Shown here one piece after another: positions 1-64,000 of a stretch of 64,000 nucleotides of DNA. The position numbers were made by a program, and so were the translations under genes. The notes beneath the pieces are model-generated. The model was given only the letters and a program-made list of their open reading frames with translations, was not told where the DNA came from and did no database searches. Source of the DNA: Chitinophagales bacterium (lineage in GTDB: Bacteria; Bacteroidota; Bacteroidia; Chitinophagales; CAVYQA01); the NCBI GenBank assembly GCA_963770495.1, contig CAVYQA010000030.1, positions 201,701 through 265,700 of the forward strand. Direction: 5' to 3'. Each line of letters opens with the position of its first letter. Within the stretch, counting starts at the first letter, position 1.

Positions 1-3000
1 ATTGTAACCTATGGCAATGTTGTTATTGCTATTGTCTCCATAATCAAAACCAAACGCATTAACACCAATTCCAATATTATTATTACCTACATCTTCAAAA
101 TCCATAGTATTTTCTCCTATACCTATATTACCTGTTCCTGTTGAAATATCGTCTACCGACCCTTCGCCCATTCCTATATTATGAGAACCTGCTGTACCGG
201 TAAATGTAGCTTCTAAACCTCCCATTGTATAAGAGCCGATACCAATATTGTCACTTCCGGGACCATTACTGGTTGAACCTGTATAATACCCTGCCCAATA
301 ACCTACTGACACGTTATCTGAGCCAGTTGTAGTATTTAACCCTGACTGGTTGCCAATAGCAATATTACGAGCGCCGGTAGTATTGGCTTCTGATGCCTGG
401 TAACCAACTGCTGTATTGTTTGCTCCTGTGGTTACATTTAATGTCTGGTAACCAAGGGCAGTATTATAAGTAGCAGTAGAACCACCTTCAACACGACCTG
501 CATTAACGCCTTGAACTCCAAATTGGAAACCGGCACCATTTGCAGCAGTTGTACCTAAATAATTAGTGGGTGAAGCTGCTGGCGTATAGGCAATTGCATT
601 GCCCGTTAACTGCCATGCCGTAGCTGCTGTAGAAGCCGGTGTTACCCATGTGGGAACACCGCCTGTTACTGTCAATACCTGTCCGGCTGTACCTATAGTA
701 AGGGGTGAAACAAGCCCTGTTGCGTCATGGGTATAGAACATTTCTCCTGCAGTTGCATATCCCGGCAAATAAAGGGCATTAGCTGCTGCATTACCTAATG
801 TTACTGAATTGCTTACCGGGGCCGTTGCGCCGTTACCAATAGCGGTGGCATTAGTTAATGCCGCCGATGCTACATTGGCCTGGTAACCAATGGCAGTGTT
901 AAACGAACCCGTCGTATTAGCTAATAATGCCTGATTACCCAATGACGTGTTTTCTGAACCGGTAGAGTTGGAAGCCAATGCACTATCACCCACAGCAACG
1001 TCGTTAACCGCACCTGTTCTTATTCCAAATAATGAATTTGAGCCCACTGCCGTATTTGCACTATTATTAGAAATAGGTACCGATGTACCAAACATGGATT
1101 GGTAGCCGATGGCTACGTTGTTTGAACCGGTTGTATTATTGAATAATGCCGTTTCCCCAATTCCCACGTTGTTGTTACCCGTTGTGTTTTCTATTACAGA
1201 CCTGTCACCTACTGCTGTATTATTTGCACCAGTGGTATTATAGGTCATTGAACTGTTACCCAAAGCTGTATTCCTTTGGCCGGTTTCTGCTGTTAATCCT
1301 CCCAATGCCTGGAAACCTAATGCTGTATTATAACTGGTACCGTTGGCAAGTGATAATGCCTGGTAACCGATTGCTGTATTGCCTAATCCTGTTTGTAGCG
1401 ATTCCATGGTTTGGTATCCCATGGCCACATTGAATGAACCACTAGTATTAGCTGTCAAGGCCTGAACACCAAAAGCATCATTATTTGAACCACTTGTATT
1501 ATTCTGCAATGCTCCATAACCAACGGCATCATTGTAATTAGCTGTATTAGCTTTTAATGCCTGATAACCCATCGCAGTATTATCGTTATTAGTGATGTTG
1601 GATAATAAGGCGTCATATCCTACTGCTGTATTGCTTGATCCGCTGGTATTGGCTTTTAATGCCTGGTAGCCCACTGCCGTGCTTCCTGTTGCTGTGTTAG
1701 CATTTAAGGATTGGTAACCCAAGGCTGTACTTGATCCGGTAGTGCCCTCTACACGACCGGCGTTAACGCCGCTAACTCCAAATTGAAAACCTGCACCACC
1801 ACCGGAGGTAGTACCTACATAAGTAGCAGGAGCAGCACTAAAACTATAGGAAACACCATTACCCGTTAATTGCCATGCTGTTGCTGAAGTACTTAGTGTT
1901 GTCCATGTGGGTATGCCACTGCCATTGGCTTCTAATACCTGTCCATTGGTACCATTACCAAGCCAAGTTGGCGCTCCTGCACCTGCTGATAATAATATAT
2001 TTCCTGTTGTGCCTGCAGTAGCCTGAAATGCCGAGGCTGCGCCTGTGCCATATAATATTGTTCCTGCTGTACCTATTAATGATATAACTGGTGTTGTAGT
2101 TGGATTTGTAACACTCAAAGGTGCATTTGCATTAACTGATGTTACGGTACCACCTGATGGGGTTGCCCATGTGGGAACGCCGCCGGTCCATGTTAACACC
2201 TGGTTAGCTGAACCTGGCGTAATGGCTGATAGAAGACCACTTGCTGCCGAAGTGTAATACATTTGACCAGGTGTATTGTAAGAACTGCCCGGTATATAAA
2301 CACCTGTAACTGATGCATTACCTAATGTTACTGAATTGCTTACCGGCGCTGTTGCCTGGTAACCGATTGCCGTAGCATTGGTAAGTGCCCCTGAAGCTAC
2401 ATTTGCCTGGTATCCTAATGCTGTATTACCTTCTCCTGTTGTATTTGCAGATAAGGCTGAATCTCCAACTGCCACGTTCTGGTTACCTGTATTATTTAAC
2501 AATGCCGTAGCACCTATAGCGGTGTTGCTGACAATACCACTGCCCGATGCCACATCAAGAGCCTCAAATCCAACGGCTGTGTTTGCATTACCTGATACCG
2601 TGCCGTTACCGGTAAAATTACCCCCCATAGCAAATAATCCGACTGCTGTATTTAAACTGCCATCAGTAATACTATATCCTGTACCTCTTCCTATTGTAGT
2701 ATTTCCAAAAGATTGAGTAGTATAAAGATTAGTAGCACCCGAAACTCCGCTGGAACTGCCTCCTGTGCCTATATATCTTCCTGCATAGAAACCCACTACA
2801 GTATTAAACTCACCCCCTGTAACAGGCGACAGTGCAAAATCTCCCAATGCTATGTTATTGGTTGCGGAAGCAGTAGCTGAACCTAATGCGCCAAGCCCCA
2901 TAGCAATATTATTTGTACCGGCATCATTATTACCAGCAGGTCCATAACCATTTCCAGAAGCTGTTGCGCCAAAATAATAATTATCATTTGTCAAATCTAT

Positions 3001-6000
3001 TACGCCATTATTGCTGGAAAAATTCCAACGGGTAACTGAGGTGTTACCTTCTTGTATTTCAGCACTTGCAGTTGCTGATGCACCGTAGCCAATTGCTGTA
3101 GCATTGGATAAAGCGGCTCCTATCTGGCTAGTAGCTCCAATTGCTGTATTATCAGAACCACTTGTTAGAGTAGTTCCTGCGCCCTGTCCTATAATTACGT
3201 CGCTGCTTCCCGAAACAACGCCGGTGGCTGCAGCTTCACCTATAACTACGTCGCTGGCTCCCGAAAAGGTGTTATCCGCAGCATCATATCCCAATGCTAC
3301 GTTATTACTACCTGTCATACTAATGGCAGAATTAGTACCCACTGCTACATCTGCTTGTTCTGAAACGCCGTTTCGTAATGCCTGTGAGCCAATGCCGACA
3401 TTATAACCGTTATTAGAGCCCGAATTATTACTTGCCAAGGCGAAAAGACCTACAGCTACACTTTGTATTTCGCCGGTCTCTGTTTCCAATGCACCATATC
3501 CTACTGCCACATTCTGATTACCGCTACTATTATTTGATTCCATAGCATCATATCCTATAGCAACGTTTTTAACGCCGCTTACGTTGTTAGCCATAGCTGA
3601 GTCGCCAACGGCTGTATTTGGTCCGCTTGCAATGGTAACGTTGTTAAGTTTTAATGCGTTTGCACCAACGGCGGTGTTGCCGCTGCCAGTGGCGGCTGCT
3701 AAGGCATTAACACCAAAGGCTGTATTATTACCGCCGGTAGTGTTGGCATCTAATGCATTATAACCCACACCGGTGTTGCCGGTAGCGGTAGTAATATGCT
3801 GTAAGGCATTTTGTCCGACTGCTACGTTAAAGGTGCCGCTGGAGCTTTTTTCTAAAGCTGATGCACCCATGGCAACGTTACCATTGGCAGCTGTATTAGT
3901 ATATAATGAACTATCTCCTATAGCTACGTTATCAGAGCCGCTTGTATTACTGTAATCAGCCACATAACCTACTGCGGTGTTTTGTGCACCGGTGTTTTTA
4001 TTTAATGCCAAACCGCCTACTGCTGTATTATATGAACTGATAGTGTTAGTTAATAAGGCTTCGTATCCTAATGCTGTATTGTTTATTCCTGAAGTATTGC
4101 TTAAGGCTGCTTCATATCCCAGGGCGGCATTATCTGCTCCTGTGTTCGCATGTAAGGCTTCATATCCAACAGCAGTACCAAAAGTACCGGTGCTATTTAA
4201 TGACAAATAACCAATCCCGGTATTACCACCGGATTCAATACGTCCGGCGTTATTGCCTAATACCGCAAATTGAAAACCTGTGCCCCCTGAAGAGTTAGTA
4301 CCCAAATAAGTAGTGGGTGTAGCACTAAAAGCATAAGCAGCAGTAGTATTACCGCCTGTTACGTTCCAGGCATTGGTGGCTGCGGAGGCATTCGTCCATG
4401 TTGGAATGCCGCCAGCAAGGGTTAATATTTGCCCGTTGGTACCTGCTGCTGTTGATGAAACAAGTCCGCTTGCAGCAGAAGTATATAATAATGAACCAAC
4501 CGAAGTATATCCCGGCAAATAAAGACTGTGAACTGCAGTATTACCCAGTGTTACTGAATTGCTAACGGGCGCTATTGCACCATTACCAATTGCTGTGGCA
4601 TTGGTTAAGCCATCAACACTTACATTAGCAAGATAACCTATGGCAGTATTGTTTGTGCCCGAAGCATCATTTGAGAGTGCCCCGTATCCCACTGCAACTT
4701 CATTATTTCCACCACCAAAACCGGTACCTATATTATACAAAGCTGAATCGCCAATCGCTGTATTTTCATTATTTTGGAAACCATTATACATCGCCTTATA
4801 ACCAAGCACTGAATTGCCGTAGGTAAAATTACCTATTGGAGAACCAAGCATGGCTTCATATCCAATAACCGTATTTGCATTACCTGTACCTGTGGGTGAA
4901 GTGCTTCCACCGCCGGCTAAGTTTTTGCTGGCTCCGTAACCAACTGCAACATCGCCAAATGTGCCTGAACTGGGAAGTGAAACACCTCCATTGGTGTAAG
5001 CTCCAATTGCAACATCGCTGTTGTTCGTTGAACCGCCATAAAGAGATTGATAACCTAATGCCGTATTGTTATCTCCTGAAAACATGTTATATCCAGAATT
5101 ATATCCTACAGTTGTATTGTTATTCCCATCACCACTATTATAAGAATAATCACCAATGGCTACATTATTATTACCCACATCATTACTCCACTGTGATTCA
5201 TACCCGATACCTATATTTTCAGACCCCGTTGTTAAATAATCAACTGATTGTTCGCCAATACCTATATTATAGGTACCGGTATTATTTTGAGTCCAAATGG
5301 CGGAATTCTCAGCCTGGTATCCAACAGCTATGTTGTGCGAGCCGGTGGTAACCCCATTTAAAGCCTGGTCGCCAAGGGCGGTATTAAATGAACCGGTAGT
5401 ATTGGATTGTGCCGCTAAATACCCAATTGCCGTATTATCTGTTATAGTAGTTGAAGCGCCGGTGCCCTCCAGAGCCCCGTAGCCGATAGCCGTGTTATTA
5501 ATACCTGTGGTAGTATTAGCTAAAGCCAGGTAACCTAAGCTGGTAGTATAATATGAACCATGAGCTGCATTTCCATCTTCAATACGTCCTGCTGTGCTGC
5601 CAAATACTTTAAATTTTAATCCCTGGTCATCAATGGTACCAAGATAGTTAGTGCTATAAGCTGTTCCGGTATTACCGGTAAGCTGCCATGCAGTAGCTGC
5701 TGTAGAAGCCGGTGTTGCCCATGTTGGAACGCCACTCGACCATGTTAATACCTGGTTAGCTGAACCCGGTGTTATAGCTGTTAAAAGACCGCTGGCGGCT
5801 GAAGTATAATACATATTTCCCGGTGTATTATAACCGCTGCCGGGTATATACAAACCTGTAACTGATGTATTGCCTAATGTTACTGAATTGCTCACCGGAG
5901 CCGATGCCTGGTAACCAATTGCTGTTGCATTGGTAAGGTTATTTGCACCTACATTCGCAGCAGTACCTAATATTGTATTATTAGAGCCTGTAGTATTTGC

Positions 6001-8241
6001 TAAACCCGCTTGGTATCCTAAAAAGGCATTACCGCCTCCTGTAGTGGTATTGATACCTGCATTTGAACCGATGAATGTTCCCTGGCTTGCACCATAATAA
6101 ACTGCACTATCTGTTTGAATCGGGTTATACCCAACAAATGTATTATCCGATTCGTTAGATGTGGCGCTTGCTGCCGCATTCCAACCTGAGCCATAGCCAA
6201 GGAATGTATTGTCATTAGCAGTATTAGTGCCATTATAAGCATTTGTATACCCTGCCTGGTAACCCAAAAAGGTATTAAACACACCAGCATTACCAGAACT
6301 AATAGGAAGAGTATTGGCAGCCAGCGCCAAAAAAGCGTTCTTATGAGCATCACCGGCAGAAGAAGCAGCACTATAGCCTGCCTGGTAACCGATTGCCGTG
6401 TTACCATAATAAGCTACAAAAGCTCCTACTGTTGTTGGCGCACTGACGCTGATAGCGCTCAGGCCTGCCTCGTGTCCTATTAATGTTGTTCTTAAAAAAT
6501 TAGCCGAATTATCATAATAACCTACTTTATATCCAATAGCTGTGTTACCGCTTGAGGTAACTGTACCGGTTTGCGACTTAAGGGCTGCGTAACCCATTAA
6601 AACCTCGAAGTCGCCTGCCGTATTTCCTGCGCCGGCGCTATCGCCAACTGCTGTATTTTTTACGCCGGAAGTTGTAGATACAAGAACCGACATTCCAACG
6701 CCTGTATTATTTCCGCCCGATGTAGTGCCCGCTAATGCCCGGTATCCTACTGCTACGGTTCCAAGACCACTGTAACTACCGCCTCCTACGTTCAATGCTG
6801 AGTCACCAATAGCCACGTTGCCATTACCACCGAAATTACCTTGAAATGCCTCAAACCCTACCGCTGTATTACCATAAGACTGATTTCCTAATGCACCTGA
6901 GCCATACATCGCATAGTAACCCACCAATGTATTGGCATTACCTTGTCCTGTTGCTGAACGGGTTCCTCCGCCGTTTACCCATCCGCCAGCATAATAACCA
7001 ACCATAACATCTCCAAATACACCTTGATTTGAACTTCCTAAATACCCTTGATCAACGAACGCTCCTATTGCAACGTTTGCGCTGTCAAGTACTGAACCAC
7101 TATTAAGAGCTTCATAACCCATTACCGTATTACCACCTCCTACGCCCGGAACTGAAAAAGCCTTATACCCTACTACTGTTTGCTGGCTACCATAATTTGC
7201 AGTAGCACTGGTATTTGCTAACATTGCCTGGTAACCTAGTGCCGTGTTACCGGTTCCCGTGGTATTGTTCATTGCCGCATCATAACCGACAGCTGTATTT
7301 CCTACAGCTGTATTCAAGGCTAATGCCGAATCACCTATTGCTGTGTTATCCGAACCTGTTAAATCGCTAAATAAAGCTCCAAATCCAACAGCAACATTAA
7401 GTCCCTTTAGTGCTGTATTAGTTGTAGCAAAATTGTATAATGAATAGTCACCAATTGCTATATTATATGATGACAATATATTAGAATGCAAAGCTGAGTA
7501 ACCTATGGCAAGATTATAATTACCTGTTGTATTTGAAAAAGCCGTCCCGTAACCCAATCCTAAATTTTCTTTACCGGTTGTATTTGCAGCCAAGGACTGA
7601 TAACCTACTGCAGTATTAACTGCTCCCGTTGTATTTGATGCTAAAGCGCTATCACCTACCGCTACAGTTAGACTAACTGTACTATTACGTAATGCTTCCT
7701 TGCCTATTGCAGTATTAGAGGAATTAGTTGTTCCTGTGCTTAACGCCAAATAACCTATCGAAGTATTTCCATAAGCCCCGTTTGCCGCGTTAATATCTTC
7801 TATTCTCCCTGCTGTGAAGCCGTTTACCTCTAACTTAAGGGCTTGGTCTGTGCCGCTTATAGTACCTATAAAATTAGCCGCATAGGTTACCCCGCTGTTA
7901 CCTGTTAACTGCCATGCAGTTGCCGATGTGGCTCCTGTGGACCAGGTGGGAATACCCGAAGCGTTTATAGTAAGTATTGCTCCCACACCGCCCGACGGCA
8001 ATGCATACACATCGCCGGTCAGGTTGTTTACATACATAATATTGGAGTTGGAGGTAGCAGCCGTGTTATAGAAGCCCCCAGCGGTTTTAAGTCCATTAAT
8101 ACGTATTGTATTAGCGGTTCCGGCTATTTCCAATTTTTGGGCAGGTGCGGCGGTACCAATACCTACATTCTGTGCGTTTGCTGCTATTGTAGCCAGCATT
8201 AAAACAGCACTGATAGTTAGAACTTGTAAAAACTTTTTCAT
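1..8241 (-). CDS. Giant secreted repeat protein (fibre/adhesin-like, YadA-head-like N-x-A-x-G-Y-x-A-L repeats). Start at 8241; runs off the left edge with at least 2747 codons in the window.
   Basis: Manual minus-strand translation from the ATG at 8241 gives MKKFLQVLTISAVLMLATIAANAQN, a signal peptide. I checked the frame as open and in phase at ~6450, at ~4230 (..AGRIESGGNTGIGYLS) and at 1-60 (..NAFGFDYGDNSNNNIAIGYN). It is missing from the ORF track because there is no stop inside the window. A module '..PTW..TAWQLTGN..AGRIE' recurs five times (near 7905, 5685, 4365, 1870, 612). It is a paralogue of 14166..18239. Confidence 0.85.
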   Translation of the reverse strand, partial: MKKFLQVLTISAVLMLATIAANAQNVGIGTAAPAQKLEIAGTANTIRINGLKTAGGFYNTAATSNSNIMYVNNLTGDVYALPSGGVGAILTINASGIPTWSTGATSATAWQLTGNSGVTYAANFIGTISGTDQALKLEVNGFTAGRIEDINAANGAYGNTSIGYLALSTGTTNSSNTAIGKEALRNSTVSLTVAVGDSALASNTTGAVNTAVGYQSLAANTTGKENLGLGYGTAFSNTTGNYNLAIGYSALHSNILSSYNIAIGDYSLYNFATTNTALKGLNVAVGFGALFSDLTGSDNTAIGDSALALNTAVGNTAVGYDAAMNNTTGTGNTALGYQAMLANTSATANYGSQQTVVGYKAFSVPGVGGGNTVMGYEALNSGSVLDSANVAIGAFVDQGYLGSSNQGVFGDVMVGYYAGGWVNGGGTRSATGQGNANTLVGYYAMYGSGALGNQSYGNTAVGFEAFQGNFGGNGNVAIGDSALNVGGGSYSGLGTVAVGYRALAGTTSGGNNTGVGMSVLVSTTSGVKNTAVGDSAGAGNTAGDFEVLMGYAALKSQTGTVTSSGNTAIGYKVGYYDNSANFLRTTLIGHEAGLSAISVSAPTTVGAFVAYYGNTAIGYQAGYSAASSAGDAHKNAFLALAANTLPISSGNAGVFNTFLGYQAGYTNAYNGTNTANDNTFLGYGSGWNAAASATSNESDNTFVGYNPIQTDSAVYYGASQGTFIGSNAGINTTTGGGNAFLGYQAGLANTTGSNNTILGTAANVGANNLTNATAIGYQASAPVSNSVTLGNTSVTGLYIPGSGYNTPGNMYYTSAASGLLTAITPGSANQVLTWSSGVPTWATPASTAATAWQLTGNTGTAYSTNYLGTIDDQGLKFKVFGSTAGRIEDGNAAHGSYYTTSLGYLALANTTTGINNTAIGYGALEGTGASTTITDNTAIGYLAAQSNTTGSFNTALGDQALNGVTTGSHNIAVGYQAENSAIWTQNNTGTYNIGIGEQSVDYLTTGSENIGIGYESQWSNDVGNNNVAIGDYSYNSGDGNNNTTVGYNSGYNMFSGDNNTALGYQSLYGGSTNNSDVAIGAYTNGGVSLPSSGTFGDVAVGYGASKNLAGGGSTSPTGTGNANTVIGYEAMLGSPIGNFTYGNSVLGYKAMYNGFQNNENTAIGDSALYNIGTGFGGGNNEVAVGYGALSNDASGTNNTAIGYLANVSVDGLTNATAIGNGAIAPVSNSVTLGNTAVHSLYLPGYTSVGSLLYTSAASGLVSSTAAGTNGQILTLAGGIPTWTNASAATNAWNVTGGNTTAAYAFSATPTTYLGTNSSGGTGFQFAVLGNNAGRIESGGNTGIGYLSLNSTGTFGTAVGYEALHANTGADNAALGYEAALSNTSGINNTALGYEALLTNTISSYNTAVGGLALNKNTGAQNTAVGYVADYSNTSGSDNVAIGDSSLYTNTAANGNVAMGASALEKSSSGTFNVAVGQNALQHITTATGNTGVGYNALDANTTGGNNTAFGVNALAAATGSGNTAVGANALKLNNVTIASGPNTAVGDSAMANNVSGVKNVAIGYDAMESNNSSGNQNVAVGYGALETETGEIQSVAVGLFALASNNSGSNNGYNVGIGSQALRNGVSEQADVAVGTNSAISMTGSNNVALGYDAADNTFSGASDVVIGEAAATGVVSGSSDVIIGQGAGTTLTSGSDNTAIGATSQIGAALSNATAIGYGASATASAEIQEGNTSVTRWNFSSNNGVIDLTNDNYYFGATASGNGYGPAGNNDAGTNNIAMGLGALGSATASATNNIALGDFALSPVTGGEFNTVVGFYAGRYIGTGGSSSGVSGATNLYTTQSFGNTTIGRGTGYSITDGSLNTAVGLFAMGGNFTGNGTVSGNANTAVGFEALDVASGSGIVSNTAIGATALLNNTGNQNVAVGDSALSANTTGEGNTALGYQANVASGALTNATAIGYQATAPVSNSVTLGNASVTGVYIPGSSYNTPGQMYYTSAASGLLSAITPGSANQVLTWTGGVPTWATPSGGTVTSVNANAPLSVTNPTTTPVISLIGTAGTILYGTGAASAFQATAGTTGNILLSAGAGAPTWLGNGTNGQVLEANGSGIPTWTTLSTSATAWQLTGNGVSYSFSAAPATYVGTTSGGGAGFQFGVSGVNAGRVEGTTGSSTALGYQSLNANTATGSTAVGYQALKANTSGSSNTAVGYDALLSNITNNDNTAMGYQALKANTANYNDAVGYGALQNNTSGSNNDAFGVQALTANTSGSFNVAMGYQTMESLQTGLGNTAIGYQALSLANGTSYNTALGFQALGGLTAETGQRNTALGNSSMTYNTTGANNTAVGDRSVIENTTGNNNVGIGETALFNNTTGSNNVAIGYQSMFGTSVPISNNSANTAVGSNSLFGIRTGAVNDVAVGDSALASNSTGSENTSLGNQALLANTTGSFNTAIGYQANVASAALTNATAIGNGATAPVSNSVTLGNAAANALYLPGYATAGEMFYTHDATGLVSPLTIGTAGQVLTVTGGVPTWVTPASTAATAWQLTGNAIAYTPAASPTNYLGTTAANGAGFQFGVQGVNAGRVEGGSTATYNTALGYQTLNVTTGANNTAVGYQASEANTTGARNIAIGNQSGLNTTTGSDNVSVGYWAGYYTGSTSNGPGSDNIGIGSYTMGGLEATFTGTAGSHNIGMGEGSVDDISTGTGNIGIGENTMDFEDVGNNNIGIGVNAFGFDYGDNSNNNIAIGYN

Positions 8242-8807
8242 CGAGGTTAATTTTATGTTACCGTAATTTATCGTTAATGTGAAGAACATCCCCTTTTAAA
8301 TAATGATTATTTATATATATATAATTAATAACAATTATTTAAAACAAAATACCGCTAAAAGTAATTTTTTTTTATGATAAAAGCAAACTAATATTAAAAA
8401 AAAGTTATCCCGGCTTAAAATAATTAATTATTAATATATAAATCCATTGTTAGTTAAGTGCTTTATACATATAATATATTATCATGGTACTGATTTTTAT
8501 ACCCGCTATACTATGAATATTCAATAGTATGAATTCATTAACAGTTAATCATTATATTAAAAAGTAACAGTTTTTAGTTTTCAAAACCGCATAAATAAAT
8601 TCATATTTTAAAAATTATAACGCGTATTTATTAAGTAGGCTTTTTGAATTTCCAAAATACACTTAATTAAATTTGAAATTTTGTATATTTATTCTGCATA
8701 TAAAATATAAAAAACAATTTTTATTTAACGATTATAAAATGGATTGTATTTTAATAGCACATTTGCATAATTATTTTACAAGTATTAAATAAGCTAACAT
8801 CGTATAT
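8242..8807. promoter_or_regulatory. Very A+T-rich divergent intergenic region between the giant repeat-protein gene and the Kir-like channel gene
   Basis: There is no ORF of 60 aa or more. It lies between divergent starts at 8241 (minus) and 8808 (plus). It contains a T9 run (8365-8373), an A8 run (8396-8403) and TA-rich tracts. Promoters are inferred from position only. Confidence 0.4.
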
Positions 8808-9749
8808 ATGGCAAAACATACCATAGACCCCGGCATAGGTGAAAAATACGTAACAGGCACACAACGTATCATGAACACTGATGGCTCATTTAACCTGAAA
8901 CGCGAAAATGTAAAATGGAAATATAAAAATGTTTACCAGGATCTTATTGAGGCTTCATGGACAAGATTTTTCCTGACAGTAATAACTGCTTTTTTTATCG
9001 CCAACCTGATATTTGCCACCATTTACTATCTCATCGGAATTAATCATTTAGCAGGTGGTCAGTATAATAATGTATATGAATCATTTTTAAATGAGTTTTT
9101 TTTTAGCGCACAAACCTTCACAACTGTTGGCTATGGCAGCCTTGCACCGCGCGGGCTATGGATGAATACGGTAGCCTCACTGGAAGCCCTGACCGGGTTA
9201 ATGACATTTGCTGTTATTACCGGTTTGCTATTCGGACGATTCTCTAAACCTAAAGCATTATTGGTTTATAGCGAAAAAGCCATCATTGCACCTTTTAAAG
9301 ATGGCAAGGCTTTAATGATACGCGTTGCCAACGGGCGTCCGAATACTTTAATCGAAATAGAAGCAAACATGTTGCTCACGATAGTAGAAAAAACACATAC
9401 TAATAAGATAAGGCGCTACTATCAGATGCACCTTGAACGCACCACCGTATATTTTTTGCCTCTTACATGGACAATTGTACATCCTATTGATGAACACAGC
9501 CCATTTCATGGCAAATCGCACGAAGAATTTTTAGAAAGCGAACCTGAAATATTGATTATGATTAAAGCCTATGATGAAACGTTCAGCCAAACCATTCACA
9601 GCCGTTCTTCCTACGTAGTTCATGATATAGAATGGAATGCGCGTTTTTTGCCTGCTTTTGGCACCGATGCTGACGGTAAAACAATATTTGAAGTGGATAA
9701 AGTGGGACTTTATGAAAAACTGGATAATAAATTAGTAGCGAAATCATAA
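8808..9749 (+). CDS. Inward-rectifier-type (KirBac-like) potassium channel
   Basis: Selectivity-filter motif FTTVGYG, flanked by two hydrophobic helices (FFLTVITAFFIANLIFATIYYLIG; LTGLMTFAVITGLLFG). A long cytoplasmic C-terminal domain follows, as in the IRK family. Confidence 0.8.
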   Translation: MAKHTIDPGIGEKYVTGTQRIMNTDGSFNLKRENVKWKYKNVYQDLIEASWTRFFLTVITAFFIANLIFATIYYLIGINHLAGGQYNNVYESFLNEFFFSAQTFTTVGYGSLAPRGLWMNTVASLEALTGLMTFAVITGLLFGRFSKPKALLVYSEKAIIAPFKDGKALMIRVANGRPNTLIEIEANMLLTIVEKTHTNKIRRYYQMHLERTTVYFLPLTWTIVHPIDEHSPFHGKSHEEFLESEPEILIMIKAYDETFSQTIHSRSSYVVHDIEWNARFLPAFGTDADGKTIFEVDKVGLYEKLDNKLVAKS

Positions 9750-10517
9750 AATCTTAGACACCTTAAATATTCCATTCTCATAAGTTACGCTGCCTACCGA
9801 TAAAGCACCCCAGTGAAAAAATAATAATTGCCATTGATGTTGGGCTGCGGCTTTGCCTATTTCAATACGTTTATCCGCTGCTGCTTTACCGTCATAATCA
9901 TATTTGGCAATAAATTTTCGTTGCAATTGTTGTGGCTGCGGAAGAACATCGCCGGCATAATAATATTGATTGTTGCCATCTGAAATTAAAAATGCCTGGT
10001 GGAAAGGGGTGTGCCCGTTAATAACTTCAAAATGAATCTCATTATTAATATTGCCATCTCCTTTTAGAAAGGTTAGGTTTTTAGATGATAATAAAAATTT
10101 CAGCTTTTCCTGTTCATACGAGTTGGAAATTTTATGCAAAGCAAAATCCATTTCAGCCTGTTGAACAAAATATTCGGCATTGGGAAACATAAGGTGGTAG
10201 GTGGTTTCAGCAGCATAAGCAATACCGCCTGCATGATCTTTATGCAAATGACTAATTAACACTTTTGTAACCGCGCCGGCAGAAAAGCCGGCATTACTTA
10301 TATTCAACCTTATTTGATATTCGCCGCTCTCAGTAATATGTCCAAGCCCGGGATCTATTACAGTAAGGTCATTTTTTGTTTTTATTAAGAATGGAACAAT
10401 ATCTACAAGCAATGATGCAGGGCGATATTTTAAATCATCAAGCCCTTCGGTGAACGGGATAAACTTTTTGCTGTCATCTACAGTAAATGTTCCTTCATAT
10501 AATGGAAAGACCGGCAT
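9744..10517 (-). CDS. MBL-fold metallo-hydrolase
   Basis: HxHxDH motif (SHLHKDHAGG) and later conserved His residues (INGHTPFH). Confidence 0.75.
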   Translation of the reverse strand: MPVFPLYEGTFTVDDSKKFIPFTEGLDDLKYRPASLLVDIVPFLIKTKNDLTVIDPGLGHITESGEYQIRLNISNAGFSAGAVTKVLISHLHKDHAGGIAYAAETTYHLMFPNAEYFVQQAEMDFALHKISNSYEQEKLKFLLSSKNLTFLKGDGNINNEIHFEVINGHTPFHQAFLISDGNNQYYYAGDVLPQPQQLQRKFIAKYDYDGKAAADKRIEIGKAAAQHQWQLLFFHWGALSVGSVTYENGIFKVSKIL

Positions 10518-10571
10518 TGATTGTGCTTTATTAATTCACGCAAATCTATAAAGGACTTTTTATCTTTAACC

Positions 10572-11837
10572 ATGAATTTGTCTGTTTCAAAACATCCCCG
10601 TGTGGTTATTATTGGTGGCGGCTTCGGCGGGCTCGTAGTCGCAAAAAAACTGCGGAATAAAAATGTGGATGTGGTGCTTATTGACCATCACAATTTTCAT
10701 ACGTTTCAACCACTGCTATACCAGGTTGCTACATGTGCACTTGAGCCTGATTCGGTTGTATATCCTTTAAGAAGAGTGTTGCGTGCTCCCAATCAAACAT
10801 TCCGCATGGCCGAAGTAAAAAATATTTTGCCCGGTAAAAAATCTTTGGAAACAAACATTGGAATATTGGAGTATGATTTTTTAGTTATTGCTACAGGAAG
10901 CACCACAAATTATTTTGGAGTAGAAAATTTCCGCAACTTTTGTATGCCTATGAAATCGGTGTCGCAGGCGCTTGAAATACGTAATATGCTCTTGCAAAAT
11001 TATGAAGCGGCGCTAGAAACTGACGATGAAAAACAACGTGAAGCATTATTAAACTTTGTGGTTGTGGGTGGCGGGCCAACCGGTGTTGAGCTTATTGGCG
11101 CAATGGCAGAAATGCGCAAGCATGTGTTGCCAAAAGATTATCCCGAATTGGATATAAATAAAATGCGCGTTATAATTTTTGAAGCCGGTTCCCGCCTGCT
11201 TAGCATGGTAGCAGAAGAAAGCTCGGAGCAAACAAAGAGTATGCTCGAAAGAATGGGCGTGCAGGTATTTCTAAACTCGCAAGTTGAAAATTATGATGAC
11301 GCTGTTCTTACTTATAATAAAGGTAAAACCATTAACGCCAAAACGGTGATATGGGCTGCCGGTGTTGAAGGTATTGTTCCCAAAGGTATTCCGCAGGAAG
11401 ATATTGTTGGTGGTAACAGGATAACCGTTGATGAATTTTGTTGTGTCAAAAACACGGAAAACATTTTTGCCATTGGCGATGTGGCATCATTTATTAATGA
11501 AAAATATCCGAAAGGTTTGCCCGGTGTTGCACCGGTTGCCATTCAGCAGGGTAGGTTGGTTGGTGAAAATATTTTACGGATAATTAATAAGCAAGCCCTT
11601 AAGCCATTTACTTATTTTGACAAAGGTACATTGGCTACGATAGGTAAAAATAAAGCCGTTGTAAATTTAGGCAAGGTGCATATGCATGGCTGGTTTGCCT
11701 GGTGGGTATGGCTTTTAGTGCACATTTACTATCTGATAGGTTTCCGAAATAAGTTTATCGCTATATTTGATTGGTTCTGGAACTATATTACTTACGACCG
11801 TGCGTTACGCACCATTATTAAGCCTTTTAAAAGATAA
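10572..11837 (+). CDS. ndh: Type II NADH:quinone oxidoreductase (NDH-2)
   Basis: N-terminal dinucleotide fold RVVIIGGGFGG and a second one, VVVGGGPTGVE. The C-terminal amphipathic/membrane segment is typical of NDH-2. I place the start at the ATG at 10572 (MNLSVSKHP..) rather than the alternative start at 10521 in the ORF track. Confidence 0.85.
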   Translation: MNLSVSKHPRVVIIGGGFGGLVVAKKLRNKNVDVVLIDHHNFHTFQPLLYQVATCALEPDSVVYPLRRVLRAPNQTFRMAEVKNILPGKKSLETNIGILEYDFLVIATGSTTNYFGVENFRNFCMPMKSVSQALEIRNMLLQNYEAALETDDEKQREALLNFVVVGGGPTGVELIGAMAEMRKHVLPKDYPELDINKMRVIIFEAGSRLLSMVAEESSEQTKSMLERMGVQVFLNSQVENYDDAVLTYNKGKTINAKTVIWAAGVEGIVPKGIPQEDIVGGNRITVDEFCCVKNTENIFAIGDVASFINEKYPKGLPGVAPVAIQQGRLVGENILRIINKQALKPFTYFDKGTLATIGKNKAVVNLGKVHMHGWFAWWVWLLVHIYYLIGFRNKFIAIFDWFWNYITYDRALRTIIKPFKR

Positions 11838-11891
11838 ATCGCAAAAAAGATTTGGCGCTTCATTAACTTTGTGCAACTTGCAAACCCCGTT

Positions 11892-12500
11892 ATGATATTA
11901 ATAGACCGCGCCATTATTTCCGACAGTTTAGTTGAGGAAGAATTTGTTTGCCACTTAGACAAATGCAAAGGCGCCTGTTGTGTAGAAGGCATTTCGGGTG
12001 CTCCACTTGAAGACAATGAATTGAAAATAGTTGATAATGTGTATGAAAAAGTAAAACCTTACGTGACGGAATCGGGTATTCGTGAAATTGAAAAAGTTGG
12101 CAAACACATTATTGATTCGGATGGCGACCATGTTACCCCGCTTATTGACGGCAAAAAAGAATGTGCTTACACCATCTTTGAAAACGGAATTGCCAAATGC
12201 TCTTTTGAAAAAGCATATAACGATGGCGTAATTAATTTTAAAAAACCCATTTCCTGCCATCTCTATCCTGTGCGTATTACCAAACATCGCGATTACGATG
12301 CGGTGAATTATGAAAAGTGGAATTTGTGCAAACCCGCCTGCTCATTGGGTAAATCATTAGGTGTTCCAATATATAAATTTGTAAAAGATGCCCTCATCCG
12401 TAAATACGGACAAGATTGGTATGACCAATTAGAGGGTGCCGTAAAGTTTAGCACTGAAAAACAAACCCGAATGTTGAGCAATAATAATTACTGCCGCTAA
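11892..12500 (+). CDS. DUF3109-family Cys-rich protein
   Basis: The N-terminal ..FVCHLDKCKGACCVEGISGAPLE.. matches my recollection of the DUF3109 signature. The ATG at 11892 (MILIDRAIIS) is the likely start. Confidence 0.55.
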   Translation: MILIDRAIISDSLVEEEFVCHLDKCKGACCVEGISGAPLEDNELKIVDNVYEKVKPYVTESGIREIEKVGKHIIDSDGDHVTPLIDGKKECAYTIFENGIAKCSFEKAYNDGVINFKKPISCHLYPVRITKHRDYDAVNYEKWNLCKPACSLGKSLGVPIYKFVKDALIRKYGQDWYDQLEGAVKFSTEKQTRMLSNNNYCR

Positions 12501-12544
12501 TATTCCACACCAAATAAAAATTTACCTCTATTTTCGCGGGGCGG

Positions 12545-13549
12545 ATGTCAAATTCTTTAGATACCATACAAGCAACCATTTCACAGGAACTCGACCTGTT
12601 TGAAGTGAAATTCCGCGAAGCGGTGAAGAGCAAAACTCCTTTGCTCGACACTATCATGCGCTACATTGTTAAACGTAAGGGCAAACAAATACGCCCCATG
12701 TTTGTGTTTCTTTCCGCTAAAATTGCTGGTAGTGTAACGGATAAAACCTACCGCGCCGCATCACTTATTGAACTATTGCACACTGCCACGCTTGTTCACG
12801 ATGATGTGGTGGATGATTCTTATGAGCGCCGCGGTTTTTTCTCTATCAATGCCTTATGGAAAAATAAAATCGCCGTGCTGGTGGGCGATTATCTTTTGGC
12901 TAAAGGACTATTGCTTGCCGTCAACAATGACGATTTCGATTTATTAAAAATTGTATCTGATGCCGTGCGTGAGATGAGTGAAGGCGAATTGTTGCAAATT
13001 GAAAAAACCCGGCGGCTGGATATTAAGGAAGACATATATTATGAAATTATCCGCCAGAAAACAGCCACGCTTATTTCATCTGCCTGTGCCTGTGGAGCGG
13101 CATCAACGGGCACTTCGACTGATGTGGTGAAACAATTTAATTTGTTCGGCGAAAAAATAGGGATTGCTTTCCAGATAAAAGACGACCTGCTCGATTTTGG
13201 CAACGGCGACATTGGCAAACCGCGTGGCATAGATATTAAAGAAAAGAAAATGACACTGCCCTTAATCTTTGCTCTTAATAAAGCATCGTCCGCCGAAAAA
13301 AGGCAAATGATATACATTATTAAGAACCACAACAAAGATGTGAGCGAAGTGGCGAAGGTGCTAAAATTTGTGAACCAAAGCGGCGGCATTGAATATGCCG
13401 TTAGTAAAATGAATGAATACCGCAGCGATGCTCTTAAAATACTCCACTCCCTTCCCGCTAACAGCGCTGCCCAAACCATGGAGCAGACTGGTGATGTTTA
13501 CTACGGAAAGAAAAAAATAATTTTTCAATTTACAATTGAAAGTTCCTGA
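12545..13549 (+). CDS. Polyprenyl (octa/nona-prenyl) diphosphate synthase
   Basis: First and second Asp-rich motifs, LVHDDVVDDS and FQIKDDLLD. The C-terminal ~25 aa look atypical, so the true stop may lie earlier or later. Confidence 0.85.
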   Translation: MSNSLDTIQATISQELDLFEVKFREAVKSKTPLLDTIMRYIVKRKGKQIRPMFVFLSAKIAGSVTDKTYRAASLIELLHTATLVHDDVVDDSYERRGFFSINALWKNKIAVLVGDYLLAKGLLLAVNNDDFDLLKIVSDAVREMSEGELLQIEKTRRLDIKEDIYYEIIRQKTATLISSACACGAASTGTSTDVVKQFNLFGEKIGIAFQIKDDLLDFGNGDIGKPRGIDIKEKKMTLPLIFALNKASSAEKRQMIYIIKNHNKDVSEVAKVLKFVNQSGGIEYAVSKMNEYRSDALKILHSLPANSAAQTMEQTGDVYYGKKKIIFQFTIESS

Positions 13550-13667
13550 CAAATAAAAATTTATTTTTTTAGTAATCAATCATTTATACCACCTCTGTCA
13601 GGAACTTTTATAATCCTTTTTCAGGATTAAAATACAATTCAAAATCTTACTGATTTTTGGCAATATC

Positions 13668-13880
13668 ATTTCAAAGAACTTTATTCAAAACAAAATTACA
13701 CCTGATACTAAAGCGGTGAGAAAAGTTGGGACAGAAAGTTTCTTACTTGGTTAGATAATATATATAATTTATATAACTACCTGCTTTCAGGTAGAGAAAG
13801 CCATACTTGTTTTGGTGTAATAAAAAACACTACCTGTTTTCTTGTATTTTTCAAAATACCTATTTATGGTCTTGCGAAGG
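13668..13880 (+). repeat. Copy A of a two-copy intergenic repeat (core 13766-13880), with hairpin CTACCTG-cttt-CAGGTAG
   Basis: Aligned by eye to 27405-27693. Shared blocks are atttcaaagaac, gaaaagttgggaca, and a ~115-nt core with about nine differences. Confidence 0.7.
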
Positions 13881-14165
13881 GGGTTCTTCAAATTGTAATT
13901 TCGTTTTATGTATAATGATTATTATTTCCACGCGAAAGAAACGGGCTACTCCACACTTGCTAAAGTTTTAATGACCTGGCAGGTGATGGAGTTATTGAAG
14001 CGATGAGCGTTTGCAGGAGGGGAACCAGTAAGCGCAAAAACCTGAAAGGTTATTTCTAACCTGTTACTTCCAAAATAATATATAACATTTTCAAATCTCA
14101 ATTGCAGTTTTAACAAAAAACTGCGAAAGGGAGAATTACATTCTTAAACAAAAAAACTTAAACTT

Positions 14166-17100
14166 ATGAAAACGAAAATCATACTATTAACAGTAATACT
14201 ATGCAGCTTTATGCTGCCATTAGTAAGTTATGGGCAAACATTTGATGGTACAGGTGCCGGTGTAGGTAATGTAGGCTTAGGATGTTCTGGATTTGGAACT
14301 TATGTATTGGGTGGCGAAGCCGGTACATATATTAACGCCGGGGATTTTAATGTAGGTGTTGGTGAATATTCATTGTATACTAATGAATATGGTTACGATA
14401 ACACCGCAGTGGGTGAAGTAGCATTGTTTACTAACCAATACGGTACTGATAATACTGCAATAGGTTATGCGGCGTTAAATAATGCAGAAGCATATTATAA
14501 TACCGCAATCGGTAGCATGTCTTTATATTCCAATACCGGAGGCACTAACAATACTGCAGTAGGTTATGCATCTTTGTATAATAATCTTTATGGAACAGGT
14601 AATACGGCGGTAGGCGTAGTAGCTTTGAATCTTAATACAGATGGCATTGTAAATGTTGCTGTTGGTTTCGGTGCATTACAAATTAATGGGTCTGGTTCGT
14701 GGAATGATGCAGTTGGGGCTGAAGCTTTAAGCACTAACTCTTCCGGTAGTTACAATGATGCTTTTGGATATGGTGCATTAGATGCTAATACCGTAAGTTA
14801 CAACGATGCTTTTGGTTACGAATCTTTATATAAAAATTCCGATGGTACTGAGAACGTAGGAATGGGTTATCAGGCATTATGGTCTAATGTAAGTGGCAGC
14901 AAAAATGTTGCAGTTGGTTCAACAGCTTTATATAACGGCACAGGAAGTGATAACACAGGAGTAGGAAATGCGGCAGATTGGGCTGATGTGAGCGGCAAGG
15001 AAAACACTATGGTGGGCAGTTATGCCGGCGGCTCCAATACTAGTGATTATAATACCTTTGTTGGTTTTTCTGCAGGATATCAAACCGGATATACTCAATC
15101 CGGGCAAAGTAACTCATTTTTTGGAACCAACGCGGGTTTTGGTAATACCAGGGGCAGTAATAATTGTGAATTTGGGGCTGGAGTTGGGGGCTCTAATGCA
15201 ACAGGCAGTGACAATGTTTTAGTAGGTTACCAGGCAGGTTATAACACCAACTCTGATGGTAATACTTTTGTTGGATGGTACGCGGGATATGATAACCTAC
15301 CCCTTCATGGTGGAGGCACTTACAATACAACTCTTGGCTATGGCAGCGATATAGAATATCGAGGTTTAACAAATGCCACTGCCATCGGCTCTTGGGCTTA
15401 TGTTGCTAATAGCAATACTATTGTTCTTGGTAGCGATGGACTTATTTCCGGGAGTAGTGCTGTTACACAATTAGATTTTAATGGCGCTTTAGCGCCCAAT
15501 TATGGTGGCGGATATAATCCGGGTGCTGCTGGCCAATATTTGCAATCACAGGGCGCAGGTGCAGCCCCGCAATGGGTTAATGCATCAGCTATTTCCGGCG
15601 CGTGGTATACTAATGGTAATGCCAGCACAGTTTATGGCACTAACTTTATTGGTACTACCGATGACAATTGTTTAATGTTTGAAGTTAATAGTACCCTTGC
15701 CGGGCGTATAGAAGATGGCTCCTGTTCATTAAGCACTTCAATTGGTTACGAGGCAATGGGCAGCACTTCATCGGGTTACAACAATGCTTTTGGCGCTTAT
15801 GCCTTACATGGTAATACGCACAGTTCATCATATAACGATGCCTTTGGCTACCTGGCTATGGATATTAATACATTTGCTACTGATAATGAGGCCATGGGTT
15901 ACGAAGCTTTAAATAATAACCAACACGGTAGTTATAACGTGGCCATAGGCGCTACTGCTTTAGCTAATAATTCGGGAGGTGGCAATAATAATGAAGCTAT
16001 TGGCTTTGCTGCCTTAACAAGTAACGATGCCGGAAGTAACAATGTAGCATTAGGCTACCAGGCATTAACTGCCAGCACTGCTTCCAACAACGATGCAGTT
16101 GGCTACCAGGCATTAACTGCTAACACTACCGGAACACCTAATGATGCTTTTGGTTATGATGCTTTATATAATAATCAAACCGGGGACGACAATGTAGCAA
16201 TGGGTTACCAGGCAGGTTATAGTACTGATGCCGGCGATAATACCTTTATTGGGTACAATGCGGGAATGACAAATGGAGGAGGGGGTAATGAAAACACCTG
16301 CCTTGGAAGTGGCGCAGATGTCAGTAGCACTGGCTTTACAGAAGCTACAGCCATTGGCTATGATGCACGGGTTACTTCAAGCTATACCATTCTTCTTGGC
16401 GATAATAATGTTACCCAGTTAGAGTTTAATGGTGCATTAGAGCCGTGGGATGGTAGTGGCTATGACCCGGGCACGGCAGGATATTTTTTGGAATCATTGG
16501 GTCCAAGCACACCCCCGCAATGGGTTGCTCCACCCAGTGGTCTTTCAGGTGCATGGTATCTTACAGGCAATACCGGAACCACTTATGGAACTAACTTTCT
16601 GGGTACCACTGATGACAATAATTTAATGTTCCAGGTTGATGGTACTGTATCAGGACGAATTGAAGATGCTACTTTTTCAAATTCAAGCAACACTTCGCTT
16701 GGTTACGGAGCGTTAACCGATGTTGGAGCAGGTGGAAACACGGCCATTGGTTATGAAGCCGGAGCTTCGCAAAGCAGAGGTGCACAGTATAATGATGCTT
16801 TTGGTTACGAAGCATTAATGTCAAATAACCACGGAACCTATAATGATGCCTTTGGTTACCAGGCATTAAATACCAATGAGAATTTTGGGAGTTATAATGA
16901 AGCCATCGGTTACCAGGCTTTGTATGACAATAGCGGAGGAGGTAAATATAATATTGCCATTGGTGCATCTACATTATCTGCTAGCAATTATTCAGCCAGT
17001 TATAATATTGCCATTGAAGATCAGGCTCTAAATAATAATATCTATGCCTTTCAAAACACAGCCATAGGCTACCAAGCGCTTTATTCTATGGACGATCCAA

Positions 17101-18239
17101 GTAATATTGGCTTAGCCTACATTAGCGATAACGTAGCTATCGGCTATCAGGCGCTTTATACAACTGACCCAACAACTGCTTCTGGTGGCGTAGCAACAAA
17201 TGGCAACTTAAATACAGCAATTGGAGATTATGCTGGTTATAACAACACTTATGGTTATGAAAATACATTTTTAGGCGCTCAAACAGGTGGTACCCTCCAA
17301 ACTTCAGCTTTTGATGATACTTATGTTGGATATAATGCGGTTATGCCAGGTACACCTTATACACTTGCTTATGGTGCAATGGTTCTTGGTGATATGAATC
17401 TTCAAGAGGTTTATTCGTATGCGCCGTATATGCAGTTTTCAGATGGTCGCTTTAAGAAGAATATACGCCAGGATGTATCGGGGCTTGCATTTATAAATCA
17501 ATTAACTCCTATTAGTTATACACTTGATATAAATGGATTGTATAATATGATAGAGCCGGATTATAAACGTTCTGCGCAAGATGAACAAGCATCAGAAGCT
17601 AAAGAACAAATCCGTCAAAATGGTTTTATTGCACAGGATGTAGAAAAAGCGGCTCAAAAAGTAGGGTATGATTTCAGCGGTGTTGAAGTTCCAAGTGATC
17701 CATCCAAAGAGCTTTATGGGCTTTCTTACTCAACATTTGTTGTGCCATTGGTAAAAGCTGTTCAGGAATTATCAGCAAAAAGTGATGCTAAAGATTCAAC
17801 TATTGCCCAACAGCAACAACAACTTAATGCACAGGCGCAGCAAATTTCGAACCAGCAATCGCAACTTGACCAGTTAAGTGCAATGGTGTCAAAATTAGAT
17901 ATTGCATTGTCACAATGTTGTACTAATTACCAGTCAACAACAACCGGCTCATCGCAAACAAGTTCAGGAAATAACGATGCGCCATTGTTAAATCAAAATA
18001 TTCCCAATCCATTCTCACAAAATACAATTATAAGTTGTTATGTGCCTTCTTCAGCGAAAGGAGCAACAATAAGTATTTTCGATTTGAACGGGCAAATATT
18101 AAAATCATTCACTATGCCGACAACCGGGTTTAATCAAATAACCATTACGGGCGGCACCTTAGCAGCAGGTGATTACTTATACACCCTGTTTGTTGACGGA
18201 CAAAAAATTGACACTAAGAAGATGACATTAACACATTAA
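14166..18239 (+). CDS. Giant T9SS-secreted repeat protein: head-like repeats, S74-type tail-fibre chaperone module, coiled coil and T9SS C-terminal sorting domain
   Basis: Signal peptide MKTKIILLTVILCSFMLPLVSYGQ. Dozens of N-x-A-x-G-Y-x-AL repeats. Two '..PQWV..GAWY(L)TGN..GTNF(I/L)GTTDDN.LMF.V...GRIED' modules. FSDGRFKKNI..GFIAQDVEKA..LSYSTFVVPLVKAVQEL resembles the intramolecular-chaperone/peptidase S74 signature. This is followed by a Q-rich coiled coil and a C-terminal NIPNPFSQNT...LYTLFVDGQKIDTKKMTL T9SS type-A-like domain. Confidence 0.85.
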   Translation: MKTKIILLTVILCSFMLPLVSYGQTFDGTGAGVGNVGLGCSGFGTYVLGGEAGTYINAGDFNVGVGEYSLYTNEYGYDNTAVGEVALFTNQYGTDNTAIGYAALNNAEAYYNTAIGSMSLYSNTGGTNNTAVGYASLYNNLYGTGNTAVGVVALNLNTDGIVNVAVGFGALQINGSGSWNDAVGAEALSTNSSGSYNDAFGYGALDANTVSYNDAFGYESLYKNSDGTENVGMGYQALWSNVSGSKNVAVGSTALYNGTGSDNTGVGNAADWADVSGKENTMVGSYAGGSNTSDYNTFVGFSAGYQTGYTQSGQSNSFFGTNAGFGNTRGSNNCEFGAGVGGSNATGSDNVLVGYQAGYNTNSDGNTFVGWYAGYDNLPLHGGGTYNTTLGYGSDIEYRGLTNATAIGSWAYVANSNTIVLGSDGLISGSSAVTQLDFNGALAPNYGGGYNPGAAGQYLQSQGAGAAPQWVNASAISGAWYTNGNASTVYGTNFIGTTDDNCLMFEVNSTLAGRIEDGSCSLSTSIGYEAMGSTSSGYNNAFGAYALHGNTHSSSYNDAFGYLAMDINTFATDNEAMGYEALNNNQHGSYNVAIGATALANNSGGGNNNEAIGFAALTSNDAGSNNVALGYQALTASTASNNDAVGYQALTANTTGTPNDAFGYDALYNNQTGDDNVAMGYQAGYSTDAGDNTFIGYNAGMTNGGGGNENTCLGSGADVSSTGFTEATAIGYDARVTSSYTILLGDNNVTQLEFNGALEPWDGSGYDPGTAGYFLESLGPSTPPQWVAPPSGLSGAWYLTGNTGTTYGTNFLGTTDDNNLMFQVDGTVSGRIEDATFSNSSNTSLGYGALTDVGAGGNTAIGYEAGASQSRGAQYNDAFGYEALMSNNHGTYNDAFGYQALNTNENFGSYNEAIGYQALYDNSGGGKYNIAIGASTLSASNYSASYNIAIEDQALNNNIYAFQNTAIGYQALYSMDDPSNIGLAYISDNVAIGYQALYTTDPTTASGGVATNGNLNTAIGDYAGYNNTYGYENTFLGAQTGGTLQTSAFDDTYVGYNAVMPGTPYTLAYGAMVLGDMNLQEVYSYAPYMQFSDGRFKKNIRQDVSGLAFINQLTPISYTLDINGLYNMIEPDYKRSAQDEQASEAKEQIRQNGFIAQDVEKAAQKVGYDFSGVEVPSDPSKELYGLSYSTFVVPLVKAVQELSAKSDAKDSTIAQQQQQLNAQAQQISNQQSQLDQLSAMVSKLDIALSQCCTNYQSTTTGSSQTSSGNNDAPLLNQNIPNPFSQNTIISCYVPSSAKGATISIFDLNGQILKSFTMPTTGFNQITITGGTLAAGDYLYTLFVDGQKIDTKKMTLTH

Positions 18240-18350
18240 CACTAATCTCACTCGCTCACGCACCCCTCATTTTTTGGAGTGGGGTGCGGGGATGAGGCAA
18301 ACAGAGGTAAAATTTGTACCTTTATATTGCTACTTTATATATTTAACATT

Positions 18351-20696
18351 ATGAAAAGCCCTTTCCTGTTTACTATATTCCTTTTTGTTATTGTGGAATC
18401 ATTATGCCATGCCCAAAATCCTTTATTATGGGGAATGACAAGTGCAGGTGGAGTTAGTCATATAGGTACAATTTTCAATTATGATGTCAACGCAGCCACT
18501 GAAACTGATAATCATGATTTTGCCGGCGGACCTAATGACGGATGGGGACCTGGTGGCGATTTGCTTAAGGCAAATAACGGTTTGCTTTATGGGTTAACTC
18601 AATCTGGTGGAGACAATTCTAATCAAGGCACAATTTTCAGTTATAATATCAGTACAGGTACAGAAACCGTTTTACACAATTTTGGCAGTGATACTGATGG
18701 TGCAGATCCTCGTGGCTCCCTTATCCAGGCAAATGATGATTTGCTATATGGGATGACCAATAGTGGCGGAAGTTATGGACACGGCATACTTTTTAGTTAC
18801 AATATTTTAACAGGAGTAGAAACCGATTTACATGATTTTGGTAATGGCACTGATGGAACAAACCCAGAAGGTTCTCCCATCCAGGCGAGTAATGGTTTAA
18901 TATATGGTGTGGTTGGAACGGGTGGGGCGAATGGCGGTGGAATACTATATAGTTATAATATCTCAACAGGTATTTATACTAAACTATATGATTTTGGCAA
19001 TGGAATGAATGTATATGATCCACAAGGTTCGCTGGTACAGTTAAGTGATGGGCTACTTTATGGAATAAGTGTAGGAGGCGGGACTAATGGTGGTTACGGT
19101 ACTATATTTAGTTATAATATAATAACGGGTAAGGATACCGTTTTGCATAGTTTTGGCAGTGGTACAGACGGAACTTTTCCTCTACACGATAAGCTCTTAC
19201 AAGCGAGTGATAGCTTATTGTATGGAATGACTCAAAGTGGTGGGGTTTACAGTAGAGGTATAATTTTTAATTATAATATTACTTCAGGTATAGAAACCGA
19301 TGTACACGATTTTGGTAGCGATACTGACGGGAAGCAGCCTTTTGCCTCACTCATCCAGGCAAGTAATGGTTTACTGTATGGAATGACAAGTTTAGGTGGT
19401 GCAAATAGTAATGGTATAATTTTCAATTACAACATTACAACAGGCATAGAAACCGATATACATGATTTTGGCAATGGAACAGATGGAAAAACCCCTGATG
19501 GCAGTCTTACTGAGGTAGATACCATAGGCGTAACACCAATAATAGCTTCTATTTGCACTGGCGGCAGCGTTACCCTTAAAGCCAGCGGCGCAACAACTTA
19601 CACATGGAGCCCGGCAACAGGGTTAAGCGCTACAACAGGAGATAGTGTAATTGCAACTCCAACAGTAACCATCACTTATACTGTAATTGGCATAATAGGC
19701 ACAGCGGGCACATCTTATGCCCAAACAGATTCAACTACGGTAACCGTTACGGTAAATATGCCGCCAACAATTACGGTAAATACCCCATCACCTATTTGCA
19801 ATGGCGGCAACGCAACACTTATAGCCAACGGCGGCAGCACCTACACCTGGTCGCCCTCAACAGCACTTAATGCCACAACGGGAGATAGTGTTATTGCCAG
19901 TCCAACGGCAACAACCATTTACACGGTTACAGGAGATTCATTAGGTTGCACGGCAACAGCAACAGATACGGTTAAAGTTATTACCGCGCCACCTTTGCCC
20001 ATTGTACCGGCTTCGGCATTTCTTTGCCTCGGGCAAAGTGATACGCTTTTCGCGCAGGGCACAGGAAATAATTTTACCTGGAGCCCTTCTTCAGGTTTAA
20101 GTGCCACAACAGGCAGCAGTGTAATTGCTACCCCAACAGTAACAACAACCTACTCCGTAACAGGACCGGATTCACTAGGCTGCACGGCAACGGGCACGGT
20201 GGTGGTAACCATCTTCCCTTCTCCTAATCAACCCTCTTTCATTCAAAGCGGAGACACACTTATTTCAAGTTCACAACATGATAACCAATGGTATTACAAT
20301 GGCGCCCCGCTAAACAACGATACCAGCCAACGCCTCATCATTACCGTGCCGGGCGAATACTGGGTAGTTGTCAACAACGAGGCAAACGGTTGCAGCACAG
20401 CATCGGATTCTATGAAGGTGGATACAGTGACAGGGATTGAGCAGTTGACAGTGAACAGTGGACAGTTGACAATTTACCCTAACCCCACATCAGGGCAATT
20501 CACTATAAAATTAAATGATAACCAAAATGGTTACACTGTGGAGGTTTATAATGTAATGGGTGAAAAGGTTTATCAATCAGTTTTAAATAATTCGCAAAAC
20601 GATATTGACCTGTCATCACAATCTACGGGGATGTATTTTGTTTATTTGAAATCGGCTGAGGGCGTGGAGGTTGGGAAAGTGCTGGTGACAAAATAA
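18351..20696 (+). CDS. T9SS-secreted protein with GloVer-type tandem repeats and Ig-like repeats
   Basis: About eight repeats of ..GTIFSYN..TG.ET.LH.FG...DG..P.GSL.QA.DGLLYGMT..GG... About four repeats of TWSP..GLSATTGDSVIATPT.TTTYTVTG. The C-terminal TIYPNPTSGQFTI...MYFVYLKS..G..VGKVLV is a sorting domain. The likely start is the ATG at 18351 (MKSPFLFTIFLF). Confidence 0.8.
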   Translation: MKSPFLFTIFLFVIVESLCHAQNPLLWGMTSAGGVSHIGTIFNYDVNAATETDNHDFAGGPNDGWGPGGDLLKANNGLLYGLTQSGGDNSNQGTIFSYNISTGTETVLHNFGSDTDGADPRGSLIQANDDLLYGMTNSGGSYGHGILFSYNILTGVETDLHDFGNGTDGTNPEGSPIQASNGLIYGVVGTGGANGGGILYSYNISTGIYTKLYDFGNGMNVYDPQGSLVQLSDGLLYGISVGGGTNGGYGTIFSYNIITGKDTVLHSFGSGTDGTFPLHDKLLQASDSLLYGMTQSGGVYSRGIIFNYNITSGIETDVHDFGSDTDGKQPFASLIQASNGLLYGMTSLGGANSNGIIFNYNITTGIETDIHDFGNGTDGKTPDGSLTEVDTIGVTPIIASICTGGSVTLKASGATTYTWSPATGLSATTGDSVIATPTVTITYTVIGIIGTAGTSYAQTDSTTVTVTVNMPPTITVNTPSPICNGGNATLIANGGSTYTWSPSTALNATTGDSVIASPTATTIYTVTGDSLGCTATATDTVKVITAPPLPIVPASAFLCLGQSDTLFAQGTGNNFTWSPSSGLSATTGSSVIATPTVTTTYSVTGPDSLGCTATGTVVVTIFPSPNQPSFIQSGDTLISSSQHDNQWYYNGAPLNNDTSQRLIITVPGEYWVVVNNEANGCSTASDSMKVDTVTGIEQLTVNSGQLTIYPNPTSGQFTIKLNDNQNGYTVEVYNVMGEKVYQSVLNNSQNDIDLSSQSTGMYFVYLKSAEGVEVGKVLVTK

Positions 20697-20703
20697 ATAA
20701 GTA

Positions 20704-22377
20704 TCAATAGTTATTAATCCCATTCTTTCTAAAAATCCCAATGGCATTGAAAACCCGTTGCCATAAATAAATTATAAACACCATAGATAATGTAACAATG
20801 ATAATGTAGTACCTGAATAAAGTTGTTATAAGAGCGATATTGAGTAGAATATTTGAGAGGTAAAAAACAAGGTACAAAATAAGGCACCGGTTAAACCATT
20901 TGTCATTTTTATAGCTGCGCGTAATATAATAAGCGGCTGTTAACAGGATGAATATGGCATTGATGAAAGGGAACAGCCAGCTCCAGGGTTCCATAAGAAG
21001 GGGGAATAAACCTGCATTAGACAAATCAATTGTATTTGACGAATAGTCGTAGTAGCTGTTTTCAATGCTTCCCAGCGTTCCTATGTGACCGGTTATAACT
21101 CCTGAATTGTTATAATAATTATAAAGTTCAACAGGCGGTTGACAAAAAATTTTGAAGTTGGGCCATACAAAATAGCGCAGGTATTGTAACGGGTATTTTT
21201 TTATTACCTCAATGCCAAAGTCCTCAAATACGGGTCCCATAGTGGTAAAGGTTGCAATAATGTATTGTGTTTGCTGTTTAGTTACATCCACGGGCCCGTT
21301 AGTATCCCATGATGGAATATAATGAACAATTCCGCAAGGAGGGGGGTGTGTGGCATAACACCGGTTAATGTAGTAGTTCATATAACGTTTAAGCGGGCTC
21401 CAATTCATCCACATGAATTGAGAATTAACGCCGGGTTTATACCAAAGGAAATTCTTAATTGTTAAAGAATCGTAGAAGTTTTTGATAAAAACATTTATCT
21501 CTTTAGAAGTTTTTGCAGAAAATTCAGCAGAATCCGGTTTTACATGCTCAAGCACATACACCGTATTATTAGCTAATTGCCATCCTCCAAAGGCTGAAAA
21601 CGTGGCAGTGCCGGTGGCCTCTTCCGTTTTATGAACGATAGAATTTTCCACCTCTAGAATTACAAGGAAAGTAATACCAATACTTACAATTTTTTTCCAT
21701 ATTGCCTGTTCGGATAGAACGTAAACAACAACAATTGCCAATGGATATATTATGGCGCTATACCTTAGCATAAATAACCAATACAGTAAAATCAATTGTA
21801 TAATAAAATACATCCACCGCGGACGGAACATTATCCATAATAAAACCGTGAACCATATAACAGAAAGGCTGCAAAAGAAAGCATCGCTCATTATGTAATT
21901 ACTGTACAACACATAAAACGGATTACAGATAAGTACTATAAAAAGTATTACCCGGTAGATTATTTTTAAAGAAAAAAAATATAGCAGTGTAAAAAACAAA
22001 AATAAGTTAGCTACGACATTGGAGAGGTATTGCGCGAAAATCAACATGCCATCAGAGTTGGAAATACTATGGAAAAAACCTATAAAATCACTATAGCCTA
22101 TTGGGCGAAGGCTAACCTGTAGTCCGCAGGCTGCTGATTCAATATACATGTCAGAATCAAAGTAATAGCTTCCAACAGGAAACAAGATTCTTAATAATAT
22201 AAAATAAATACTTGTTATCACTACACTCGCCAGCAGAAAACGAATACACGATTTATCTTTAATTATAAACCTGAAAAACGGCGTTGATCCATTACCAAGA
22301 GGATTATCTTGTTTGGCATTATCATTTTTATGTTTTTTACTTTGCAGCTCCATCACATTATTGTACAGGTATATCAA
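20704..22377 (-). CDS. Polytopic membrane protein (possibly a GT-C-type glycosyltransferase)
   Basis: Many hydrophobic helices in the N-terminal half, with a large non-membrane insert. No diagnostic motif recognised, so the function is a guess. Confidence 0.4.
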   Translation of the reverse strand: MIYLYNNVMELQSKKHKNDNAKQDNPLGNGSTPFFRFIIKDKSCIRFLLASVVITSIYFILLRILFPVGSYYFDSDMYIESAACGLQVSLRPIGYSDFIGFFHSISNSDGMLIFAQYLSNVVANLFLFFTLLYFFSLKIIYRVILFIVLICNPFYVLYSNYIMSDAFFCSLSVIWFTVLLWIMFRPRWMYFIIQLILLYWLFMLRYSAIIYPLAIVVVYVLSEQAIWKKIVSIGITFLVILEVENSIVHKTEEATGTATFSAFGGWQLANNTVYVLEHVKPDSAEFSAKTSKEINVFIKNFYDSLTIKNFLWYKPGVNSQFMWMNWSPLKRYMNYYINRCYATHPPPCGIVHYIPSWDTNGPVDVTKQQTQYIIATFTTMGPVFEDFGIEVIKKYPLQYLRYFVWPNFKIFCQPPVELYNYYNNSGVITGHIGTLGSIENSYYDYSSNTIDLSNAGLFPLLMEPWSWLFPFINAIFILLTAAYYITRSYKNDKWFNRCLILYLVFYLSNILLNIALITTLFRYYIIIVTLSMVFIIYLWQRVFNAIGIFRKNGINNY

Positions 22378-22525
22378 AAATATAAACTTTCCTTATCTCT
22401 TTTAAGCCGTAGAGCTGTTTGTATAAAATATAACCATACTTCTGCAGTACCAAAGCCACCTTTTTTCCTTTTCCCTCCCAAAATTTTTAGCTTTGTCCTA
22501 CACTTAATTAGAAATATTGTTACTG

Positions 22526-24205
22526 ATGCAGCAACTGGTTGAATGCGTGCCCAATTTTAGCGAGGGCAGGGATATGTCGGTTATAAAACAGATAATCGGT
22601 GAAATTGAAAAGGTGGAAGGTGTTCGCCTGCTGGATGTTGACCCGGGTAAAGCCACTAACCGCACGGTGGTGACCTTTGTTGGCAACCCTGCAAGTGTTG
22701 TTGAGGCGGCTTTTCGCGCCATAAAAAAAGCATCGGAAGTGATTGATATGAGCAAGCACCGTGGTGAGCATCCGCGCATGGGCGCTACCGATGTTTGCCC
22801 GCTGGTGCCCGTGAGTGGCATAAGTATGGAAGAAACGTTGAAATACGCCAAACAACTGGGTGAACGTGTTGGACGAGAATTGAAGATACCGGTTTATTTA
22901 TACGAATACGCGGCAGCATCTGCCGAAAGAAAAAATTTATCGGTAATACGTAAAGGTGAATATGAAGGGTTGGCGAAAAAGATTTTACTGCCCGAATGGA
23001 AACCCGATTATGGTCCCGCTGAGTTTAATGCAAGAGCGGGCGCGACGGTTATAGGCGCAAGAGATTTTTTGGTGGCTTATAATGTAAACCTGAATACAAC
23101 CTCCGTTCGCCGCGCTAATTCGGTGGCATTTGATATTCGCGAAGCGGGCAGGGTAAAAACCGACCCGAAAACCGGCGCTGTTTTAAAAGATAAAAATGGC
23201 GAATCGTTGCGTATTCCCGGCAAACTAAAATCGGTAAAAGCCATTGGCTGGTATATACCGGAATATGGCATTGCACAAATTTCCATTAACCTTACTAATA
23301 TTAATGTAACACCCGTTCACATTGCCTTTGAAGAATGTTGCAAAAGCGCCGAGGCGCGGGGCTTGCGGGTAACGGGCTCGGAGCTGGTGGGGCTTATTCC
23401 GCTAAAAGCCATGCTTGACTCGGGCAAATATTTCCTGGCGAAACAAAAGCGTTCGACGGGCGTTAGTGAAAGCGAGTTGATAAAAATTGCCGTAAAATCG
23501 CTCGGTCTTGACGATATTGCACCCTTTGATGCTAATAAAAAGATAATAGAATACCTGTTGCGCGACGACAACCAAAATAAACTCATAAAAATGACCCTGC
23601 GCGATTTTGCTGATGAAACGGCTTCCGAATCACCTGCGCCCGGTGGCGGTTCAATTTCTGCCTACGTCGGGTCGCTTGGCGCATCACTTGGCACAATGGT
23701 TGCGAACTTATCCTCACAGAAAAAAGGATGGGAGGAGCGCTGGAAGGAATTTTCGGACTGGGCGGAAAAAGGTCAGGCAATAAAAGACGAGTTGCTTGCG
23801 CTGGTGGATGAAGATACTGATGCTTTTAATAAACTAATGACGGCTTATGCCCTTCCAAAAAATTCTGATGAAGAAAAAAAAGTGCGCAGCAGTGCAATTC
23901 TCAGTGCCACAAAATACGCCATTGAAGTGCCATTAAAAATTATGAAAGCAGCACAAAGGTCATTAACAATAATTAAAGCAATGGCTGAAAACGGCAATCC
24001 TAATTCTGTAAGTGATGCGGGCGTGGGGGCATTGTGCGCGCGAACTGCAGTGCAGGGAGCGTGTTTGAATGTTCAGATTAATGCACCGGGAATTAAAGAT
24101 GAAGTTTATAAATCGGGCAAATTGAATGAAGCAAAAAAAATATTGGATGACAGTATTCTTTTGGAAAAAGAAATATTGGCTATAGTGGAATCTAAAATAA
24201 AGTGA
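22526..24205 (+). CDS. ftcD: Bifunctional glutamate formimidoyltransferase / formimidoyltetrahydrofolate cyclodeaminase
   Basis: N-terminal LVECVPNFSEGRD hallmark. The ~560-aa length fits a transferase plus a helical cyclodeaminase C-terminal domain. Confidence 0.85.
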   Translation: MQQLVECVPNFSEGRDMSVIKQIIGEIEKVEGVRLLDVDPGKATNRTVVTFVGNPASVVEAAFRAIKKASEVIDMSKHRGEHPRMGATDVCPLVPVSGISMEETLKYAKQLGERVGRELKIPVYLYEYAAASAERKNLSVIRKGEYEGLAKKILLPEWKPDYGPAEFNARAGATVIGARDFLVAYNVNLNTTSVRRANSVAFDIREAGRVKTDPKTGAVLKDKNGESLRIPGKLKSVKAIGWYIPEYGIAQISINLTNINVTPVHIAFEECCKSAEARGLRVTGSELVGLIPLKAMLDSGKYFLAKQKRSTGVSESELIKIAVKSLGLDDIAPFDANKKIIEYLLRDDNQNKLIKMTLRDFADETASESPAPGGGSISAYVGSLGASLGTMVANLSSQKKGWEERWKEFSDWAEKGQAIKDELLALVDEDTDAFNKLMTAYALPKNSDEEKKVRSSAILSATKYAIEVPLKIMKAAQRSLTIIKAMAENGNPNSVSDAGVGALCARTAVQGACLNVQINAPGIKDEVYKSGKLNEAKKILDDSILLEKEILAIVESKIK

Positions 24206-24249
24206 GTATTTGTATTTTTATTTTATAATTTTAACAACTCGATCGGCTT

Positions 24250-25671
24250 ATGTTTTCTAAAAAAATCTATATGTTCAAATCTTCTTTATTAGTTGCTATT
24301 GTGGCATTTTGTTTTATGTCGTGCAATAAGACCCCCGAAGAGAACAGTGAGACAATTAAATTATTCCCTGTAGAATCAGGCGCTAAATGGGGATATATTG
24401 ACCGTACGGGTAAGGTGGTTATAGCTCCCCAATTCGCAAGCGCTGAATGTTTTCATGAAGGGATGGCAGTGGTGTCAAATGACAGTAATCTCTGCGGATA
24501 CATTGATGAATCGGGCAACTACAAAATAAAACCTCAATATAAACAGGCAGGTTATTTTTCCGAGGGGCTGGCAAATGTAGTACCCCCTGATGGCAAACCG
24601 GAATATATTGATAAAGACAATACGGTGAAGATAAATTTAGATTGCAGTGCGGCAAGTGCATTCACCGAAGACAGGGCTGCGGTGCTGCATAATAATAAAT
24701 GGATATTTATTGATAAAGACGGAAATACGGTAAGTAAAGATTCTTTCGATTATGTTTTACCCTTCCGCGAAGGCAGGGCGGCAGTGATGAAAGTAAGTTC
24801 TGACGGACGCGCCCGTCAATGGGGTTATTTGGATAAAAGCGGTTCAGTTGCAATTCCGTTGCAATTTGCCCGCGCCCACGATTTTTTTGAGGGCAAAGCT
24901 TATGTCCTTGACAGTTCATCGCATGGTTTCTTTATTAATGATAAAGGAGATAAACTATTTGATGTTCCCTATGATGAATGCGGTTTTTTTATGAATGGCG
25001 CGTGTTTTGTGAGGAAGGGTGATAGTATAGGCTATATTGATGAATCGGGGAAAGTTATAGTACCGCTTGCTTATAAAGCTGCCGGATTATTCGCCGCTAA
25101 CAGGCTTGCCAACGTAAGTGACAGTTCGGGCAAATGGGGCTATATTGATAAAGCGGGCAAATATGTTATTGCACCCGCTTATGAGGGGGCAAGCAGTTTT
25201 TACGGCGACGTGGCATTTATTTTGAAAGACAATAAGTACGGTTTAATAGATGATAAAGGAAATACGATATTAGCTCCCACCTATGACGATGAAAATGCCG
25301 TTGGTATTCATTCTTTTTCCCGCCGGCTTGTGGAGACAGATTATTTCGAAACCAACTTATTACAACGTAACTGGAAATTAGTGAAAATAATTGACGCCGA
25401 TGGCAAGGAAACGCCGGATTCACTGCATGATCAATACAAATTCGGTGTTGATTATAACTTTTTTAAACAAAATGATAAAGGCACCGCTTTTGGCACGTAC
25501 CAAATTAATAAAAAGGACAGGGAGTTAAAAATGTATGATACGAGTTCTGCCGAAACCGAAGCATTTGTTATTGAAAAAATTACTCCCGACCGGTTAATCC
25601 TTCATGATGAAGCAACACAGGATAAATATATTTTTGAACCTGCTCCTGAAGAGGCAAAGGCAGAAAATTAA
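24250..25671 (+). CDS. WG-repeat (KWG) lipoprotein
   Basis: Lipobox ..CFMSC. Repeated ..KWGYIDKSGK..I.P.F... units throughout. Confidence 0.75.
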   Translation: MFSKKIYMFKSSLLVAIVAFCFMSCNKTPEENSETIKLFPVESGAKWGYIDRTGKVVIAPQFASAECFHEGMAVVSNDSNLCGYIDESGNYKIKPQYKQAGYFSEGLANVVPPDGKPEYIDKDNTVKINLDCSAASAFTEDRAAVLHNNKWIFIDKDGNTVSKDSFDYVLPFREGRAAVMKVSSDGRARQWGYLDKSGSVAIPLQFARAHDFFEGKAYVLDSSSHGFFINDKGDKLFDVPYDECGFFMNGACFVRKGDSIGYIDESGKVIVPLAYKAAGLFAANRLANVSDSSGKWGYIDKAGKYVIAPAYEGASSFYGDVAFILKDNKYGLIDDKGNTILAPTYDDENAVGIHSFSRRLVETDYFETNLLQRNWKLVKIIDADGKETPDSLHDQYKFGVDYNFFKQNDKGTAFGTYQINKKDRELKMYDTSSAETEAFVIEKITPDRLILHDEATQDKYIFEPAPEEAKAEN

Positions 25672-25706
25672 ACGCTCATTTTAAACCGAGCAATGAGGTT
25701 AACCTA

Positions 25707-25743
25707 AACCACAAAGTTTCCCCAAAGGCTTTGTGGTTTTTTT
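25707..25743 (+). terminator. Rho-independent terminator after the WG-repeat gene
   Basis: AACCACAAAG (25707-25716) pairs with CTTTGTGGTT (25729-25738), followed by a T-run. Confidence 0.7.
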
Positions 25744-25957
25744 ATTGCCCCATCCTCATTCCTTCCCCCAAGGGGAAGGACGCCTACAAAGCAAACATTT
25801 GATTTTTAATTGACTAATCGGCACGTCAGCATGTTAACACATCATATTTCAAGTTTTTGCTTTTTACAATAAATGGTTTTATGTTTGAAGGTCTTTTACA
25901 ACGTGTTACGTTTCTTTTGAGCACTGTTATTGTTTCACTAAACCAAACAATCCATTT

Positions 25958-27184
25958 ATGAATCAATTCGACACAGGTATTACCGGCTTTATGCTGTTGG
26001 CAACAAGCCTTGTTATGTTAATGACACCGGGACTCGCATTTTTCTATGGCGGTTTGGCTGGCAAGAGAAACATCCTGGGTATAATGATGCAGAGTTTTGT
26101 TTCCATGGGCATCACTACTATTCTTTGGTTTTTTGTAGGCTATTCGCTTTGTTTCAGTGGCGGCGAAGGGGGTATAATAGGTAACCTCGATAAAGCTATG
26201 ATGAATGGAGTTACGTTAAACTCCGCTTTCTCTGGTAATCCTAAATTACCCGAGTTTGTTTTTATAGCTTATCAAATGATGTTCGCTATTATCACACCGG
26301 CGCTTATTACCGGAGCCTTCATGAACCGTGTAACATTTAAAGCCTATCTTATTTTTCTTGTTTTGTGGCAGTTGCTGGTATATTATCCTTTCGTGCACAT
26401 GATATGGGGAGGCGGGTTACTGGCACAGTGGGGTGTGCTCGACTTTGCAGGTGGAATAGTTGTCCATGCTATTGCGGGTTTTGCGGCACTGGCTTCAGTT
26501 ATATATGTGGGCAAACGCCGGAACACTGAAAGCAAACCCAACAGTGTGCCATTAATTGCATTAGGCACGGGTTTGCTGTGGTTTGGCTGGTATGGGTTTA
26601 ATGCCGGAAGCTCATTAAATGTGAATGCCATCACCGGGCTTGCTTTTTTAAACACCGATGTTGCTGCATCATTTGCAGCTATTACCTGGCTGGTGATTGA
26701 ATGGAGTCTTGTAAAAAAACCAAAATTTATTGGCTTACTCACCGGCGCTGTTGCTGGTTTAGCCACCATAACACCGGCAGCAGGTTATGTGTCATTGCCT
26801 GCCGCTGTTATGATAGGCACCGCTTCAGGAATAGTGTGTTACATAGCTGTACACTTTAAAAATAAAATGGGTTGGGATGATGCCCTGGATGTATGGGGTG
26901 TTCATGGCGTAGGCGGAGTGCTTGGCATTATATCACTCGGTGTTTTTGCAGCTACCGATGTCAATCCCGGCGGGGCGCAGGGCTTGCTCACCGGTGAAAC
27001 ACATTTCTTTTTCATAGAAGTTGCCTCCGCTCTTGGCGCCGCAGTTTATGCCTTCATCTTCACCTATGTAATGCTTGCCCTAATTAATTTGGTTACTAAG
27101 GTGCGTGTAACAGAAGCTGTTGAAGATACCGGTCTTGACCAGGCTATTCATGGCGAAATGGCTTATGATGAGGGAGTGTTGTGA
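25958..27184 (+). CDS. amt: Ammonium transporter (Amt family)
   Basis: About eleven TM helices. Conserved LDFAGGIVVHAIAG and WGVHGVGG motifs. Confidence 0.9.
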   Translation: MNQFDTGITGFMLLATSLVMLMTPGLAFFYGGLAGKRNILGIMMQSFVSMGITTILWFFVGYSLCFSGGEGGIIGNLDKAMMNGVTLNSAFSGNPKLPEFVFIAYQMMFAIITPALITGAFMNRVTFKAYLIFLVLWQLLVYYPFVHMIWGGGLLAQWGVLDFAGGIVVHAIAGFAALASVIYVGKRRNTESKPNSVPLIALGTGLLWFGWYGFNAGSSLNVNAITGLAFLNTDVAASFAAITWLVIEWSLVKKPKFIGLLTGAVAGLATITPAAGYVSLPAAVMIGTASGIVCYIAVHFKNKMGWDDALDVWGVHGVGGVLGIISLGVFAATDVNPGGAQGLLTGETHFFFIEVASALGAAVYAFIFTYVMLALINLVTKVRVTEAVEDTGLDQAIHGEMAYDEGVL

Positions 27185-27404
27185 GTAACTTAAAAGTTAA
27201 AACTCAAAAGTTAAAAGTGGGCTTGTGAGTTTAGAGTTTTTTAAAATGACAAGAACCGTTTAAGAACCTGTCTTTTTATTTTTTGTTTATTGTCATTCAA
27301 TAAGTTGCAGAGACTCGTCAGGTTGTTTTGCCACAACGTTGTTGTCATTTTCTTGTCGTTTTTGTTGTCATTTTAAAATGTGAACCAAATAGCAGTGCCT
27401 CCAA

Positions 27405-27693
27405 AATTTCAAAGAACGAATTAATCAGTGATCAATTATCAGTGATCAATAATTAATTGTCAAAATTAATGTTTGAAACAATTTGATAAGAAAAGTTGGG
27501 ACAACAATGTTTGGGTTTCGGTTTGGGTGTGGTGGATGTGTGATATTAAAAATAGTTTGACCGCTGATTAGATACAATAATTTATATAACTACCTGTTTT
27601 CAGGTAGAGATAGCCATCCCTGTTTTGGTGTAATGAAAAACACTACCTGTTTCTTGGTATTTTTCAAAATACCTGTTTATGGTCTTGCGGAAG
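27405..27693 (+). repeat. Copy B of the two-copy intergenic repeat (core 27579-27693), abutting the left hairpin repeat of the first Y1 element
   Basis: Same blocks as 13668-13880. The core carries three TACCTGTTTnnnGGT(A/C) palindromic motifs. Confidence 0.7.
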
Positions 27694-27709
27694 ACTATGT
27701 GTTAACCCC

Positions 27710-28500
27710 GTCGTCGCCGTGTCTCCTTTTTGGCGCTGCCTTAAGCCTAAGCAGGGACACGGTAGTTTGTAGGCGCAACAACACATTTCATTTTCGTTTT
27801 GTACTTATAAGACTCAATGATTCCACATCTTTATAATGGGTTATTACAGTAATTTCGAAATCCAAACCTTCATAATATCTTGCCGAACTATCAACATAAT
27901 CGGTAAAACAAGATACTAACTGCCATTTCTTACTTACCGGGTTCGAATGAACATAATTCAGCTTCTGTAGCAAGAAATCCAACGTCAATATTATTTTTCC
28001 GTCAAAAGATGACTTAAAAACCTGGTGCTTTTTGCCTCTCTTCTTATCAGACGGCGTCACTTCCTTTTCCAGTATTTTTAAAATGGTATTTAGCTTTTTT
28101 TCTTTTAACCTTTCTACTATTTCATACGCCATAAAACGTTTACCATTGGATACCCAACGCTTAATGTCATATTTATTTTCTCTGAAATTTATAATCACAT
28201 GAACATGGTTGGGCATTATAACATAAGCAATGATCTGGTGATTATTTTTTCTTAAAACATTAAACCATTTATAAACTACATCATATGAATCTGTCATCTG
28301 AAAAAGAGAAAGCCAATTGCAACACGTGAACGTGATAAAATACAATCCATTCTTATCCTCTCTGTTTACCTTAACGGACATTCATATCGCTTTAATTCAC
28401 AAAATAAAAAAGATTCAGCTAATTTTAAGCTTAGATAATTCATTCCACCGTGTCCCTGCTTAGGCTTAAGGCAGCGCCAAAAAGGAGACACGGCGACGAC
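27710..28500. mobile_element. REPtron-like unit: a Y1/HUH transposase gene bracketed by perfect 54-bp inverted repeats
   Basis: 27710-27763 is the exact reverse complement of 28447-28500, checked base by base (54/54). Each arm contains an internal CCGTGTC...GACACGG stem. Confidence 0.8.
27788..28381 (-). CDS. REP-associated tyrosine (Y1, HUH) transposase-like protein
   Basis: ..GLYFITFTCCNWLSLF.. N-terminus, HUH motif IMPNHVHVI, and C-terminal YVHSNPVSKKWQL...YVDSSARYY, typical of the IS200/RAYT superfamily. Confidence 0.75.
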   Translation of the reverse strand: MSVKVNREDKNGLYFITFTCCNWLSLFQMTDSYDVVYKWFNVLRKNNHQIIAYVIMPNHVHVIINFRENKYDIKRWVSNGKRFMAYEIVERLKEKKLNTILKILEKEVTPSDKKRGKKHQVFKSSFDGKIILTLDFLLQKLNYVHSNPVSKKWQLVSCFTDYVDSSARYYEGLDFEITVITHYKDVESLSLISTKRK

Positions 28501-28948
28501 AGAATGAGAAAAAAAACATTCTCGTCACAAATATCTCTTTGGTTGAATCAAAGGGTGATAATGGCTTTACAGATTTGTTATGGCAAGCAACTTATATAGA
28601 TAGCAAGGGTCAAACTCAAACTACAACACAGTCAACAGGAGTTTCTTACAAATCAGTAGGAAAATACAATAAAAATGTTACAAAAAGAGTATTAGATTCC
28701 CTCAAAAAAACCAAATAATGAAATTGACAATCATACCGTTCAAAAAAATAAACGCAACTATATACATGACACACCTTGCGCCCCCACTTATTTTTTTGGC
28801 ATACATTTTGAAAAGATTTACCCTCATTCATTATGTACTACAACCGAAAACAATATCAAAAAACGGTTTAACACGCTCCAAAGAACGTGAGGCAATAGGT
28901 CTGCCATTTCAGTATAAATTTTCAATTAATTATTAAGAACAAATTTTT

Positions 28949-29932
28949 ATGGACTCAAAGAGTACAAAGTTTAACAGCATTTTAGATGTGTTAAAGAACT
29001 TTCCTGATGAAAAGTCTTGCAGGGAATATTTAGAGCGTTTACGTTGGCACGATGGTAAAATCGTTTGTCAGAAGTGCGGAAGTAATGATAAGATTTACAA
29101 GATACGTGACGGCAAACTTTATAAGTGTGCTAAGTGCCGTAAGCAGTTTACAGTTAGGTTGGGAACAATCTTTGAAGATAGCGCATTGCCTTTACAGACG
29201 TGGTTTATGGCATTGTTTCTTATTACAGCTCACAAGAAAGGCATAAGTAGTTTACAGTTGAGCCGTGACCTTTCTATCACCCAGAAAAGCGCATGGTTTG
29301 TGTTGCATAGAATACGTTATGCCGTTAAAACTAAGTCATTCAATAAGCCACTTGAAGGCATTGTGCAAATTGACGAAACTTACGTAGGCGGTCGAGGTCA
29401 AAACAAGCATCAAAGCCGTTGGGCTAAACGAACAAATGATACCGATTTAAGCCATTACCTAAGACCAACAGCAGGGCGCAGTACATTAACAAAAGCACCT
29501 GTTTTGGGTATCGTTGCTCAAGATGGTGACTTTGTGGGGTATTGTGTACCCGATGTTACAGGCAAAACCATTAAGCCGTTAATTCAAAAGCACGTTAAAG
29601 AGGGTTCTACTATTGTAACCGATGAATTTAGAATTTACCCTGCAATAACTAAAGAGTATTTACACCAAACTGTTAAGCACCGTTTAGGTGAATACGTTAG
29701 AGATGGTTATCACACTAATACAATAGAGGGCTTTTGGTCGTGGCTAAAGAGGTCAATATTTGGCATCTATCATCAAGTATCAAAAGAACATTTACAGGCG
29801 TATGTAGATGAGTGCGCCTACAAATACAACACTCGTAAAATAACCGATGTGGAACGATTTAATAAAACTCTGTCTTTACTTGACGGTAAATTAACTTATA
29901 AAGATTTAATAAAAAGGGGGGCAGAGAAATGA
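28949..29932 (+). CDS. IS1595-family DDE transposase (apparently intact)
   Basis: N-terminal Zn ribbon CQKCGS..YKCAKCRKQFTVRLGTIFEDS. DDE-type triad candidates VQIDETYVGG, IVTDEFRIY and HTNTIEGFWSWLKR. The stop overlaps the next start (ATGA at 29929-29932). Confidence 0.8.
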   Translation: MDSKSTKFNSILDVLKNFPDEKSCREYLERLRWHDGKIVCQKCGSNDKIYKIRDGKLYKCAKCRKQFTVRLGTIFEDSALPLQTWFMALFLITAHKKGISSLQLSRDLSITQKSAWFVLHRIRYAVKTKSFNKPLEGIVQIDETYVGGRGQNKHQSRWAKRTNDTDLSHYLRPTAGRSTLTKAPVLGIVAQDGDFVGYCVPDVTGKTIKPLIQKHVKEGSTIVTDEFRIYPAITKEYLHQTVKHRLGEYVRDGYHTNTIEGFWSWLKRSIFGIYHQVSKEHLQAYVDECAYKYNTRKITDVERFNKTLSLLDGKLTYKDLIKRGAEK

Positions 29933-30993
29933 GAAAGGAAATAAAAAATATATCTATATTTAATTCTAAATACGGAATACCGTTTACTATGGACAGAGTA
30001 GATTATCAATCAATGGTTATTCAGGATATAATAACATTGAACAAAAAAGGGGAATTAAATAAAACTCCTTGGTATCAAAGAAGGTCAGTTTGGAATACCC
30101 CTCAACAATCTTATTTGATAAATACCCTTTTGGAAAGAAAACCAATACCCGCAATTTATATTCGCTATTCTCTTGACCTTGAAAAGGGCGTAACAATAAA
30201 AGAGGTTGTAGATGGACAACAACGAGTAACTGCAATAATTGATTATATTGATAATGATAAATTTACCTCTTTTCATCCCGATTTAAAAAAGCGAGTAAAG
30301 TTTTCAAAATTATCCCCTATTCAACGAGAGAGATTTTTATTGACGGCTATCCCTGTGGGCTATTTGTTAGGAGCAAATGACGCAGATGTTATTGATATTT
30401 TTGCCCGTATTAATTCGGTTGCTAAAACCCTCAATAAGCAGGAAAAAAGAAATGCCTTATATAGCGGAGAATTTAAACAATTTGCTGTAAATGAATCTAC
30501 AAAGAGAGTAGAATTTTGGAAAGATTATCAAATATTTACCGGTAATAGTATCGCAAGAATGGATGAAGTACAATTTATTTCAGATGTTACTATTAATTTC
30601 ATAGAGGGCATTATAGCCTTTAATCAATCTAAAATTGATAAATATTATAAAGAGAATGAAGATGCGTTTGCAGAAAGTGAGGATATTTCAAAAAGATTTA
30701 ATAAAATTTTTGACGTTTTATTATCGTTAAATCCTAACACAATTAAACAAACTATATTTTTTAGGCAACCAATATTCTTTTCATTAATGCTTGTAATTGA
30801 CAGGATTAAAAAACCAAATATAAATATTATTCAAAAGGGACTTACAGAAATAGATAATAGATTTAATAGTGATGTTCCACTTGATAAAAGAACAAAGGAT
30901 GATTTAAATTTTTATAATGCCTGTTCGGCTACCACTCAATCATCTGAAAATAGAAAAACAAGAGATAAATATATAAGTAAATTTATTGAATAG
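29929..30993 (+). CDS. DUF262 (ParB/Srx-like NTPase/nuclease) domain protein without a DUF1524/HNH module
   Basis: TPWYQRRSVWNTPQQSYLINTLLERKPIPAIYI and VVDGQQRVTAIIDYI (DGQQR signature), then FARINSVAKTLNKQEKRNALY. At 354 aa there is no C-terminal His-Me nuclease motif visible. Confidence 0.75.
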   Translation: MRKEIKNISIFNSKYGIPFTMDRVDYQSMVIQDIITLNKKGELNKTPWYQRRSVWNTPQQSYLINTLLERKPIPAIYIRYSLDLEKGVTIKEVVDGQQRVTAIIDYIDNDKFTSFHPDLKKRVKFSKLSPIQRERFLLTAIPVGYLLGANDADVIDIFARINSVAKTLNKQEKRNALYSGEFKQFAVNESTKRVEFWKDYQIFTGNSIARMDEVQFISDVTINFIEGIIAFNQSKIDKYYKENEDAFAESEDISKRFNKIFDVLLSLNPNTIKQTIFFRQPIFFSLMLVIDRIKKPNINIIQKGLTEIDNRFNSDVPLDKRTKDDLNFYNACSATTQSSENRKTRDKYISKFIE

Positions 30994-31613
30994 TGCCGTC
31001 TGTAAATATTAATACCACTCACAAAAGAGGTATTGTAGATATTGGAAATTTAACTAATTATATTACTGATTCAGTAACATTAGAAGCCAAATATCAGTAT
31101 ATGATTGGCGAAGTAGTTATGCTAAGATTGTTTGGAATTTTAGAACATTCTATTGCTGAAATTGCCCTTAAATTAGCATGTGGTTGTAATTATAGAAACG
31201 GTAAAAATCCATTGGTTAAAAAACAATGTCGTAGCATGAGGGATGCTTTTTCTAATATGCTTGTATATAATAGAAGGAAACCAAAAAATCCAATGGATTT
31301 AAAGTGGACAAAGGCAAACTTGATAAAGGAAAGTATAGAACATGTATTAGATACTAATGATAGTTTTTATAATCAAATTCAAATTCATAATGCGGTAATT
31401 GATGAAATGAGAAGGATACGGAATCATGTTGCACATCGCTCTAATGGCACAAAAAAAGAATTTATTAGTATCCAGCAAAATATATATAACGGCAAAGTGG
31501 GTTTAACTATGGGGGCTTTTTTAGTATCTACTTCTCGTCACGCCACCTCAAACATTCAAAGATATATAGGAACTACAACTATTATTTTAAATGATATAAC
31601 AAGCGGAATATGA
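30993..31613 (+). CDS. Hypothetical protein with an Rx4H (HEPN-like) motif
   Basis: ..EMRRIRNHVAHRSNG.. contains R-N-x-x-A-H in an all-helical-looking context. The GTG start overlaps the DUF262 stop (TAGTG at 30991-30995). The start codon is uncertain. Confidence 0.4.
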   Translation: MPSVNINTTHKRGIVDIGNLTNYITDSVTLEAKYQYMIGEVVMLRLFGILEHSIAEIALKLACGCNYRNGKNPLVKKQCRSMRDAFSNMLVYNRRKPKNPMDLKWTKANLIKESIEHVLDTNDSFYNQIQIHNAVIDEMRRIRNHVAHRSNGTKKEFISIQQNIYNGKVGLTMGAFLVSTSRHATSNIQRYIGTTTIILNDITSGI

Positions 31614-31744
31614 AAGAAGAACAAAGGAAAAAGAAAACTAAATCAAAGCGACAACGGAACGAAAAGCCATTAAAGGTAGATATGCCTTTTGAGGAATTAA
31701 TGAGCCGGATAGTAAGAGTTAAACCAAAACATAAAAATCCTTAA
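31610..31744 (+). CDS. 44-aa highly basic micro-ORF (not in the ORF track)
   Basis: My own translation gives MKEEQRKKKTKSKRQRNEKPLKVDMPFEELMSRIVRVKPKHKNP. Its ATG overlaps the upstream stop (ATGA at 31610-31613). Its stop lies 2 nt before the next ATG (31747). Confidence 0.4.
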   Translation: MKEEQRKKKTKSKRQRNEKPLKVDMPFEELMSRIVRVKPKHKNP

Positions 31745-31746
31745 CT

Positions 31747-32205
31747 ATGATAAAATATTTGAAATCACACTCCCAAATCATACTTGCAATACTTTCCCCC
31801 TTATCCACAATCATTTTTGGATTAATGGCTGAGTGGGATAAAATCACTAACTCAAAGGTTCTATCATTTCATAATGTTTTCACTTACTTGTTTTGGATAG
31901 GCATTGTTTGGACAATAATCTATGTTCAGAACTTGTTTTTTCAGGGTGTTAATCTTAAAAAGCTAAAAAAAGAAATTGATGCGGATAATGCTTACAAATT
32001 TGCTGAATTGAGAAAGGACATAAATTTAGAATTTAGGTATATGCGCCTTTTATCTCGTATGAATAGTGGATTAGAATGGCATCACGATAGTATGGTAACA
32101 AGTCGCAATATGAATTTTGATAATAATTATACGGCAGATGAAAAAATATTTTTAAGAGATTATAGACAAAGATTTAATCAAGTTTATGGACACGGTAATT
32201 ATTAA
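31747..32205 (+). CDS. Small 2-TM membrane protein with a helical cytoplasmic tail
   Basis: Two hydrophobic helices (IILAILSPLSTIIFGLMA; FTYLFWIGIVWTIIYV) followed by a charged ~85-aa tail. It is the last cistron of the coupled cassette. Confidence 0.5.
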   Translation: MIKYLKSHSQIILAILSPLSTIIFGLMAEWDKITNSKVLSFHNVFTYLFWIGIVWTIIYVQNLFFQGVNLKKLKKEIDADNAYKFAELRKDINLEFRYMRLLSRMNSGLEWHHDSMVTSRNMNFDNNYTADEKIFLRDYRQRFNQVYGHGNY

Positions 32206-32397
32206 GGCGTTCTTTGAATGATTAAAAATTAAAAAATGGCTACAAATTTGACAGGCAGATATTTATTTCGTGGGTGTGTCAAGTGAGTAGTTCCCAAAAT
32301 AAAATTAATCTCGACTTTAAGTAAGCAACAATTAAAGGAAATATTAAATGATTTTATTCAATCAGGAGATATAAGTAAAAATTATTGGTTTAGGAAC

Positions 32398-32787
32398 ATG
32401 AATATAAAGAAAAAGTATATTGGTGAAGTATATAACAATGAGTTTATAATAGAGCCTCCTGTTAATTTTTTTTATTCACCTGCCTTTCAGGTCCAAGGAG
32501 AAATTTTGGAGAATAAAAGTTCTATTTTTGTGAATTTAAAATTTAAATTACCGTCTCGGTTTGCAATTGTATTATTATTGGGTTTTCTTGCTTGTTCTAT
32601 TATTATCCCATTTATTTATCATTTATTTCAGGATGATACAATAAATAGTAGATTCCTACCCCTATTAATTATGATTCCATTCCTTGCTTACTTCGTGACG
32701 ATAATATCATTTAATGTTGAATTGAATTTGTTTATCAAACGATTTAGTAATGTTCAGCCGTGGCAGGTGTTCTGGGTTGAAAATTGA
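32398..32787 (+). CDS. Hypothetical 2-TM protein whose 3' end is encoded by a REP hairpin
   Basis: Hydrophobic segments FAIVLLLGFLACSIIIPFIY and LPLLIMIPFLAYFVTIISF. The last ~11 codons (..QPWQVFWVEN) lie inside the repeat at 32753-32803. Confidence 0.4.
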   Translation: MNIKKKYIGEVYNNEFIIEPPVNFFYSPAFQVQGEILENKSSIFVNLKFKLPSRFAIVLLLGFLACSIIIPFIYHLFQDDTINSRFLPLLIMIPFLAYFVTIISFNVELNLFIKRFSNVQPWQVFWVEN

Positions 32788-33441
32788 AAAGCCCACCTGC
32801 CACTGAAGTGCAGGTAAATAATGCGCTTTTTATATTTGTGCATGGAACCGGATAAACTTTATTTCTTTACTGCTACCATATTAGAATGGAAACCGTTATT
32901 GAAAGAAGATATCTTTAAGGATATAGTAATGGATAGCTTAAAGTTTTTAGTAAAGGAGAAAAGAATATTGCTGAGAGCATTTGTAATAATGCCCAATCAC
33001 ATACACCTGATGTGGAACATACTCACACCTAATAAACCATCAGATGTTCAGCGTGATTTTCTGAAATATACTTCGCAGCAGATAATTACAATACTGAAAA
33101 ACCGTAATGATGGTTATTGGCTTAATCAACTAAAAGTAAAAGCTGTTGATCGCCGCTACCAGGTTTGGGAACGCCGGCCGTTGGCAATAGAATTATATAC
33201 TCCTGACGTTAAATTCCAAAAATTAAAGTATATTCACCATAATCCTGTGCAGGAAAAATGGCAATTATGTAAGCTGCCTGAAGAGTATAAATATAGTTCA
33301 GCGGAGTTTTATTATTTGGAGAAACAGGAAGGGGATTTTATAACTCATTATTTGGAATATGGAATGTAGAAAGTATATGGCTCGGCTGCGGTGGCAGGTG
33401 GGCTTAGCTTTTTCCTTTGCTGAACACCTGCCACGGCTGAA
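32753..33441. mobile_element. Second REPtron-like unit: a Y1 transposase gene between two inverted REP hairpins
   Basis: The outer arm TTCAGCCGTGGCAGGTGTTC (32753-32772) is the reverse complement of 33422-33441 (20/20). The inner arm AAGCCCACCTGCCAC (32789-32803) is the reverse complement of 33391-33405 (15/15). Each side folds as GTGGCAGGTG / CACCTGCCAC. Confidence 0.75.
32821..33369 (+). CDS. REP-associated tyrosine (Y1, HUH) transposase-like protein, second type
   Basis: ..KLYFFTATILEWKPLL.., HUH motif IMPNHIHLMW, and YIHHNPVQEKWQL..YKYSSAEFYY. The start may be the internal ATG at 32842. Confidence 0.75.
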   Translation: MRFLYLCMEPDKLYFFTATILEWKPLLKEDIFKDIVMDSLKFLVKEKRILLRAFVIMPNHIHLMWNILTPNKPSDVQRDFLKYTSQQIITILKNRNDGYWLNQLKVKAVDRRYQVWERRPLAIELYTPDVKFQKLKYIHHNPVQEKWQLCKLPEEYKYSSAEFYYLEKQEGDFITHYLEYGM

Positions 33442-33715
33442 GTTTCTGCACTATTTCATAAGCCATAAATCGTTTTCCATTACTTACATATTGATTAATG
33501 CTTTTAGCGGTGTTGGCAATATGAATAAGCGCATGAACATGATTAGGCATAATTACAAAAGCGGCAATATTATTTCCGTCGCGTTTTAACGCATCAAACC
33601 AGTTGAATACAGATTGATAAGCATTTGCAATTTCAAATAGCGAAATCCATTTATGACAGGTTATAGAAATAAAATATATCCCTTCACCCTTTTCAATTTT
33701 TCTTCTGACAGTCAT
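33404..33715 (-). pseudogene. Truncated paralogue of the 27788..28381 Y1 transposase
   Basis: It aligns with the full-length copy over GIYFISITCHKWISLF..IMPNHVHALI..SNGKRFMAYEIVQKL. It then diverges into REP-encoded QPWQVFSKGKS and stops at 103 aa, against 197 aa for the full copy. Confidence 0.7.
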
Positions 33716-33965
33716 AAATCACACGAAATAATATTGCAAATTAATTATTTTCATGAAGTAAAAACGCAAAGTCCCTAAAAAGGAGACTTTGCGGGAACGG
33801 AAGGATAAGGCGATGGTGTACCGCCTGATTGATTCTATCGTCACCAAAAAAAAGTTTAAGGATTTCTTCGCCCAAAATATGGCGGCGCAATAACTTTTAG
33901 TGTGGAGTGCGGACACTCCACACGGCGGGGTAGTGATAATCTGGAACACTACCGAACTCTCCACC

Positions 33966-35090
33966 TTATTTCAGTATTTCATATTTATAATAATAATAGA
34001 AACAACTATTATCACCAAGCTTAGAACTGCCTTTACAATCACTTACTTCCGTTAATAGATTTTTTTTGTACCAATACATTCTATTGTCAAACGTATCAAT
34101 ACCGTTGTTGTCGAGGCTATAATGTTGATAAGTATGTCCGACTAATTTATGATCAGTATTATAATCGTATTGATCTTGAATGGCTATTTTACCATCATCA
34201 TAATACCACATCCTTGCATATTCAGTTAGATAATCATTTATATATTCTTGCTTATCCGGGTCGATGTATCCATGTAAATATTCAAAATATTCATCCGATA
34301 TCTTTCTTCCTAATGAATTATATTCACTAATATATTTGTAATAAAATTCAGGAGAACTGGGCAGTTCGAGTATTTTTCCGACTGTGTCTGTGAATTTATT
34401 AATGCTTCCATCACTTGCCGTATCCCATCGCTCACTAAACTTTAAGGAATCATATTTACAATATTCTTTTATAAAGCTGCCTTTAAGTTTCTTTGTAATA
34501 ATTAAATAATCATTTAGATGGAACGAATCTATTCTAATAATTCTATTTGGGTTTCCTGAAATTATAGTATCCTGATCCAATAGTTTTCCAGTGCTGCTAT
34601 AATACTTGAATAAATATGTTACCCAATTATAATCTTCAGATATTTTTTCGGGTTTTAAAACTACATTTACATCTCCACCGGTATACTGTCCAAATTTCGG
34701 TCCCAAATAATCACCTTTCAAATCGTATTTTAAAACTTCGCCATTATTAGTCTTAAACATCCTTGGATAATAAGTAACATAAATAGATTGTATCGTTTTA
34801 TCCTTGTTGTAAGAAAAAGTTAATTCCTTATCAATTGAATCATGGTTAGTAATATCAATACCCTGTATATCATTATAGAGAAAACCATTCATATATATTT
34901 GTTGACGAACAGGCATCAAATGATTGGTGTCACTTCCACAGAGCGTAGTTACCTGAATTTTATTAAATTTGATTAAATCCGAATCGCAATAATTAAATTG
35001 CAGATTCAAAAATGAATCATACTTAAATTGGGCGCATACTAATTTGGGAGATAATAATAGTAAAGCGGCAAAAGCAATTATTTTATTCAT
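33966..35090 (-). CDS. Secreted hypothetical protein downstream of the RHS toxin tip (possible immunity or accessory protein)
   Basis: Signal peptide MNKIIAFAALLLLSPKLVCAQ from the ATG at 35090, which lies 8 nt after the upstream stop. No recognisable motif. Confidence 0.5.
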   Translation of the reverse strand: MNKIIAFAALLLLSPKLVCAQFKYDSFLNLQFNYCDSDLIKFNKIQVTTLCGSDTNHLMPVRQQIYMNGFLYNDIQGIDITNHDSIDKELTFSYNKDKTIQSIYVTYYPRMFKTNNGEVLKYDLKGDYLGPKFGQYTGGDVNVVLKPEKISEDYNWVTYLFKYYSSTGKLLDQDTIISGNPNRIIRIDSFHLNDYLIITKKLKGSFIKEYCKYDSLKFSERWDTASDGSINKFTDTVGKILELPSSPEFYYKYISEYNSLGRKISDEYFEYLHGYIDPDKQEYINDYLTEYARMWYYDDGKIAIQDQYDYNTDHKLVGHTYQHYSLDNNGIDTFDNRMYWYKKNLLTEVSDCKGSSKLGDNSCFYYYYKYEILK

Positions 35091-35098
35091 ACATATAA

Positions 35099-36057
35099 TC
35101 AAGGATTATTTGTAGGGGGCAACTGTTGAGGAATAAATGTACCTGTTTTTGTTGTTTCCTGTATTGGCATAACCGAACCTCCAGTACCTTGAGTTTTTAT
35201 AATTAAACTCGGCGGTAGCTTGTTTGTACCTATTTGTACAGGCGCTGCTCCCTTGCCGGGGGCAGGAAGATTATTAGAGGCAGGTACAACCAAATCATTT
35301 CTCATGCCCGCAGGATTTGGAGTTGCTCCGTTAAATACGATAAAAGGTTTACCGTTAATACCCTCATAATAAGCAAAATTTCTGTGCACTATACCGCCCA
35401 ATTGATTAATTCCACCAGTTATACCTTGCAGTGCTTCTTGTTTTGTAATTAATTTTCTGTTTGTGGGGTCAACACCATTATAATCATTTTGATACATAGG
35501 ATCATAAAATCTTGGTGTATTTGCCCTATTTACAACTTCATTTTTCTGCTCATCATTTAAACTATTCCAGGCACCTGTTTTTTGTCTAGTTGCACTAAAA
35601 GAAACGTTTCCTTGATCATTTATTGTGTAAAAATTGTCCTGATTATCATGGGTTCTAACTATTGCAAGTAAATTTCCCTGAGCATCTCTATAAAAATTAT
35701 CAAGTGCCCCTTTCCATTTGGGTCAATTTTTCTTATTGGGTCATCCAATACAAAAACGTAGGAACTCCAACCTGGATATTTCCGAAAATCTGGATCAACA
35801 GATTTAAAAATATTTAATCTTGAATCATAAATTCTCGCTCCAAAGTCTAAAATATTCCCGTTGCCTTCAATATCATTATCCTTATATTTTCCGTTGAAAC
35901 CAAAATGGTAACTTGTGTCATCAGACAGAGAGAAATTCCTACCGGGTTCAAGCATACCGCCCGTATAGTAATCCTGCGTAGCGTAACCCTTATCCCAATT
36001 GATTTTCACTGGATTCATGGGTAGTAAAAATATGTCAAAAATGGCAGTTTTATGCAA
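35099..36057 (-). pseudogene. Orphan RHS repeat-associated core and C-terminal toxin tip, split by a 1-nt frameshift
   Basis: ..YYTGGMLEPGRNF..YHFGFNGKYKDNDIEG..LDFGARIYDSRLNIFKSVDP..DPNGK is the RHS-core signature. Switching to the -1 frame between 35662 and 35722 continues as ..GALDNFYRDAQGNLL... into ORF 35099..35497. No RHS shell lies upstream. Confidence 0.65.
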
Positions 36058-36097
36058 TTATATATTTACTCTTTTTGCCATTGCAGTAATGATACCT

Positions 36098-37993
36098 TTA
36101 TTTCTCCGGCGGCAATGCCCCCAACCCCCTCTGTGCATTCGTATAATCAGGTTTTAGTTTAAGGCATTGTTGCCATGCAATGCGGGCGCTATCGTAGTTT
36201 AGGGTGACAAAATAATAGCCGCCTAAATTATACCAGGCATCAGGGCTTTTTTTATTGTAGTATATGGCGCGGTAAAGATCGCTTTTACTTGTTGTATAAT
36301 CTTTTTTTGAACCTGCTTTAAGCCCTGCATTCATGTAATTGCCGCTTAATACCGGGTCAAATTCTCTGACAAGTAAAGGGTAGTTAGGGTCAATTTTACG
36401 GGCGCGGTTCCAGCAATACGCCTCACTATCAAGGTCATTTAATCTTGAATAGGCAACACCCAAATTCAGCCAGGCGTCAATAAAGGCAGGCTGAATTTCC
36501 TCCGCCCGGTTCAAATGTGAAATGGCATCGCGCAGCCATATTATTTTTTTAACCGAATCTTTTTCGGCGCTGCTCATTGATATTTCCGTAGTGCCCAACC
36601 CGTTTTGCGCCCGCGCACTGTTAGGCACTTTTTTAATATCGGCGCTCCACAGGGAAATATTAGTTGACCACTCCGCATTTCGCCGTATGGTTTGAAAGCC
36701 ACTTAATAAAAAAACTACAACACAAACCGCACAAACAACCATAAATTTTTGGGATAAATCTTTAAATTTTATTTTTTGAATCATTTCATTACAAAAAACT
36801 ATTAGTGCAATGCAGAAACCAAAAGAGGATTGGTATAAAAACCGCTCTCCAAAATTTAAATCACCAATATTAACGAGGTTGGAATAAATGAAAATGCTGC
36901 AGAAATAGAATAAAATGCCGTAAGTTATAAGATTCTTTTCTTTTAATTTTAGCAAAGCATATAATACAAACGCTGCCTGTACTGCTATTGATAACCATAC
37001 CCGCCAGTCAGAGAAAGTTACGTAAGGTATTTGGTTATAGGAATAGTCGCAGTTCAGGGGATTAGGGTAGAAAAGCAGAAGCATATATTTTCCCAAAACC
37101 AGTAACTCAGTAGCTAAACGTTGTGCAGGTGTTGCTAAAAGATAAGGTTGATTCAGTACAATTACGTCGCTGGTGCTGGCAGGTACGAAGGGCACAAACG
37201 TTTTGAGCAAAAGCCAATAAATGCCGAAGACTATTACAAACGGAACGGTAGTGAGAACTATAGCACTCCATTTTTCTTTAGTGAAAAAGTAAAATGTGAA
37301 CGGCAGAATGGCAATGAATGTTACCCCGTTTTCTTTAGACATTAAGCCGAGAAAATAAAACACCACTGCAAAAAGTAACTGCCAATAAGTTCTTTTGGTT
37401 AAAAAATTTAAGCTGCAATGCATGGTGAGCAGCAGGAAGAGCCACGACAGCAGTTCATCGCGGCTTTTGATATTGGCAACGGCTTCCGTGTGCACCGGGT
37501 GAATGATAAAAAGTAGCGCCGTCATAAACGCAGCTATTGGTGATGATTTAAATATATATTTTCTCAAAAACAAGATCATTACAACACCCGTAAGCGCCAA
37601 CAGCAAAACGTTTATAAAATGGCTGATATGCGGGGCAGAGCCGAAAAATTCTTTCTCCATAGCAAACGTGATAAGCGAGAGCGGATGCCAGCGCCCGCCG
37701 CTGGCATTGCCCACATAGCCATACATGGTTTCCTTGGTGAGTAAATCATAAATACCGGCAAATCCCTGCTGAACAAAGCGGTTGTGGTCTATAAACATGC
37801 CATCGTCGAGTACGTAACCGTTGAAAATGGAATTACCATAAAAAACAAGCGTTGTGATAACAATCAGCAACAGTTGATTTCTCTTATAAGACAGGAATTG
37901 TATGGCTTGTTCCGCCCGTGAAAACGGTTTCAACGGCGGAAGGGGTTTTAGATTTTGTTTACCTGTTTTTTTCTGCTGTTGTTTTTTCGACAT
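36098..37993 (-). CDS. Polytopic membrane protein with C-terminal TPR repeats (PMT/TMTC-like architecture)
   Basis: About ten TM helices, then TPR-like ..AWLNLGVAY..A...W..A..IDP.. and AWYNLGGYY. The ATG at 37993 (MSKKQQQKK) is the likely start. Confidence 0.6.
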   Translation of the reverse strand: MSKKQQQKKTGKQNLKPLPPLKPFSRAEQAIQFLSYKRNQLLLIVITTLVFYGNSIFNGYVLDDGMFIDHNRFVQQGFAGIYDLLTKETMYGYVGNASGGRWHPLSLITFAMEKEFFGSAPHISHFINVLLLALTGVVMILFLRKYIFKSSPIAAFMTALLFIIHPVHTEAVANIKSRDELLSWLFLLLTMHCSLNFLTKRTYWQLLFAVVFYFLGLMSKENGVTFIAILPFTFYFFTKEKWSAIVLTTVPFVIVFGIYWLLLKTFVPFVPASTSDVIVLNQPYLLATPAQRLATELLVLGKYMLLLFYPNPLNCDYSYNQIPYVTFSDWRVWLSIAVQAAFVLYALLKLKEKNLITYGILFYFCSIFIYSNLVNIGDLNFGERFLYQSSFGFCIALIVFCNEMIQKIKFKDLSQKFMVVCAVCVVVFLLSGFQTIRRNAEWSTNISLWSADIKKVPNSARAQNGLGTTEISMSSAEKDSVKKIIWLRDAISHLNRAEEIQPAFIDAWLNLGVAYSRLNDLDSEAYCWNRARKIDPNYPLLVREFDPVLSGNYMNAGLKAGSKKDYTTSKSDLYRAIYYNKKSPDAWYNLGGYYFVTLNYDSARIAWQQCLKLKPDYTNAQRGLGALPPEK

Positions 37994-38201
37994 GATTATT
38001 CGTGTCAAAAATAATTTTTTTTAACGAATATACGGGCAACCCTTCCGGTTGCCCCCAAACGCCAGGGGTATCCCAAATAGGACAGGGGTGAACCCTGTCC
38101 CTACATTAGACAACCTGTTGATATATTAACAGAGGTAAGATTGTTATTACCAATTTAATAGCATACCTTTGTTGCTTAATCAATAAAATAAATTAATAAC
38201 A

Positions 38202-38393
38202 ATGAAAAAAGGAAAAGTAAAATTCTTTAATAACTCCAAAGGATTTGGATTTATTAACGACGAAGAAACAGGAAAGGACATTTTTGTTCATTCCACAGGA
38301 TTGAAAGATGACATTCGCGAAGGCGATTCAGTTACTTTCGATGTTGAAGAAGGTAAGAAAGGTTTAAATGCAGTTGACGTTAAGTTGGCGTAA
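38202..38393 (+). CDS. csp: Cold-shock protein (CspA family)
   Basis: 63 aa with GKVKFFNNSKGFGFI and the VFVHSTG RNP motifs. Confidence 0.9.
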   Translation: MKKGKVKFFNNSKGFGFINDEETGKDIFVHSTGLKDDIREGDSVTFDVEEGKKGLNAVDVKLA

Positions 38394-38413
38394 TTAATAT
38401 TTTTTTTCTTCAG

Positions 38414-38449
38414 AAATCCGTTTGCAGAGATGTATAACGGATTTTTTTT
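38414..38449. terminator. Bidirectional hairpin terminator between csp and rsmA
   Basis: AAATCCGTT (38414-38422) pairs with AACGGATTT (38436-38444), followed by a T-run. There is a T-rich tract (38391-38407, interrupted by an A) on the other side. Confidence 0.7.
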
Positions 38450-38457
38450 GCCCGAAA

Positions 38458-39231
38458 TTAATCCCTCACTGTAAGATTATTACTCATCTCAATAAAATCT
38501 TCAACCCTTAATTGCTCTGCCCGCTTAGATTTGAATTGTTCGGGTAATGCCGTTTCAATGCCATGAAAACCTTTTAACGCATTACTTAACACCTTACGCC
38601 GCTGAGAGAATGCTTTTTTCACTAATAGACGAAAGTTAGTTTCATCGGCAATGTGCAGTTGTGGCTGTTTTCTTGTAAAACGTATTACGGCAGAGGTTAC
38701 TTTTGGCGGCGGCGAGAAACTGCCTGGTTCTACATCGAACAAATACTCTGTGTTATAAAATGCCTGTGTAATAACACTGGTTATGCCATAATCTTTATTG
38801 CCATGTGAAGCGCAAATACGTTTTGCCACCTCTTTCTGGAACATACCTACTACCACGCTCACTTTCTCCTTATTATCAAGAATCTTAAAAACAATTTCTG
38901 TCGATATATTGTATGGAAAGTTGCCGATTACGGCAATAGGAGTTTGCATGGGTTTATTCCAATCGAACTCTAAAAAATCCTTATGAATTATCCTATCACC
39001 TAAGGGCGCAAAAGCTTTTCGTAAATGTTCAACCATTCTGACGTCAAATTCTACTATAGTAAGATTATCTTTAAATGATTTATATAAATATTGGGTAAGC
39101 ATTCCTTTGCCGGGTCCTACCTCTATAAGCGTGGAAAAATTAAAACCATCAAGTTGGTGCACTATTTTTTCGGCAACAGTTGCATTGGTTAAAAAATGTT
39201 GCCCGAGGGATTTTTTAGGAGAAAGATTCAT
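38458..39231 (-). CDS. rsmA: 16S rRNA (adenine1518/1519-N6)-dimethyltransferase
   Basis: KKSLGQHFL and IEVGPGKGMLT (SAM-binding), with IGNFPYNIST. Confidence 0.9.
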   Translation of the reverse strand: MNLSPKKSLGQHFLTNATVAEKIVHQLDGFNFSTLIEVGPGKGMLTQYLYKSFKDNLTIVEFDVRMVEHLRKAFAPLGDRIIHKDFLEFDWNKPMQTPIAVIGNFPYNISTEIVFKILDNKEKVSVVVGMFQKEVAKRICASHGNKDYGITSVITQAFYNTEYLFDVEPGSFSPPPKVTSAVIRFTRKQPQLHIADETNFRLLVKKAFSQRRKVLSNALKGFHGIETALPEQFKSKRAEQLRVEDFIEMSNNLTVRD

Positions 39232-39294
39232 TTCTAAGGGTAAGATAAATTAAGTAATTTCGCATTTCTTTTATAAATACTACGTAAACCTACT

Positions 39295-40745
39295 ATGATA
39301 ACCATGCAATTATCGCGTAAAGTTATTAGTTCAGATTGTCAAATTTTTCTAATAGAGAAAAATACCAACCTTGCTAAAAACAATTTTACAGAACAAGAGA
39401 CGGCTTACATTAAAAATAAGCTTGAAAAAGGAATTGAAATTATCCCCGTATCGGTTTCAGGCGTTGAAAAAATAGCTGTTGTTCTTGAAAGGAAAGCGAG
39501 CCATTCAGACACCAATGAAGCAATACGGCAAAAAGGAGACAAGGTGGTTTCTTACATAAATGATTATAAATATCCTTCTGTTGCTGTTATAAATGCAACC
39601 GGTATAAAAGAAGCCGGGCTGCATTTTGCAGAAGGCGTTGCGCTTGGCTCCTATCAATTCATAAAATATAAAAAAGATAAAGACAAGGAACAATCTAAGC
39701 TTAATGTGCTTACGGTTTTTGATACTACGATTAATAAACAGGCTATTGAAGAATTGAACACAATAGTTCAGAGTGTTTACAAGGTGCGTGATTTAGTGAA
39801 TGAACCCGTTAATGAGTTGAATGCTCCCAAACTGGCTAAAGAATTTGAGAAAATGGGGAAAGAAGCAGGTTTCACCACTGAAATATTCGACCGCAAAAAA
39901 ATTGAATCGTTAAAAATGGGCGGATTGTTAGCCGTGAACCAGGGAAGTGTTGACCCACCGCGTTTTACCATAATGGAATGGAAACCCAGGAATGCAAGAA
40001 ATAAAAAGCCTGTTGTTTTAGTTGGCAAAGGAGTTGTATATGATACAGGAGGATTGAGTCTTAAGCCCACTTATCAATCTATGGATTATATGAAAAGCGA
40101 TATGGCAGGCTCAGCAACGGTTGCAGGCATTATGTACTGCGCCGCAAAAACAAAATTGCCTTTGCATTTGGTGGCTTTGGCGCCAAGCACGGATAATCGC
40201 CGGGCGGAAATGCTTTTGCACCGGGCGATATAATTACCATGTATAACGGCGCTACCGTTGAGATGCTTAATGCTGATGCCGAAGGAAGAATGATTCTTGC
40301 CGATGCACTTAGCTATGCGCAAAAATATGACCCCGAACTGGTGATTGATATGGCTACACTTACCGGTGCGGCACATGCTGCCGTTGGCAAAGAAGCTATT
40401 GTATATATGAGCACTGCCGGCATAAGAGTGAATGAAGACCTTGAAGAATCGGGTGAGGAAGAACATGAACGATTGGTCCGTTTTCCACTTTGGAGTGAAT
40501 ATGGAGATTATTTAAAATCGGATATTGCCGATATGAAAAATGTGGGCGGAAAAACAGCCGGTGCTATTACTGCAGGAAAATTCCTGGAAAAATTTACGTC
40601 CTACCCATGGGTGCATTTGGATATTGCAGGTGTGGCTTTTATGCATGGAGCCGATAGTTACAGGGGCAAAAACGCCACCGGATTTGGATTACGGCTTATT
40701 TATAATTTTCTTTTAAAACAAGCAAAAAATGTCCGCAAGAGATAG
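39295..40745 (+). pseudogene. pepA: Leucyl aminopeptidase (M17) interrupted by a 1-nt frameshift
   Basis: VLVGKGVVYDTGGLSLKP..MKSDMAGSA lies in frame 1. ..PGGNAFAPGDIITMYNGATVEMLNADAEGRMILADAL lies in the next frame. The join requires one extra C in cgCCggg at 40198-40203. Confidence 0.8.
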
Positions 40746-41793
40746 ACTGCCTATGATTGGCATTTCAGTTGGCGATTTAAACGGAATCGGCACTGAGGTT
40801 ATTATAAAAGCATTTGCCGAACCGGCATTTATGGAATTGTGTATCCCGGTAATATTTGGTTCATCCAAGGCATTATCGTTTTACCGCAAGGCGCTTAACC
40901 TTTCTAATTTTAATTTTAACAGTGTAAAATCATTAGACAAAGCATTTCCTAAGGCAGTTAATGTAATAAATGTTTGGGAAGAAGAGGTGCCTATTATTCC
41001 CGGCGAGGCAACACAAACATCAGGCAAGTATGCCGTAAAATCATTTACCGCAGCAATGGATGCATTAATAAAGAATGAAATAGATGCGTTGGTAACGGCT
41101 CCCCTGAGTAAAAGCAATGTAAAATCCGATAGTTATCCTTTTACAGGGCATACCGATTATATCAGTTCGCGCTTTCCTAACCAGCAGAGCTTAATGATGA
41201 TGGTCGGGGAGCAGCTTAAAGTAGCTTTAGTAACCGTACATATCCCTATTAAAGAAGTGGCTGCAAAAATTAATTCCGAACTTATTCAGAGACAGTTGGA
41301 GGTATTACACCACGCCTTAATAAGGGATTTCGGAATATCGAAACCCACCATAGCAGTTCTTGGCTTAAATCCCCATGCCGGCGATAATAATCTTATTGGC
41401 AAAGAAGAAGAAGAGATAATAAAACCTGCCCTGAAAGCAACGAAAGCAAAAAATATTCTTGTTTTTGGTCCTTATCCTGCCGATGGCTTTTTCGCCAATG
41501 GCAATTATAAAAAGTTTGATGCCATACTGGCTATGTATCACGACCAGGGACTGATTCCCTTTAAATATATGTCATTCGATTCCGGAGTAAATTTTACGGC
41601 AGGATTACCTGTTATTCGCACCTCGCCCGACCATGGCACTGCTTTCGATATTGCGGGAAAGAATGTGGCTAATGAATCGTCATTCAGAAGCGCTGTATTT
41701 ACTGCCATAGATATCATCAATTTCCGCAGAGATTATGATGAAATGACCAAAAATCCCCTAAAAAAATCGATTTTGACGGAGGAATCAAACTAA
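40729..41793 (+). CDS. pdxA: 4-hydroxythreonine-4-phosphate dehydrogenase
   Basis: IGISVGDLNGIGTEV, GLNPHAGD and TSPDHGTAFDIAGK motifs. Confidence 0.85.
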   Translation: MSARDRLPMIGISVGDLNGIGTEVIIKAFAEPAFMELCIPVIFGSSKALSFYRKALNLSNFNFNSVKSLDKAFPKAVNVINVWEEEVPIIPGEATQTSGKYAVKSFTAAMDALIKNEIDALVTAPLSKSNVKSDSYPFTGHTDYISSRFPNQQSLMMMVGEQLKVALVTVHIPIKEVAAKINSELIQRQLEVLHHALIRDFGISKPTIAVLGLNPHAGDNNLIGKEEEEIIKPALKATKAKNILVFGPYPADGFFANGNYKKFDAILAMYHDQGLIPFKYMSFDSGVNFTAGLPVIRTSPDHGTAFDIAGKNVANESSFRSAVFTAIDIINFRRDYDEMTKNPLKKSILTEESN

Positions 41794-41851
41794 AATAGCC
41801 TTTTAGAAATATCACTAAATTTCTTATCTTTGGCGCCAGATTATCAAAAGT

Positions 41852-42391
41852 TTGATTGTTGTGAATCCGTTGCGTGCATTTGATATCCCGTTCGTGGGGA
41901 TGAAAAGTGGTGTTCATCATTTCAATTATGAAATTGATAACAGTTTTTTTCAGAATTTTAAAGAGTCGCTTGTTACGAAGTGCAAGGCGAAGGTGGCTTT
42001 AAGTTTTGACAAAGAGGAATCGTTCTTTTTACTTGATTTTCAAATAGATGGAACTGTTAATGTGCTATGTGATCGGTGCGGAGAACCATTGGATCTTGCT
42101 ATTGAAAATGAACAGAGGTTGATTGTAAAGCTTGGAGAAGTGATGGATGGAAAAGAGGCAGATGATGATGTGATTTTTATTTCGCGAAATGAAACGCTTT
42201 TAAATGTGGCACAATTTATTTATGAATTCATAAATTTAAGCGTGCCATTGCATAAGGTGCATCCTGATAAAAACGGAAAAAGCACCTGTAATAAGGAAGT
42301 GATAAAAAAGCTGGATGAACTGTCGCCGGAACATCGTGAAGCCGAGTTGAATACAACATGGAGCCAATTAAAACAAATTAAAATAAAATAA
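41852..42391 (+). CDS. DUF177 (YceD-like) protein
   Basis: It lies immediately upstream of rpmF and contains the CDRCGEP motif. The start codon is uncertain. Confidence 0.7.
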   Translation: MIVVNPLRAFDIPFVGMKSGVHHFNYEIDNSFFQNFKESLVTKCKAKVALSFDKEESFFLLDFQIDGTVNVLCDRCGEPLDLAIENEQRLIVKLGEVMDGKEADDDVIFISRNETLLNVAQFIYEFINLSVPLHKVHPDKNGKSTCNKEVIKKLDELSPEHREAELNTTWSQLKQIKIK

Positions 42392-42394
42392 GCT

Positions 42395-42580
42395 ATGCCA
42401 AATCCCAAAAGAAGACATTCCGCCACCCGCAGAGATAAAAGACGTACTCACGATAAAGCTAAAGTTCCCACAGTTGTAAGCTGTCCTAACTGTGGTTCAC
42501 CGATACAATACCATCGTGTGTGCCCCGAGTGCGGACATTACAGGGGGAAGGCGGTAGTTAAGAAAGAAACAATCAGTTAA
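42395..42580 (+). CDS. rpmF: 50S ribosomal protein L32
   Basis: MPNPKRRHSATRRDKRRTH and CPNCG..CPECG zinc-ribbon motifs. Confidence 0.9.
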   Translation: MPNPKRRHSATRRDKRRTHDKAKVPTVVSCPNCGSPIQYHRVCPECGHYRGKAVVKKETIS

Positions 42581-42628
42581 CATAGTAATTTATTCTCATT
42601 TAGTAGCTTTAACGCCACTAATTAAACG

Positions 42629-43591
42629 ATGATGAGGATTGGAATTGACGCTATGGGAGGTGATTACGCACCTCTCGAATGCTTAAGAGGGGCACTACTC
42701 TGCAAAAAGGAATTCGGCAGAGAGGTACACCTTGTTTTGATTGGCGATAGACCAAAACTGCTTGCGATATTAAAGCAGGAAGGCGCCAAAGAAGATTCTT
42801 TTGAAATAATTCATACTACCGAAGTCATAGAAATGGGGGAATCCCCTACCCGATCAGTCGTTCAAAAAACCGATTCAAGCATTGTTGTGGGATTCAATTT
42901 ATTAAAAGAAAAGAAGATTGATGCCTTTGCCAGCGCCGGTAATACCGGGGCAATGCTGGTGGGGGCAATGTATTCGGTAAAAACAATACCCGGAGTTATT
43001 CGCCCCACTATTTCAACCATTGTTCCAAGAGAAAACGGCAAGCTGGGAATACTATTGGATGTTGGCGCAAATGCCGATTGCAAACCCGAATTTTTAGTGC
43101 AATTTGCAATTCTCGGTTCATTATATTCAAAATATATATTTAACGTAGATAATCCTAAGGTAGGCTTGTTAAGTATTGGCGAAGAAGAGGGTAAAGGCAA
43201 TATTCTTACACAAGCTGCCTTTGACCTGTTGAAGGAAAGCGACAAGATAAATTTTATCGGCAATGTGGAAGGACGCGATATTTTTGCCGATACCGCCGAC
43301 GTAATTGTATGCGATGGGTTTACCGGCAATATCGTTCTGAAATTCGGCGAATCGTTTTACGACCTTATCAAAAAAAGAAAAATAACCGATCATTATTTTG
43401 ATTCATTTAATTATGAAAATTACGGCGGCACTCCAATTTTAGGCGCCAATGCGCCGGTAGTAATTGCACATGGCATTTCCAATGCTTTGGCATTCCACAA
43501 TATGATTACCTTAGCGAAAAACCTGGTTGAAGCCAACCTGGTTTCTATTTTTGAAAATGCATTTGTTTCACTAACTGAAAAGGATGTCTAA
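42629..43591 (+). CDS. plsX: Phosphate acyltransferase PlsX
   Basis: MRIGIDAMGGDYAP, ASAGNTGA and DGFTGNIVLK motifs. Confidence 0.9.
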   Translation: MMRIGIDAMGGDYAPLECLRGALLCKKEFGREVHLVLIGDRPKLLAILKQEGAKEDSFEIIHTTEVIEMGESPTRSVVQKTDSSIVVGFNLLKEKKIDAFASAGNTGAMLVGAMYSVKTIPGVIRPTISTIVPRENGKLGILLDVGANADCKPEFLVQFAILGSLYSKYIFNVDNPKVGLLSIGEEEGKGNILTQAAFDLLKESDKINFIGNVEGRDIFADTADVIVCDGFTGNIVLKFGESFYDLIKKRKITDHYFDSFNYENYGGTPILGANAPVVIAHGISNALAFHNMITLAKNLVEANLVSIFENAFVSLTEKDV

Positions 43592-44576
43592 GATACATGC
43601 CGCCATTACAGCTGTGTTGGGATATACCCCTGACTATATTCTCACCAACAAAGAGTTGGAAAACATGGTGGAAACCACGGATGAATGGATTGTATCGCGC
43701 ACCGGTATAAAAGAACGCCATATCCAAAAGGGCGTAGGTGTTGGCACTTCCGATATGGCAGTGGAAGCCGTAAACCTTTTATTAAAGAAAAGAGGCATTA
43801 CTCCGGATGAAGTTGATTTTCTTATTTGCGCTACGGTTACCCCTGACATGATATTTCCTGCAACGGCTAATATTATTTGCGATAAAGCCGGAATAAAAAA
43901 TGCCTTCAGCTATGATATAAATGCCGCTTGCTGCGGCTTTCTATATTCATTGTATACTGCCGCAAAAATAGTTGAGAGTGGCGCTGTAAAGAAAGCCATA
44001 GTAGTCGGGGCGGATAAAATGTCTTCTATCGTTGATTATACCGACAGAACTACTTGTGTATTATTTGGAGACGCGGCGGGTGCTGTTCTTTTGGAACCGG
44101 ATACCAATGGCTACGGAATTATTGATGCTATATTGCAATCGGATGGTGCGGGCAGAATACATTTGCACCAGAAGGCAGGGGGCTCATTAAAACCCGCTTC
44201 GCATGACACCGTTGATGCCCGTGAACATTATGTTTACCAGGAAGGGCAGCCGGTTTTTAAATTTGCCATTGTCAGAATGGCTGATGCGGCGGAGGAAATA
44301 ATGAAACGAAATAATCTTAAAGGAGAGGATGTTGCTTATCTCATTCCTCACCAGGCAAACAAACGTATTATTGATGCCACAGCGAAACGGATGGGAATAT
44401 CAGAAGACAAAGTGACGATAAATATTCAGAAATACGGCAACACCACGAACGGAACCATTCCCTTGTGCCTATGGGAATGGGAAAATAAAATGCATAAAGG
44501 CGATAACATTATATTGGCGGCTTTTGGCGGTGGTTTTACGTGGGGCGCTATATATGTTAAATGGGCAATAGGATGA
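43584..44576 (+). CDS. fabH: 3-oxoacyl-ACP synthase III
   Basis: TSDEWI..RTGI, the active-site context NAACCGF, HQAN and GGGFTWGA. Confidence 0.9.
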   Translation: MSKIHAAITAVLGYTPDYILTNKELENMVETTDEWIVSRTGIKERHIQKGVGVGTSDMAVEAVNLLLKKRGITPDEVDFLICATVTPDMIFPATANIICDKAGIKNAFSYDINAACCGFLYSLYTAAKIVESGAVKKAIVVGADKMSSIVDYTDRTTCVLFGDAAGAVLLEPDTNGYGIIDAILQSDGAGRIHLHQKAGGSLKPASHDTVDAREHYVYQEGQPVFKFAIVRMADAAEEIMKRNNLKGEDVAYLIPHQANKRIIDATAKRMGISEDKVTINIQKYGNTTNGTIPLCLWEWENKMHKGDNIILAAFGGGFTWGAIYVKWAIG

Positions 44577-44610
44577 TTTTTATTTAAATAATACATATTT
44601 TTATCATACC

Positions 44611-45174
44611 ATGGCAACTACAACGGACATTAAGAAAGGGGTAACAATAGATTACAATAACGACCTTTACACAATTATTGATTTTCAGCATGTGAAACCC
44701 GGCAAAGGCGGCGCTTTTATTCGCACTAAATTAAAAAGCATTACCACCGGGAAAATAATTGAGCAAACGTTTAATTCGGGCGCTACAATTAACACGGTGC
44801 GTGTTGAACGTCGCCCCTACCAGTTTTTATATAAAGATGCCAGTGGCTATTCTTTTATGGACCAGAATACGTTTGAACAGGTAACGATTAATGAGGACAT
44901 AATAGATGCTCCTGAACTTTTAAAGGAAGGGCAGAAAGTTGAAATTCAGTTTCACACAGACACCGAACGTCCGCTGAGTTGCGAATTGCCCGATTTTGTG
45001 AACCTGCTTGTTACTTATTCCGAGCCGGGTGTGAAAGGCGATACGGCTAATTCGCCGTCGAAGCCCGCTACGCTGGAAACCGGGGCAATAATTAAAGTAC
45101 CTTTATTTGTAAATGAAGGAGAATTGATTAAGGTGGATACGAGAAATAAATCTTATGTTGAACGTGTAAAATAA
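44611..45174 (+). CDS. efp: Elongation factor P
   Basis: [16 protein letters not shown] and a three-domain length of 187 aa. Confidence 0.9.
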
Positions 45175-45181
45175 TTTTACT

Positions 45182-45667
45182 ATGACATTAAAAGAAATTA
45201 AGGAGCTGATACGAATTGTGCAAAACGCCAAACTCAGCGAGTTAAACATAGAAAAAGATAAATTCAAAATTCAAATTAAAACCGGGGTACAGGGCGGTGT
45301 GCCTGCGCAGATAATTGCAACAACTCCGGCAGTAGCTGCTCCCGTTGTTTCAGCACCAGCTCCTGCAGCGGCTTCTGCAACACTTGCAAGCAAAGCTGAG
45401 CAAGCAGCAAAAGAGGAGTCTAAATTCATTACTATCAAATCACCTATGATAGGCACATTCTACAGGTCGTCATCGCCTGATAAAGACCCGTTCGTAAATG
45501 TTGGCGATACCGTAAAAGCGGGCGACGTATTATGTATTATCGAAGCCATGAAACTATTCAACGAAATTGAATCGGAGGTAAGCGGAAAGGTGGTTAAAAT
45601 TTTAGTTGACAACGCTACGCCTGTTGAATATGACCAGCCTTTGTTTTTAGTAGATCCCAAGGGATAA
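45182..45667 (+). CDS. accB: Acetyl-CoA carboxylase biotin carboxyl carrier protein
   Basis: Ala/Pro-rich linker and the biotinylation motif [13 protein letters not shown]. Confidence 0.9.
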
Positions 45668-45685
45668 ACTTCTTTCTAAAAAATT

Positions 45686-47023
45686 ATGTTAAAAAAAATA
45701 CTGATTGCTAACCGGGGAGAAATTTCTTTGCGCGTAATTCGTACGTGCAGGGAAATGGGTATTAAAACCGTAGCCGTCTATTCAACTGCCGATAAAGACA
45801 GCTTGCATGTGCGCTTTGCCGATGAAGCTGTTTGCATTGGACCACCCAAATCATCAGAATCTTATTTAAGCATTCCTAAAATTATGGCGGCAGTTGAAAT
45901 CACCAGCGCCGATGCTATTCATCCCGGGTATGGTTTTTTAGCCGAGAATGAAAAATTTGCGGAAATATGTACACAGTATGGGGTTAAATTTATTGGTCCC
46001 ACAGGAGAGCAAATAAGAAAGATGGGCGATAAGATTACAGCTAAGGATACCATGAAGGCGGCAGGTGTGCCTGTAATACCCGGCTCTGATGGATTGATAG
46101 AGAGTATTGAGAGCGGTAAAAAAATTGCTAAAAAGATCGGTTATCCTGTTATTCTTAAAGCAACTGCAGGCGGCGGGGGCAAAGGAATGCGCGAAGTGTG
46201 GAGCGAAAAAGAGTTTGAAAACGCCTGGATGACAGCCCGCATGGAAGCCAAAGCTTCATTCGGCAATGACGGTATTTATATTGAAAAATATATTGAGGAG
46301 CCGCATCATATTGAAATACAAATAGCCGGCGATAAATTCGGAAAGGTGTGTCACCTGTCTGAAAGGGATTGCTCTATCCAGCGCCGCCACCAGAAACTTA
46401 CAGAAGAATCGCCCTCGCCATTTATGACGGATGAGTTGAGAAAGAAAATGGGCGATGCAGCTATTAAAGCCGCCGAAACAATAAACTATGAAGGGGTAGG
46501 CACTATAGAGTTTTTGGTGGATAAATACCGTAACTTTTATTTTATGGAGATGAACACCCGCATACAGGTTGAGCATCCCGTTACTGAGGAAGTAATTAAT
46601 TTTGATTTGATAAAGGAACAGATAAAAATTGCAGCCGGCGAGCCTATCTCAGGAAAAAGTTACATTCCTACTATGCACGCCATTGAATGCCGTATTAATG
46701 CTGAAGACCCTTATAATGATTTTCGCCCCAACCCGGGCACAATTACTACCCTGCACACGCCTGGCGGTCATGGCGTGCGTATTGATTCACATATTTATGA
46801 TGGCTATATCATTCCTCCTTATTATGATTCAATGATAGCAAAAATTATTACCATGGCGCAAACCCGCAAAGAAGCAATTGCTACTATGGAGCGGGCTTTA
46901 TCCGAATATGTAATTGAAGGGGTGAAAACCACCATTCCGTTTCATCTCGCACTCATGCGCAATAAAGAATACAGGGAAGGTAATTTCACGACAGCATTCC
47001 TGCAAAACTTTAAGTTTACCTGA
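45686..47023 (+). CDS. accC: Acetyl-CoA carboxylase biotin carboxylase
   Basis: [22 protein letters not shown] and [14 protein letters not shown] motifs. Confidence 0.95.
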
Positions 47024-47110
47024 TGTTGTGCAAAACTTAACGGATACTTTACCTCCGGTTTTTGAATAAACTTCTATCTTGCAGCAGTTAATATTTAATC
47101 TAATACCGCT

Positions 47111-47473
47111 ATGTCTGAAAAGAAAGTATTAATTGTTGAGGACGATTTAGTGCAAAAACGGCTCAACAGCAAGTGGGTTGAACAACTTGGGCATAAAGTG
47201 GTTAATATTGTTACCAATGGTAAAGACGCCATTAACTCTGCACGAGTTCTTGAACCCGACCTGATATTAATGGATGTAAGGATAGAAGGGAATATTGACG
47301 GCATTGATGCCATGCACGAAATAGTGAAATTCAGCAAGGCTTCTGTAATTTATATTACCTCAAACAATGATGAATACATGACTGAAAGAATAAAAGGAAC
47401 ACACTGCCTTGCGGTTTTTAATAAGCCCATAACTGTGGATGACCTTAAGCTGCATTTGGGGCGGTTATCTTAA
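47111..47473 (+). CDS. Stand-alone response-regulator receiver domain
   Basis: VLIVEDD, the phospho-acceptor context DLILMDVRI, and the conserved K in FNKP. At 120 aa there is no output domain. Confidence 0.8.
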   Translation: MSEKKVLIVEDDLVQKRLNSKWVEQLGHKVVNIVTNGKDAINSARVLEPDLILMDVRIEGNIDGIDAMHEIVKFSKASVIYITSNNDEYMTERIKGTHCLAVFNKPITVDDLKLHLGRLS

Positions 47474-47483
47474 TTTTTTAAAT

Positions 47484-47573
47484 TTCGAATAACGAATATT
47501 GAACGCCGAATGTAGAAGTTAACAACACTTCGATATTCAACATTCGATATTCTGCGGTTCAGTATTCAATATC
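47484..47573. repeat. Imperfect long palindrome built from CGAATATTGAA / TTCGATATTC-type words
   Basis: CGAATATTGAACGCCGAATG (47493-47512) pairs imperfectly with CATTCGATATTCTGCGGTTCAGTATTC (47541-47567). It lies directly after the receiver gene and may act as a terminator. Confidence 0.5.
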
Positions 47574-47667
47574 ATACAACTACTATATAGGTGCTTAATA
47601 TTGTTTTATTTTTCTAATATATCCCGCCGGTTCTTATTTTTGTATCGTTATCAATTAACTTTTCCTG

Positions 47668-48861
47668 ATGCAAAATCTTATTTTGTTTGATGGCGAAAGC
47701 CGCGAGCATCTTCTTCCGTTCACGTTTACACGTCCTGTTGCCGACATTCGCATTGGCATTTTGACGATCCGCGAAAAATGGGAGCGTAAACTTAATTTAA
47801 ACTCCTCTTATTATACCGAGGATTATTTATCGGAAAAATTTCCTGTTGTTATTGGCAGCGATAATTTAATGGTAAATGCCTGTTGCCTGCCTGATGAACA
47901 TTTAGCCAAAGCTATCAGCAGTTTAAAGCTAAATGAAGCTCTTGTTTTCGATAATAATCTTATTGCCGTGCGGCTTGATGAGTCCTCGACAAAAAATTAT
48001 TCTTACTCATCTGCTATGGTTGCCAAATGGTCACTTAAGAAATTAAAAGAAGCGCCGGCTATGGTAAATCACGTGTGGGATATTTTCAGGAAGAATGAAG
48101 AAGAGTTAAAAAAAGATTTTTTATTATTAACAAAGAATCGCACTTCACAAAAAATAAGCTCCACCAATCGTTGTATAAATCCTGAGAACATTTTTATTGA
48201 GAGCGGTGCAAAAGTTGAATACAGTATTTTAAATGCCTCCAAAGGTTCAATATATACAGCCAAAGATTCCGAAGTAATGGAGGGCGCTATGATTCGCGGT
48301 CCATTTGCCCTTGGCGAACACAGCGAAGTGAAAATGGGCACCAAAATTTACGGTGCAACTACCGTTGGTCCGCATTGCAAGGTGGGAGGCGAAATAAACA
48401 ACTCGGTACTATTCGGCTATTCCAATAAAGCGCATGAAGGCTATTTGGGCAATTCAGTTATAGGCGAGTGGTGCAATCTTGGAGCCGATACCAATAATTC
48501 CAATCTTAAAAACGACTATGGCGATGTTAAAATCTGGAGCTATTCAAAAAAACAATTTGAAGATACAGAACTGCAATTTTGCGGCTTGTTTTTAGGTGAC
48601 CACAGCAAGACCGCTATAAATACCATGTTTAATACCGGCACTGTAGTGGGCGTGTTTTCAAATATTTTCGGCAGTGGTTTTCCGCGAAAATTTATTCCGT
48701 CATTTCAATGGGGCGGCAGCAGCGGATTTGAGGTTTATAAAACCGAAAAAGCATTTGCCGTTGCAGAATTGGTTATGTCGAGACGCAACATTCCGTTTAC
48801 AGATCAGGATAAAAAGATATTACAGTGTATTTTTGAACAGGAAATTCAACAAAAAAATTAA
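47668..48861 (+). CDS. GlmU-family putative sugar nucleotidyltransferase / left-handed beta-helix acyltransferase
   Basis: N-terminal LLPFTFTRPVADIRIG, and C-terminal hexapeptide-repeat-like G.K(I/V).G....G segments. Confidence 0.65.
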   Translation: MQNLILFDGESREHLLPFTFTRPVADIRIGILTIREKWERKLNLNSSYYTEDYLSEKFPVVIGSDNLMVNACCLPDEHLAKAISSLKLNEALVFDNNLIAVRLDESSTKNYSYSSAMVAKWSLKKLKEAPAMVNHVWDIFRKNEEELKKDFLLLTKNRTSQKISSTNRCINPENIFIESGAKVEYSILNASKGSIYTAKDSEVMEGAMIRGPFALGEHSEVKMGTKIYGATTVGPHCKVGGEINNSVLFGYSNKAHEGYLGNSVIGEWCNLGADTNNSNLKNDYGDVKIWSYSKKQFEDTELQFCGLFLGDHSKTAINTMFNTGTVVGVFSNIFGSGFPRKFIPSFQWGGSSGFEVYKTEKAFAVAELVMSRRNIPFTDQDKKILQCIFEQEIQQKN

Positions 48862-48869
48862 GTGTTTAC

Positions 48870-49625
48870 ATGAGAAGGAAAATTATTGCCGGCAACTGGA
48901 AAATGAATAAAACCTTTGATGAGGGTGTGCAATTAGTGACCGATGTTTTATCACGATTAGATAACAAAGATGTTGTTGTGATTTTTGCGCCACCTTTCAT
49001 TCATCTTAAAAAAGTGTCGGAATTAATAGGGGGTAAAAAAAATGTATTCAGCTCAGCACAAAATTGCTTTTGGGAAAAGAGTGGAGCCTATACGGGCGAA
49101 ATATCGGCAGCTATGATAAAATCATGCGGTGCGGAGTATGTAATAATAGGACACAGCGAGCGCAGGGAATATTTTAATGAAACCGATGAGCAATTGGCAA
49201 AAAAAGTAAATGCTGCCTTACAAAATAACCTCACTCCTATCTTTTGTTGCGGTGAGCCTTTAAATATCCGCGAAGCAAACACTCATTTTGAGTGGGTATC
49301 TTCACAAATACAAAACAGTTTATTTCACTTAACTAAAGATGAAGTGAGCAAATTAGTTATTGCCTATGAACCAATTTGGGCAATAGGCACAGGAAAAACT
49401 GCAACTGCACAGCAGGCACAGGATATGCACGCACATATTCGCGAACAATTAGAAAAAAAATATGGCGGTGATATTGCCAAATCTATTTCAATATTGTACG
49501 GCGGCAGTGTCAAACCATCTAATGCCGAAGAACTCTTTGTTAACCCTGATGTGGATGGTGGTTTAATTGGCGGCGCTTCTTTCGTGGTGAATGACTTTTT
49601 GGGGATTATTAATAATATTACCTAA
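48870..49625 (+). CDS. tpiA: Triosephosphate isomerase
   Basis: IAGNWKMN, IIGHSERR, AYEPIWAIGTG and YGGSV motifs. Confidence 0.95.
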   Translation: MRRKIIAGNWKMNKTFDEGVQLVTDVLSRLDNKDVVVIFAPPFIHLKKVSELIGGKKNVFSSAQNCFWEKSGAYTGEISAAMIKSCGAEYVIIGHSERREYFNETDEQLAKKVNAALQNNLTPIFCCGEPLNIREANTHFEWVSSQIQNSLFHLTKDEVSKLVIAYEPIWAIGTGKTATAQQAQDMHAHIREQLEKKYGGDIAKSISILYGGSVKPSNAEELFVNPDVDGGLIGGASFVVNDFLGIINNIT

Positions 49626-49633
49626 GTCAATTC

Positions 49634-50581
49634 ATGTCTACCACTATAAAAAAAACACCTTCTTCTCTATTGGTGGTGGTTGCTTTCCTGACGGTGTATT
49701 TAGTGTGGGGTTCCACTTATTTGTTTATACGGATAGCCGTTGAGCATTTTCCACCTATGATAATGGGAGCCTTGCGGTTTATTAGTGCAGGTGTATTATT
49801 ATTTATTTGGTGCTTTTTGAGAGGTGAAAAGTTGTTTTCATTACAAATAATAAAGCCCGCAGCCGTAAGCGGTATTTTATTGCTTTTTATCGGCAATGGC
49901 GCTGTGATCTGGACAGAGCAGTTTCTGCCAAGCGGTTTTGTGGCTGTGCTAATTGGCGCCGCTCCTATTTGGTTTGTACTGCTGGATTACTATAACTGGA
50001 AAGATAATTTTTCAAACAAAGAAGTTATTTTCGGTTTGGTGATAGGTTTTATCGGCGTACTGTTATTATTCGGACAAAATGCGTTACAGGCATTATCCGT
50101 GCCCGGAAGTAAGCCACATATAATCGCATTATGTATATTGATTGCAGGTTCAATCTCATGGTGCGCCGGTTCATTGTATTCCAAATACAAATCTCAGGGT
50201 AATTCAAATTCCGTTAACGCTGCATGGCAAATGCTGGCAGGAGGCGCGGTTTTCTTAATTGCAAGCATGTTGCGAAATGAATGGGCAGGTTTTCATTTCA
50301 ACTCCGTTCACGAATCAGGGTGGTTTGCACTATTTTACCTGATCATTTTTGGTTCATTAGCAGGGTATAGCGCTTATATATGGTTATTACAGGTTAGACC
50401 TGCCATACAGGTAAGCACGTATGCTTATGTAAATCCTGTAGTAGCTGTATTATTGGGAATATTTATTATTGGAGAAAAAATTACCCTATTGCAGGTAGCG
50501 GGGCTTGCTATTATATTAACAGGTGTGTTTCTTTTAAACCTGTCGAAGTATCGCAGTCAATTAAGGTCAGTAAACAAATAA
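49634..50581 (+). CDS. EamA/DMT-family transporter
   Basis: Ten predicted TM helices in two similar halves. Confidence 0.75.
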   Translation: MSTTIKKTPSSLLVVVAFLTVYLVWGSTYLFIRIAVEHFPPMIMGALRFISAGVLLFIWCFLRGEKLFSLQIIKPAAVSGILLLFIGNGAVIWTEQFLPSGFVAVLIGAAPIWFVLLDYYNWKDNFSNKEVIFGLVIGFIGVLLLFGQNALQALSVPGSKPHIIALCILIAGSISWCAGSLYSKYKSQGNSNSVNAAWQMLAGGAVFLIASMLRNEWAGFHFNSVHESGWFALFYLIIFGSLAGYSAYIWLLQVRPAIQVSTYAYVNPVVAVLLGIFIIGEKITLLQVAGLAIILTGVFLLNLSKYRSQLRSVNK

Positions 50582-50722
50582 AATTCAAATTACGCTGTAA
50601 CAATGTTTTACTTCCGAACGCTGATAAGTGGATTAAATAGTTTGAACTATTGGTAAAAAAATTAAATCTTCGTACTGCCGTTATAATGTATAACTACCTT
50701 ATAGCGCTTTAAAATACATTTC

Positions 50723-53700
50723 ATGAAAAAGATTCTTTGGTTGTTGATGGTAGTAGTCTTAATGGGTGGAAAAGTATATGCTCAAAGTGCAAGCCAACAG
50801 CAGTTTTCTACGGACCCTACGCAATTTTTAGCACAAGTTCAGGACATGTTTAAGCTTCTTAAAACAGATGCCACTAAAGACGTAACAGACGATTTTCCCG
50901 CTACCTTCAATAAGATTCCGGCAGATGCCCAACAGCAGATAATAACCATTTGCAATGAAATGAAGCAGCGGCACATGGTTCCCTATCCTTACTTTTTCAA
51001 TTTTTTCCAGGCAGTTAATGTAGCAGAAAAAAGCCCGACAGCCGGTTCACAAATTTCAGTTTGGGTACAATGCGTTCAAAATGTTTTTGAGAATCAAAAA
51101 TCAGGCACTAATAAGGATTTGACCAATTTTATCGAATTTTCAAACACGCTTTTTTCAAAAAATGCTTTGTACTCCTCCGCTGCAAAGACCTGGCTGCTGA
51201 CTTCCAATGATTATACCCTAAAATATGATAAAGAACCGGTTCTAATTGTGAATAGCACCGACCTTATTGCCTCTACAACAGGCGACAGCCTTATTATTCA
51301 CCAGACCGGCGGAATTTATTATCCATTGGAATTTAATTGGGCGGGCACAAAAGGAAAAGTAGACTGGACCCGCGCAGGGCTTGATGCGGGCTTTGCCTAT
51401 TGCACCTTCGGAAAATATTCTATCGAATGCCAGCAATCGGAGTATAGTGTAGATACCGTCAGCATGTTTTACAAACCGCTTTCTGATAAAAAACTCATCG
51501 GAAAATTCTCGGATAAACTTCTTACCAACAATACGCCGGCAACTACAAGCTATCCCCGCTTTGATTCTTATGACTCGAACATTGGAATGTATAACCTCGA
51601 TAAAGCGGTACGGCTTAACGGGGGCATTTCTATTCATGGCGCCCATTTATCCGTAGTCGGAACCGAAGAGAATCCGGCACAATTAAAATTATTAAAACCC
51701 GATGGCGGAATTGCTCTAACGGGAAAATCACTGGGATTTGAGATAAAAAATTTTGAAAATATCTTATCGGACAGAACACAGGCTAGTATTTATCTGGGCA
51801 AAGATTCTATCTTCCACTATGGTTGTGAATTGGATTATAAAATCAGCACGCATCAATTAGTATTGAGGCGCACAGGCAGCGGTATCACTAAGTCGCCATT
51901 TTATGATTCCTATCACAAAGTAGAAATATATGCCGATGCTATTTTCTGGAAAACCGACCAAACGTATATTGATATTACCATGGAAGCAGGTAAAGGCTTG
52001 CGTCCTGCTTCCCTGGAATCGTATAATTTTTTTGAAGAAAATAAATTTAATAAATATCAAAATATAGCTACCTACAATCCTATTGCCAAATTGAAAAATT
52101 ATTGCGATGAAACAAAAGGGCGTGAGATTGATGCACAGGAATTTGCTAAACGTCTTGGTCCCTATCAAAGCGTGCAAACGATAGAAGGACTTTTGTTTAA
52201 ACTGGTGGAAGAAGGATTTATTTTTTATGACCCCGACAAACAACTTATTACCGTGCGTGATAAGGCTATCAATTATACCCTTGCCGATGGGGGAAAAATT
52301 GATTATGATATTATCCGACTCCTTTCTCAATCAGACAGTATAAATATGAGAATTGACCTCCATAATTATAGCATGAATATCAGGGGTGTAAAAAATGTTG
52401 ATTTGAGTGATTCAAATTTTGTGGTCTTTTTCCCCGATAAACATTCCTTTGATCTTGGGAAAAATCGCGACATGGACTACGGGGGCAAGATGTTTGCCGG
52501 GCAGCTTGATTTGTATGGACAATCATTCCATTTCCACTATGACCGGTTTTCGATAGGATTGGACAAAGTGGATTCTATGATCATAAATATTCCCACAGGT
52601 AAAGTTGATGCACAAAATCAACCTATACTTGTGCCATTGCGTTCGGCGATCGAAGGCATAACGGGAACTATTACAATTGATGATGCGGGAAATAAATCGG
52701 GTTTAAAAAAATACCCTCAATATCCCGTTCTTGATGCAACCGGCGGGTTCGTGTATTATGATAAAAAATCTATCCTAAACAGCGTGTACAAACGTGATAA
52801 GTTTTATTTCAGTGTTGATCCCTTTAGAACAGACAGCCTAAATCATATGCAGGCTTTTAAAGTGAGATATAACGGAACACTCACTTCTGCGGGCATTTTT
52901 CCTGATTTTCATGAAACATTGAGAATTCAAAGAGACCTGTCTCTGGGATTTATCCAAAAAAAGCCCCCTACCCCGATCTATGGCGGCAAAGGCACTTTTA
53001 TAGATACTGTTACGCTTAACAACAGCGGGCTTCGGGGAAAAGGTGCTATTAATTTTTTAACATCAACAACTACTTCGCACGACGTAATTTTTTATCCCGA
53101 TTCCCTTACCGCTCCTGCGGAAACATTTACTATGGCAAGCGGCGTTGTCGGTACACAGGAATTTCCCGATGTTACCTCCAAAAATGAGTTTGTTTTGTGG
53201 AAACCTTATGGTGATAGCATGTTAATTGAAGAAAATAAAACTCCGTTTAAATTATTTAACAGCGAAACTTATCTCTCCGGTAAGTTATTACTACAATCAA
53301 CCGGCTTGCGCGGCGATGGTAAAGTGGATTGGGTTGATGCCCAGTTATTATCGAAAGACATTCGTTTCAAAAAAGAAACGATGGATGCCGACACATCCGA
53401 TTTTCGCATTAAATCAATTGATTCTACGAAATTCGCCATGATAACAAAGAACGTAAATTCCCATATTGATTTTACGCTTCGCGAGGGCGATTTTAAAGGC
53501 ATTTCAAATTCTATAAACACGGAATTTCCCTATAATCTCTACCGCACCTCCATTGACGAATTTAAATGGGAAATGGATAAAAAATTATTATCATTCAAAT
53601 CAACGCGCGGTTTGGCTACGTTTACTTCTGAAGCGCCTGAACAGGACTCATTGAAATTTGAAGGCAATAGCGCCACCTATGATTTGAATAAATATGTATT

Positions 53701-53806
53701 GACGGTAACGGGAATTCCTTTCATTCCTGTAGCTGATGCTCATATTTTTCCCGACAGTCGGAAAGGCTGTAATCGAAGCATCTGCTCAAATGCGCACATT
53801 GAATAA
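50723..53806 (+). CDS. Large secreted hypothetical protein (possibly the N-terminal part of a ~1500-aa protein)
   Basis: Signal peptide MKKILWLLMVVVLMGGKVYAQ. No motif recognised. The 3' end overlaps the next ORF by 71 nt. Confidence 0.6.
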   Translation: MKKILWLLMVVVLMGGKVYAQSASQQQFSTDPTQFLAQVQDMFKLLKTDATKDVTDDFPATFNKIPADAQQQIITICNEMKQRHMVPYPYFFNFFQAVNVAEKSPTAGSQISVWVQCVQNVFENQKSGTNKDLTNFIEFSNTLFSKNALYSSAAKTWLLTSNDYTLKYDKEPVLIVNSTDLIASTTGDSLIIHQTGGIYYPLEFNWAGTKGKVDWTRAGLDAGFAYCTFGKYSIECQQSEYSVDTVSMFYKPLSDKKLIGKFSDKLLTNNTPATTSYPRFDSYDSNIGMYNLDKAVRLNGGISIHGAHLSVVGTEENPAQLKLLKPDGGIALTGKSLGFEIKNFENILSDRTQASIYLGKDSIFHYGCELDYKISTHQLVLRRTGSGITKSPFYDSYHKVEIYADAIFWKTDQTYIDITMEAGKGLRPASLESYNFFEENKFNKYQNIATYNPIAKLKNYCDETKGREIDAQEFAKRLGPYQSVQTIEGLLFKLVEEGFIFYDPDKQLITVRDKAINYTLADGGKIDYDIIRLLSQSDSINMRIDLHNYSMNIRGVKNVDLSDSNFVVFFPDKHSFDLGKNRDMDYGGKMFAGQLDLYGQSFHFHYDRFSIGLDKVDSMIINIPTGKVDAQNQPILVPLRSAIEGITGTITIDDAGNKSGLKKYPQYPVLDATGGFVYYDKKSILNSVYKRDKFYFSVDPFRTDSLNHMQAFKVRYNGTLTSAGIFPDFHETLRIQRDLSLGFIQKKPPTPIYGGKGTFIDTVTLNNSGLRGKGAINFLTSTTTSHDVIFYPDSLTAPAETFTMASGVVGTQEFPDVTSKNEFVLWKPYGDSMLIEENKTPFKLFNSETYLSGKLLLQSTGLRGDGKVDWVDAQLLSKDIRFKKETMDADTSDFRIKSIDSTKFAMITKNVNSHIDFTLREGDFKGISNSINTEFPYNLYRTSIDEFKWEMDKKLLSFKSTRGLATFTSEAPEQDSLKFEGNSATYDLNKYVLTVTGIPFIPVADAHIFPDSRKGCNRSICSNAHIE

Positions 53807-55205
53807 TGCCAAAATTATTGCCGATACTGTTCACTCTTACCACAGTTTTTACAATGCTTCAATAAGAGTTTTAAGCAGCTACAATTATCGCGGCAGCGCC
53901 GACCTTGATTTTTTGAGCGCCGATAAAACAAAAGAAAAAATTTATTTTGATGATATAGGTGTAAAGCGTGATTCTTTAACGGGCATTTATCACACCTATG
54001 GTAACGGATTTATAGCCGATAGCGAACAATTCAGGATTCTGCCAAAAATTAATTTTAAGGGGAATGTAAGATTAGCGGGCAACAAGCAAAACCTGCATTT
54101 TGAAGGCTTTGCCAAGCTACAGATTAATAATCCTAAAATCGCTTCATCATGGTTTTCTGTAGCTGATGATTTTAACCAGGATTCATCGCTCATTCACTTC
54201 AGCAACCCGGTGGATGAAAAACAACGACCAATAGGCGTGGGCATACTGATTGATGCCGACTCAATGCATTTGTATCCTGCTATTTTCAGTATAAAAAGAA
54301 ATTTATCGGAGCATGAATTGTTCAGCGCACAGGGTATTGTAAGATATGATAACACCACCAAAACCTATAGCATAGGTAATGAGAATAAAATTCTCAATGG
54401 CGCAGAGCGCGGAAATGTTTTAACGTATAATGAGCCTACCGGTAAAATTATTACTGACGGCACTGTAACCTTCGGAAATAATTTTGGATTGGTTGGTGTA
54501 GCTTCTGCAGGCAAAATTGAAACTAATGTAACCAACGACAGCGTATTTAAGTTTAAGTTCACTCTTGCCATCGGTTTAAAATTCACACTTGCGCCAAAAC
54601 TACTTGATAAAATGGCAGAGAGTATTGACCAGTTGAATTACGATAAGCCCGATCTGAATGAATCAACCGATGATTTTAAACACCTTATGATTGAACTGGT
54701 TGATGCCAAAAATGAAACTCATTTACTTAATGCGCTGCAAACCGAGGGTGCTGTGAAAAGGTCTGATGACCTCGACTATACCATATTATTGAGCGATATT
54801 CAAATGGCGTATGATCCCCTAACCCGTTCCCTGCATTCTATAGGACCTTTAGGCACCGTTTATATAGGCGATAAATCCTTAGGCAAAAAATTAAAAGGCT
54901 ATCTTGAAATTGGTTTCAAGCGAAGCGGCAGCTTTATTAACCTGTATATAGAATCCACACAAAGCGACTGGTATTTTTTAAACTATCAAAATAATATCAT
55001 GAGCATAATATCTTCAGATGATGATTTTAATAAAACTCTCGGGATGATGGACCCTAAAGACCGGCGCACTGAGGGCGCTAACGGGCAAGTGTATATGTAC
55101 ACCTTAGCTACAGTTCATCGCAAAGATGAGTTTTTGCTAAAGATGTCTCAGTATGGTGACACGGAAATCGTTCCAGTAAAAAAGACTCCGGTGAAAAAAA
55201 AGTAA
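53736..55205 (+). CDS. Hypothetical protein (possibly the C-terminal continuation of 50723..53806 after a frameshift)
   Basis: It lies in the +1 frame relative to the upstream ORF. A T5C3 run sits at 53745-53752 within the overlap. Confidence 0.55.
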   Translation: MLIFFPTVGKAVIEASAQMRTLNNAKIIADTVHSYHSFYNASIRVLSSYNYRGSADLDFLSADKTKEKIYFDDIGVKRDSLTGIYHTYGNGFIADSEQFRILPKINFKGNVRLAGNKQNLHFEGFAKLQINNPKIASSWFSVADDFNQDSSLIHFSNPVDEKQRPIGVGILIDADSMHLYPAIFSIKRNLSEHELFSAQGIVRYDNTTKTYSIGNENKILNGAERGNVLTYNEPTGKIITDGTVTFGNNFGLVGVASAGKIETNVTNDSVFKFKFTLAIGLKFTLAPKLLDKMAESIDQLNYDKPDLNESTDDFKHLMIELVDAKNETHLLNALQTEGAVKRSDDLDYTILLSDIQMAYDPLTRSLHSIGPLGTVYIGDKSLGKKLKGYLEIGFKRSGSFINLYIESTQSDWYFLNYQNNIMSIISSDDDFNKTLGMMDPKDRRTEGANGQVYMYTLATVHRKDEFLLKMSQYGDTEIVPVKKTPVKKK

Positions 55206-55835
55206 TTGATTTTAATGATTATAGTGGTATTGATAGTTGCTTATTTATTAGGATCATTGCCCTCTGCGGTTTTGGTGGGTAAACTATTTTATAATACCGA
55301 TGTGCGCGAGCATGGCAGCGGCAATGCAGGCGCCACCAACACTTTTCGCGTGCTGGGCAAAAAGGCGGGGCTGATCGTTTTTATTCTTGATTTTGCCAAA
55401 GGGTTTGCAGCATCTCTTCTTCCGGTAATAGTATATACCTACTTACATACTAATCTTTCATCTGAGCAAGTTCAGTTACTATGCGGGTTATGCGCTGTGC
55501 TGGGTCATGTCTTACCGGTGTTTGCCGGTTTTCGCGGCGGTAAGGGCGTTGCCACCACATTCGGGGTTTTTGTTGCCATTTTTCCGTGGTCGGCATTAAT
55601 TTGTGCCGCTATATTCTTTGCCCTTCTTTTACTCTTTCATTTTGTGTCGCTTGGCTCAATGGTTGCAGTGGCGGCATTTACACCGTTATCTGTTTTTCTT
55701 TACCAGGCAAAAGATTTATTATCTGTTGCGTTGATGTTGCTATTTGCAATAGCAATTATTATTCTGCACCGTAAAAATATTGAACGGTTGATGTATGGTA
55801 CAGAAAATAAAATGTACCTGTTTAAGACAAAGTGA
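55206..55835 (+). CDS. plsY: Glycerol-3-phosphate acyltransferase PlsY
   Basis: YLLGSLPSA, HGSGNAGATN and GGKGVAT motifs. Confidence 0.9.
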   Translation: MILMIIVVLIVAYLLGSLPSAVLVGKLFYNTDVREHGSGNAGATNTFRVLGKKAGLIVFILDFAKGFAASLLPVIVYTYLHTNLSSEQVQLLCGLCAVLGHVLPVFAGFRGGKGVATTFGVFVAIFPWSALICAAIFFALLLLFHFVSLGSMVAVAAFTPLSVFLYQAKDLLSVALMLLFAIAIIILHRKNIERLMYGTENKMYLFKTK

Positions 55836-55872
55836 ATCCACACTTTATAAAAAATGAAAATGGAATCTTATT

Positions 55873-57078
55873 TTGCAGGTGAAGATTTTCTTCATGAGCG
55901 CTAAAAAACGAGTTAATACTCCCGCACATGTAATAAACAACGGCAAAACAATTGCCGTAGTTAAACCCATATCCAATTGGCTTATTCGAATTGCGTGGAT
56001 AGCCGCATTGCTTACAGGAGTTGTGATGAGCCTTAAATCGCTTACCGAGCCTGATACCTGGTGGCAATTACGCACGGGCGAATGGATTGTTCAAAACGGG
56101 AAAGTGCCGTCGCACGATATTTTCTCTTACACGATGCAGGGAACACCGTGGATAAACGTGAAATGGCTTTATGAGATACTGATTTATTTTATACAAGCTA
56201 TCGGTGGACCTGAATTTGTTTTAATAGTCCAGGCAATTGTTACCATTCTGATTTTAATCATCATTAGAAAAATATATAATTCACTTTATGAAACCATTTA
56301 TTTAAAAAAACCTGACCGTGTTTCTCCATTCTTAATTTTTGTTCTGCTGATAACACTTATTTGTATCGGATTCCGGCTGAATGGCAGGCCGGAATTATTT
56401 AGTCATCTCTTTACGGCTACTTATATTCTTATTCTTCTAAAAAATCGTTTTAAGAAAAGCAACGTACTTTATGCTATTATTCCCTTACAAATTTTATGGA
56501 CTAATTTACATGAGGGCTATGGCACCGGTATTGTCATTCTCCTTATATTCAGCATAGCTTCATTCCTCGAATCTATTTTTATAAAATTCTTTTCTAAAAA
56601 TAAATTTCAATTTGATTGGAGATTACTTTTAGTCACTGGTTGTTCTATTCTTGCAATGGCTGTTCATCCATTTGGTTTCAGCATGATTACCCATCCTATC
56701 GAAATATACAGGCAGCTTAACGTAAATAAATACACCACTGAATTGGTTTCTTTCAACAACGCTGCCTATTGGACGTTCCAATCCTTTTTGAATATTGCAT
56801 TATTTGCATTGTCTTTAATTTGCCTGTTTCTGAAATATAATCAAACTAAAGAATCACGCTTTCTGCGACTCACAAAAAATTTCGGATGGGGTTATACTTC
56901 GTTATTAATAGCATTCTTCGTTTTAAGCTTAACTGCCAACAGAAATATTCCGTTTTCAGCAATAGCCTGCTGCCCTTTGCTTGCAATAGGATTTGAACAC
57001 TTTATTGCTGTTTATTTAAAAAGAAAAAAAGCCATGGGGAAAAAGAAATTCGATTTACGTGTCGCTTATATGTATTAA
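55873..57078 (+). CDS. Polytopic membrane protein (probably the N-terminal part of a frameshifted membrane-TPR protein)
   Basis: Multiple TM helices. It ends in a Lys-rich stretch encoded by A5/A7 runs (57018-57030). Confidence 0.55.
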   Translation: MQVKIFFMSAKKRVNTPAHVINNGKTIAVVKPISNWLIRIAWIAALLTGVVMSLKSLTEPDTWWQLRTGEWIVQNGKVPSHDIFSYTMQGTPWINVKWLYEILIYFIQAIGGPEFVLIVQAIVTILILIIIRKIYNSLYETIYLKKPDRVSPFLIFVLLITLICIGFRLNGRPELFSHLFTATYILILLKNRFKKSNVLYAIIPLQILWTNLHEGYGTGIVILLIFSIASFLESIFIKFFSKNKFQFDWRLLLVTGCSILAMAVHPFGFSMITHPIEIYRQLNVNKYTTELVSFNNAAYWTFQSFLNIALFALSLICLFLKYNQTKESRFLRLTKNFGWGYTSLLIAFFVLSLTANRNIPFSAIACCPLLAIGFEHFIAVYLKRKKAMGKKKFDLRVAYMY

Positions 57079-57095
57079 CTATTTTATTCTCAGCC

Positions 57096-58304
57096 TTGCT
57101 CTATTTATCCATTGTAACAAACAAGTATTATTCATGGACGCACAGCCATTCCACTTATGGCTTGCAGGTAGATGCTTTATACAATCCATCCGGCGCATCT
57201 GATTTTGTAAAAGAGCACCATATCACAGGCGTATGTTTTTCTGATTATCTCACCTCATCCTACCTGCTATGGACATTAAGTCCGGGCTTTAAAACATTTA
57301 TTGATTTGCGCGACCTTGATGTATTCCCGGTAAGTTTCTTCAATCGATTTGCCAATATTGTAAATGATTCAAGCGCATTTAAAAAAGCTGACAGCCAATA
57401 CCATTTCGATTATATCATCCTATACAGAAACCAGTTTCAACCGCTTCATAATTACCTGTTACATAGTAAAAATTATGAATTGGTATTTATTGATGCAGTG
57501 GCTGCAGTGTATGTAAAGCGTGAAGAGCGGTTTAAATCCATAATTGAAAAATTTGGTTTTAATAACAGCGAAAAAGATATTTTTTCTGTAACACATCCTA
57601 AAAAACAGGGAGCGCTGGCTTCGGTAATTTCAACTATTTTCAACCCGTTTTTTACACCGCGCGATTACACTGATGTGGATTTTAATCTCGAAGCGGCAAA
57701 ATTTTATTTTAATAGTGATTATACCAATCTTGCTTATGCACGTATAGAACAGGCAGTACAAAAAAATCCTGATAATACAGGGGTGCAGGATATGCTGGGC
57801 AATATTGCTTTATCTTATCTGCAACAAACGAAGAATGAGCAGGCGCAACAGTTTTTAACAATTGCAGAAAATGCGTTTCAAAAAGCAAATAGTATAGATT
57901 CAAAAGATGAACAGGCGCTGAAAGGGCTGGGTGAATGCGCAATAGCCGCCGGTAATACCGACGATGCCATTTCTTATTTTCAAAAATGCCTTGCTGTAAA
58001 CTCCAATAATATAGATTGCTGGGCAGCCCTTGCAGATGTATATGAAGACCTTTCAAACAGCGATGCAGCTAACAGCAAGCAATGGTTAGAGAAACGGTTA
58101 GATTGTTTAAAAAAAATAAACAGTTTAAACCCCGATAACCCTCTTATTATAGTTGAACTGGGATATGCTTATTATAAAATTGGCAACTGTATTTCAGCCA
58201 TGAATTACATAAACAGGGTTAAATCATTTGATAAATTTCCGCCCGGCAATAAGGCAGATTTGATAAACGTATTAAGCCATTGCAATGGACAAACAATAAA
58301 ATAA
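57096..58304 (+). CDS. TPR-repeat protein (probably the C-terminal part of the same gene)
   Basis: Its frame is open upstream to ~57000 and there encodes a further TM helix (VLTILFSALLYLSIV). TPR-like repeats lie in the C-terminal third. Confidence 0.55.
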   Translation: MLYLSIVTNKYYSWTHSHSTYGLQVDALYNPSGASDFVKEHHITGVCFSDYLTSSYLLWTLSPGFKTFIDLRDLDVFPVSFFNRFANIVNDSSAFKKADSQYHFDYIILYRNQFQPLHNYLLHSKNYELVFIDAVAAVYVKREERFKSIIEKFGFNNSEKDIFSVTHPKKQGALASVISTIFNPFFTPRDYTDVDFNLEAAKFYFNSDYTNLAYARIEQAVQKNPDNTGVQDMLGNIALSYLQQTKNEQAQQFLTIAENAFQKANSIDSKDEQALKGLGECAIAAGNTDDAISYFQKCLAVNSNNIDCWAALADVYEDLSNSDAANSKQWLEKRLDCLKKINSLNPDNPLIIVELGYAYYKIGNCISAMNYINRVKSFDKFPPGNKADLINVLSHCNGQTIK

Positions 58305-58307
58305 TTC

Positions 58308-60728
58308 TTAATACAATTTTCCAAAATACCCCGGCTCAGCATCATTCATCAGGTTATAAACGGCTTCAAAAACTTCTTCAGCATTAGGCTTACTGAAATA
58401 ATCGCCATCGCTGGCGTAGGCTGCTCTGTGCGCTTTTGCAGTTAACGTAACCGGCTTGGCATCGAGATAGCGATAGCCGTTTTGTACTTCAATTACCTGC
58501 TGGTACATATAAGCCGAAGCCCCCCCGGGCACATCCTCATCCAGAAAAAGAATGCGGTTGGTTTTCTTTAATGATTCAACAATTTTATGATTAACATCAA
58601 AAGGCAAAAGAGTTTGCACATCAATAAGCTCGCACGAAATTCCGGATTCGCTTAATTTATCAATCGCCTCCATTGCTATTCTGCAACATGAGCCGTAAGT
58701 AACGACTGTCACATCTTCGCCTTCATGCAATACTTCAGGCACGCCAAGCGGCACAGTAAATTCTGCAATATTCTGAGGCAATTTTTCTTTCAGGCGATAG
58801 CCGTTCAAACATTCAATTACGAGTGCAGGTTCATCAGCTTTCATCAGCAGGTTATAGAATCCTGCCGCCTGCGTCATGTTGCGCGGCACACATAAATATA
58901 TACCGCGAATAGAATTTAGTATCATTCCCATTGGTGAGCCGGTATGCCAAATGCCTTCAAGCCGGTGACCGCGTGTGCGAACAATCAATGGTGCTTTCTG
59001 CCCTCCTTTAGTACGATAATACAAACAGGCAAGGTCATCGCTCAAGGGTTCAAGCCCGAAAAGCAAATAATCAACGTATTGAATTTCAGCAATAGGGCGC
59101 AAGCCTCGCAATGCCATGCCTATTCCTTGTCCTATTATAGTTGATTCGCGAATGCCCGTATCAAATACACGAAACTCGCCGTGCTTTTGCTGCAAGCCGG
59201 CAAAACCCTGGTTAACGTCGCCGATCTTTCCTACATCTTCACCAAATGCAAATACACGGGGGTCGCGCGATAGCAATGCATCAAAACAATGATTCAGTAT
59301 TTCAAACCCGTTGAGTACCTGAGAATCTTCACTATAATATGGTTTCACTTCGGGCACCCACAATGCCGTGCCGCTATATAGGTGTGAATTAAAATAGTCC
59401 CCGTTTATTTTTTCATACTCATCTTTCCAGTCTATTAATTTTTGTTTTGCGGCAAAGGATTCATTTTTTAGTTTGAACAACACATTTTTCGCCGTACTCA
59501 TCACATCGCGGCGGATGGGTTCTTTTATGGCAAGCAAATCAAGCCGCAGTTTGCGCACAAAATCGCCGTCGCTGCCATATTCTTCCACCTCGATAAGCAG
59601 GTTTGACAATTGTTGAATTTCATTTTTTATGGGATTAATAAAATCATCCCATGCGCGTTTATAAGCAGCCGTTGCAGTTTGTTTAGCATCCGCTTCAATA
59701 GCATCCAGTTCTTCGGCAGTTGCAATGGCATTTTCTATTATCCATGTGCGGAATTTTTTATTGCAGTCAAATTCCTGTTCCCATTCCAAGCGTTCTTTCG
59801 GTTTATAACGTTCCTGCGAGCCCGATGTACTGTGTCCTTGCGGCTGTGTAAGTTCTTTTACATGAAAAATAACCGGCATGTGGGTTTTGCGTGTTTTGGC
59901 AATGCCCTTTTCATAGGCATCTACAAGAGCGGCATAGTCCCATCCGTTCACCGTATAAATATCATATCCGTCGCCCGCTTCATTGGTCTGGAATCCCTTT
60001 AATATTTCTGACAGGTTTTGTTTTGCCAACTGGTATTTTTGCGGCACAGAAATTCCATAGCCATCATCCCATACAGATAACGCCATCGGCACCTGCAATA
60101 CAGCCGCGGCATTCGCTGTTTCCCAAAACAAACCTTCCGCAGTGCTGGCATCTCCCGATGTTACAAAACACACTTCATTACCATGGTCGGAAAAAGGAGT
60201 GTTTCTCAGTTCTTCACTCTGGCGATAAATCTTAGATGCCAGTGCCAAACCGACAGAACGCGGCATTTGCGATGAGGTGGGCGACCCGTCTGCCGAGCTG
60301 TTTTTCATGTCCTTCAAACTCTTCCATGAACCATCGGCATTTAAACTGCGGGTGGCAAAATGAGCATTCATTTGCCTTCCGGCAGAGGAAGGTTCAAGAT
60401 TAACATCGGGATTAGCGTATAACTGTGCAAAAAATTCTTCAGGGGTTAAAATACCTGCTGCAAAAGCAAAGGTCTGGTCGCGGTAATAGCCGCTGCGAAA
60501 ATCGCCGTTGCGGAAAGCTTTAGCCATAGCTACCTGCGCCACTTCTTTGCCATCGCCGAATATGCCGAATTTAGCTTTGCCTGTAAGCACTTCTTTTCTT
60601 CCTATCAAAGAACACTCGCGGCTTACGCAGCAAATGTGATAGTCGTTGAGGACATCTTTTTTGAAGTCGTCAAATGATAAGTTCCTGTCAGAAATCTCAC
60701 TGGTGTTCAATTTGCTCTTTTCAGCCAT
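58308..60728 (-). CDS. Fused alpha/beta E1 component of a 2-oxoacid (branched-chain type) dehydrogenase
   Basis: 806 aa. The N-terminal half is TPP-binding alpha-like (..GDASTAEG..). The C-terminal half is transketolase-like beta (..DTGIRESTIIGQGIGMA..). Confidence 0.8.
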   Translation of the reverse strand: MAEKSKLNTSEISDRNLSFDDFKKDVLNDYHICCVSRECSLIGRKEVLTGKAKFGIFGDGKEVAQVAMAKAFRNGDFRSGYYRDQTFAFAAGILTPEEFFAQLYANPDVNLEPSSAGRQMNAHFATRSLNADGSWKSLKDMKNSSADGSPTSSQMPRSVGLALASKIYRQSEELRNTPFSDHGNEVCFVTSGDASTAEGLFWETANAAAVLQVPMALSVWDDGYGISVPQKYQLAKQNLSEILKGFQTNEAGDGYDIYTVNGWDYAALVDAYEKGIAKTRKTHMPVIFHVKELTQPQGHSTSGSQERYKPKERLEWEQEFDCNKKFRTWIIENAIATAEELDAIEADAKQTATAAYKRAWDDFINPIKNEIQQLSNLLIEVEEYGSDGDFVRKLRLDLLAIKEPIRRDVMSTAKNVLFKLKNESFAAKQKLIDWKDEYEKINGDYFNSHLYSGTALWVPEVKPYYSEDSQVLNGFEILNHCFDALLSRDPRVFAFGEDVGKIGDVNQGFAGLQQKHGEFRVFDTGIRESTIIGQGIGMALRGLRPIAEIQYVDYLLFGLEPLSDDLACLYYRTKGGQKAPLIVRTRGHRLEGIWHTGSPMGMILNSIRGIYLCVPRNMTQAAGFYNLLMKADEPALVIECLNGYRLKEKLPQNIAEFTVPLGVPEVLHEGEDVTVVTYGSCCRIAMEAIDKLSESGISCELIDVQTLLPFDVNHKIVESLKKTNRILFLDEDVPGGASAYMYQQVIEVQNGYRYLDAKPVTLTAKAHRAAYASDGDYFSKPNAEEVFEAVYNLMNDAEPGYFGKLY

Positions 60729-60813
60729 ACCATAAAGTCTTAGGGCTCAAAAATACAAAAAATGCTTTCACGATTTTCATTATATCCAGCATAAAAAGCA
60801 ATATTTTCGCCTT

Positions 60814-61521
60814 GTGTCCAATACTTATTTAAGGTTTAAGCAATTCATTATAGAGCAGGATAAGTGTGCCATGAAGGTTTGCACCGATGCCTGCATCCTC
60901 GGCGCCACGGCTAATTCAGACGAGGCAACAAACCTGTTAGATATTGGCACGGGAACAGGACTTTTATCACTAATGATGGCTCAACGTTATCCATCGTTAA
61001 AAATTGATGCTGTTGAAATTGACTCTGCTGCCGCAAAACAAGCCCATGAAAATTTTAAGAAAAGCTTGTGGAATAACAGGTTAAATAGTATTGAAGGGGA
61101 TGTCAGGCGTCTTGCATTAACAAAAAAATACGACCATATTATTTGTAACCCTCCTTTTTATGATGACCATCTTAAACCGGAAAATAAAACTAATATTACC
61201 GCACGGCATAGTGAGCAACTTACTTTAGAAGAATTGGCTGGTATAGTGCCCCGTCTTTTATTTGAAAGCGGAACATTTAGTGTGCTGCTTCCGCCCGATG
61301 CGTTAAAAAAATTAGAAAAATTGCTTCTCTTTTATAAACTGTATTTAAACAAACAACTGAATATAAAGGACAGAAAAGAATTGCGTGTTATTAGAGTGGT
61401 AGCTGAATTTAGTCTTATTCCTTCTTCTATAACAACATATAATTTGACCATTAAAAAAGATGAAATGAAATATACTGACGAATTTAAACAATTATTAAAA
61501 GATTTTTACCTGGCTTTTTAA
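60814..61521 (+). CDS. tRNA (adenine-N6)-methyltransferase (TrmN6/YfiC-like)
   Basis: FKQFII.QDKCAMKV.TDACILGA, DIGTGTGLLSLM and ICNPPFY motifs. It uses a GTG start. Confidence 0.8.
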   Translation: MSNTYLRFKQFIIEQDKCAMKVCTDACILGATANSDEATNLLDIGTGTGLLSLMMAQRYPSLKIDAVEIDSAAAKQAHENFKKSLWNNRLNSIEGDVRRLALTKKYDHIICNPPFYDDHLKPENKTNITARHSEQLTLEELAGIVPRLLFESGTFSVLLPPDALKKLEKLLLFYKLYLNKQLNIKDRKELRVIRVVAEFSLIPSSITTYNLTIKKDEMKYTDEFKQLLKDFYLAF

Positions 61522-61544
61522 AACAAATTAATTAATTTTATTCA

Positions 61545-61904
61545 ATGGATATTGAATTCATACGCGACTATTGCCTGAAAAAGAAAAGTGTAAAAGAAGA
61601 ATTGCCTTTCGGACCTCAAACGTTGGTTTTTAAAGTAGCGGGTAAAATGTTTTTAGCCTGTAGTTTAGATGAAACTCCACCGAGACTATCCGTAAAATGC
61701 AATCCTGAACTGGCTATTGAACTGCGCGAAAAATACCCGGATGTGATACCCGGATGGCATCTTAATAAAAAAATGTGGAACACGATATATCTGACCGGCA
61801 GTATACCACGAAAAGAAATATTAACTATGATAGATCATAGTTACGATGAAGTGGTGAAAGGTCTTCCGAAAAAATTGAAGGAAAAATTAGCCACACATTT
61901 GTAA
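61545..61904 (+). CDS. MmcQ/YjbR-family protein
   Basis: The size and the ..PFGPQTLVFKVAGKMF..L..K..P pattern are typical of the family. This is from recollection only. Confidence 0.6.
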   Translation: MDIEFIRDYCLKKKSVKEELPFGPQTLVFKVAGKMFLACSLDETPPRLSVKCNPELAIELREKYPDVIPGWHLNKKMWNTIYLTGSIPRKEILTMIDHSYDEVVKGLPKKLKEKLATHL

Positions 61905-61970
61905 GGATGCCATACCGTTAGTAAGCATTCTTTAAAAGCAGATAAGGTATTTGTGTATATTTGTTTACGT

Positions 61971-63047
61971 ATGAAGAATAAACTTTTTACATTTTTTAGA
62001 CTTATTCCTGTTTTATTTTTTACTTCTACATGCATGGGGCAAATCACTATAACAAAAAGTGATATGCCGGCTGCAGGAGATACGTTGCGTTTCAGCGATG
62101 CCACACCTTCTCAATCCATTGACCTTAACCAAACCGGGGCAAATTACACCTGGGATTTTTCTCAATTGAAATCCATTAGTCAGCACGTAGATACATTTTT
62201 CGCTATGTCGGCACTGCCAAACTCTTATAGGTTCGTTTTTTCAAGCGGTAGCTTTGCCACTCATACTAATGTACCGGATTCTCTTGGTCCAATTACATTA
62301 TCTAATGTGTACACCATATATCAACTTAATTCATCAGAATATGGCGGGCTTGGCGTTGGCGAAGAAATTGACGGTCTACCAACACCTTTAGTTTACGATA
62401 GTCCTGATGTGTTGTATTCATTTCCGCTGAACTTTGGCAATGTGGATTCATCTCATACCGGTTATGCCATCGCAATTCCGACAATCGGTTTTATGGGTGA
62501 AAAAAGAAAACGGGTTAATGAATGTGACGGATGGGGAACTCTTACTACGCCCTATGGAACCTTTAATGTACTTAGGGTAAAATCAACACTCACCTTGAAT
62601 GATAGTATTTATGTAGATGCTCTGTCATTTGGAATTTCAATCCCTTCCGTTACTTATCAATATAAATGGCTGGCAAGCGGAGAAGGTGAACCCCTGCTTG
62701 AGATTGATGCACAGGATGTTTTAGACACCCCTGTAATTACCGGGATTTCTTATAGAGACAGCGACAGAACTAAATCTGCAGGAATAAATCAACTGCTTTC
62801 ACAGAGCGAATTAAAAGTTTTTCCTAATCCTGTTTCAAATAAATTATATTTTTCAACACCAGCCGTTAATTCTGTTCCTGTGAGATTAAAAATTTACTCG
62901 GTTTATGGAAGTTTGACTTATGAGCAAGACGATTTTTATACAAATACTACAGGTATTGATATAAGCAACCTCCCTACGGGTAACTATATTGCAGAGCTAT
63001 TAAAAAATACCGGCGTAATAAGGAAAAAATTTGTGATAATACACTGA
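61971..63047 (+). CDS. T9SS C-terminal-sorting-domain protein
   Basis: Signal peptide MKNKLFTFFRLIPVLFFTSTCMGQ. The C-terminal LKVFPNPVSNKLYF...GNYIAELL... is a sorting domain. Confidence 0.75.
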   Translation: MKNKLFTFFRLIPVLFFTSTCMGQITITKSDMPAAGDTLRFSDATPSQSIDLNQTGANYTWDFSQLKSISQHVDTFFAMSALPNSYRFVFSSGSFATHTNVPDSLGPITLSNVYTIYQLNSSEYGGLGVGEEIDGLPTPLVYDSPDVLYSFPLNFGNVDSSHTGYAIAIPTIGFMGEKRKRVNECDGWGTLTTPYGTFNVLRVKSTLTLNDSIYVDALSFGISIPSVTYQYKWLASGEGEPLLEIDAQDVLDTPVITGISYRDSDRTKSAGINQLLSQSELKVFPNPVSNKLYFSTPAVNSVPVRLKIYSVYGSLTYEQDDFYTNTTGIDISNLPTGNYIAELLKNTGVIRKKFVIIH

Positions 63048-63059
63048 TAAAATCTCTTT

Positions 63060-63581
63060 CTACTTCTTTTGCTTTGTAGTATCTTTTCCCATAGTGCAAC
63101 TACCCTTCATCATGCTGCCACCCATTTTGCAACTGTTGTCTTTCATACCGTCATTACAGGATGAGCCCATACCGTCATGACATCCACCGTCTTTCATTCC
63201 ATCGCAGCAGCCATCCCTCATGCCGTCACAGCAACCGCCTCTCATCATTCCGTCGTGATGACAATACATTCCTTCCATGTGCCTGTTTCCCCAACCGTCA
63301 TCTCTCATTTCAGTTCTCATCATCATATTATGTTCACCGCGCAGGCAGCAACGCATTAAGCAATGCGCACCAACACAAATGAGAATAAGAAAACCCATAA
63401 TCACTATAAACCACGACATGTACTTAAACAAATTGGAAAGCCCTTCTTTTTTGGTAAGAGCATATAGCTTCATCCCCGCATATATTACAAGGAGAGCAAG
63501 TGCAGAGGCAATGAGTAGCATAAACAGATTTTTTAGTTGCTCAAATATACCACTTAATATTTGATTTTCAAATGCCTGCAA
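63060..63581 (-). CDS. Small membrane protein with a Cys/Met/His/Asp-rich tandem-repeat tail (putative metal binding)
   Basis: Two TM helices, then CLMRCCLRGEHNMMMRTEM and the repeats CHHDGMMRGG-CCDGMRDG-CCDGMKDGG-CHDGMGSS-CNDGMKDNS-CKMGG... Confidence 0.6.
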   Translation of the reverse strand: MQAFENQILSGIFEQLKNLFMLLIASALALLVIYAGMKLYALTKKEGLSNLFKYMSWFIVIMGFLILICVGAHCLMRCCLRGEHNMMMRTEMRDDGWGNRHMEGMYCHHDGMMRGGCCDGMRDGCCDGMKDGGCHDGMGSSCNDGMKDNSCKMGGSMMKGSCTMGKDTTKQKK

Positions 63582-63676
63582 TGCTATTGCTTTTCTAAAA
63601 TTGTGAATTGTATTTTATTTACAGTTTGAGATTTGCGTGTTGTTTCTTTTACTTTGCAATTAAACGCCTTCCGTAA

Positions 63677-64000
63677 ATGAAGTTTAGATATAAAAATTTA
63701 CGTTCTCAAATACCCGGCATGGCGGCGTGGCTTGTCTTTGCTGCTATTACGGGCATCACTATTATTCATCATGCTATGTGGCGTGATGAATGGGAAGCTA
63801 TTCTTATAAGTTACAAAAGCAATTCATTCAACGACTTGTGGAAACAAACAAGTGAGGAAGGACATCCGATTCTGTGGTTCTTATTAATGTATATCACCAA
63901 ATTTCTCGGTTCCCCCATTGTTATTCCAAAACTTCTCAACTATCTAAGCGCCCTTGGTTATTGCGGCATTATACTATTCTATGCCCCGTTTCCCCGGCTG
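63677..64000 (+). CDS. Membrane protein, 5' part only (runs off the right edge)
   Basis: My own translation from the ATG at 63677 is open for 108 codons to the window end (MKFRYKNLRSQIPGMAAWLVFAAITGITIIHH...). It is absent from the ORF track because there is no stop. Confidence 0.6.
   Translation, partial: MKFRYKNLRSQIPGMAAWLVFAAITGITIIHHAMWRDEWEAILISYKSNSFNDLWKQTSEEGHPILWFLLMYITKFLGSPIVIPKLLNYLSALGYCGIILFYAPFPRL

What the first reader, a model, noticed from the sequence alone, without database searches (positions are those of the whole stretch)
28949..32205. Five translationally coupled cistrons: IS1595-type transposase, DUF262, Rx4H (HEPN-like) protein, basic micro-ORF, 2-TM protein. Candidate undescribed defence module.
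Seen in sequence: five same-strand ORFs with almost no intergenic DNA. The junctions are ATGA (29929-29932), TAGTG (30991-30995), ATGA (31610-31613) and TAA-ct-ATG (31742-31749). By eye the stretch is clearly more A+T-rich than the flanking housekeeping genes, and it sits between two Y1-transposase units. Established knowledge: DUF262 is the ParB/Srx-like NTPase/nuclease module of GmrSD/BrxU/SspE-type anti-phage enzymes, where it is normally fused to a DUF1524 His-Me nuclease. HEPN Rx4-6H proteins are RNase effectors of abortive-infection and toxin-antitoxin systems. Small 2-TM proteins are recurrent membrane effectors in conflict systems. Inference: here the DUF262 protein lacks DUF1524, and a separate HEPN-like protein plus a membrane protein may supply the effector arm. 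I do not recognise this as a named system.
Basis: partly seen in the sequence, partly recalled or inferred. Interest (0 to 1): 0.8.

Follow-up and report, generated by a model that had tools for sequence, protein, structure and literature searches.

The report
Insertion sequence carrying defence-type gene cargo
The five tightly packed genes are not a five-part defence system: they are one small jumping gene (an IS1595-type insertion sequence) whose cargo is a two-gene DUF262 + HEPN module built like the proven E. coli anti-phage system PD-T4-2, showing that such modules can ride on minimal transposons.

Summary
In detail: the five same-strand ORFs, their overlapping junctions, the low G+C and the flanking Y1-transposase units are all present.

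The interpretation needs re-drawing. Window 28753-32295 (3,543 bp) is a single IS1595-family "transporter IS". It has 23-bp terminal inverted repeats and a perfect 8-bp target duplication (AAAATAAA).
- **Transposase:** intact DDE enzyme with a zinc ribbon.
- **44-aa micro-protein:** a backbone gene, found in all nine sampled elements of this IS clade and in none of 88 transposase-free loci.
- **Defence-type module:** only DUF262 + the 206-aa protein. It recurs as an autonomous, abutting pair in those 88 loci from about ten phyla. Its only invariant residues are the HEPN R-x4-H dyad.
- **152-aa membrane protein:** variable distal cargo and nearly an orphan.

The pair has the architecture of PD-T4-2 (DUF262 + RiboL-PSP-type HEPN), validated in E. 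coli in 2022. It is a distinct sister family: PADLOC's PD-T4-2_B models do not match it. A sister IS (L128) carries a genuine PD-T4-2 in the same slot.

Verdict: a new variant of known kinds. No anti-phage phenotype was tested. The IS1595 defence-cargo slot and the micro-protein are the new points.

The parts
28745..28752 (.). Left copy of the 8-bp target-site duplication AAAATAAA
   Evidence: Identical 8-mer lies immediately outside both inverted repeats. 0 of 2000 shuffles give an IR of at least 17/23 plus an adjacent perfect 8-bp repeat.
28753..28775 (+). Left terminal inverted repeat (IRL), CGCAACTATATACATGACACACC
   Evidence: 17/23 complementary to 32273-32295. It shares the terminal motif of the IRs of related elements L116, L122, L124, L127, L128 and L134.
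28949..29932 (+). IS1595-family DDE transposase with N-terminal zinc ribbon (327 aa), apparently intact
   Evidence: Pfam DDE_Tnp_IS1595 4.9e-38 and Zn_ribbon_IS1595 5.8e-13. NCBIfam transpos_IS1595 200.5 bits (cut-off 75). The DETY / TDEF / IEGFW motifs are present. More than 7,400 relatives.
29929..30993 (+). DUF262 (ParB/Srx-fold, NsnA/PD-T4-2A-like) protein. Core starts at Met21 (nt 29989). The 20-codon leader from 29929 overlaps the tnp stop.
   Evidence: Pfam GmrSD_N 70.6 bits. PADLOC NsnA 9.6e-32 (full length) and PD-T4-2_A 1e-20. DGQQR motif is invariant. AF2 pLDDT 82.8; top folds are ParB-CTP and BrxU. The leader is conserved only in IS-borne copies.
30993..31613 (+). 206-aa HEPN-type partner (R143-N-x3-H148), putative RNase effector
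   Evidence: In 78 family members the only invariant columns are R143 and H148. All recurrent Pfam matches are HEPN families but below threshold. The gene abuts DUF262 in 88 loci. The AF2 model is all-alpha, pLDDT 85.8.
31610..31744 (+). 44-aa lysine-rich micro-protein: conserved backbone gene of this IS1595 clade, function unknown
   Evidence: Homologues (core L-x-M-x-FEEAM) are present in L116, L120, L122, L127, L128, L134, L135 and L137. None is found in the transposase-free loci. 16 K+R of 44 residues.
31747..32205 (+). 152-aa membrane protein (one clear and one probable TM segment): variable distal cargo, near-orphan
   Evidence: No relative in any fetched locus. One relative (37% identity) among 1.84 billion representatives. 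Other elements carry different genes at this position.
32273..32295 (-). Right terminal inverted repeat (IRR); reverse complement GGGAACTACTCACTTGACACACC
   Evidence: Closely resembles the L127 and L128 IRs (GGTAAYTACATGYTTGACRMACCCA).
32296..32303 (.). Right copy of the 8-bp target-site duplication AAAATAAA

Best explanation
Window 28753-32295 is one insertion of an IS1595-family transporter IS, meaning an insertion sequence that carries passenger genes.

**Shown from sequence.**
- The DDE transposase acts on the 23-bp terminal inverted repeats and moves the whole 3.5-kb unit, leaving an 8-bp target duplication.
- Elements of this clade have a fixed layout: IRL, tnp, a cargo slot, a conserved 38-50 aa basic micro-protein gene, optional further cargo, IRR.
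- In the window the slot holds a two-gene module: a DUF262 protein (ParB/Srx-fold NTP-binding domain plus a helical C-terminal domain) followed by a HEPN-type protein.
- The module is joined to the tnp reading frame by a short leader, so it is probably co-transcribed and translationally coupled with tnp.

**Inferred.**
- The pair works like PD-T4-2. The DUF262 protein would sense an infection cue (foreign or modified nucleic acid, NTP-dependent).
- It would then license the HEPN partner, whose R143/H148 dyad cleaves RNA and stops phage replication. This could happen at the cost of the infected cell.
- The element gains persistence because its cargo benefits the host.
- The micro-protein serves the IS itself (transposition or regulation) rather than defence.
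- The 152-aa membrane protein is incidental distal cargo.
For: **IS identity.**
- Transposase family calls are above the curated cut-offs.
- IRs and a perfect 8-bp TSD are present; 0 of 2000 shuffles reproduce them.
- Three further elements have homologous IRs and perfect 8-bp TSDs: L122 ATAATTCG, L128 TTTAAGTA, L134 CTATCTTT.
- L128's IRs enclose exactly tnp + DUF262 + HEPN + micro-ORF.
- Transporter ISs were defined on the IS1595 family (PMC3129680, citing Siguier 2009).

**Pair as an autonomous module.**
- DUF262 followed by a 206-aa homologue, abutting, occurs in 88 loci from about ten phyla, with no transposase, micro-ORF or 2-TM gene there.
- No recurrent third gene was found.
- A more distant DUF262 clade has a homologous partner (hhalign 98.2%).

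**HEPN assignment.**
- R143 and H148 are the only invariant columns in 78 sequences.
- Pfam hits are HEPN families only.

**PD-T4-2 link.**
- Authors record it as 'DUF262, HEPN'; HHpred gives RiboL-PSP HEPN 97.8%.
- An H127A mutant in an R-N-x3-H motif was constructed. The main text says the four mutated residues were essential for protection.
- Deleting the native system raises T4 plaquing.
- The sister IS L128 carries a genuine PD-T4-2 in the same slot (A 2.2e-122, B 6.6e-48).

**Micro-ORF as backbone.** It is present in elements with unrelated cargo (L127, L134, L135, L137).

**Coupling.** The leader is conserved with synonymous changes only in IS-borne copies.
Against: - The window's IRs are imperfect (17/23).
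- The element is single-copy in the window, and only this one strain carries it. No empty site was available, so recent mobility is not shown.
- Pfam HEPN scores are below the gathering threshold (21.4 against 28.4 bits).
- PADLOC PD-T4-2_B does not match the 206-aa protein. Profile comparison with real PD-T4-2B is not significant. Functional equivalence therefore rests on architecture and on the shared slot.
- No phenotype exists for this family.
- It has no matches in the plasmid or phage collections.
- Defence-island context of the free pairs is only sporadic: Dcm methylases, integrases, Vsr.
- Whether PD-T4-2 is abortive or direct could not be read from the text held.
Confidence: 0.78

Rival explanations
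1. All five cistrons form one integrated, undescribed defence system. DUF262 is the sensor, HEPN and the 2-TM protein are effectors, the micro-ORF is a regulator, and the transposase is recruited or incidental.
For: The genes are tightly abutted on one strand. tnp + DUF262 + HEPN + micro-ORF recur together in L116, L120, L122 and L128.
Against: - The pair is autonomous in 88 loci without the other three genes.
- The micro-ORF also occurs in elements lacking DUF262 and HEPN (L127, L134, L135, L137).
- The 2-TM gene recurs nowhere.
- IRs and TSD bound the block as a transposon.
Confidence: 0.04
2. The DUF262-HEPN pair on the IS is mainly an addiction (toxin-antitoxin-like) module that stabilises the element. 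It would be selected for the transposon's benefit rather than for phage defence.
For: - By established knowledge, HEPN proteins are frequent toxins of TA systems.
- Other elements of the clade carry TA-like distal cargo: a PemK-like toxin plus partner in L120 and L122, and DUF5678 plus a partner in L116.
- Cargo is coupled to tnp expression.
Against: - The same pair is widespread without any transposase.
- The closest characterised architecture, PD-T4-2, protects against T4 in its native strain.
- A genuine PD-T4-2 occupies the same slot in L128.
- The two roles are not mutually exclusive.
Confidence: 0.12
3. Chance juxtaposition: a simple IS1595 element inserted just upstream of a resident DUF262-HEPN pair, and the outer repeat is fortuitous.
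For: - The closest DUF262 relatives (66-69% identity) are transposase-free.
- tnp has a higher G+C than the cargo.
Against: - No IR lies between the tnp stop and DUF262. The tnp stop overlaps the DUF262 leader ATG.
- The same order, bounded by outer IRs and TSDs, recurs in elements whose transposases are only 46-59% identical.
- The IR + TSD combination is not reproduced in 2000 shuffles.
Confidence: 0.03
4. DUF262 and HEPN are accessory transposition proteins of this IS lineage, for example a ParB-like NTPase for target choice or end processing.
For: ParB-fold proteins bind DNA and NTPs. There is a long-term association with this transposase clade, with two different DUF262 types in the same slot.
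Against: Elements of the same clade transposed with entirely different cargo: L134 has a TSD and no DUF262 or HEPN, and L127 likewise lacks them. The pair is mostly found without any transposase.
Confidence: 0.03

Closest known systems
PD-T4-2 (Vassallo et al. 2022, E. coli ECOR65; PADLOC and DefenseFinder system)
   Same: - Two abutting genes: a DUF262-only protein of about 330-365 aa (no DUF1524), then a small HEPN protein with an R-N-x3-H motif whose best Pfam relative is RiboL-PSP HEPN.
- The DUF262 N-domains are homologous (28% identity, E 1e-18; hhalign 98.3%).
- A genuine PD-T4-2 sits in the same slot of a sister IS.
   Different: - The partner is 206 aa against 167 aa and is not matched by any PD-T4-2_B model or by profile comparison.
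- PD-T4-2_A matches only the N-terminal part at 72 bits, against 538 bits for the real protein.
- The carrier differs: an IS1595 transposon here, the hotspot of a P4-like satellite in E. coli.
- There is no phenotype for this family.
IS1595-family transporter ISs (Siguier, Gagnevin and Chandler 2009; ISfinder '+' subgroups)
   Same: A single DDE transposase with a zinc ribbon, short terminal IRs, and passenger genes inside the IRs with total length 2.7-4.2 kb. The 8-bp target duplication matches my recollection of ISfinder's figure for the family.
   Different: No source in the searchable library reports a DUF262/HEPN or PD-T4-2 cargo, and I found no description there of a conserved micro-protein gene at the right end. 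Subgroup assignment was not checked against ISfinder.
RiboL-PSP-HEPN / ParB operons (Anantharaman et al. 2013, PMC3710099)
   Same: That paper's table lists RiboL-PSP-HEPN 'in operon with ParB', and MAE_28990 HEPN with a ParB nuclease and methylases. This is the same gene pairing.
   Different: It was a comparative-genomics prediction only, and no transposon link was noted. The window's protein scores below the Pfam threshold for that family.
Menshen (NsnABC)
   Same: The DUF262 protein matches the NsnA model over its full length (9.6e-32). That is the ParB-DUF262 domain plus the helical C-terminal domain described for NsnA-like proteins (PMC12065111).
   Different: There is no NsnB ATPase and no NsnC effector next to it.
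GmrSD / BrxU / SspE type IV restriction enzymes
   Same: A DUF262 N-terminal NTPase domain with the DGQQR motif. BrxU is among the best fold matches.
   Different: There is no DUF1524 His-Me nuclease domain. The effector is a separate HEPN-type protein.

Membership tests
IS1595 family insertion sequence / transporter IS | DDE transposase of the IS1595 type with an N-terminal zinc ribbon | tested here: met
   Pfam PF12762 131 bits (cut-off 27) and PF12760 49 bits. NCBIfam NF033547 200.5 bits (cut-off 75).
IS1595 family insertion sequence / transporter IS | Terminal inverted repeats bounding the element | tested here: met
   28753-28775 and 32273-32295, 17/23 complementary. They are homologous to the IRs (23/26 to 24/27) of five related elements.
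IS1595 family insertion sequence / transporter IS | 8-bp direct target duplication (family value recalled from ISfinder, not re-checked here) | tested here: met
   AAAATAAA on both sides. Perfect 8-bp TSDs also in L122, L128 and L134. 0 of 2000 shuffles reproduce this.
IS1595 family insertion sequence / transporter IS | Passenger genes located inside the IRs | tested here: met
   Four ORFs lie between the tnp stop and IRR.
IS1595 family insertion sequence / transporter IS | Demonstrated mobility (several copies, or an empty site in a related genome) | not testable with these tools
   Single copy in the window.
PD-T4-2 | DUF262-only protein matching PD-T4-2_A | tested here: inconclusive
   PADLOC PD-T4-2_A 1e-20, 72 bits, residues 32-265 only, against 538 and 407 bits for genuine members. 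28% identity to E. coli PD-T4-2A.
PD-T4-2 | HEPN partner matching PD-T4-2_B | tested here: not met
   No PD-T4-2_B hit at E up to 1. hhalign against real PD-T4-2B gives 0.9-11% probability.
PD-T4-2 | Two-gene operon: DUF262, then a small HEPN protein with a catalytic R-x4-H | tested here: met
   1-nt overlap TAGTG. R143 and H148 are invariant. PD-T4-2B has R122-N-A-A-A-H127.
PD-T4-2 | Protection against phage | not testable with these tools
   Needs cloning and phage challenge.
HEPN superfamily | Conserved R-x4-6-H motif | tested here: met
   R143 and H148 are the only invariant columns in 78 sequences. N144 and A147 are at least 90% conserved.
HEPN superfamily | Match to a curated HEPN profile above threshold | tested here: not met
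   PF18735 21.4 bits against 28.4. Across the family, RiboL-PSP matches 14/78 members, Swt1-HEPN 14/78 and Cthe_2314-HEPN 4/78, all sub-threshold. No non-HEPN family recurs.
HEPN superfamily | All-alpha HEPN fold | tested here: inconclusive
Menshen (NsnABC) | NsnA-like DUF262 protein | tested here: met
   PADLOC NsnA 9.6e-32, residues 23-354 against model positions 45-380 of 385.
Menshen (NsnABC) | Adjacent NsnB ATPase and NsnC effector | tested here: not met
   No such genes in the window or beside the pair in other loci.
GmrSD / BrxU / SspE | DUF262 fused to a DUF1524 His-Me nuclease | tested here: not met
   Only GmrSD_N was found. The C-terminal half is helical with no DUF1524 match.

The most novel reading that the evidence does not exclude
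This Bacteroidota IS1595 clade may be a dedicated shuttle for small anti-phage modules, built as follows.
- **Hotspot:** a fixed cargo slot between tnp and a conserved 38-50 aa basic micro-protein. It holds PD-T4-2, the PD-T4-2-like DUF262 + 206-aa HEPN family, other HEPN-like genes and unknown pairs.
- **Coupling:** cargo expression is translationally coupled to the transposase.
- **Micro-protein:** a previously unrecognised transposition or regulatory factor.
- **Cargo family:** the DUF262 + 206-aa HEPN family would itself be a new, phylum-spanning defence system, missed by current PADLOC models.
Probability: 0.35. Interest if true: 0.65.

Novelty: new variant of a known kind. Interest (0 to 1): 0.5.

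Why it matters
**1. Correcting the boundary.** Treating the five genes as one system would have misassigned three of them. The testable unit is the 1.6-kb DUF262 + HEPN pair.

**2. A gap in defence annotation.** That pair belongs to a large family: more than 1,100 DUF262 relatives at E up to 1e-10, and 88 paired loci in about ten phyla. It shares the design of PD-T4-2 but is not matched by PADLOC's PD-T4-2_B models, so the system would be incomplete by PADLOC's models. DefenseFinder and the PADLOC pipeline themselves were not run here.

**3. Defence genes on a minimal transposon.** Defence systems are known on prophages, satellites, ICEs and Tn7-like transposons. Here a transposase-plus-IRs element carries them in a fixed slot, and a sister element carries a bona fide PD-T4-2. 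That gives a guilt-by-slot handle for finding new small systems in Bacteroidota, much as the P2/P4 hotspots do in E. coli.

**4. An unannotated IS gene.** The conserved micro-protein is an unannotated gene of an abundant IS clade, and it may matter for IS biology.

Tried and rejected
**Negative or superseded searches.**
- A first IR search (transposase alone, or the whole block) gave only chance-level matches. The ends became visible only after the IRs of relatives L116 and L122 were found.
- The first context survey (113 loci) showed no transposase anywhere. That suggested a one-off insertion. Loci of relatives with the N-terminal leader overturned this.
- The plasmid and phage collections hold no relative of the 206-aa protein.
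- The micro-ORF matched nothing in Pfam, NCBIfam, PADLOC or PHROGs.
- Sigma-70 promoter and terminator scans were not above the shuffle expectation, and no terminator lies inside the element. That scan is not designed for Bacteroidota promoters.

**Inconclusive structural and profile tests.**
- Foldseek of the 206-aa model against the PDB gave no significant hit.
- An hmmsearch of the family profile against PDB sequences gave nothing.
- hhalign of the 206-aa family against real PD-T4-2B was not significant.

**Hypotheses rejected.**
- The 152-aa protein showed no similarity to the 2-TM protein of L127 or to other distal cargo.
- No IS remnants were found near the closest transposase-free pairs.

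**Could not be determined.**
- Whether PD-T4-2 acts by abortive infection; this is not stated in the text held.
- The source organism's name. Bacteroidota is inferred from the nearest relatives.

Full report
**1. Observation**

The five + strand ORFs exist exactly as described.

| ORF | Coordinates | Length |
|---|---|---|
| Transposase | 28949-29932 | 327 aa |
| DUF262 | 29929-30993 | 354 aa |
| HEPN-type | 30993-31613 | 206 aa, GTG start |
| Micro-ORF | 31610-31744 | 44 aa |
| Membrane protein | 31747-32205 | 152 aa |

- **Junctions:** ATGA, TAGTG, ATGA and TAA-ct-ATG are as stated.
- **First ORF:** an IS1595 transposase (Pfam 131 bits; NCBIfam 200.5 bits against a cut-off of 75).
- **Second ORF:** DUF262/GmrSD_N (70.6 bits against 33.2) with no DUF1524.
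- **Third ORF:** carries R143-N-H-V-A-H148.
- **Composition:** the stretch is 32.6% G+C against 38.5-39.9% in the flanks.
- **Flanks:** RAYT-like Y1 transposase genes, each inside a long inverted repeat, lie on both sides.

**2. Which genes belong together**

The DUF262 protein has more than 1,100 relatives at E up to 1e-10, mostly 333 aa. I fetched 113 loci encoding relatives of it or of the 206-aa protein.
- In 88 of them, DUF262 is followed directly by a homologue of the 206-aa protein, overlapping or within a few bases.
- These loci come from Bacteroidota, Alpha-, Beta- and Gammaproteobacteria, Desulfobacterota, Actinomycetota, Chloroflexota, Acidobacteriota, Planctomycetota, Nitrospirota, Armatimonadota and Spirochaetota.
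- None of them has the transposase, the micro-ORF or the 152-aa gene.
- No third gene recurs beside the pair. Only cytosine methyltransferases, integrases and Vsr appear sporadically.
- A more distant DUF262 clade (28-38% identity) also has a downstream 185-230 aa gene with R-N-x3-H. Its family is homologous to the 206-aa family (hhalign 98.2%, E 5e-14, motifs aligned).

The conserved functional unit is therefore the two-gene pair.

**3. The 206-aa protein**

*Supporting HEPN:*
- In an alignment of 78 members at 23-60% identity, the only invariant columns are R143 and H148. N144 and A147 are at least 90% conserved.
- Scanning every member against Pfam, the only recurrent matches are HEPN families: RiboL-PSP 14/78, Swt1-like 14/78 and Cthe_2314-like 4/78. 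All are below the gathering score.
- The AlphaFold model is confident and all-alpha (pLDDT 85.8, pTM 0.84).

*Not confirming it:*
- Foldseek against the PDB gave nothing significant.

HEPN membership rests on the motif and on profile evidence. The fold test is inconclusive.

**4. The DUF262 protein**

- The DGQQR motif is invariant.
- The model (pLDDT 82.8) matches ParB-CTP, BrxU, Noc, PadC and sulfiredoxin best.
- PADLOC's NsnA model matches over its full length (9.6e-32). PD-T4-2_A matches the N-terminal two thirds (1e-20).

**5. What is known**

- Anantharaman et al. 2013 list 'Ribo L-PSP-HEPN ... operon with ParB' (PMC3710099).
- Vassallo et al. 2022 isolated PD-T4-2 from ECOR65 and recorded it as 'DUF262, HEPN'. 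It is two ORFs in 1,540 bp. Their HHpred gives DUF262 at 99.7% for A and HEPN_RiboL-PSP at 97.8% for B.
- Deleting PD-T4-2 in its native strain raised T4 plaquing.
- They built PD-T4-2B H127A, in the motif P-R-N-A-A-A-H. They report that the four mutated residues were essential for protection.

Using their lambda-red primer sequence I recovered the real locus, present in 17 of 5,426 complete E. coli genomes. It lies in the hotspot of a P4-like satellite next to the integrase and ssrA.

| Direct comparison | Result |
|---|---|
| Window DUF262 vs PD-T4-2A | 28% identity over the N-domain, E 1e-18 |
| DUF262 family profile vs PD-T4-2A | hhalign 98.3% |
| 206-aa family vs PD-T4-2B | no detectable similarity beyond the motif |
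| PADLOC PD-T4-2_B models vs window partner | no match |

The pair has the PD-T4-2 architecture but is a separate sister family.

**6. The transposase is not a bystander**

A few DUF262 relatives share the window's 20-residue N-terminal extension. Their contigs (L116, L120, L122) show the same order: IS1595 transposase, DUF262, HEPN, then a 38-50 aa ORF.

| Protein | Identity to the window |
|---|---|
| Transposase | 46-48% |
| DUF262 | 59-62% |
| HEPN | 45-49% |

The small ORF has a conserved core, L-x-M-x-FEEAM, between lysine-rich tails.

*Ends of the elements:*
- L116 has 23/26 inverted repeats at 199 and 4082. L122 has the same ends plus a perfect 8-bp duplication, ATAATTCG.
- The window has the related ends CGCAACTATATACATGACACACC (28753-28775) and its 17/23 inverted partner (32273-32295). 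AAAATAAA flanks both sides, and the element is 3,543 bp.
- No shuffle out of 2,000 reproduced an IR plus an adjacent perfect 8-bp repeat.

All five cistrons lie inside one transposon.

**7. Backbone versus cargo**

The transposase has more than 7,400 relatives. I sampled the nearest ones.

| Locus | Transposase identity to window | Ends | Cargo | Micro-ORF |
|---|---|---|---|---|
| L124 | 90% | same IRL | different sequence after the tnp stop | not seen (contig ends) |
| L127 | 60% | 24/25 IRs | unrelated cargo | yes |
| L128, L130 | 59%, 56% | L128: 23/27 IRs, TSD TTTAAGTA | L128: 415-aa DUF262, 165-aa R-x4-H protein; L130: 420-aa DUF262, then the contig ends | L128: yes; L130: contig ends |
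| L134 (Allomuricauda isolate) | 52% | 24/27 IRs, TSD CTATCTTT | 289-aa + 157-aa genes | yes |
| L135 | 52% | not defined | other cargo | yes (minus strand) |
| L137 | 56% | not defined | other cargo | yes |

PADLOC identifies the L128 cargo as genuine PD-T4-2 (A 2.2e-122, B 6.6e-48).

- **Micro-protein:** a backbone gene of this IS clade (alignment A6). It is absent from all transposase-free pairs.
- **Cargo slot:** the genes between tnp and the micro-ORF are exchangeable.
- **Incongruent phylogenies:** the window's backbone is nearest to L124, L127 and L128, but its cargo is nearest to that of L116 and L122 and to free pairs.
- **152-aa protein:** occupies the variable distal position, which elsewhere holds TA-like genes. 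It has a single 37%-identical relative among 1.84 billion representatives.

**8. Coupling**

- In IS-borne copies, the 46-71 nt between the tnp stop and the canonical MDRV start form an open in-frame leader. An ATG sits at or near the tnp stop.
- The leader peptide is semi-conserved, with synonymous third-position changes.
- Free copies have in-frame stops in this region.
- The leader has low model confidence.
- No terminator-like site lies inside the element.

This fits co-transcription and translational coupling of the cargo to tnp.

**9. Mechanism**

*Shown:* the transposon anatomy, the autonomy and conservation of the pair, and the invariant R/H dyad.

*Inferred by analogy with PD-T4-2 and with DUF262 enzymes (GmrSD, BrxU, SspE):* the DUF262 protein is an NTP-dependent nucleic-acid sensor that controls the HEPN RNase partner. 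Protection may be abortive. The roles of the micro-protein and the membrane protein are unknown.

**10. Verdict**

- This is a new variant of known kinds: a PD-T4-2-like sister family carried by an IS1595 transporter IS.
- No paper in the searchable library links IS1595 with DUF262.
- Interest is moderate. The five-gene 'new system' dissolves. The IS1595 cargo slot holding PD-T4-2-type modules, and the conserved micro-protein, are useful new observations that can be tested directly.

Noticed in passing
window 27710-28500 and 32753-33441 (also 33404-33715): Two RAYT-like Y1 transposase genes score 71.6 and 74 bits on REP_Tyr_transpos, just under the cut-off of 80. Each is bracketed by a long inverted repeat: 54 nt perfect, and 56 nt at 79%. 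A third, truncated Y1 ORF lies on the minus strand at 33404-33715. The IS1595 element sits between these units.
   Followed up: partly
window 32398-32787: A 129-aa ORF with two hydrophobic segments lies just outside the element's right end. Its 3' end runs into the inverted-repeat arm of the second Y1 unit. It has no family match.
   Followed up: partly
L124 7258-9007; L125; L126: A transposase 90% identical to the window's has the same IRL motif 743 nt upstream, with extra ORFs between IRL and tnp. Homology to the window stops 17 nt before the tnp stop. Three independent assemblies all break about 25 nt after the stop, which suggests variable cargo in the population.
   Followed up: partly
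L133 4968-6603 (E. coli 2009C-3133, NZ_CP013025.1): The genuine PD-T4-2 pair lies in a P4-like satellite, between psu/delta-like genes and the integrase at ssrA. It is present in 17 of 5,426 complete E. coli genomes. RefSeq annotates the second gene as 'HEPN domain-containing protein'.
   Followed up: yes
L116 3254-3891; L120 2638-3502; L122 3125-4013: Distal cargo of the sister elements looks like toxin-antitoxin pairs. L116 has DUF5678 plus a retropepsin-like aspartyl-protease-fold protein, with weak hits to PADLOC candidate PDC-M52B. L120 and L122 have a PemK-like toxin plus a 171-175 aa partner, in opposite orientations in the two elements.
   Followed up: partly
L134 4934-7591 (Allomuricauda sp. 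M10, JAJGBN010000001.1): A clean IS1595 transporter IS in an isolate genome, with 24/27 IRs and TSD CTATCTTT. It carries an unknown 289-aa protein, a 157-aa multi-TM protein and the micro-ORF. This could be another small conflict system, and the strain is cultured and so tractable.
   Followed up: partly
L137 6155-6637: The cargo of another relative is a 160-aa protein with an R-N-D-F-I-H motif and a weak Cthe_2314-like HEPN match (E 0.004). This is a second, unrelated HEPN-like gene in the same slot.
   Followed up: no
L006 12696-12730: An IS1595-type left end (GGCGACTATAT...TTGATACACCC) lies 4 kb downstream of a transposase-free DUF262-HEPN pair. It probably belongs to a separate element of the same clade.
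   Followed up: no
L067, L075 and two further loci (cluster of 4) upstream of distant-clade DUF262 genes: In the distant DUF262-HEPN clade, a DNA methyltransferase-like gene with an SPPY motif directly precedes DUF262 in three loci; in a fourth the cluster member lies downstream on the opposite strand. This recalls the 'MAE_28990 HEPN with ParB nuclease and DNA methylase' operons of Anantharaman 2013.
   Followed up: no

Follow-up and report, generated by a model that had tools for sequence, protein, structure and literature searches.

Here, we analysed a pair of adjacent genes in a 64,000-nt stretch of DNA from a Chitinophagales bacterium (contig CAVYQA010000030.1; hereafter, the window). Likely, the two genes, with their translation coupled, constitute an anti-phage module of the DUF262+HEPN type, similar to PD-T4-2, in which a predicted ParB-like DUF262 NTPase would act as the sensor, and a small stand-alone protein, very probably a HEPN-type RNase, as the effector (Table 1). 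The association of DUF262 with HEPN is not new: an operon of RiboL-PSP-HEPN with ParB had been recorded by 2013, and validation of PD-T4-2 followed in 2022. Instead, the pair belongs to a kind of defence module that is already known, of which it represents a divergent branch, found mainly in Bacteroidota and lacking annotation. With its recognition, DUF262+HEPN would join the defence modules annotated in Bacteroidota genomes, and the deep, co-evolving set of sensors and effectors should be useful for modelling of the complex and for the choice of mutants in studies of how DUF262 proteins control RNase effectors.

Table 1. Features of the DUF262+HEPN gene pair, with positions counted from the first nucleotide of the window
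Feature	Position	Strand	Description
DUF262 (ParB-like NTPase) sensor gene, predicted	29989..30993	+	334 aa; C-terminal helical NsnA-C/ParBDB-like half
TAGTG junction	30991..30995	+	DUF262 stop overlaps HEPN GTG start by 1 nt
HEPN-like effector gene	30993..31613	+	206 aa, GTG start; stand-alone, predicted metal-independent RNase
E40...R45 codons	31110..31127	+	predicted helix 2 (residues 32-62); conserved in the alignment of 93 homologues
RRIRNHVAH motif	31410..31436	+	residues 140-148, 68-72% along the protein
Rx4H catalytic motif (predicted), R143-N-H-V-A-H148 codons	31419..31436	+	C-terminal end of helix 133-148 (AlphaFold2)

Organization and distribution of the gene pair

A first-pass annotation of the window had reported the effector ORF together with its RRIRNHVAH motif, some two thirds of the way along the protein, and examination of the ORF and its translation confirmed that both are real and that the motif lies where it was placed. 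The GTG start codon, which had been assumed from the 1-nt overlap, is supported by the conservation of this overlap with the DUF262 gene: TAGTG recurs in 4 other loci (L002, L004, L009 and L011), and TAATG is found in 2 more (L012 and L013). Furthermore, residues 1-36 are retained in homologues, with L20, Y23, L30 and Q35 invariant in the alignment of close relatives (only 10 sequences, 46-63% identical, recovered by word-indexed search), and the N-terminal helix, residues 6-29, is confidently predicted by AlphaFold2. The question of the start, for which a downstream ATG (MIGEVV..) had been raised as an alternative, is thus settled in favour of the GTG. The overlap of stop and start codons suggests translational coupling of the two genes. 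For the DUF262 gene, the mechanically delimited ORF starts at 29929 and encodes 354 aa; most likely, however, the true start is the ATG at 29989, because 333-aa homologues align from residue 21 of the ORF, and that methionine is conserved.

The partnership with DUF262 that had been proposed proved to be obligate. In all 16 loci examined, the window and 15 others, the gene directly preceding that of the HEPN protein encodes a DUF262 protein. The 15 other loci comprised contigs reached via HEPN homologues, 6 GTDB species genomes (Mucilaginibacter, Paucihalobacter, Chitinophagaceae, Bacteroidia, Limimorpha and a Brocadiaceae planctomycete), 3 loci selected through DUF262, with the HEPN gene playing no part in the choice, and one IMG/VR contig. 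The host range of the pair thus sampled covers Bacteroidota, one Brocadiaceae genome (Planctomycetota) and the IMG/VR contig. Carriers of the pair include Mucilaginibacter gotjawali (AP017313, around 4.152 Mb) and Flavobacterium sp. ANB. No third gene is conserved across the 16 loci. A 44-aa basic ORF that overlaps the HEPN stop codon (31610..31744) was considered as a third component and rejected, being conserved in no other locus. Across loci, identity to the window proteins is 53-67% for the DUF262 protein and 25-58% for the HEPN protein, a gap that is the pattern expected of a conserved sensor and a fast-evolving effector, the roles predicted here.

The distribution of the pair is patchy and mobile. 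In the window, the pair resides within a stretch full of mobile elements, and its G+C content is 29-31% vs 39% for the window and 45% for housekeeping neighbours. IS200/Y1-type transposase genes flank the pair on both sides, bracketed by long inverted repeats, and the DUF262 start lies only 56 nt beyond the end of an IS1595 transposase gene, so that the native promoter may be displaced and the copy in the window may be mis-expressed. The apparent 4-nt overlap between the IS1595 transposase and DUF262 ORFs is an artefact of ORF extension, given that the DUF262 gene most likely starts at 29989. Carriage of the pair as IS1595 cargo was also considered and discarded: no convincing terminal inverted repeats enclose the pair, nor does the window contain a second copy of the IS. 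The ORFs located 3' of the pair (44 aa, followed by membrane-like 152 aa and 129 aa) have no PADLOC or Pfam match. In other loci, unrelated housekeeping genes flank the inserted pair, and the contexts differ from locus to locus; in one (L007), it resides in an island with SNF2, HNH, MmeI-type, NERD and MZB genes, and in another (L017), it adjoins a phage-type integrase and a Toprim protein. Searches of plasmid and phage collections with tblastn returned no copies of the pair. Inspection for an RNA antitoxin or repeats of the kind found in AbiF-type systems yielded no Rfam matches and no meaningful tandem repeats (27-34 kb), and a scan for sigma-70 promoters and terminators performed no better than on shuffled sequences, the sigma-70 scan being unsuited to Bacteroidota.

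The DUF262 protein as a candidate sensor

In the 354-aa ORF, GmrSD_N is the only Pfam domain detected at E<=1 (E=2.6e-19), and the DUF1524 His-Me nuclease domain was not found at the same threshold. Comparison with PADLOC models produced matches to NsnA (E=1e-31; residues 23-354 aligned with model positions 45-380 of 385) and to PD-T4-2_A (E=1e-20), with the NsnA score some 35 bits above that of PD-T4-2_A and only the NsnA match consistently full-length. The same preference holds in 10 relatives of the DUF262 protein, with NsnA always scoring higher (93-113 bits vs 57-87 bits for PD-T4-2_A). The partner family is large (>1100 clusters at 90% identity), and in 112 sequences, conservation reaches at least 97% for the initial methionine and for motifs I (QRRSVW), II (DGQQR) and III (FARIN). 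These correspond to the NTPase/sensor motifs described for GmrSD, SspE and NsnA (PMC12065111). In GmrSD, BrxU and SspE, DUF262 senses modified DNA, and NTP hydrolysis switches on a fused DUF1524 DNase (PMC10952713, PMC12065111).

The conservation of these motifs bears directly on the possibility that the pair is akin to a toxin-antitoxin system, in which the HEPN protein would be an RNase toxin that is active by default, and its stoichiometric antitoxin or inhibitor would be the DUF262 protein. Defence, or simply addiction, would then result when the inhibitor is lost, with no DNA sensing involved. The tight two-gene operon with overlapping stop and start codons would fit such an arrangement, as would the isolated insertion of the pair between housekeeping genes and the fact that many stand-alone HEPN proteins are toxins of this type, for example, HepT of HepT/MntA (cited in the DARNA preprint). 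However, a passive inhibitor would have no need of 3 NTPase motifs, and in GmrSD, SspE and BrxU, DUF262 functions as a nuclease-activating sensor and NTPase. Moreover, there is no MNT or other known antitoxin, and a partner that is the larger and slower-evolving of the two is atypical of antitoxins. We therefore regard the toxin-antitoxin scenario as unlikely.

Alternatively, the pair could be a dual-nuclease, restriction-like system, with the DUF262/ParB-like protein itself nicking or cutting (modified) DNA and the HEPN protein acting on RNA in parallel, as an independent and ungated second line. This scenario draws on the treatment of ParB-like domains as endoDNases of restriction-modification systems, with HEPN RNases as back-up (Anantharaman 2013, PMC3710099). 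Yet, the characterised DUF262 proteins are NTPase sensors, and the cutting of DNA is performed by DUF1524, which is absent here, whereas the strict 1:1 pairing and the coupling of the genes argue for a single complex. On balance, independent action of two nucleases seems quite improbable.

Conservation of the Rx4H motif in the effector family

The presence of Rx4H in a single sequence is not beyond chance: the motif occurs in 36% of shuffles of the 206-aa protein, and the stricter R[polar]x3H in 14%. Its significance comes, instead, from conservation across homologues. When 1.84 billion representatives were searched exhaustively with an HMM, 292 effector clusters emerged at E<=1e-3, nearly all of them stand-alone proteins of about 200 aa; family members in public databases are nearly all labelled 'hypothetical protein' and have no Pfam domain. 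Lack of conservation of the motif in homologues had been named beforehand as evidence that would speak against the HEPN proposal; in the alignment of 93 full-length homologues, whose identity to the query is 18-49%, no columns are invariant other than R143 and H148 (93/93 each). The more detailed claim, that R-N-H-V-A-H as a whole is the conserved motif, holds for these 2 residues, for N144 (88/93, with histidine at the same position in 4/93) and for A147 (87/93), and fails for H145, which is variable and retained in only 42/93. Because H145 is not conserved, the catalytic pair is assigned to R143 and H148. Outside the motif, E40 and R45 are present in 91/93 and 90/93 homologues, respectively. 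The active site of the effector probably consists of R143, N144 and H148, with E40 probably assisting. In this family, the acidic motif reads E-x4-R, so that its spacing exceeds that of the typical E-x3-[KR] by one residue.

Assignment to HEPN

The published definition of HEPN includes 2 alpha-hairpins, an insert between helices 2 and 3, an Rx4-6H motif ending helix 3, a polar residue (N/D/H) after the arginine, and an acidic residue in helix 2, typically within Ex3[KR] (PMC3710099). The effector family agrees with this definition in its invariant Rx4H followed by a polar residue, in the acidic residue in helix 2 and in the motif that ends helix 3, and its profile matches, albeit weak, are near-exclusively to HEPN. 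The best Pfam match of the 206-aa protein is HEPN_RiboL-PSP (PF18735; E=2.6e-4). No HEPN Pfam model reached its gathering score with the query, the match to PF18735 scoring 21.4 bits vs 28.4 required; the match does not stem from the motif alone because the alignment covers query residues 45-162 (model positions 37-173 of 191). One homologue, P0016 (41% identical to the query), scored 24.2 bits against the same model, across positions 5-176 of 191. When each of the 93 members was scanned at E<=0.01, 16 matched PF18735 (best E=1.4e-7), and the other HEPN matches were to Swt1-HEPN (8 members), Cthe_2314-HEPN (2) and Apea-HEPN (1); at this threshold, no non-HEPN Pfam family recurred in more than 2 members. 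Weak PADLOC matches of the family were to Csx1, CARF-HEPN, Cas13-ApeA, PDC-M34B and, in one member, SspH, with no others. A search of PDB sequences with the effector, using phmmer and a profile, found nothing relevant. A bridge to PF18735 through the most divergent members was tried and rejected, the matches being weak and limited to the motif region.

Collectively, these observations support the HEPN assignment made in the first-pass annotation, and a HEPN-type RNase is very probably what the 206-aa protein represents. The suggestion that it might found a new HEPN family is not supported: on profile scores, the effector family lies at the edge of PF18735, which is matched by 16 of its 93 members, and the operon with ParB had been recorded (PMC3710099).

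The predicted order of helices points in the same direction. The AlphaFold2 model built with the 93-sequence alignment (pLDDT 97.8, pTM 0.92) consists almost wholly of helix, with 9 helices, in accord with the earlier impression of a predominantly helical protein. The first predicted hairpin comprises helices 6-29 and 32-62, the latter bearing E40 and R45, and is followed by an insert of about 60 residues (63-123) with short helices. Next come helices 124-131 and 133-148, the second of which ends exactly at H148, then helix 151-165 and 2 more C-terminal helices. As read from helix boundaries only, the order of helices and the position of the motif in the model agree with the published HEPN layout. 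Foldseek returned no match better than E of about 0.3-0.4 in PDB and BFVD, HEPN or otherwise; against PDB, the best E was ~1 with two AlphaFold2 models (pLDDT 85.8 and 97.8), only the better of which was compared with BFVD. The HepT-type HEPN toxins 7bxo and 6m6w appeared in the output with chance-level scores (target-normalised TM 0.40-0.49), and no alternative fold was significant in either database.

The lack of a significant structural neighbour in PDB or BFVD, together with the absence of a profile match at the curated threshold for the query and the frequency of Rx4H in shuffled sequences, leaves some room for a helical adaptor or regulator unrelated to HEPN, in which the R/H pair would serve for binding of a ligand or partner. 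Several observations speak against such a protein: R143 and H148 are the sole invariants among 93 divergent sequences, with asparagine after the arginine in most of them; sub-threshold matches converge on at least 4 HEPN families, with none outside HEPN rising above sporadic occurrence; and, in the model, helix 3 terminates precisely with the motif, and helix 2 carries a conserved glutamate, as in HEPN. An adaptor role is, accordingly, highly improbable.

Proposed mechanism

Under the mechanism that we favour, the DUF262/ParBDB protein would recognise a feature of invading, possibly modified, DNA, and binding or hydrolysis of NTP by this protein would lead to release or activation of the HEPN RNase, probably a dimer with a composite R/H site. 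The RNase would then cut RNA (tRNA or mRNA), so that translation and phage growth stop, probably by way of abortive infection. The coupled HEPN protein would, in effect, stand in for the missing DUF1524, providing the nuclease in trans. The analysis shows the homology signals, the conservation of the motifs, the obligate pairing of the genes, their patchy, mobile distribution and their low G+C content; from these we infer the RNase activity, its trigger, its RNA target and control of the effector by the sensor. All 3 alternative scenarios outlined above are less likely than this sensor-effector model because the NTPase motifs are conserved, the two genes are strictly paired, and the predicted catalytic residues do not vary.

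Comparison with known systems

The closest characterised counterpart is PD-T4-2, a 1540-bp two-gene system from E. coli ECOR65 that was annotated as 'DUF262, HEPN' (Vassallo et al. 2022, PMC9519451). PD-T4-2 confers protection against T4 on E. coli, in the native strain as well as in cloned form, and deletion of the native system restores T4 plaquing; the best HHpred match of its B protein is PF18735 (97.8%) (PMC9519451). Subsequent papers group PD-T4-2 with uncharacterised DUF262 systems that lack DUF1524 (PMC10952713, PMC12065111). The A and B genes are located on the WGS contig QOYX01000002, the A protein being RCO39066.1 and B an unannotated ORF (338334-339873). Given that PD-T4-2 had already validated the pairing of DUF262 with a RiboL-PSP-like HEPN protein (PMC9519451), the partnership found here cannot be considered a novelty. 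The pair in the window shares with PD-T4-2 the gene order, with A encoding a protein that has only DUF262 and B, next in line, a small stand-alone HEPN protein, as well as the location of Rx4H about 70% along the B protein, a similar total size (1625 bp here) and the match of the DUF262 protein to PD-T4-2_A. By contrast, neither the query (E<=1) nor its 93 relatives (E<=0.01) matched the PADLOC model PD-T4-2_B, the DUF262 protein is nearer to NsnA than to PD-T4-2_A in the PADLOC models, the effector is longer by some 40 aa, and the hosts are Bacteroidota and Planctomycetota rather than Enterobacteria. Compared in this way, through PADLOC models and the published description, the effector family may not be orthologous to that of PD-T4-2.

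Among HEPN families, the effector resembles RiboL-PSP-HEPN (PF18735) in its near-full-domain match, conserved Rx4H and operon with a ParB-like gene in 16/16 loci, and differs in scoring below the gathering threshold and in having no fused endoribonuclease L-PSP domain. The survey of Anantharaman et al. (2013, PMC3710099) lists 'Ribo L-PSP-HEPN ... operon with ParB' along with several other HEPN-ParB/DUF262 links. Unlike in the HEPN-MNT systems (HepT/MntA), there is no adjacent nucleotidyltransferase ORF in the window or related loci. DARNA was examined as a possible match and discarded: it is a different, single-protein HEPN system, and the preprint describing it merely cites PD-T4-2.

On the sensor side, the DUF262 protein is organized like GmrSD, BrxU and SspE, with an N-terminal DUF262 NTPase domain carrying QRxxxW, DGxQR and FxxxN, followed by a helical middle domain. 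Unlike these proteins, it is without DUF1524, and the nuclease, apparently supplied in trans, is predicted to be an RNase rather than a DNase. The full-length match to NsnA, encompassing ParB-DUF262 and a C-terminal helical ParBDB-type domain, links the protein to Menshen (NsnABC; Millman 2022), for which RNase effectors have likewise been predicted (Li et al. 2025, PMC12065111). Unlike Menshen, neither the window nor the 15 other loci contain genes for the NsnB ABC-ATPase or the NsnC inPIN-nuclease. HEPN is absent from the NsnC effector domains listed by Li et al. (2025, PMC12065111), where the word HEPN occurs 0 times. Because there is no match to PD-T4-2_B, and NsnB and NsnC are missing, the PADLOC models would call the locus neither PD-T4-2 nor Menshen.

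We tentatively entertain, as possible albeit short of an even chance, a further reading, namely, that the pair is not a PD-T4-2 orthologue and was assembled independently, mainly in Bacteroidota, through direct wiring of an NsnA-type sensor to a fast-evolving HEPN RNase. The pair would then amount to a 'two-gene Menshen' without the NsnB ATPase transducer. If so, its effectors would form a HEPN clade of their own, as yet without annotation, that numbers about 300 clusters at 50% identity, and DUF262 sensors could drive RNase effectors without an intermediary.

Genomic setting of the DUF262-HEPN pair

The G+C content across 29.9-32.8 kb of the window, the stretch that holds the defence pair, is only 27-32%, compared with 39% for the window as a whole and ~45% for the adjacent formiminotransferase-cyclodeaminase-like and ammonium-transporter-like genes, and is consistent with horizontal acquisition of this stretch. 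The two small predicted membrane proteins encoded downstream of the pair match nothing in Pfam, NCBIfam or PADLOC. The G+C content of their genes resembles that of the pair, and both may be part of this acquired island.

Features in and around the low-G+C island
Feature	Position	Strand	Details
IS200/Y1-type transposase-like gene, first	27788..28381	-	unit 27710..28500
IS1595-family transposase gene	28949..29932	+	Zn-ribbon and DDE; NCBIfam E=3e-59
44-aa ORF	31610..31744	+	very basic (MKEEQRKKKTKSKRQRNEKPLKVD...); 4-nt overlap (ATGA) with the HEPN stop codon
Small predicted membrane protein, 152 aa	31747..32205	+	~29-30% G+C
Small predicted membrane protein, 129 aa	32398..32787	+	~29-30% G+C
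IS200/Y1-type transposase-like gene, second	32821..33369	+	unit 32753..33441
IS200/Y1-type transposase-like gene, third, shorter	33404..33715	-	

Three IS200/Y1-type transposase-like genes lie near the pair. A perfect 54-nt inverted repeat (27710-27763 / 28447-28500) encloses the first, and a 56-nt repeat with 79% complementarity encloses the second. The arrangement resembles REP-associated (RAYT-like) transposase units on either side of the low-G+C island. Immediately upstream of the pair is an IS1595-family transposase gene, for which neither terminal inverted repeats nor a second copy was found within the window. The apparent 4-nt overlap between the transposase and DUF262 ORFs results from a 20-codon in-frame extension (29929..29988) preceding the true DUF262 start, which is separated from the end of the transposase gene by 56 nt. 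With the IS1595 insertion, the pair's native promoter may have been displaced. The same IS1595-DUF262 arrangement is found in L001, a 4-kb Logan contig, where the 44-aa ORF that follows the HEPN gene is also called as a gene. Given that this ORF is missing from every other DUF262-HEPN locus, it is probably not a component of the system.

Elsewhere in the window, a 132-aa ORF (35659..36057, minus strand) contains the end of an Rhs/YD-repeat-like core (...GARIYDSRLNIFKSVDP...), beyond which lie a short variable tail and a neighbouring 132-aa ORF; this region may represent an orphan C-terminal cassette of a polymorphic toxin.

Among the other contigs carrying the pair, L007 (1..16567) encodes P0011, the most divergent close homologue, inside a clear defence island, where the pair is surrounded by genes for an SNF2 helicase, HNH, NERD and MZB (DUF1998) proteins, a 1380-aa helicase-like protein and an MmeI-type enzyme, the latter interrupted by an rve integrase gene. 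In L017 (IMG/VR UViG_3300046507_000598; region 924..7925), a 41.8-kb predicted viral contig, the pair is located close to the contig end, with a 939-aa Toprim-domain protein on one side and a phage-type integrase (Arm-DNA-bind_3 and Phage_int_M domains) on the other, and has the appearance of cargo carried by a prophage or integrative element.

Follow-up and report, generated by a model that had tools for sequence, protein, structure and literature searches.

Described REP-RAYT systems

Most descriptions of RAYT/REP systems present them as single copy, inherited vertically, and stable in position. The REPs of Escherichia coli have a bulged stem and an unpaired GTAG foot and occur in hundreds of copies. 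For Pseudomonas fluorescens SBW25, Bertels & Rainey 2011 reportedly found several RAYT paralogues in one genome, each with its own REP family, and inverted REP doublets (REPINs) are said to be the likely mobile unit. Elements of the IS200/IS605 family perform hairpin-guided single-strand cleavage, have distinct left and right ends, and occur as identical elements in multiple copies. Subclass 2.6 of TnpA_REP, as defined by Quentin et al. 2018, corresponds to group 5 in the RAYT classification of Bertels et al. 2017.

A RAYT gene is recognized by its location between two inverted copies of one palindromic repeat (Nunvar 2010, PMC2817692), and the TnpA_REP of E. coli cuts and rejoins REP single strands beside the hairpin (PMC8266576). 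Proteins of subclass 2.6, which are found mostly in Bacteroidetes, have ∼179 aa, the motifs NH[LIV]H and YIH[QN]NP, a HuH-to-Y distance of ∼82 aa, and a C-terminal SS; the gene is flanked by hairpins, with further hairpin copies elsewhere and ∼1.8 gene copies per genome, and these hairpins are atypical, weak, and without GT[AG]G (Quentin et al. 2018, PMC6006769).

The locus described here lies in a 64-kb window (the whole stretch of DNA that was analyzed), in which three RAYT/REP families are clustered within 6 kb. It clearly exemplifies a type of element already known and reveals no new kind of system, and no description of three units within 6 kb, one of them cut at the REP edge of another, was found in the literature compared. 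The locus is a clean, nucleotide-resolved case of REP edges as structural breakpoints, backed by several related contigs, in which the REP edge of one family is where the RAYT gene of another was destroyed. For a Bacteroidetes RAYT group that has received little study, it adds REPs that are well formed and conserved in sequence, and these are candidate substrates for biochemistry.

Anatomy of REPtron 2

Positions 32753 to 33441 of the window form a compact REPtron, i.e., a RAYT gene bracketed by two inverted copies of its cognate REP hairpin, the arrangement by which RAYT genes are recognized. RAYT2 (32821..33369, forward strand) encodes an intact HUH/Y1 endonuclease of 182 aa, or of ∼175 aa with a start at ATG 32842, equivalent to the position at which its homologues start. 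The HUH motif is N59-H-I-H62, the catalytic tyrosine is Y137 in KLKYIHHNPV, and YSS occupies residues 158 to 160; N59, H60, and H62 never vary among 23 aligned homologues, and Y137 hardly does.

From its outer to its inner end, the left REP2 hairpin (32753..32808, forward strand) consists of the foot TTCAGCC, the stem GTGGCAGGTG, a loop, and CACCTGCCAC. The right hairpin (33386..33441, reverse strand) is inverted relative to the left copy and has its outer edge at 33441. The two 56-nt arms around the ORF are 79% complementary overall. An earlier note on this DNA had described a Y1 gene between inverted hairpins whose outer 20 nt (TTCAGCCGTGGCAGGTGTTC) match at 20/20 positions and inner 15 nt (AAGCCCACCTGCCAC) at 15/15, with two spacers that are both 16 nt long and differ in sequence, and comparison of the repeats bore this out in every respect. 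Each arm is a hairpin in its own right, GTGGCAGGTG-N24-CACCTGCCAC, with a DNA folding energy of −12.5 to −14.5 kcal/mol (z = −3.2 to −3.5 versus shuffles). GTGG forms the first four bases of the stem and is preceded by a conserved TTC(C/A)GCC foot.

The exact REP2 10-mer occurs four times in 64 kb, always within the two hairpins; allowing one mismatch raises the count to 10 (1.8 expected), a number that none of 100 shuffles reached. The only REP2 copies in the 64-kb window are the two that flank RAYT2, unlike the numerous REPs of E. coli, and the window holds no REP doublets beyond the REPtrons themselves. An Rfam scan of positions 27000 to 35000 gave no match, and the hairpins are therefore not a described RNA family. 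The lone half-site that the earlier note had pointed out at 13976 (CTGGCAGGTG) does exist; it was rejected as a REP remnant, as it has no partner arm and chance suffices.

RAYT2 is a TnpA_REP-type protein

RAYT2 is nearer to TnpA_REP than to IS200 transposases. It matches the NCBIfam model REP_Tyr_transpos (NF047646) with an E value of 1e-20 and the IS200 model (NF033573) with one of 4e-3, and REP_Tyr_transpos matches both the 182-aa ORF and the adjacent 103-aa Y1 fragment. The curated equivalog cutoff of NF047646 (80 bits) is not reached by RAYT2 (74.0 bits) or by RAYT1 of the same window (71.6 bits); the model was probably built mainly from proteobacterial RAYTs. A homologue search with RAYT2 returned 1628 homologues, many of them named RayT, and the protein is 90% identical to the RAYT of the closest relative. 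A phmmer search of RAYT2 against the PDB found nothing meaningful. The profile search against the PDB returned 4ER8 (TnpA_REP) at E=1e-4 and IS200-type structures at E of ≥0.04, and Foldseek with the AF2 model of RAYT2 (pLDDT, 89.7) likewise placed 4ER8 on top (E=1e-8; TM, 0.62/0.68), followed by IS200/IS605 TnpA.

These comparisons make it very improbable that the units are ordinary autonomous, multicopy IS200/IS605 insertion sequences and not REPtrons, a reading that is already largely refuted. RAYT2 shares the HUH-Y1 fold of such elements (IS608 and ISDra2), which form the second tier of its structural matches, but the best profile and structural match is the TnpA_REP 4ER8. The Pfam Y1_Tnp matches, which would suit an insertion sequence in being weak (gathering score, 23; the 182-aa ORF is just above it at 23.2 bits and the 103-aa fragment just below it at 21.8 bits), stand against REP_Tyr_transpos scores far above those of the IS200 model. 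The Tyr motif is the RAYT-type YIHHNP and not Y[IV]ENQ, and the ends are one hairpin in inverted orientation, whereas IS200/IS605 elements have two different subterminal hairpins, left and right, that share one orientation. Some relatives do carry more than one RAYT2-like gene or fragment, but the hairpin is also dispersed without the gene in relatives, and the three Y1 genes of the window are 31 to 47% identical, i.e., paralogues and not copies; identical multiple copies were not seen here.

With the E. coli REPtron (4ER8, RAYT group 2), the locus shares inverted flanking REPs in addition to the structural and profile match, but RAYT2 is only 16% identical to E. coli TnpA_REP. Judged by motifs, the proteins resemble the described Bacteroidetes TnpA_REP subclass 2.6/RAYT group 5. 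RAYT2 agrees with it in size (175 to 182 aa), NHIH as a form of NH[LIV]H, YIHHNP as a form of YIHxNP, a downstream SS (within YSS 158-160), flanking hairpins, and a Bacteroidota host, and its HuH-to-Y spacing is 75 aa. Unlike subclass 2.6, it has H in the Tyr motif where the published consensus has Q or N, and REP2 forms a 10-bp stem, starting with GTGG, that is strong and conserved in sequence.

A T9SS sorting domain is also encoded in the window, which fits a Bacteroidota host.

REP2 is a dispersed family in relatives

A search of metagenome contigs of relatives with a specific REP2 pattern found 26 JGI contigs. With eight others fetched earlier (34 contigs in all), these contain 50 sites representing 29 variants, and many of the sites are far from any RAYT. 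All 29 variants share the anatomy of foot, stem, variable loop, and stem, with a sequence-conserved stem of 9 to 10 bp; REP2 is a true dispersed REP family in these relatives. A RAYT gene between inverted hairpins is also present in L116, L117, and L142, and inverted REP2 doublets 140 to 250 nt apart are present in L124, L125, and L131, some with remnants of the RAYT2 3′ end. The doublets and the several RAYT paralogues with REP families of their own are reminiscent of the REPIN-RAYT systems of SBW25, from which they differ in RAYT group and phylum and in that the relatives' doublets still contain the RAYT 3′ tail.

Scanning genome contigs for GTGGCAGGTG-N18-30-CACCTGCCAC was rejected as a REP2 census because the core palindrome is too generic. 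At least 112 loci were found, mostly repeats of the (GGCAGGT/GGCAAGT)n type in Chloroflexota, Actinomycetota, and others, and among the matches listed none had a RAYT2 homologue nearby.

REPtron 1 and the truncated REPtron 3

REPtron 1 (27710..28500, reverse strand) consists of perfect 54-nt inverted copies of REP1 (27710-27763 and 28447-28500) around RAYT1 (27788-28381, reverse strand), an intact gene of 197 aa that is a paralogue of the truncated RAYT3 (47% identity). Two distinct RAYT/REP pairs had been claimed for this locus, and their distinctness holds, as the REP1 and REP2 sequences differ and RAYT1 and RAYT2 are ∼31% identical. Their number does not, since there are three families: the 103-aa ORF, to which no hairpin of its own had been assigned, has one at 33765-33803 that had been missed.

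This ORF, the truncated RAYT3 (Y1-3; 33404..33715, reverse strand), is the 5′ half of a third, separate REPtron. Its Y1-derived part (33437-33715, codons 1 to 93) retains the HUH motif NHVH but lacks the catalytic Tyr region, and the rest of the ORF is encoded by REP2. The REP3 (H3) hairpin (33765..33803, reverse strand) flanks what is left of REPtron 3 at the 5′ end and has the form CGCAAAGTCTCC-TTTTT-AGGGACTTTGCG with a CCGTTCC foot; REP1 and REP3 have CGTC or CGTT in the foot. In L118 and L119, H3 occurs in inverted orientation on both sides of a complete Y1-3 gene. The hairpin in the window is also terminator-like and lies downstream of ORF 33966-35102. An intrinsic terminator and nothing else was rejected, as H3 brackets the complete Y1-3 gene and is dispersed in relatives.

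The closest Y1-3 orthologues are 86% identical over residues 1 to 93 and then continue for ∼100 codons that include the catalytic-Tyr motif (the complete unit in relatives has ∼192 codons), and the truncation is therefore derived. This agrees with the view taken previously: a 103-aa ORF without the repeat, which would have made the truncation ancestral, was not found in relatives. The missing C-terminal half, previously reported not to lie on the other side of the unit, has no counterpart anywhere in the window, where tblastn with a complete orthologue as the query found only 33715-33437 and the two paralogues.

The rearrangement junction

The breakpoint at 33442..33443 puts the REP2 outer foot directly next to codon 91-93 of Y1-3; the minus strand reads GAAATAGTGCAGAAAC up to the junction and TTCAGCCGTGG after it. 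Microhomology at the junction is at most 1 to 2 nt, and there is no target-site signature. It is scarcely credible that the contig, which is metagenome assembled, was simply misjoined at a short repeat. REPs are repeats, but reads exceed the 56 nt of the REP2 copies, which can also be told apart by their loops and inner flanks. In addition, Logan contig L147, from an independent assembly of run ERR12036785, is 100% identical over 33339-34296, from the end of RAYT2 through the right REP and past the truncated gene, so the junction is not a binning or scaffolding artifact.

Homology between the window and the Y1-3 unit of L118 and L119 (86% nucleotide identity) covers only 33443-33800 and thus stops at 33443, adjoining the REP2 outer edge at 33441, which is also where the homology block shared with L116 ends. 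In L118, a REP2 outer edge is found 1.08 kb past nucleotide 573 of Y1-3, with a RAYT2 3′ end behind it, and the two units are convergent, as in the window; the ∼1.08 kb between them is missing from the window. The stop at 33443 and the missing DNA support the view of the earlier note that insertion or recombination at a REP was accompanied by a deletion and was not a simple insertion.

Other contigs show that breaks recur at REP boundaries in this clade. The sequences of L118, L119, and L121 agree completely (100% identity) as far as the junction between the REP3 hairpin and its foot and diverge there, and the homology blocks of REPtrons 1 and 2 end at REP outer edges, with REPtron 1 forming a REP-to-REP block in L148. 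In L146, the part of Y1-3 that starts at nucleotide 585 is joined directly to a left-type REP2 at its outer foot, and this REP2 is followed by the first 10 codons of RAYT2; this junction lies 11 to 13 nt from that of the window, and the contig is rearranged after RAYT2 codon 10.

Origin of the junction

We favor, with a probability of about 0.6, a REPtron locus in which a RAYT-type cut and a ∼1.1-kb deletion anchored at REP2 removed the 3′ half of RAYT3. If it acts as E. coli TnpA_REP and IS608 do, RAYT2 would bind the REP2 hairpin on single-stranded DNA and cut beside its foot, forming a 5′-phosphotyrosine link via Y137; rejoining of the cut end to another 3′-OH would disperse copies of the REP and of REP doublets. 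In the ancestor, REPtrons 2 and 3 would have been convergent and ∼1 kb apart, as in L118, and a deletion of ∼1.1 kb would have taken the RAYT3 3′ half, its 3′ hairpin, and a 205-aa gene, with one end at the exact outer foot of the right REP2. Both interrupted reading frames would then run into REP2 and end there. The data show the anatomy, the family relationship, the dispersal of the REP family in relatives, the exact breakpoint, and the loss of DNA; the activity of RAYT2, its role in the cut at the REP edge, and the direction of the event are inferred. L118 is fairly distant from the window (77 to 86% nucleotide identity), and its arrangement therefore need not be ancestral.

A host process without involvement of RAYT2, namely replication stalling at the stable REP palindrome or slipped-strand or illegitimate recombination promoted by it, is rather unlikely. 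Deletions and duplications are known to end at palindromes and REPs, the REP2 hairpins fold stably at the energies given above, and the scant microhomology and the lack of a target-site signature at the junction would suit such a process. The positions of the breaks are suggestive of an enzyme instead: the window is broken at the outer foot (TTCAGCC) and not within or symmetrically around the stem, and the REP3 break of L118 and L121 falls exactly between stem and foot, a type of site at which Y1 enzymes cut.

A deletion between units that were already neighbors is also more likely than insertion of REPtron 2 into RAYT3. An unlikely sequence of events would be that REPtron 2, or a REP2-bounded segment, transposed into RAYT3 near codon 92-96 and that the 3′ half was later deleted or rearranged away, which left the membrane-protein ORF against the left REP. 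The L146 junction is reciprocal to that of the window and is oriented as the opposite side of a single insertion should be, but the two differ in nucleotide position, leaving ∼11 nt unaccounted for, and L146 may be chimeric or represent a duplication junction. In several relatives, REPtrons 1 and 2 are conserved from REP to REP between flanks that are unrelated, and the REPIN-like doublets of L124 and L125 keep the 3′ tail of RAYT2, which mobility of REP-bounded units would predict; at the same time, insertion followed by loss requires at least two events in the lineage of the window, and the left flank of REPtron 2, with its homologous ORF, is common to L116, which argues that the unit stayed put.

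Beyond the favored deletion, a broader and doubtful proposal is that in this Bacteroidota clade, REP-bounded segments (whole REPtrons and internally deleted derivatives with a RAYT 3′ tail) move or recombine as units and that RAYT cuts at REP feet give rise to insertions, adjacent deletions, and duplications. The window and L146 junctions would then be two sides of one RAYT/REP lineage inactivating a rival's transposase gene. If true, this would be direct competition between coresident REP-RAYT systems, and the REPtrons of this clade may not be immobile domesticated genes.

REP2 as coding sequence

Two genes have taken over REP2 sequence as their C-terminal codons and stop codon. Upstream of RAYT2, a membrane-protein gene (32287..32787, forward strand), called as ORF 32398-32787 of 129 aa, ends in QPWQVFWVEN and a stop, and bases 32753-32787 of the left REP2 hairpin double as its final 10 codons and stop codon. 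On the other side, ORF 33404-33715 (reverse strand) ends in IVQKLQPWQVFSKGKS and a stop, the final 10 to 11 codons and the stop being encoded within the right REP2 hairpin. A homologue search with the membrane-protein ORF returned only the ORF itself, and the sole recognizable homologue (175 aa) came from contig L116, with which the left flank is syntenic. Homology to this protein reaches upstream of the ATG to ∼32317, where there is no canonical start codon, and ends at KRFS in the window; the L116 protein stops at NRFKEYFG, 18 nt before its REP. With both tails inside the hairpins and the L116 homologue ending ahead of its REP, the statement that the hairpins form the 3′ ends of both neighboring ORFs holds. 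The shared QPWQVF tails follow from REP2 now abutting coding sequence on both sides. The REP-encoded WQVF resembles a RAYT motif, (H/Y)QV(F/W), in the alignment, which was taken as coincidence.

REPtron 2 and the reading frames that end in it

The RAYT2 ORF (32821-33369, plus strand; 182 aa) lies between two mutually inverted 56-nt REP2 arms, at 32753-32808 (left) and 33386-33441 (right). The outer 20 nt (TTCAGCCGTGGCAGGTGTTC) are identical at 20/20 positions and the inner 15 nt (AAGCCCACCTGCCAC) at 15/15, and the 16-nt spacers are dissimilar; rereading of the sequence bore out this arrangement, arm matches, spacers and inverted orientation alike, as the earlier note had given it. Each arm forms a hairpin (10-bp stem, GTGGCAGGTG/CACCTGCCAC) with a single-stranded DNA folding energy of −12.5 to −14.5 kcal/mol (z of ∼−3.3). 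All four exact occurrences of the 10-mer in the 64-kb window fall within the two hairpins, and no shuffle matches this count.

Both neighboring frames run into the REP2 outer arm because REP2 abuts coding DNA on both sides. The two ORFs read the outer arm in the same frame (QPWQVF) and stop in the loop: the upstream membrane-protein ORF (32398-32787, plus strand) ends in ..QPWQVFWVEN* inside the left hairpin, and the 103-aa ORF (33404-33715, minus strand) ends in ..IVQKLQPWQVFSKGKS* inside the right one, so that the REP-derived ends previously proposed for both are upheld. An independent assembly of the locus (L147, a Logan contig from run ERR12036785) is 100% identical to the window over 33339-34296, which rules out a MAG artifact at the junction. 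Homology of the upstream ORF to a protein of the related contig L116 reaches ∼27 codons 5′ of its ATG, where there is no start codon; the ORF has probably suffered 5′ damage as well.

The RAYT family relationship, the REPtron layout, and the presence of several RAYT/REP pairs per genome have been described previously (PMC2817692; PMC6006769). Specific to the window are three REPtrons within 6 kb, a RAYT gene truncated exactly at the foot of another family's REP, and two ORFs that take their C termini from REP sequence.

Family relationships of RAYT2

RAYT2 has weak similarity to Pfam Y1_Tnp and matches the NCBIfam model “REP-associated tyrosine transposase” with an E value of 1e-20 and 74 bits, slightly below the curated cutoff of 80; the IS200 model gives an E value of only 4e-3. 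Its 1,628 homologues, named RayT in several sources, are mostly 171 to 175 aa long and come from Bacteroidota and metagenomes. Alignment of 23 homologues shows no variation at N59, H60, and H62 and almost none at Y137 (KLKYIHHNPV). Escherichia coli TnpA_REP (4ER8) is both the top PDB match of the profile and the best structural match of the AlphaFold model (pLDDT, 89.7; E value, 1e-8; TM, 0.62/0.68), with IS200/IS605 transposases ranking behind it structurally. RAYT2 resembles TnpA_Y1 subclass 2.6 (Quentin et al. 2018; PMC6006769), designated RAYT group 5 by Bertels et al. 2017 (PMC5581495), in length, NHIH, YIHxNP, a downstream YSS, and host phylum; a T9SS sorting domain encoded in the window places the host in the Bacteroidota. 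The hairpins of subclass 2.6 are reported as “atypical, weak” (PMC6006769), whereas REP2 is a stronger and more canonical hairpin with a GTGG-initiated 10-bp stem.

The truncated gene and its own REPtron

The 103-aa ORF has 47% identity to the intact RAYT1 (197 aa, 27788-28381), which stands within a perfect 54-nt inverted pair of REP1 copies (27710-27763 and 28447-28500). The nearest relatives of the 103-aa ORF are longer genes, 86% identical over residues 1 to 93. In the related contigs L118 and L119 the gene, here called Y1-3 or RAYT3, forms a complete REPtron 3: a REP3 hairpin (CGCAAAGTCTCC-TTTTT-AGGGACTTTGCG; foot, CCGTC), a ∼192-codon gene, and an inverted hairpin copy. Homology of the window to this unit (86% at the nucleotide level) extends from 33800 to 33443 and no further, and the window retains the 5′ hairpin (33765-33803) with codons 1 to 93. 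This homology assigns the 103-aa ORF to a third REPtron. The earlier note had recognized two distinct RAYT/REP pairs; distinct pairs do coexist, but their number is three, as the truncated gene had a REPtron of its own.

The missing 3′ half of Y1-3 was not found anywhere in the 64-kb window, which extends to the whole of it the absence noted before. Some 100 residues are lacking from the fragment in the alignment, among them the catalytic tyrosine; the HUH motif is kept, but without the tyrosine no functional nuclease is possible. Orthologues in relatives (P0136-P0139 and P0150) are damaged in different ways, with divergent or short C termini, and the L118 gene carries a TGG-to-TAG nonsense codon (757-759) 3′ of the Tyr motif; the Y1-3 lineage appears to be decaying repeatedly. 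REP1 and REP3 have a common TCTCC-TTTTT...AGGGA core and a CGTC/CGTT foot, with different stems, which indicates that they are related, just as their RAYTs are paralogous. Relatives contain copies of REP1 and REP3, frequently beside REP2.

REP2 in related contigs

With just two REP2 copies, dispersal is not demonstrable from the window alone. JGI metagenomes scanned with a specific pattern gave 26 contigs, and those obtained via protein lookups brought the set to 34, with 50 REP2 sites in 29 sequence variants; the REP2 hairpin is a real REP family. From outer to inner side, the variants share a T-rich run, the foot TTCCGCC (TTCAGCC in the window), the stem GTGGCAGGTG, TTC, a variable loop of ∼14 nt, AGCC, the stem CACCTGCCAC, and the tail CGCAGCCGAGCC. 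There is no covariation to count in the stem because its sequence is itself conserved.

Many copies in relatives have no RAYT within the contig. Inverted doublets 140 to 250 nt apart occur in L124, L125, and L131, and L145 has three copies in direct orientation. In L124 (80-373), L125 (561-854), and the L113 group (L113 2714-2832 and 3882-4203), the last 45 to 65 nt of the RAYT2 gene adjoin REP2; similar modules are found in L122, L126, L127, L132, and L135-L137, and some, doublets and singlets, retain the last 81 codons. These modules look like internally deleted REPtrons or multiplied units of RAYT tail plus REP. REP1-like and REP3 copies and tandem paralogous genes of ∼240 aa lie interspersed among those of L113.

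The Hymenobacteraceae have RAYT homologues ∼55% identical to RAYT2, and a member of this family, Botryobacter ruber (L072 and L076), has a long palindrome in two copies (GCAGCGG..GTGGCAGGTGCAG..CTGCACCTGCCAC..CCGCTGC) containing the REP2 core stem. These may represent a related REP family; tblastn detected no RAYT adjacent to them.

Origin of the junction

Several observations bear on how Y1-3 came to end in REP2. First, the homology block that REPtron 2 shares with L116 stops at 33441 and the Y1-3 homology to L118 and L119 stops at 33443, which places the breakpoint, within 1 to 2 nt, at the foot on the outer side of the right REP2. Second, L118 has the Y1-3 gene, its 3′ hairpin, a 205-aa gene, and then REP2, its outer edge facing them and the 3′ end of RAYT2 behind it; the convergent topology is identical to that of the window, with ∼1.08 kb of extra DNA. 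Third, L116 and L117 have a homologue of the upstream ORF (31% identity) directly before the left REP2, with its stop 18 nt short of REP2. An ancestor resembling L118 to the right of REPtron 2 and L116 to its left would give the window arrangement by a single deletion from the REP2 outer foot to codon 91 to 93 of Y1-3. We prefer this anchored deletion as the most likely origin of the junction.

Alternatively, REPtron 2 could have inserted into the Y1-3 gene. In L146 (1-260; JGI Ga0302186_10011615), the antisense 3′ part of Y1-3 is joined to a left-type REP2 at the outer foot of the hairpin, and the first 10 codons of RAYT2 come next; this junction, 11 to 13 nt downstream of the window breakpoint and of reciprocal polarity, is what such an insertion would leave on its far side. 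L146 could also be a duplication junction, a circle junction, or a chimeric contig; beyond RAYT2 codon 10 it continues with DNA that L142 carries, inverted, past the opposite end of REPtron 2. The earlier proposal of insertion or recombination at a REP with deletion, rather than simple insertion, holds under the deletion and insertion readings alike: a rearrangement took place at the REP edge and DNA was lost. Overall, what had been observed was confirmed, and its interpretation is supported with two refinements, the third REPtron and the preferred anchored deletion.

REP edges as recurrent breakpoints

Contigs L118 (883-920), L119 (1155-1193), and L121 (∼1000) share 100% identity as far as the REP3 hairpin, and their sequences part precisely where stem meets foot (..CTTTGC|GGGAACGG), a structural polymorphism that distinguishes near-identical strains at a REP edge. 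In L148 (448-1242; JGI Ga0665309_00914228), REPtron 1 is an exact REP-to-REP block with 84% nucleotide identity to window 27705-28502 and rearranged flanks. About 480 nt from it, L148 1724-1815 is homologous to window 33804-33895, which adjoins the REPtron 3 remnant 5.3 kb from REPtron 1, and the order is noncollinear. Such comparisons indicate shuffling, from one lineage to another, of the three REPtrons and of their flanks. The closest RAYT2 among the contigs obtained (L115, 95% aa identity) is 5′ truncated, with one REP only, in an unrelated context.

TnpA_REP cleaves single-stranded DNA immediately beyond the hairpin, at dinucleotides that the foot tetranucleotide helps to select (PMC8266576). 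By analogy with these characterized systems, RAYT-made cleavage is a natural candidate for the REP-edge breaks; hairpin-stimulated replication errors might also have produced them. A further but unlikely reading, drawn from L146 and the blockwise conservation, is that whole REP-bounded units are mobile and that coresident RAYT lineages inactivate each other.

Other features of the window

Between REPtrons 1 and 2, 28949-31613 (and on to 32205) encodes an IS1595-family transposase (DDE_Tnp_IS1595; E value, 5e-38), a GmrSD_N/NsnA-like protein (29929-30993), a RiboL-PSP-type HEPN protein (30993-31613), and two small ORFs. The genes bordering this block, a 73-aa gene and one like the upstream ORF, are adjacent in L116, and the block therefore looks like a mobile or defense insertion of ∼3.7 kb. 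Directly right of REPtron 1, 28527-28718 is the 3′ part of a homologue of the L116 73-aa ORF (tblastx, 50% identity over 46 aa), with no obvious intact start codon after the REP1 copy; REPtron 1 may lie within the end of a gene or adjoin one.

Positions 13764-13876 and 27577-27689 form a direct repeat of 113 nt with 92% identity, which is rich in ACCTGTTT motifs and includes the palindrome TACCTGTTTTCAGGTA. One copy is upstream of a gene for a 1,357-aa repeat protein and the other ends 16 to 20 nt before the left REP1; the repeat may be a shared regulatory region. A perfect 10-bp hairpin at 33900-33923 (GTGTGGAGTG-CGGA-CACTCCACAC) separates the REP3 hairpin from the end of ORF 33966-35102 and is unrelated to REP1, REP2, and REP3. 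Very large repetitive coding regions occupy 1-8000 (minus strand) and 14166-20696. In one of them, a ∼51-nt periodic repeat (e.g., a GYQA motif) occurs in both orientations; an 805-aa protein combines GloVer tandem repeats with a T9SS sorting domain.
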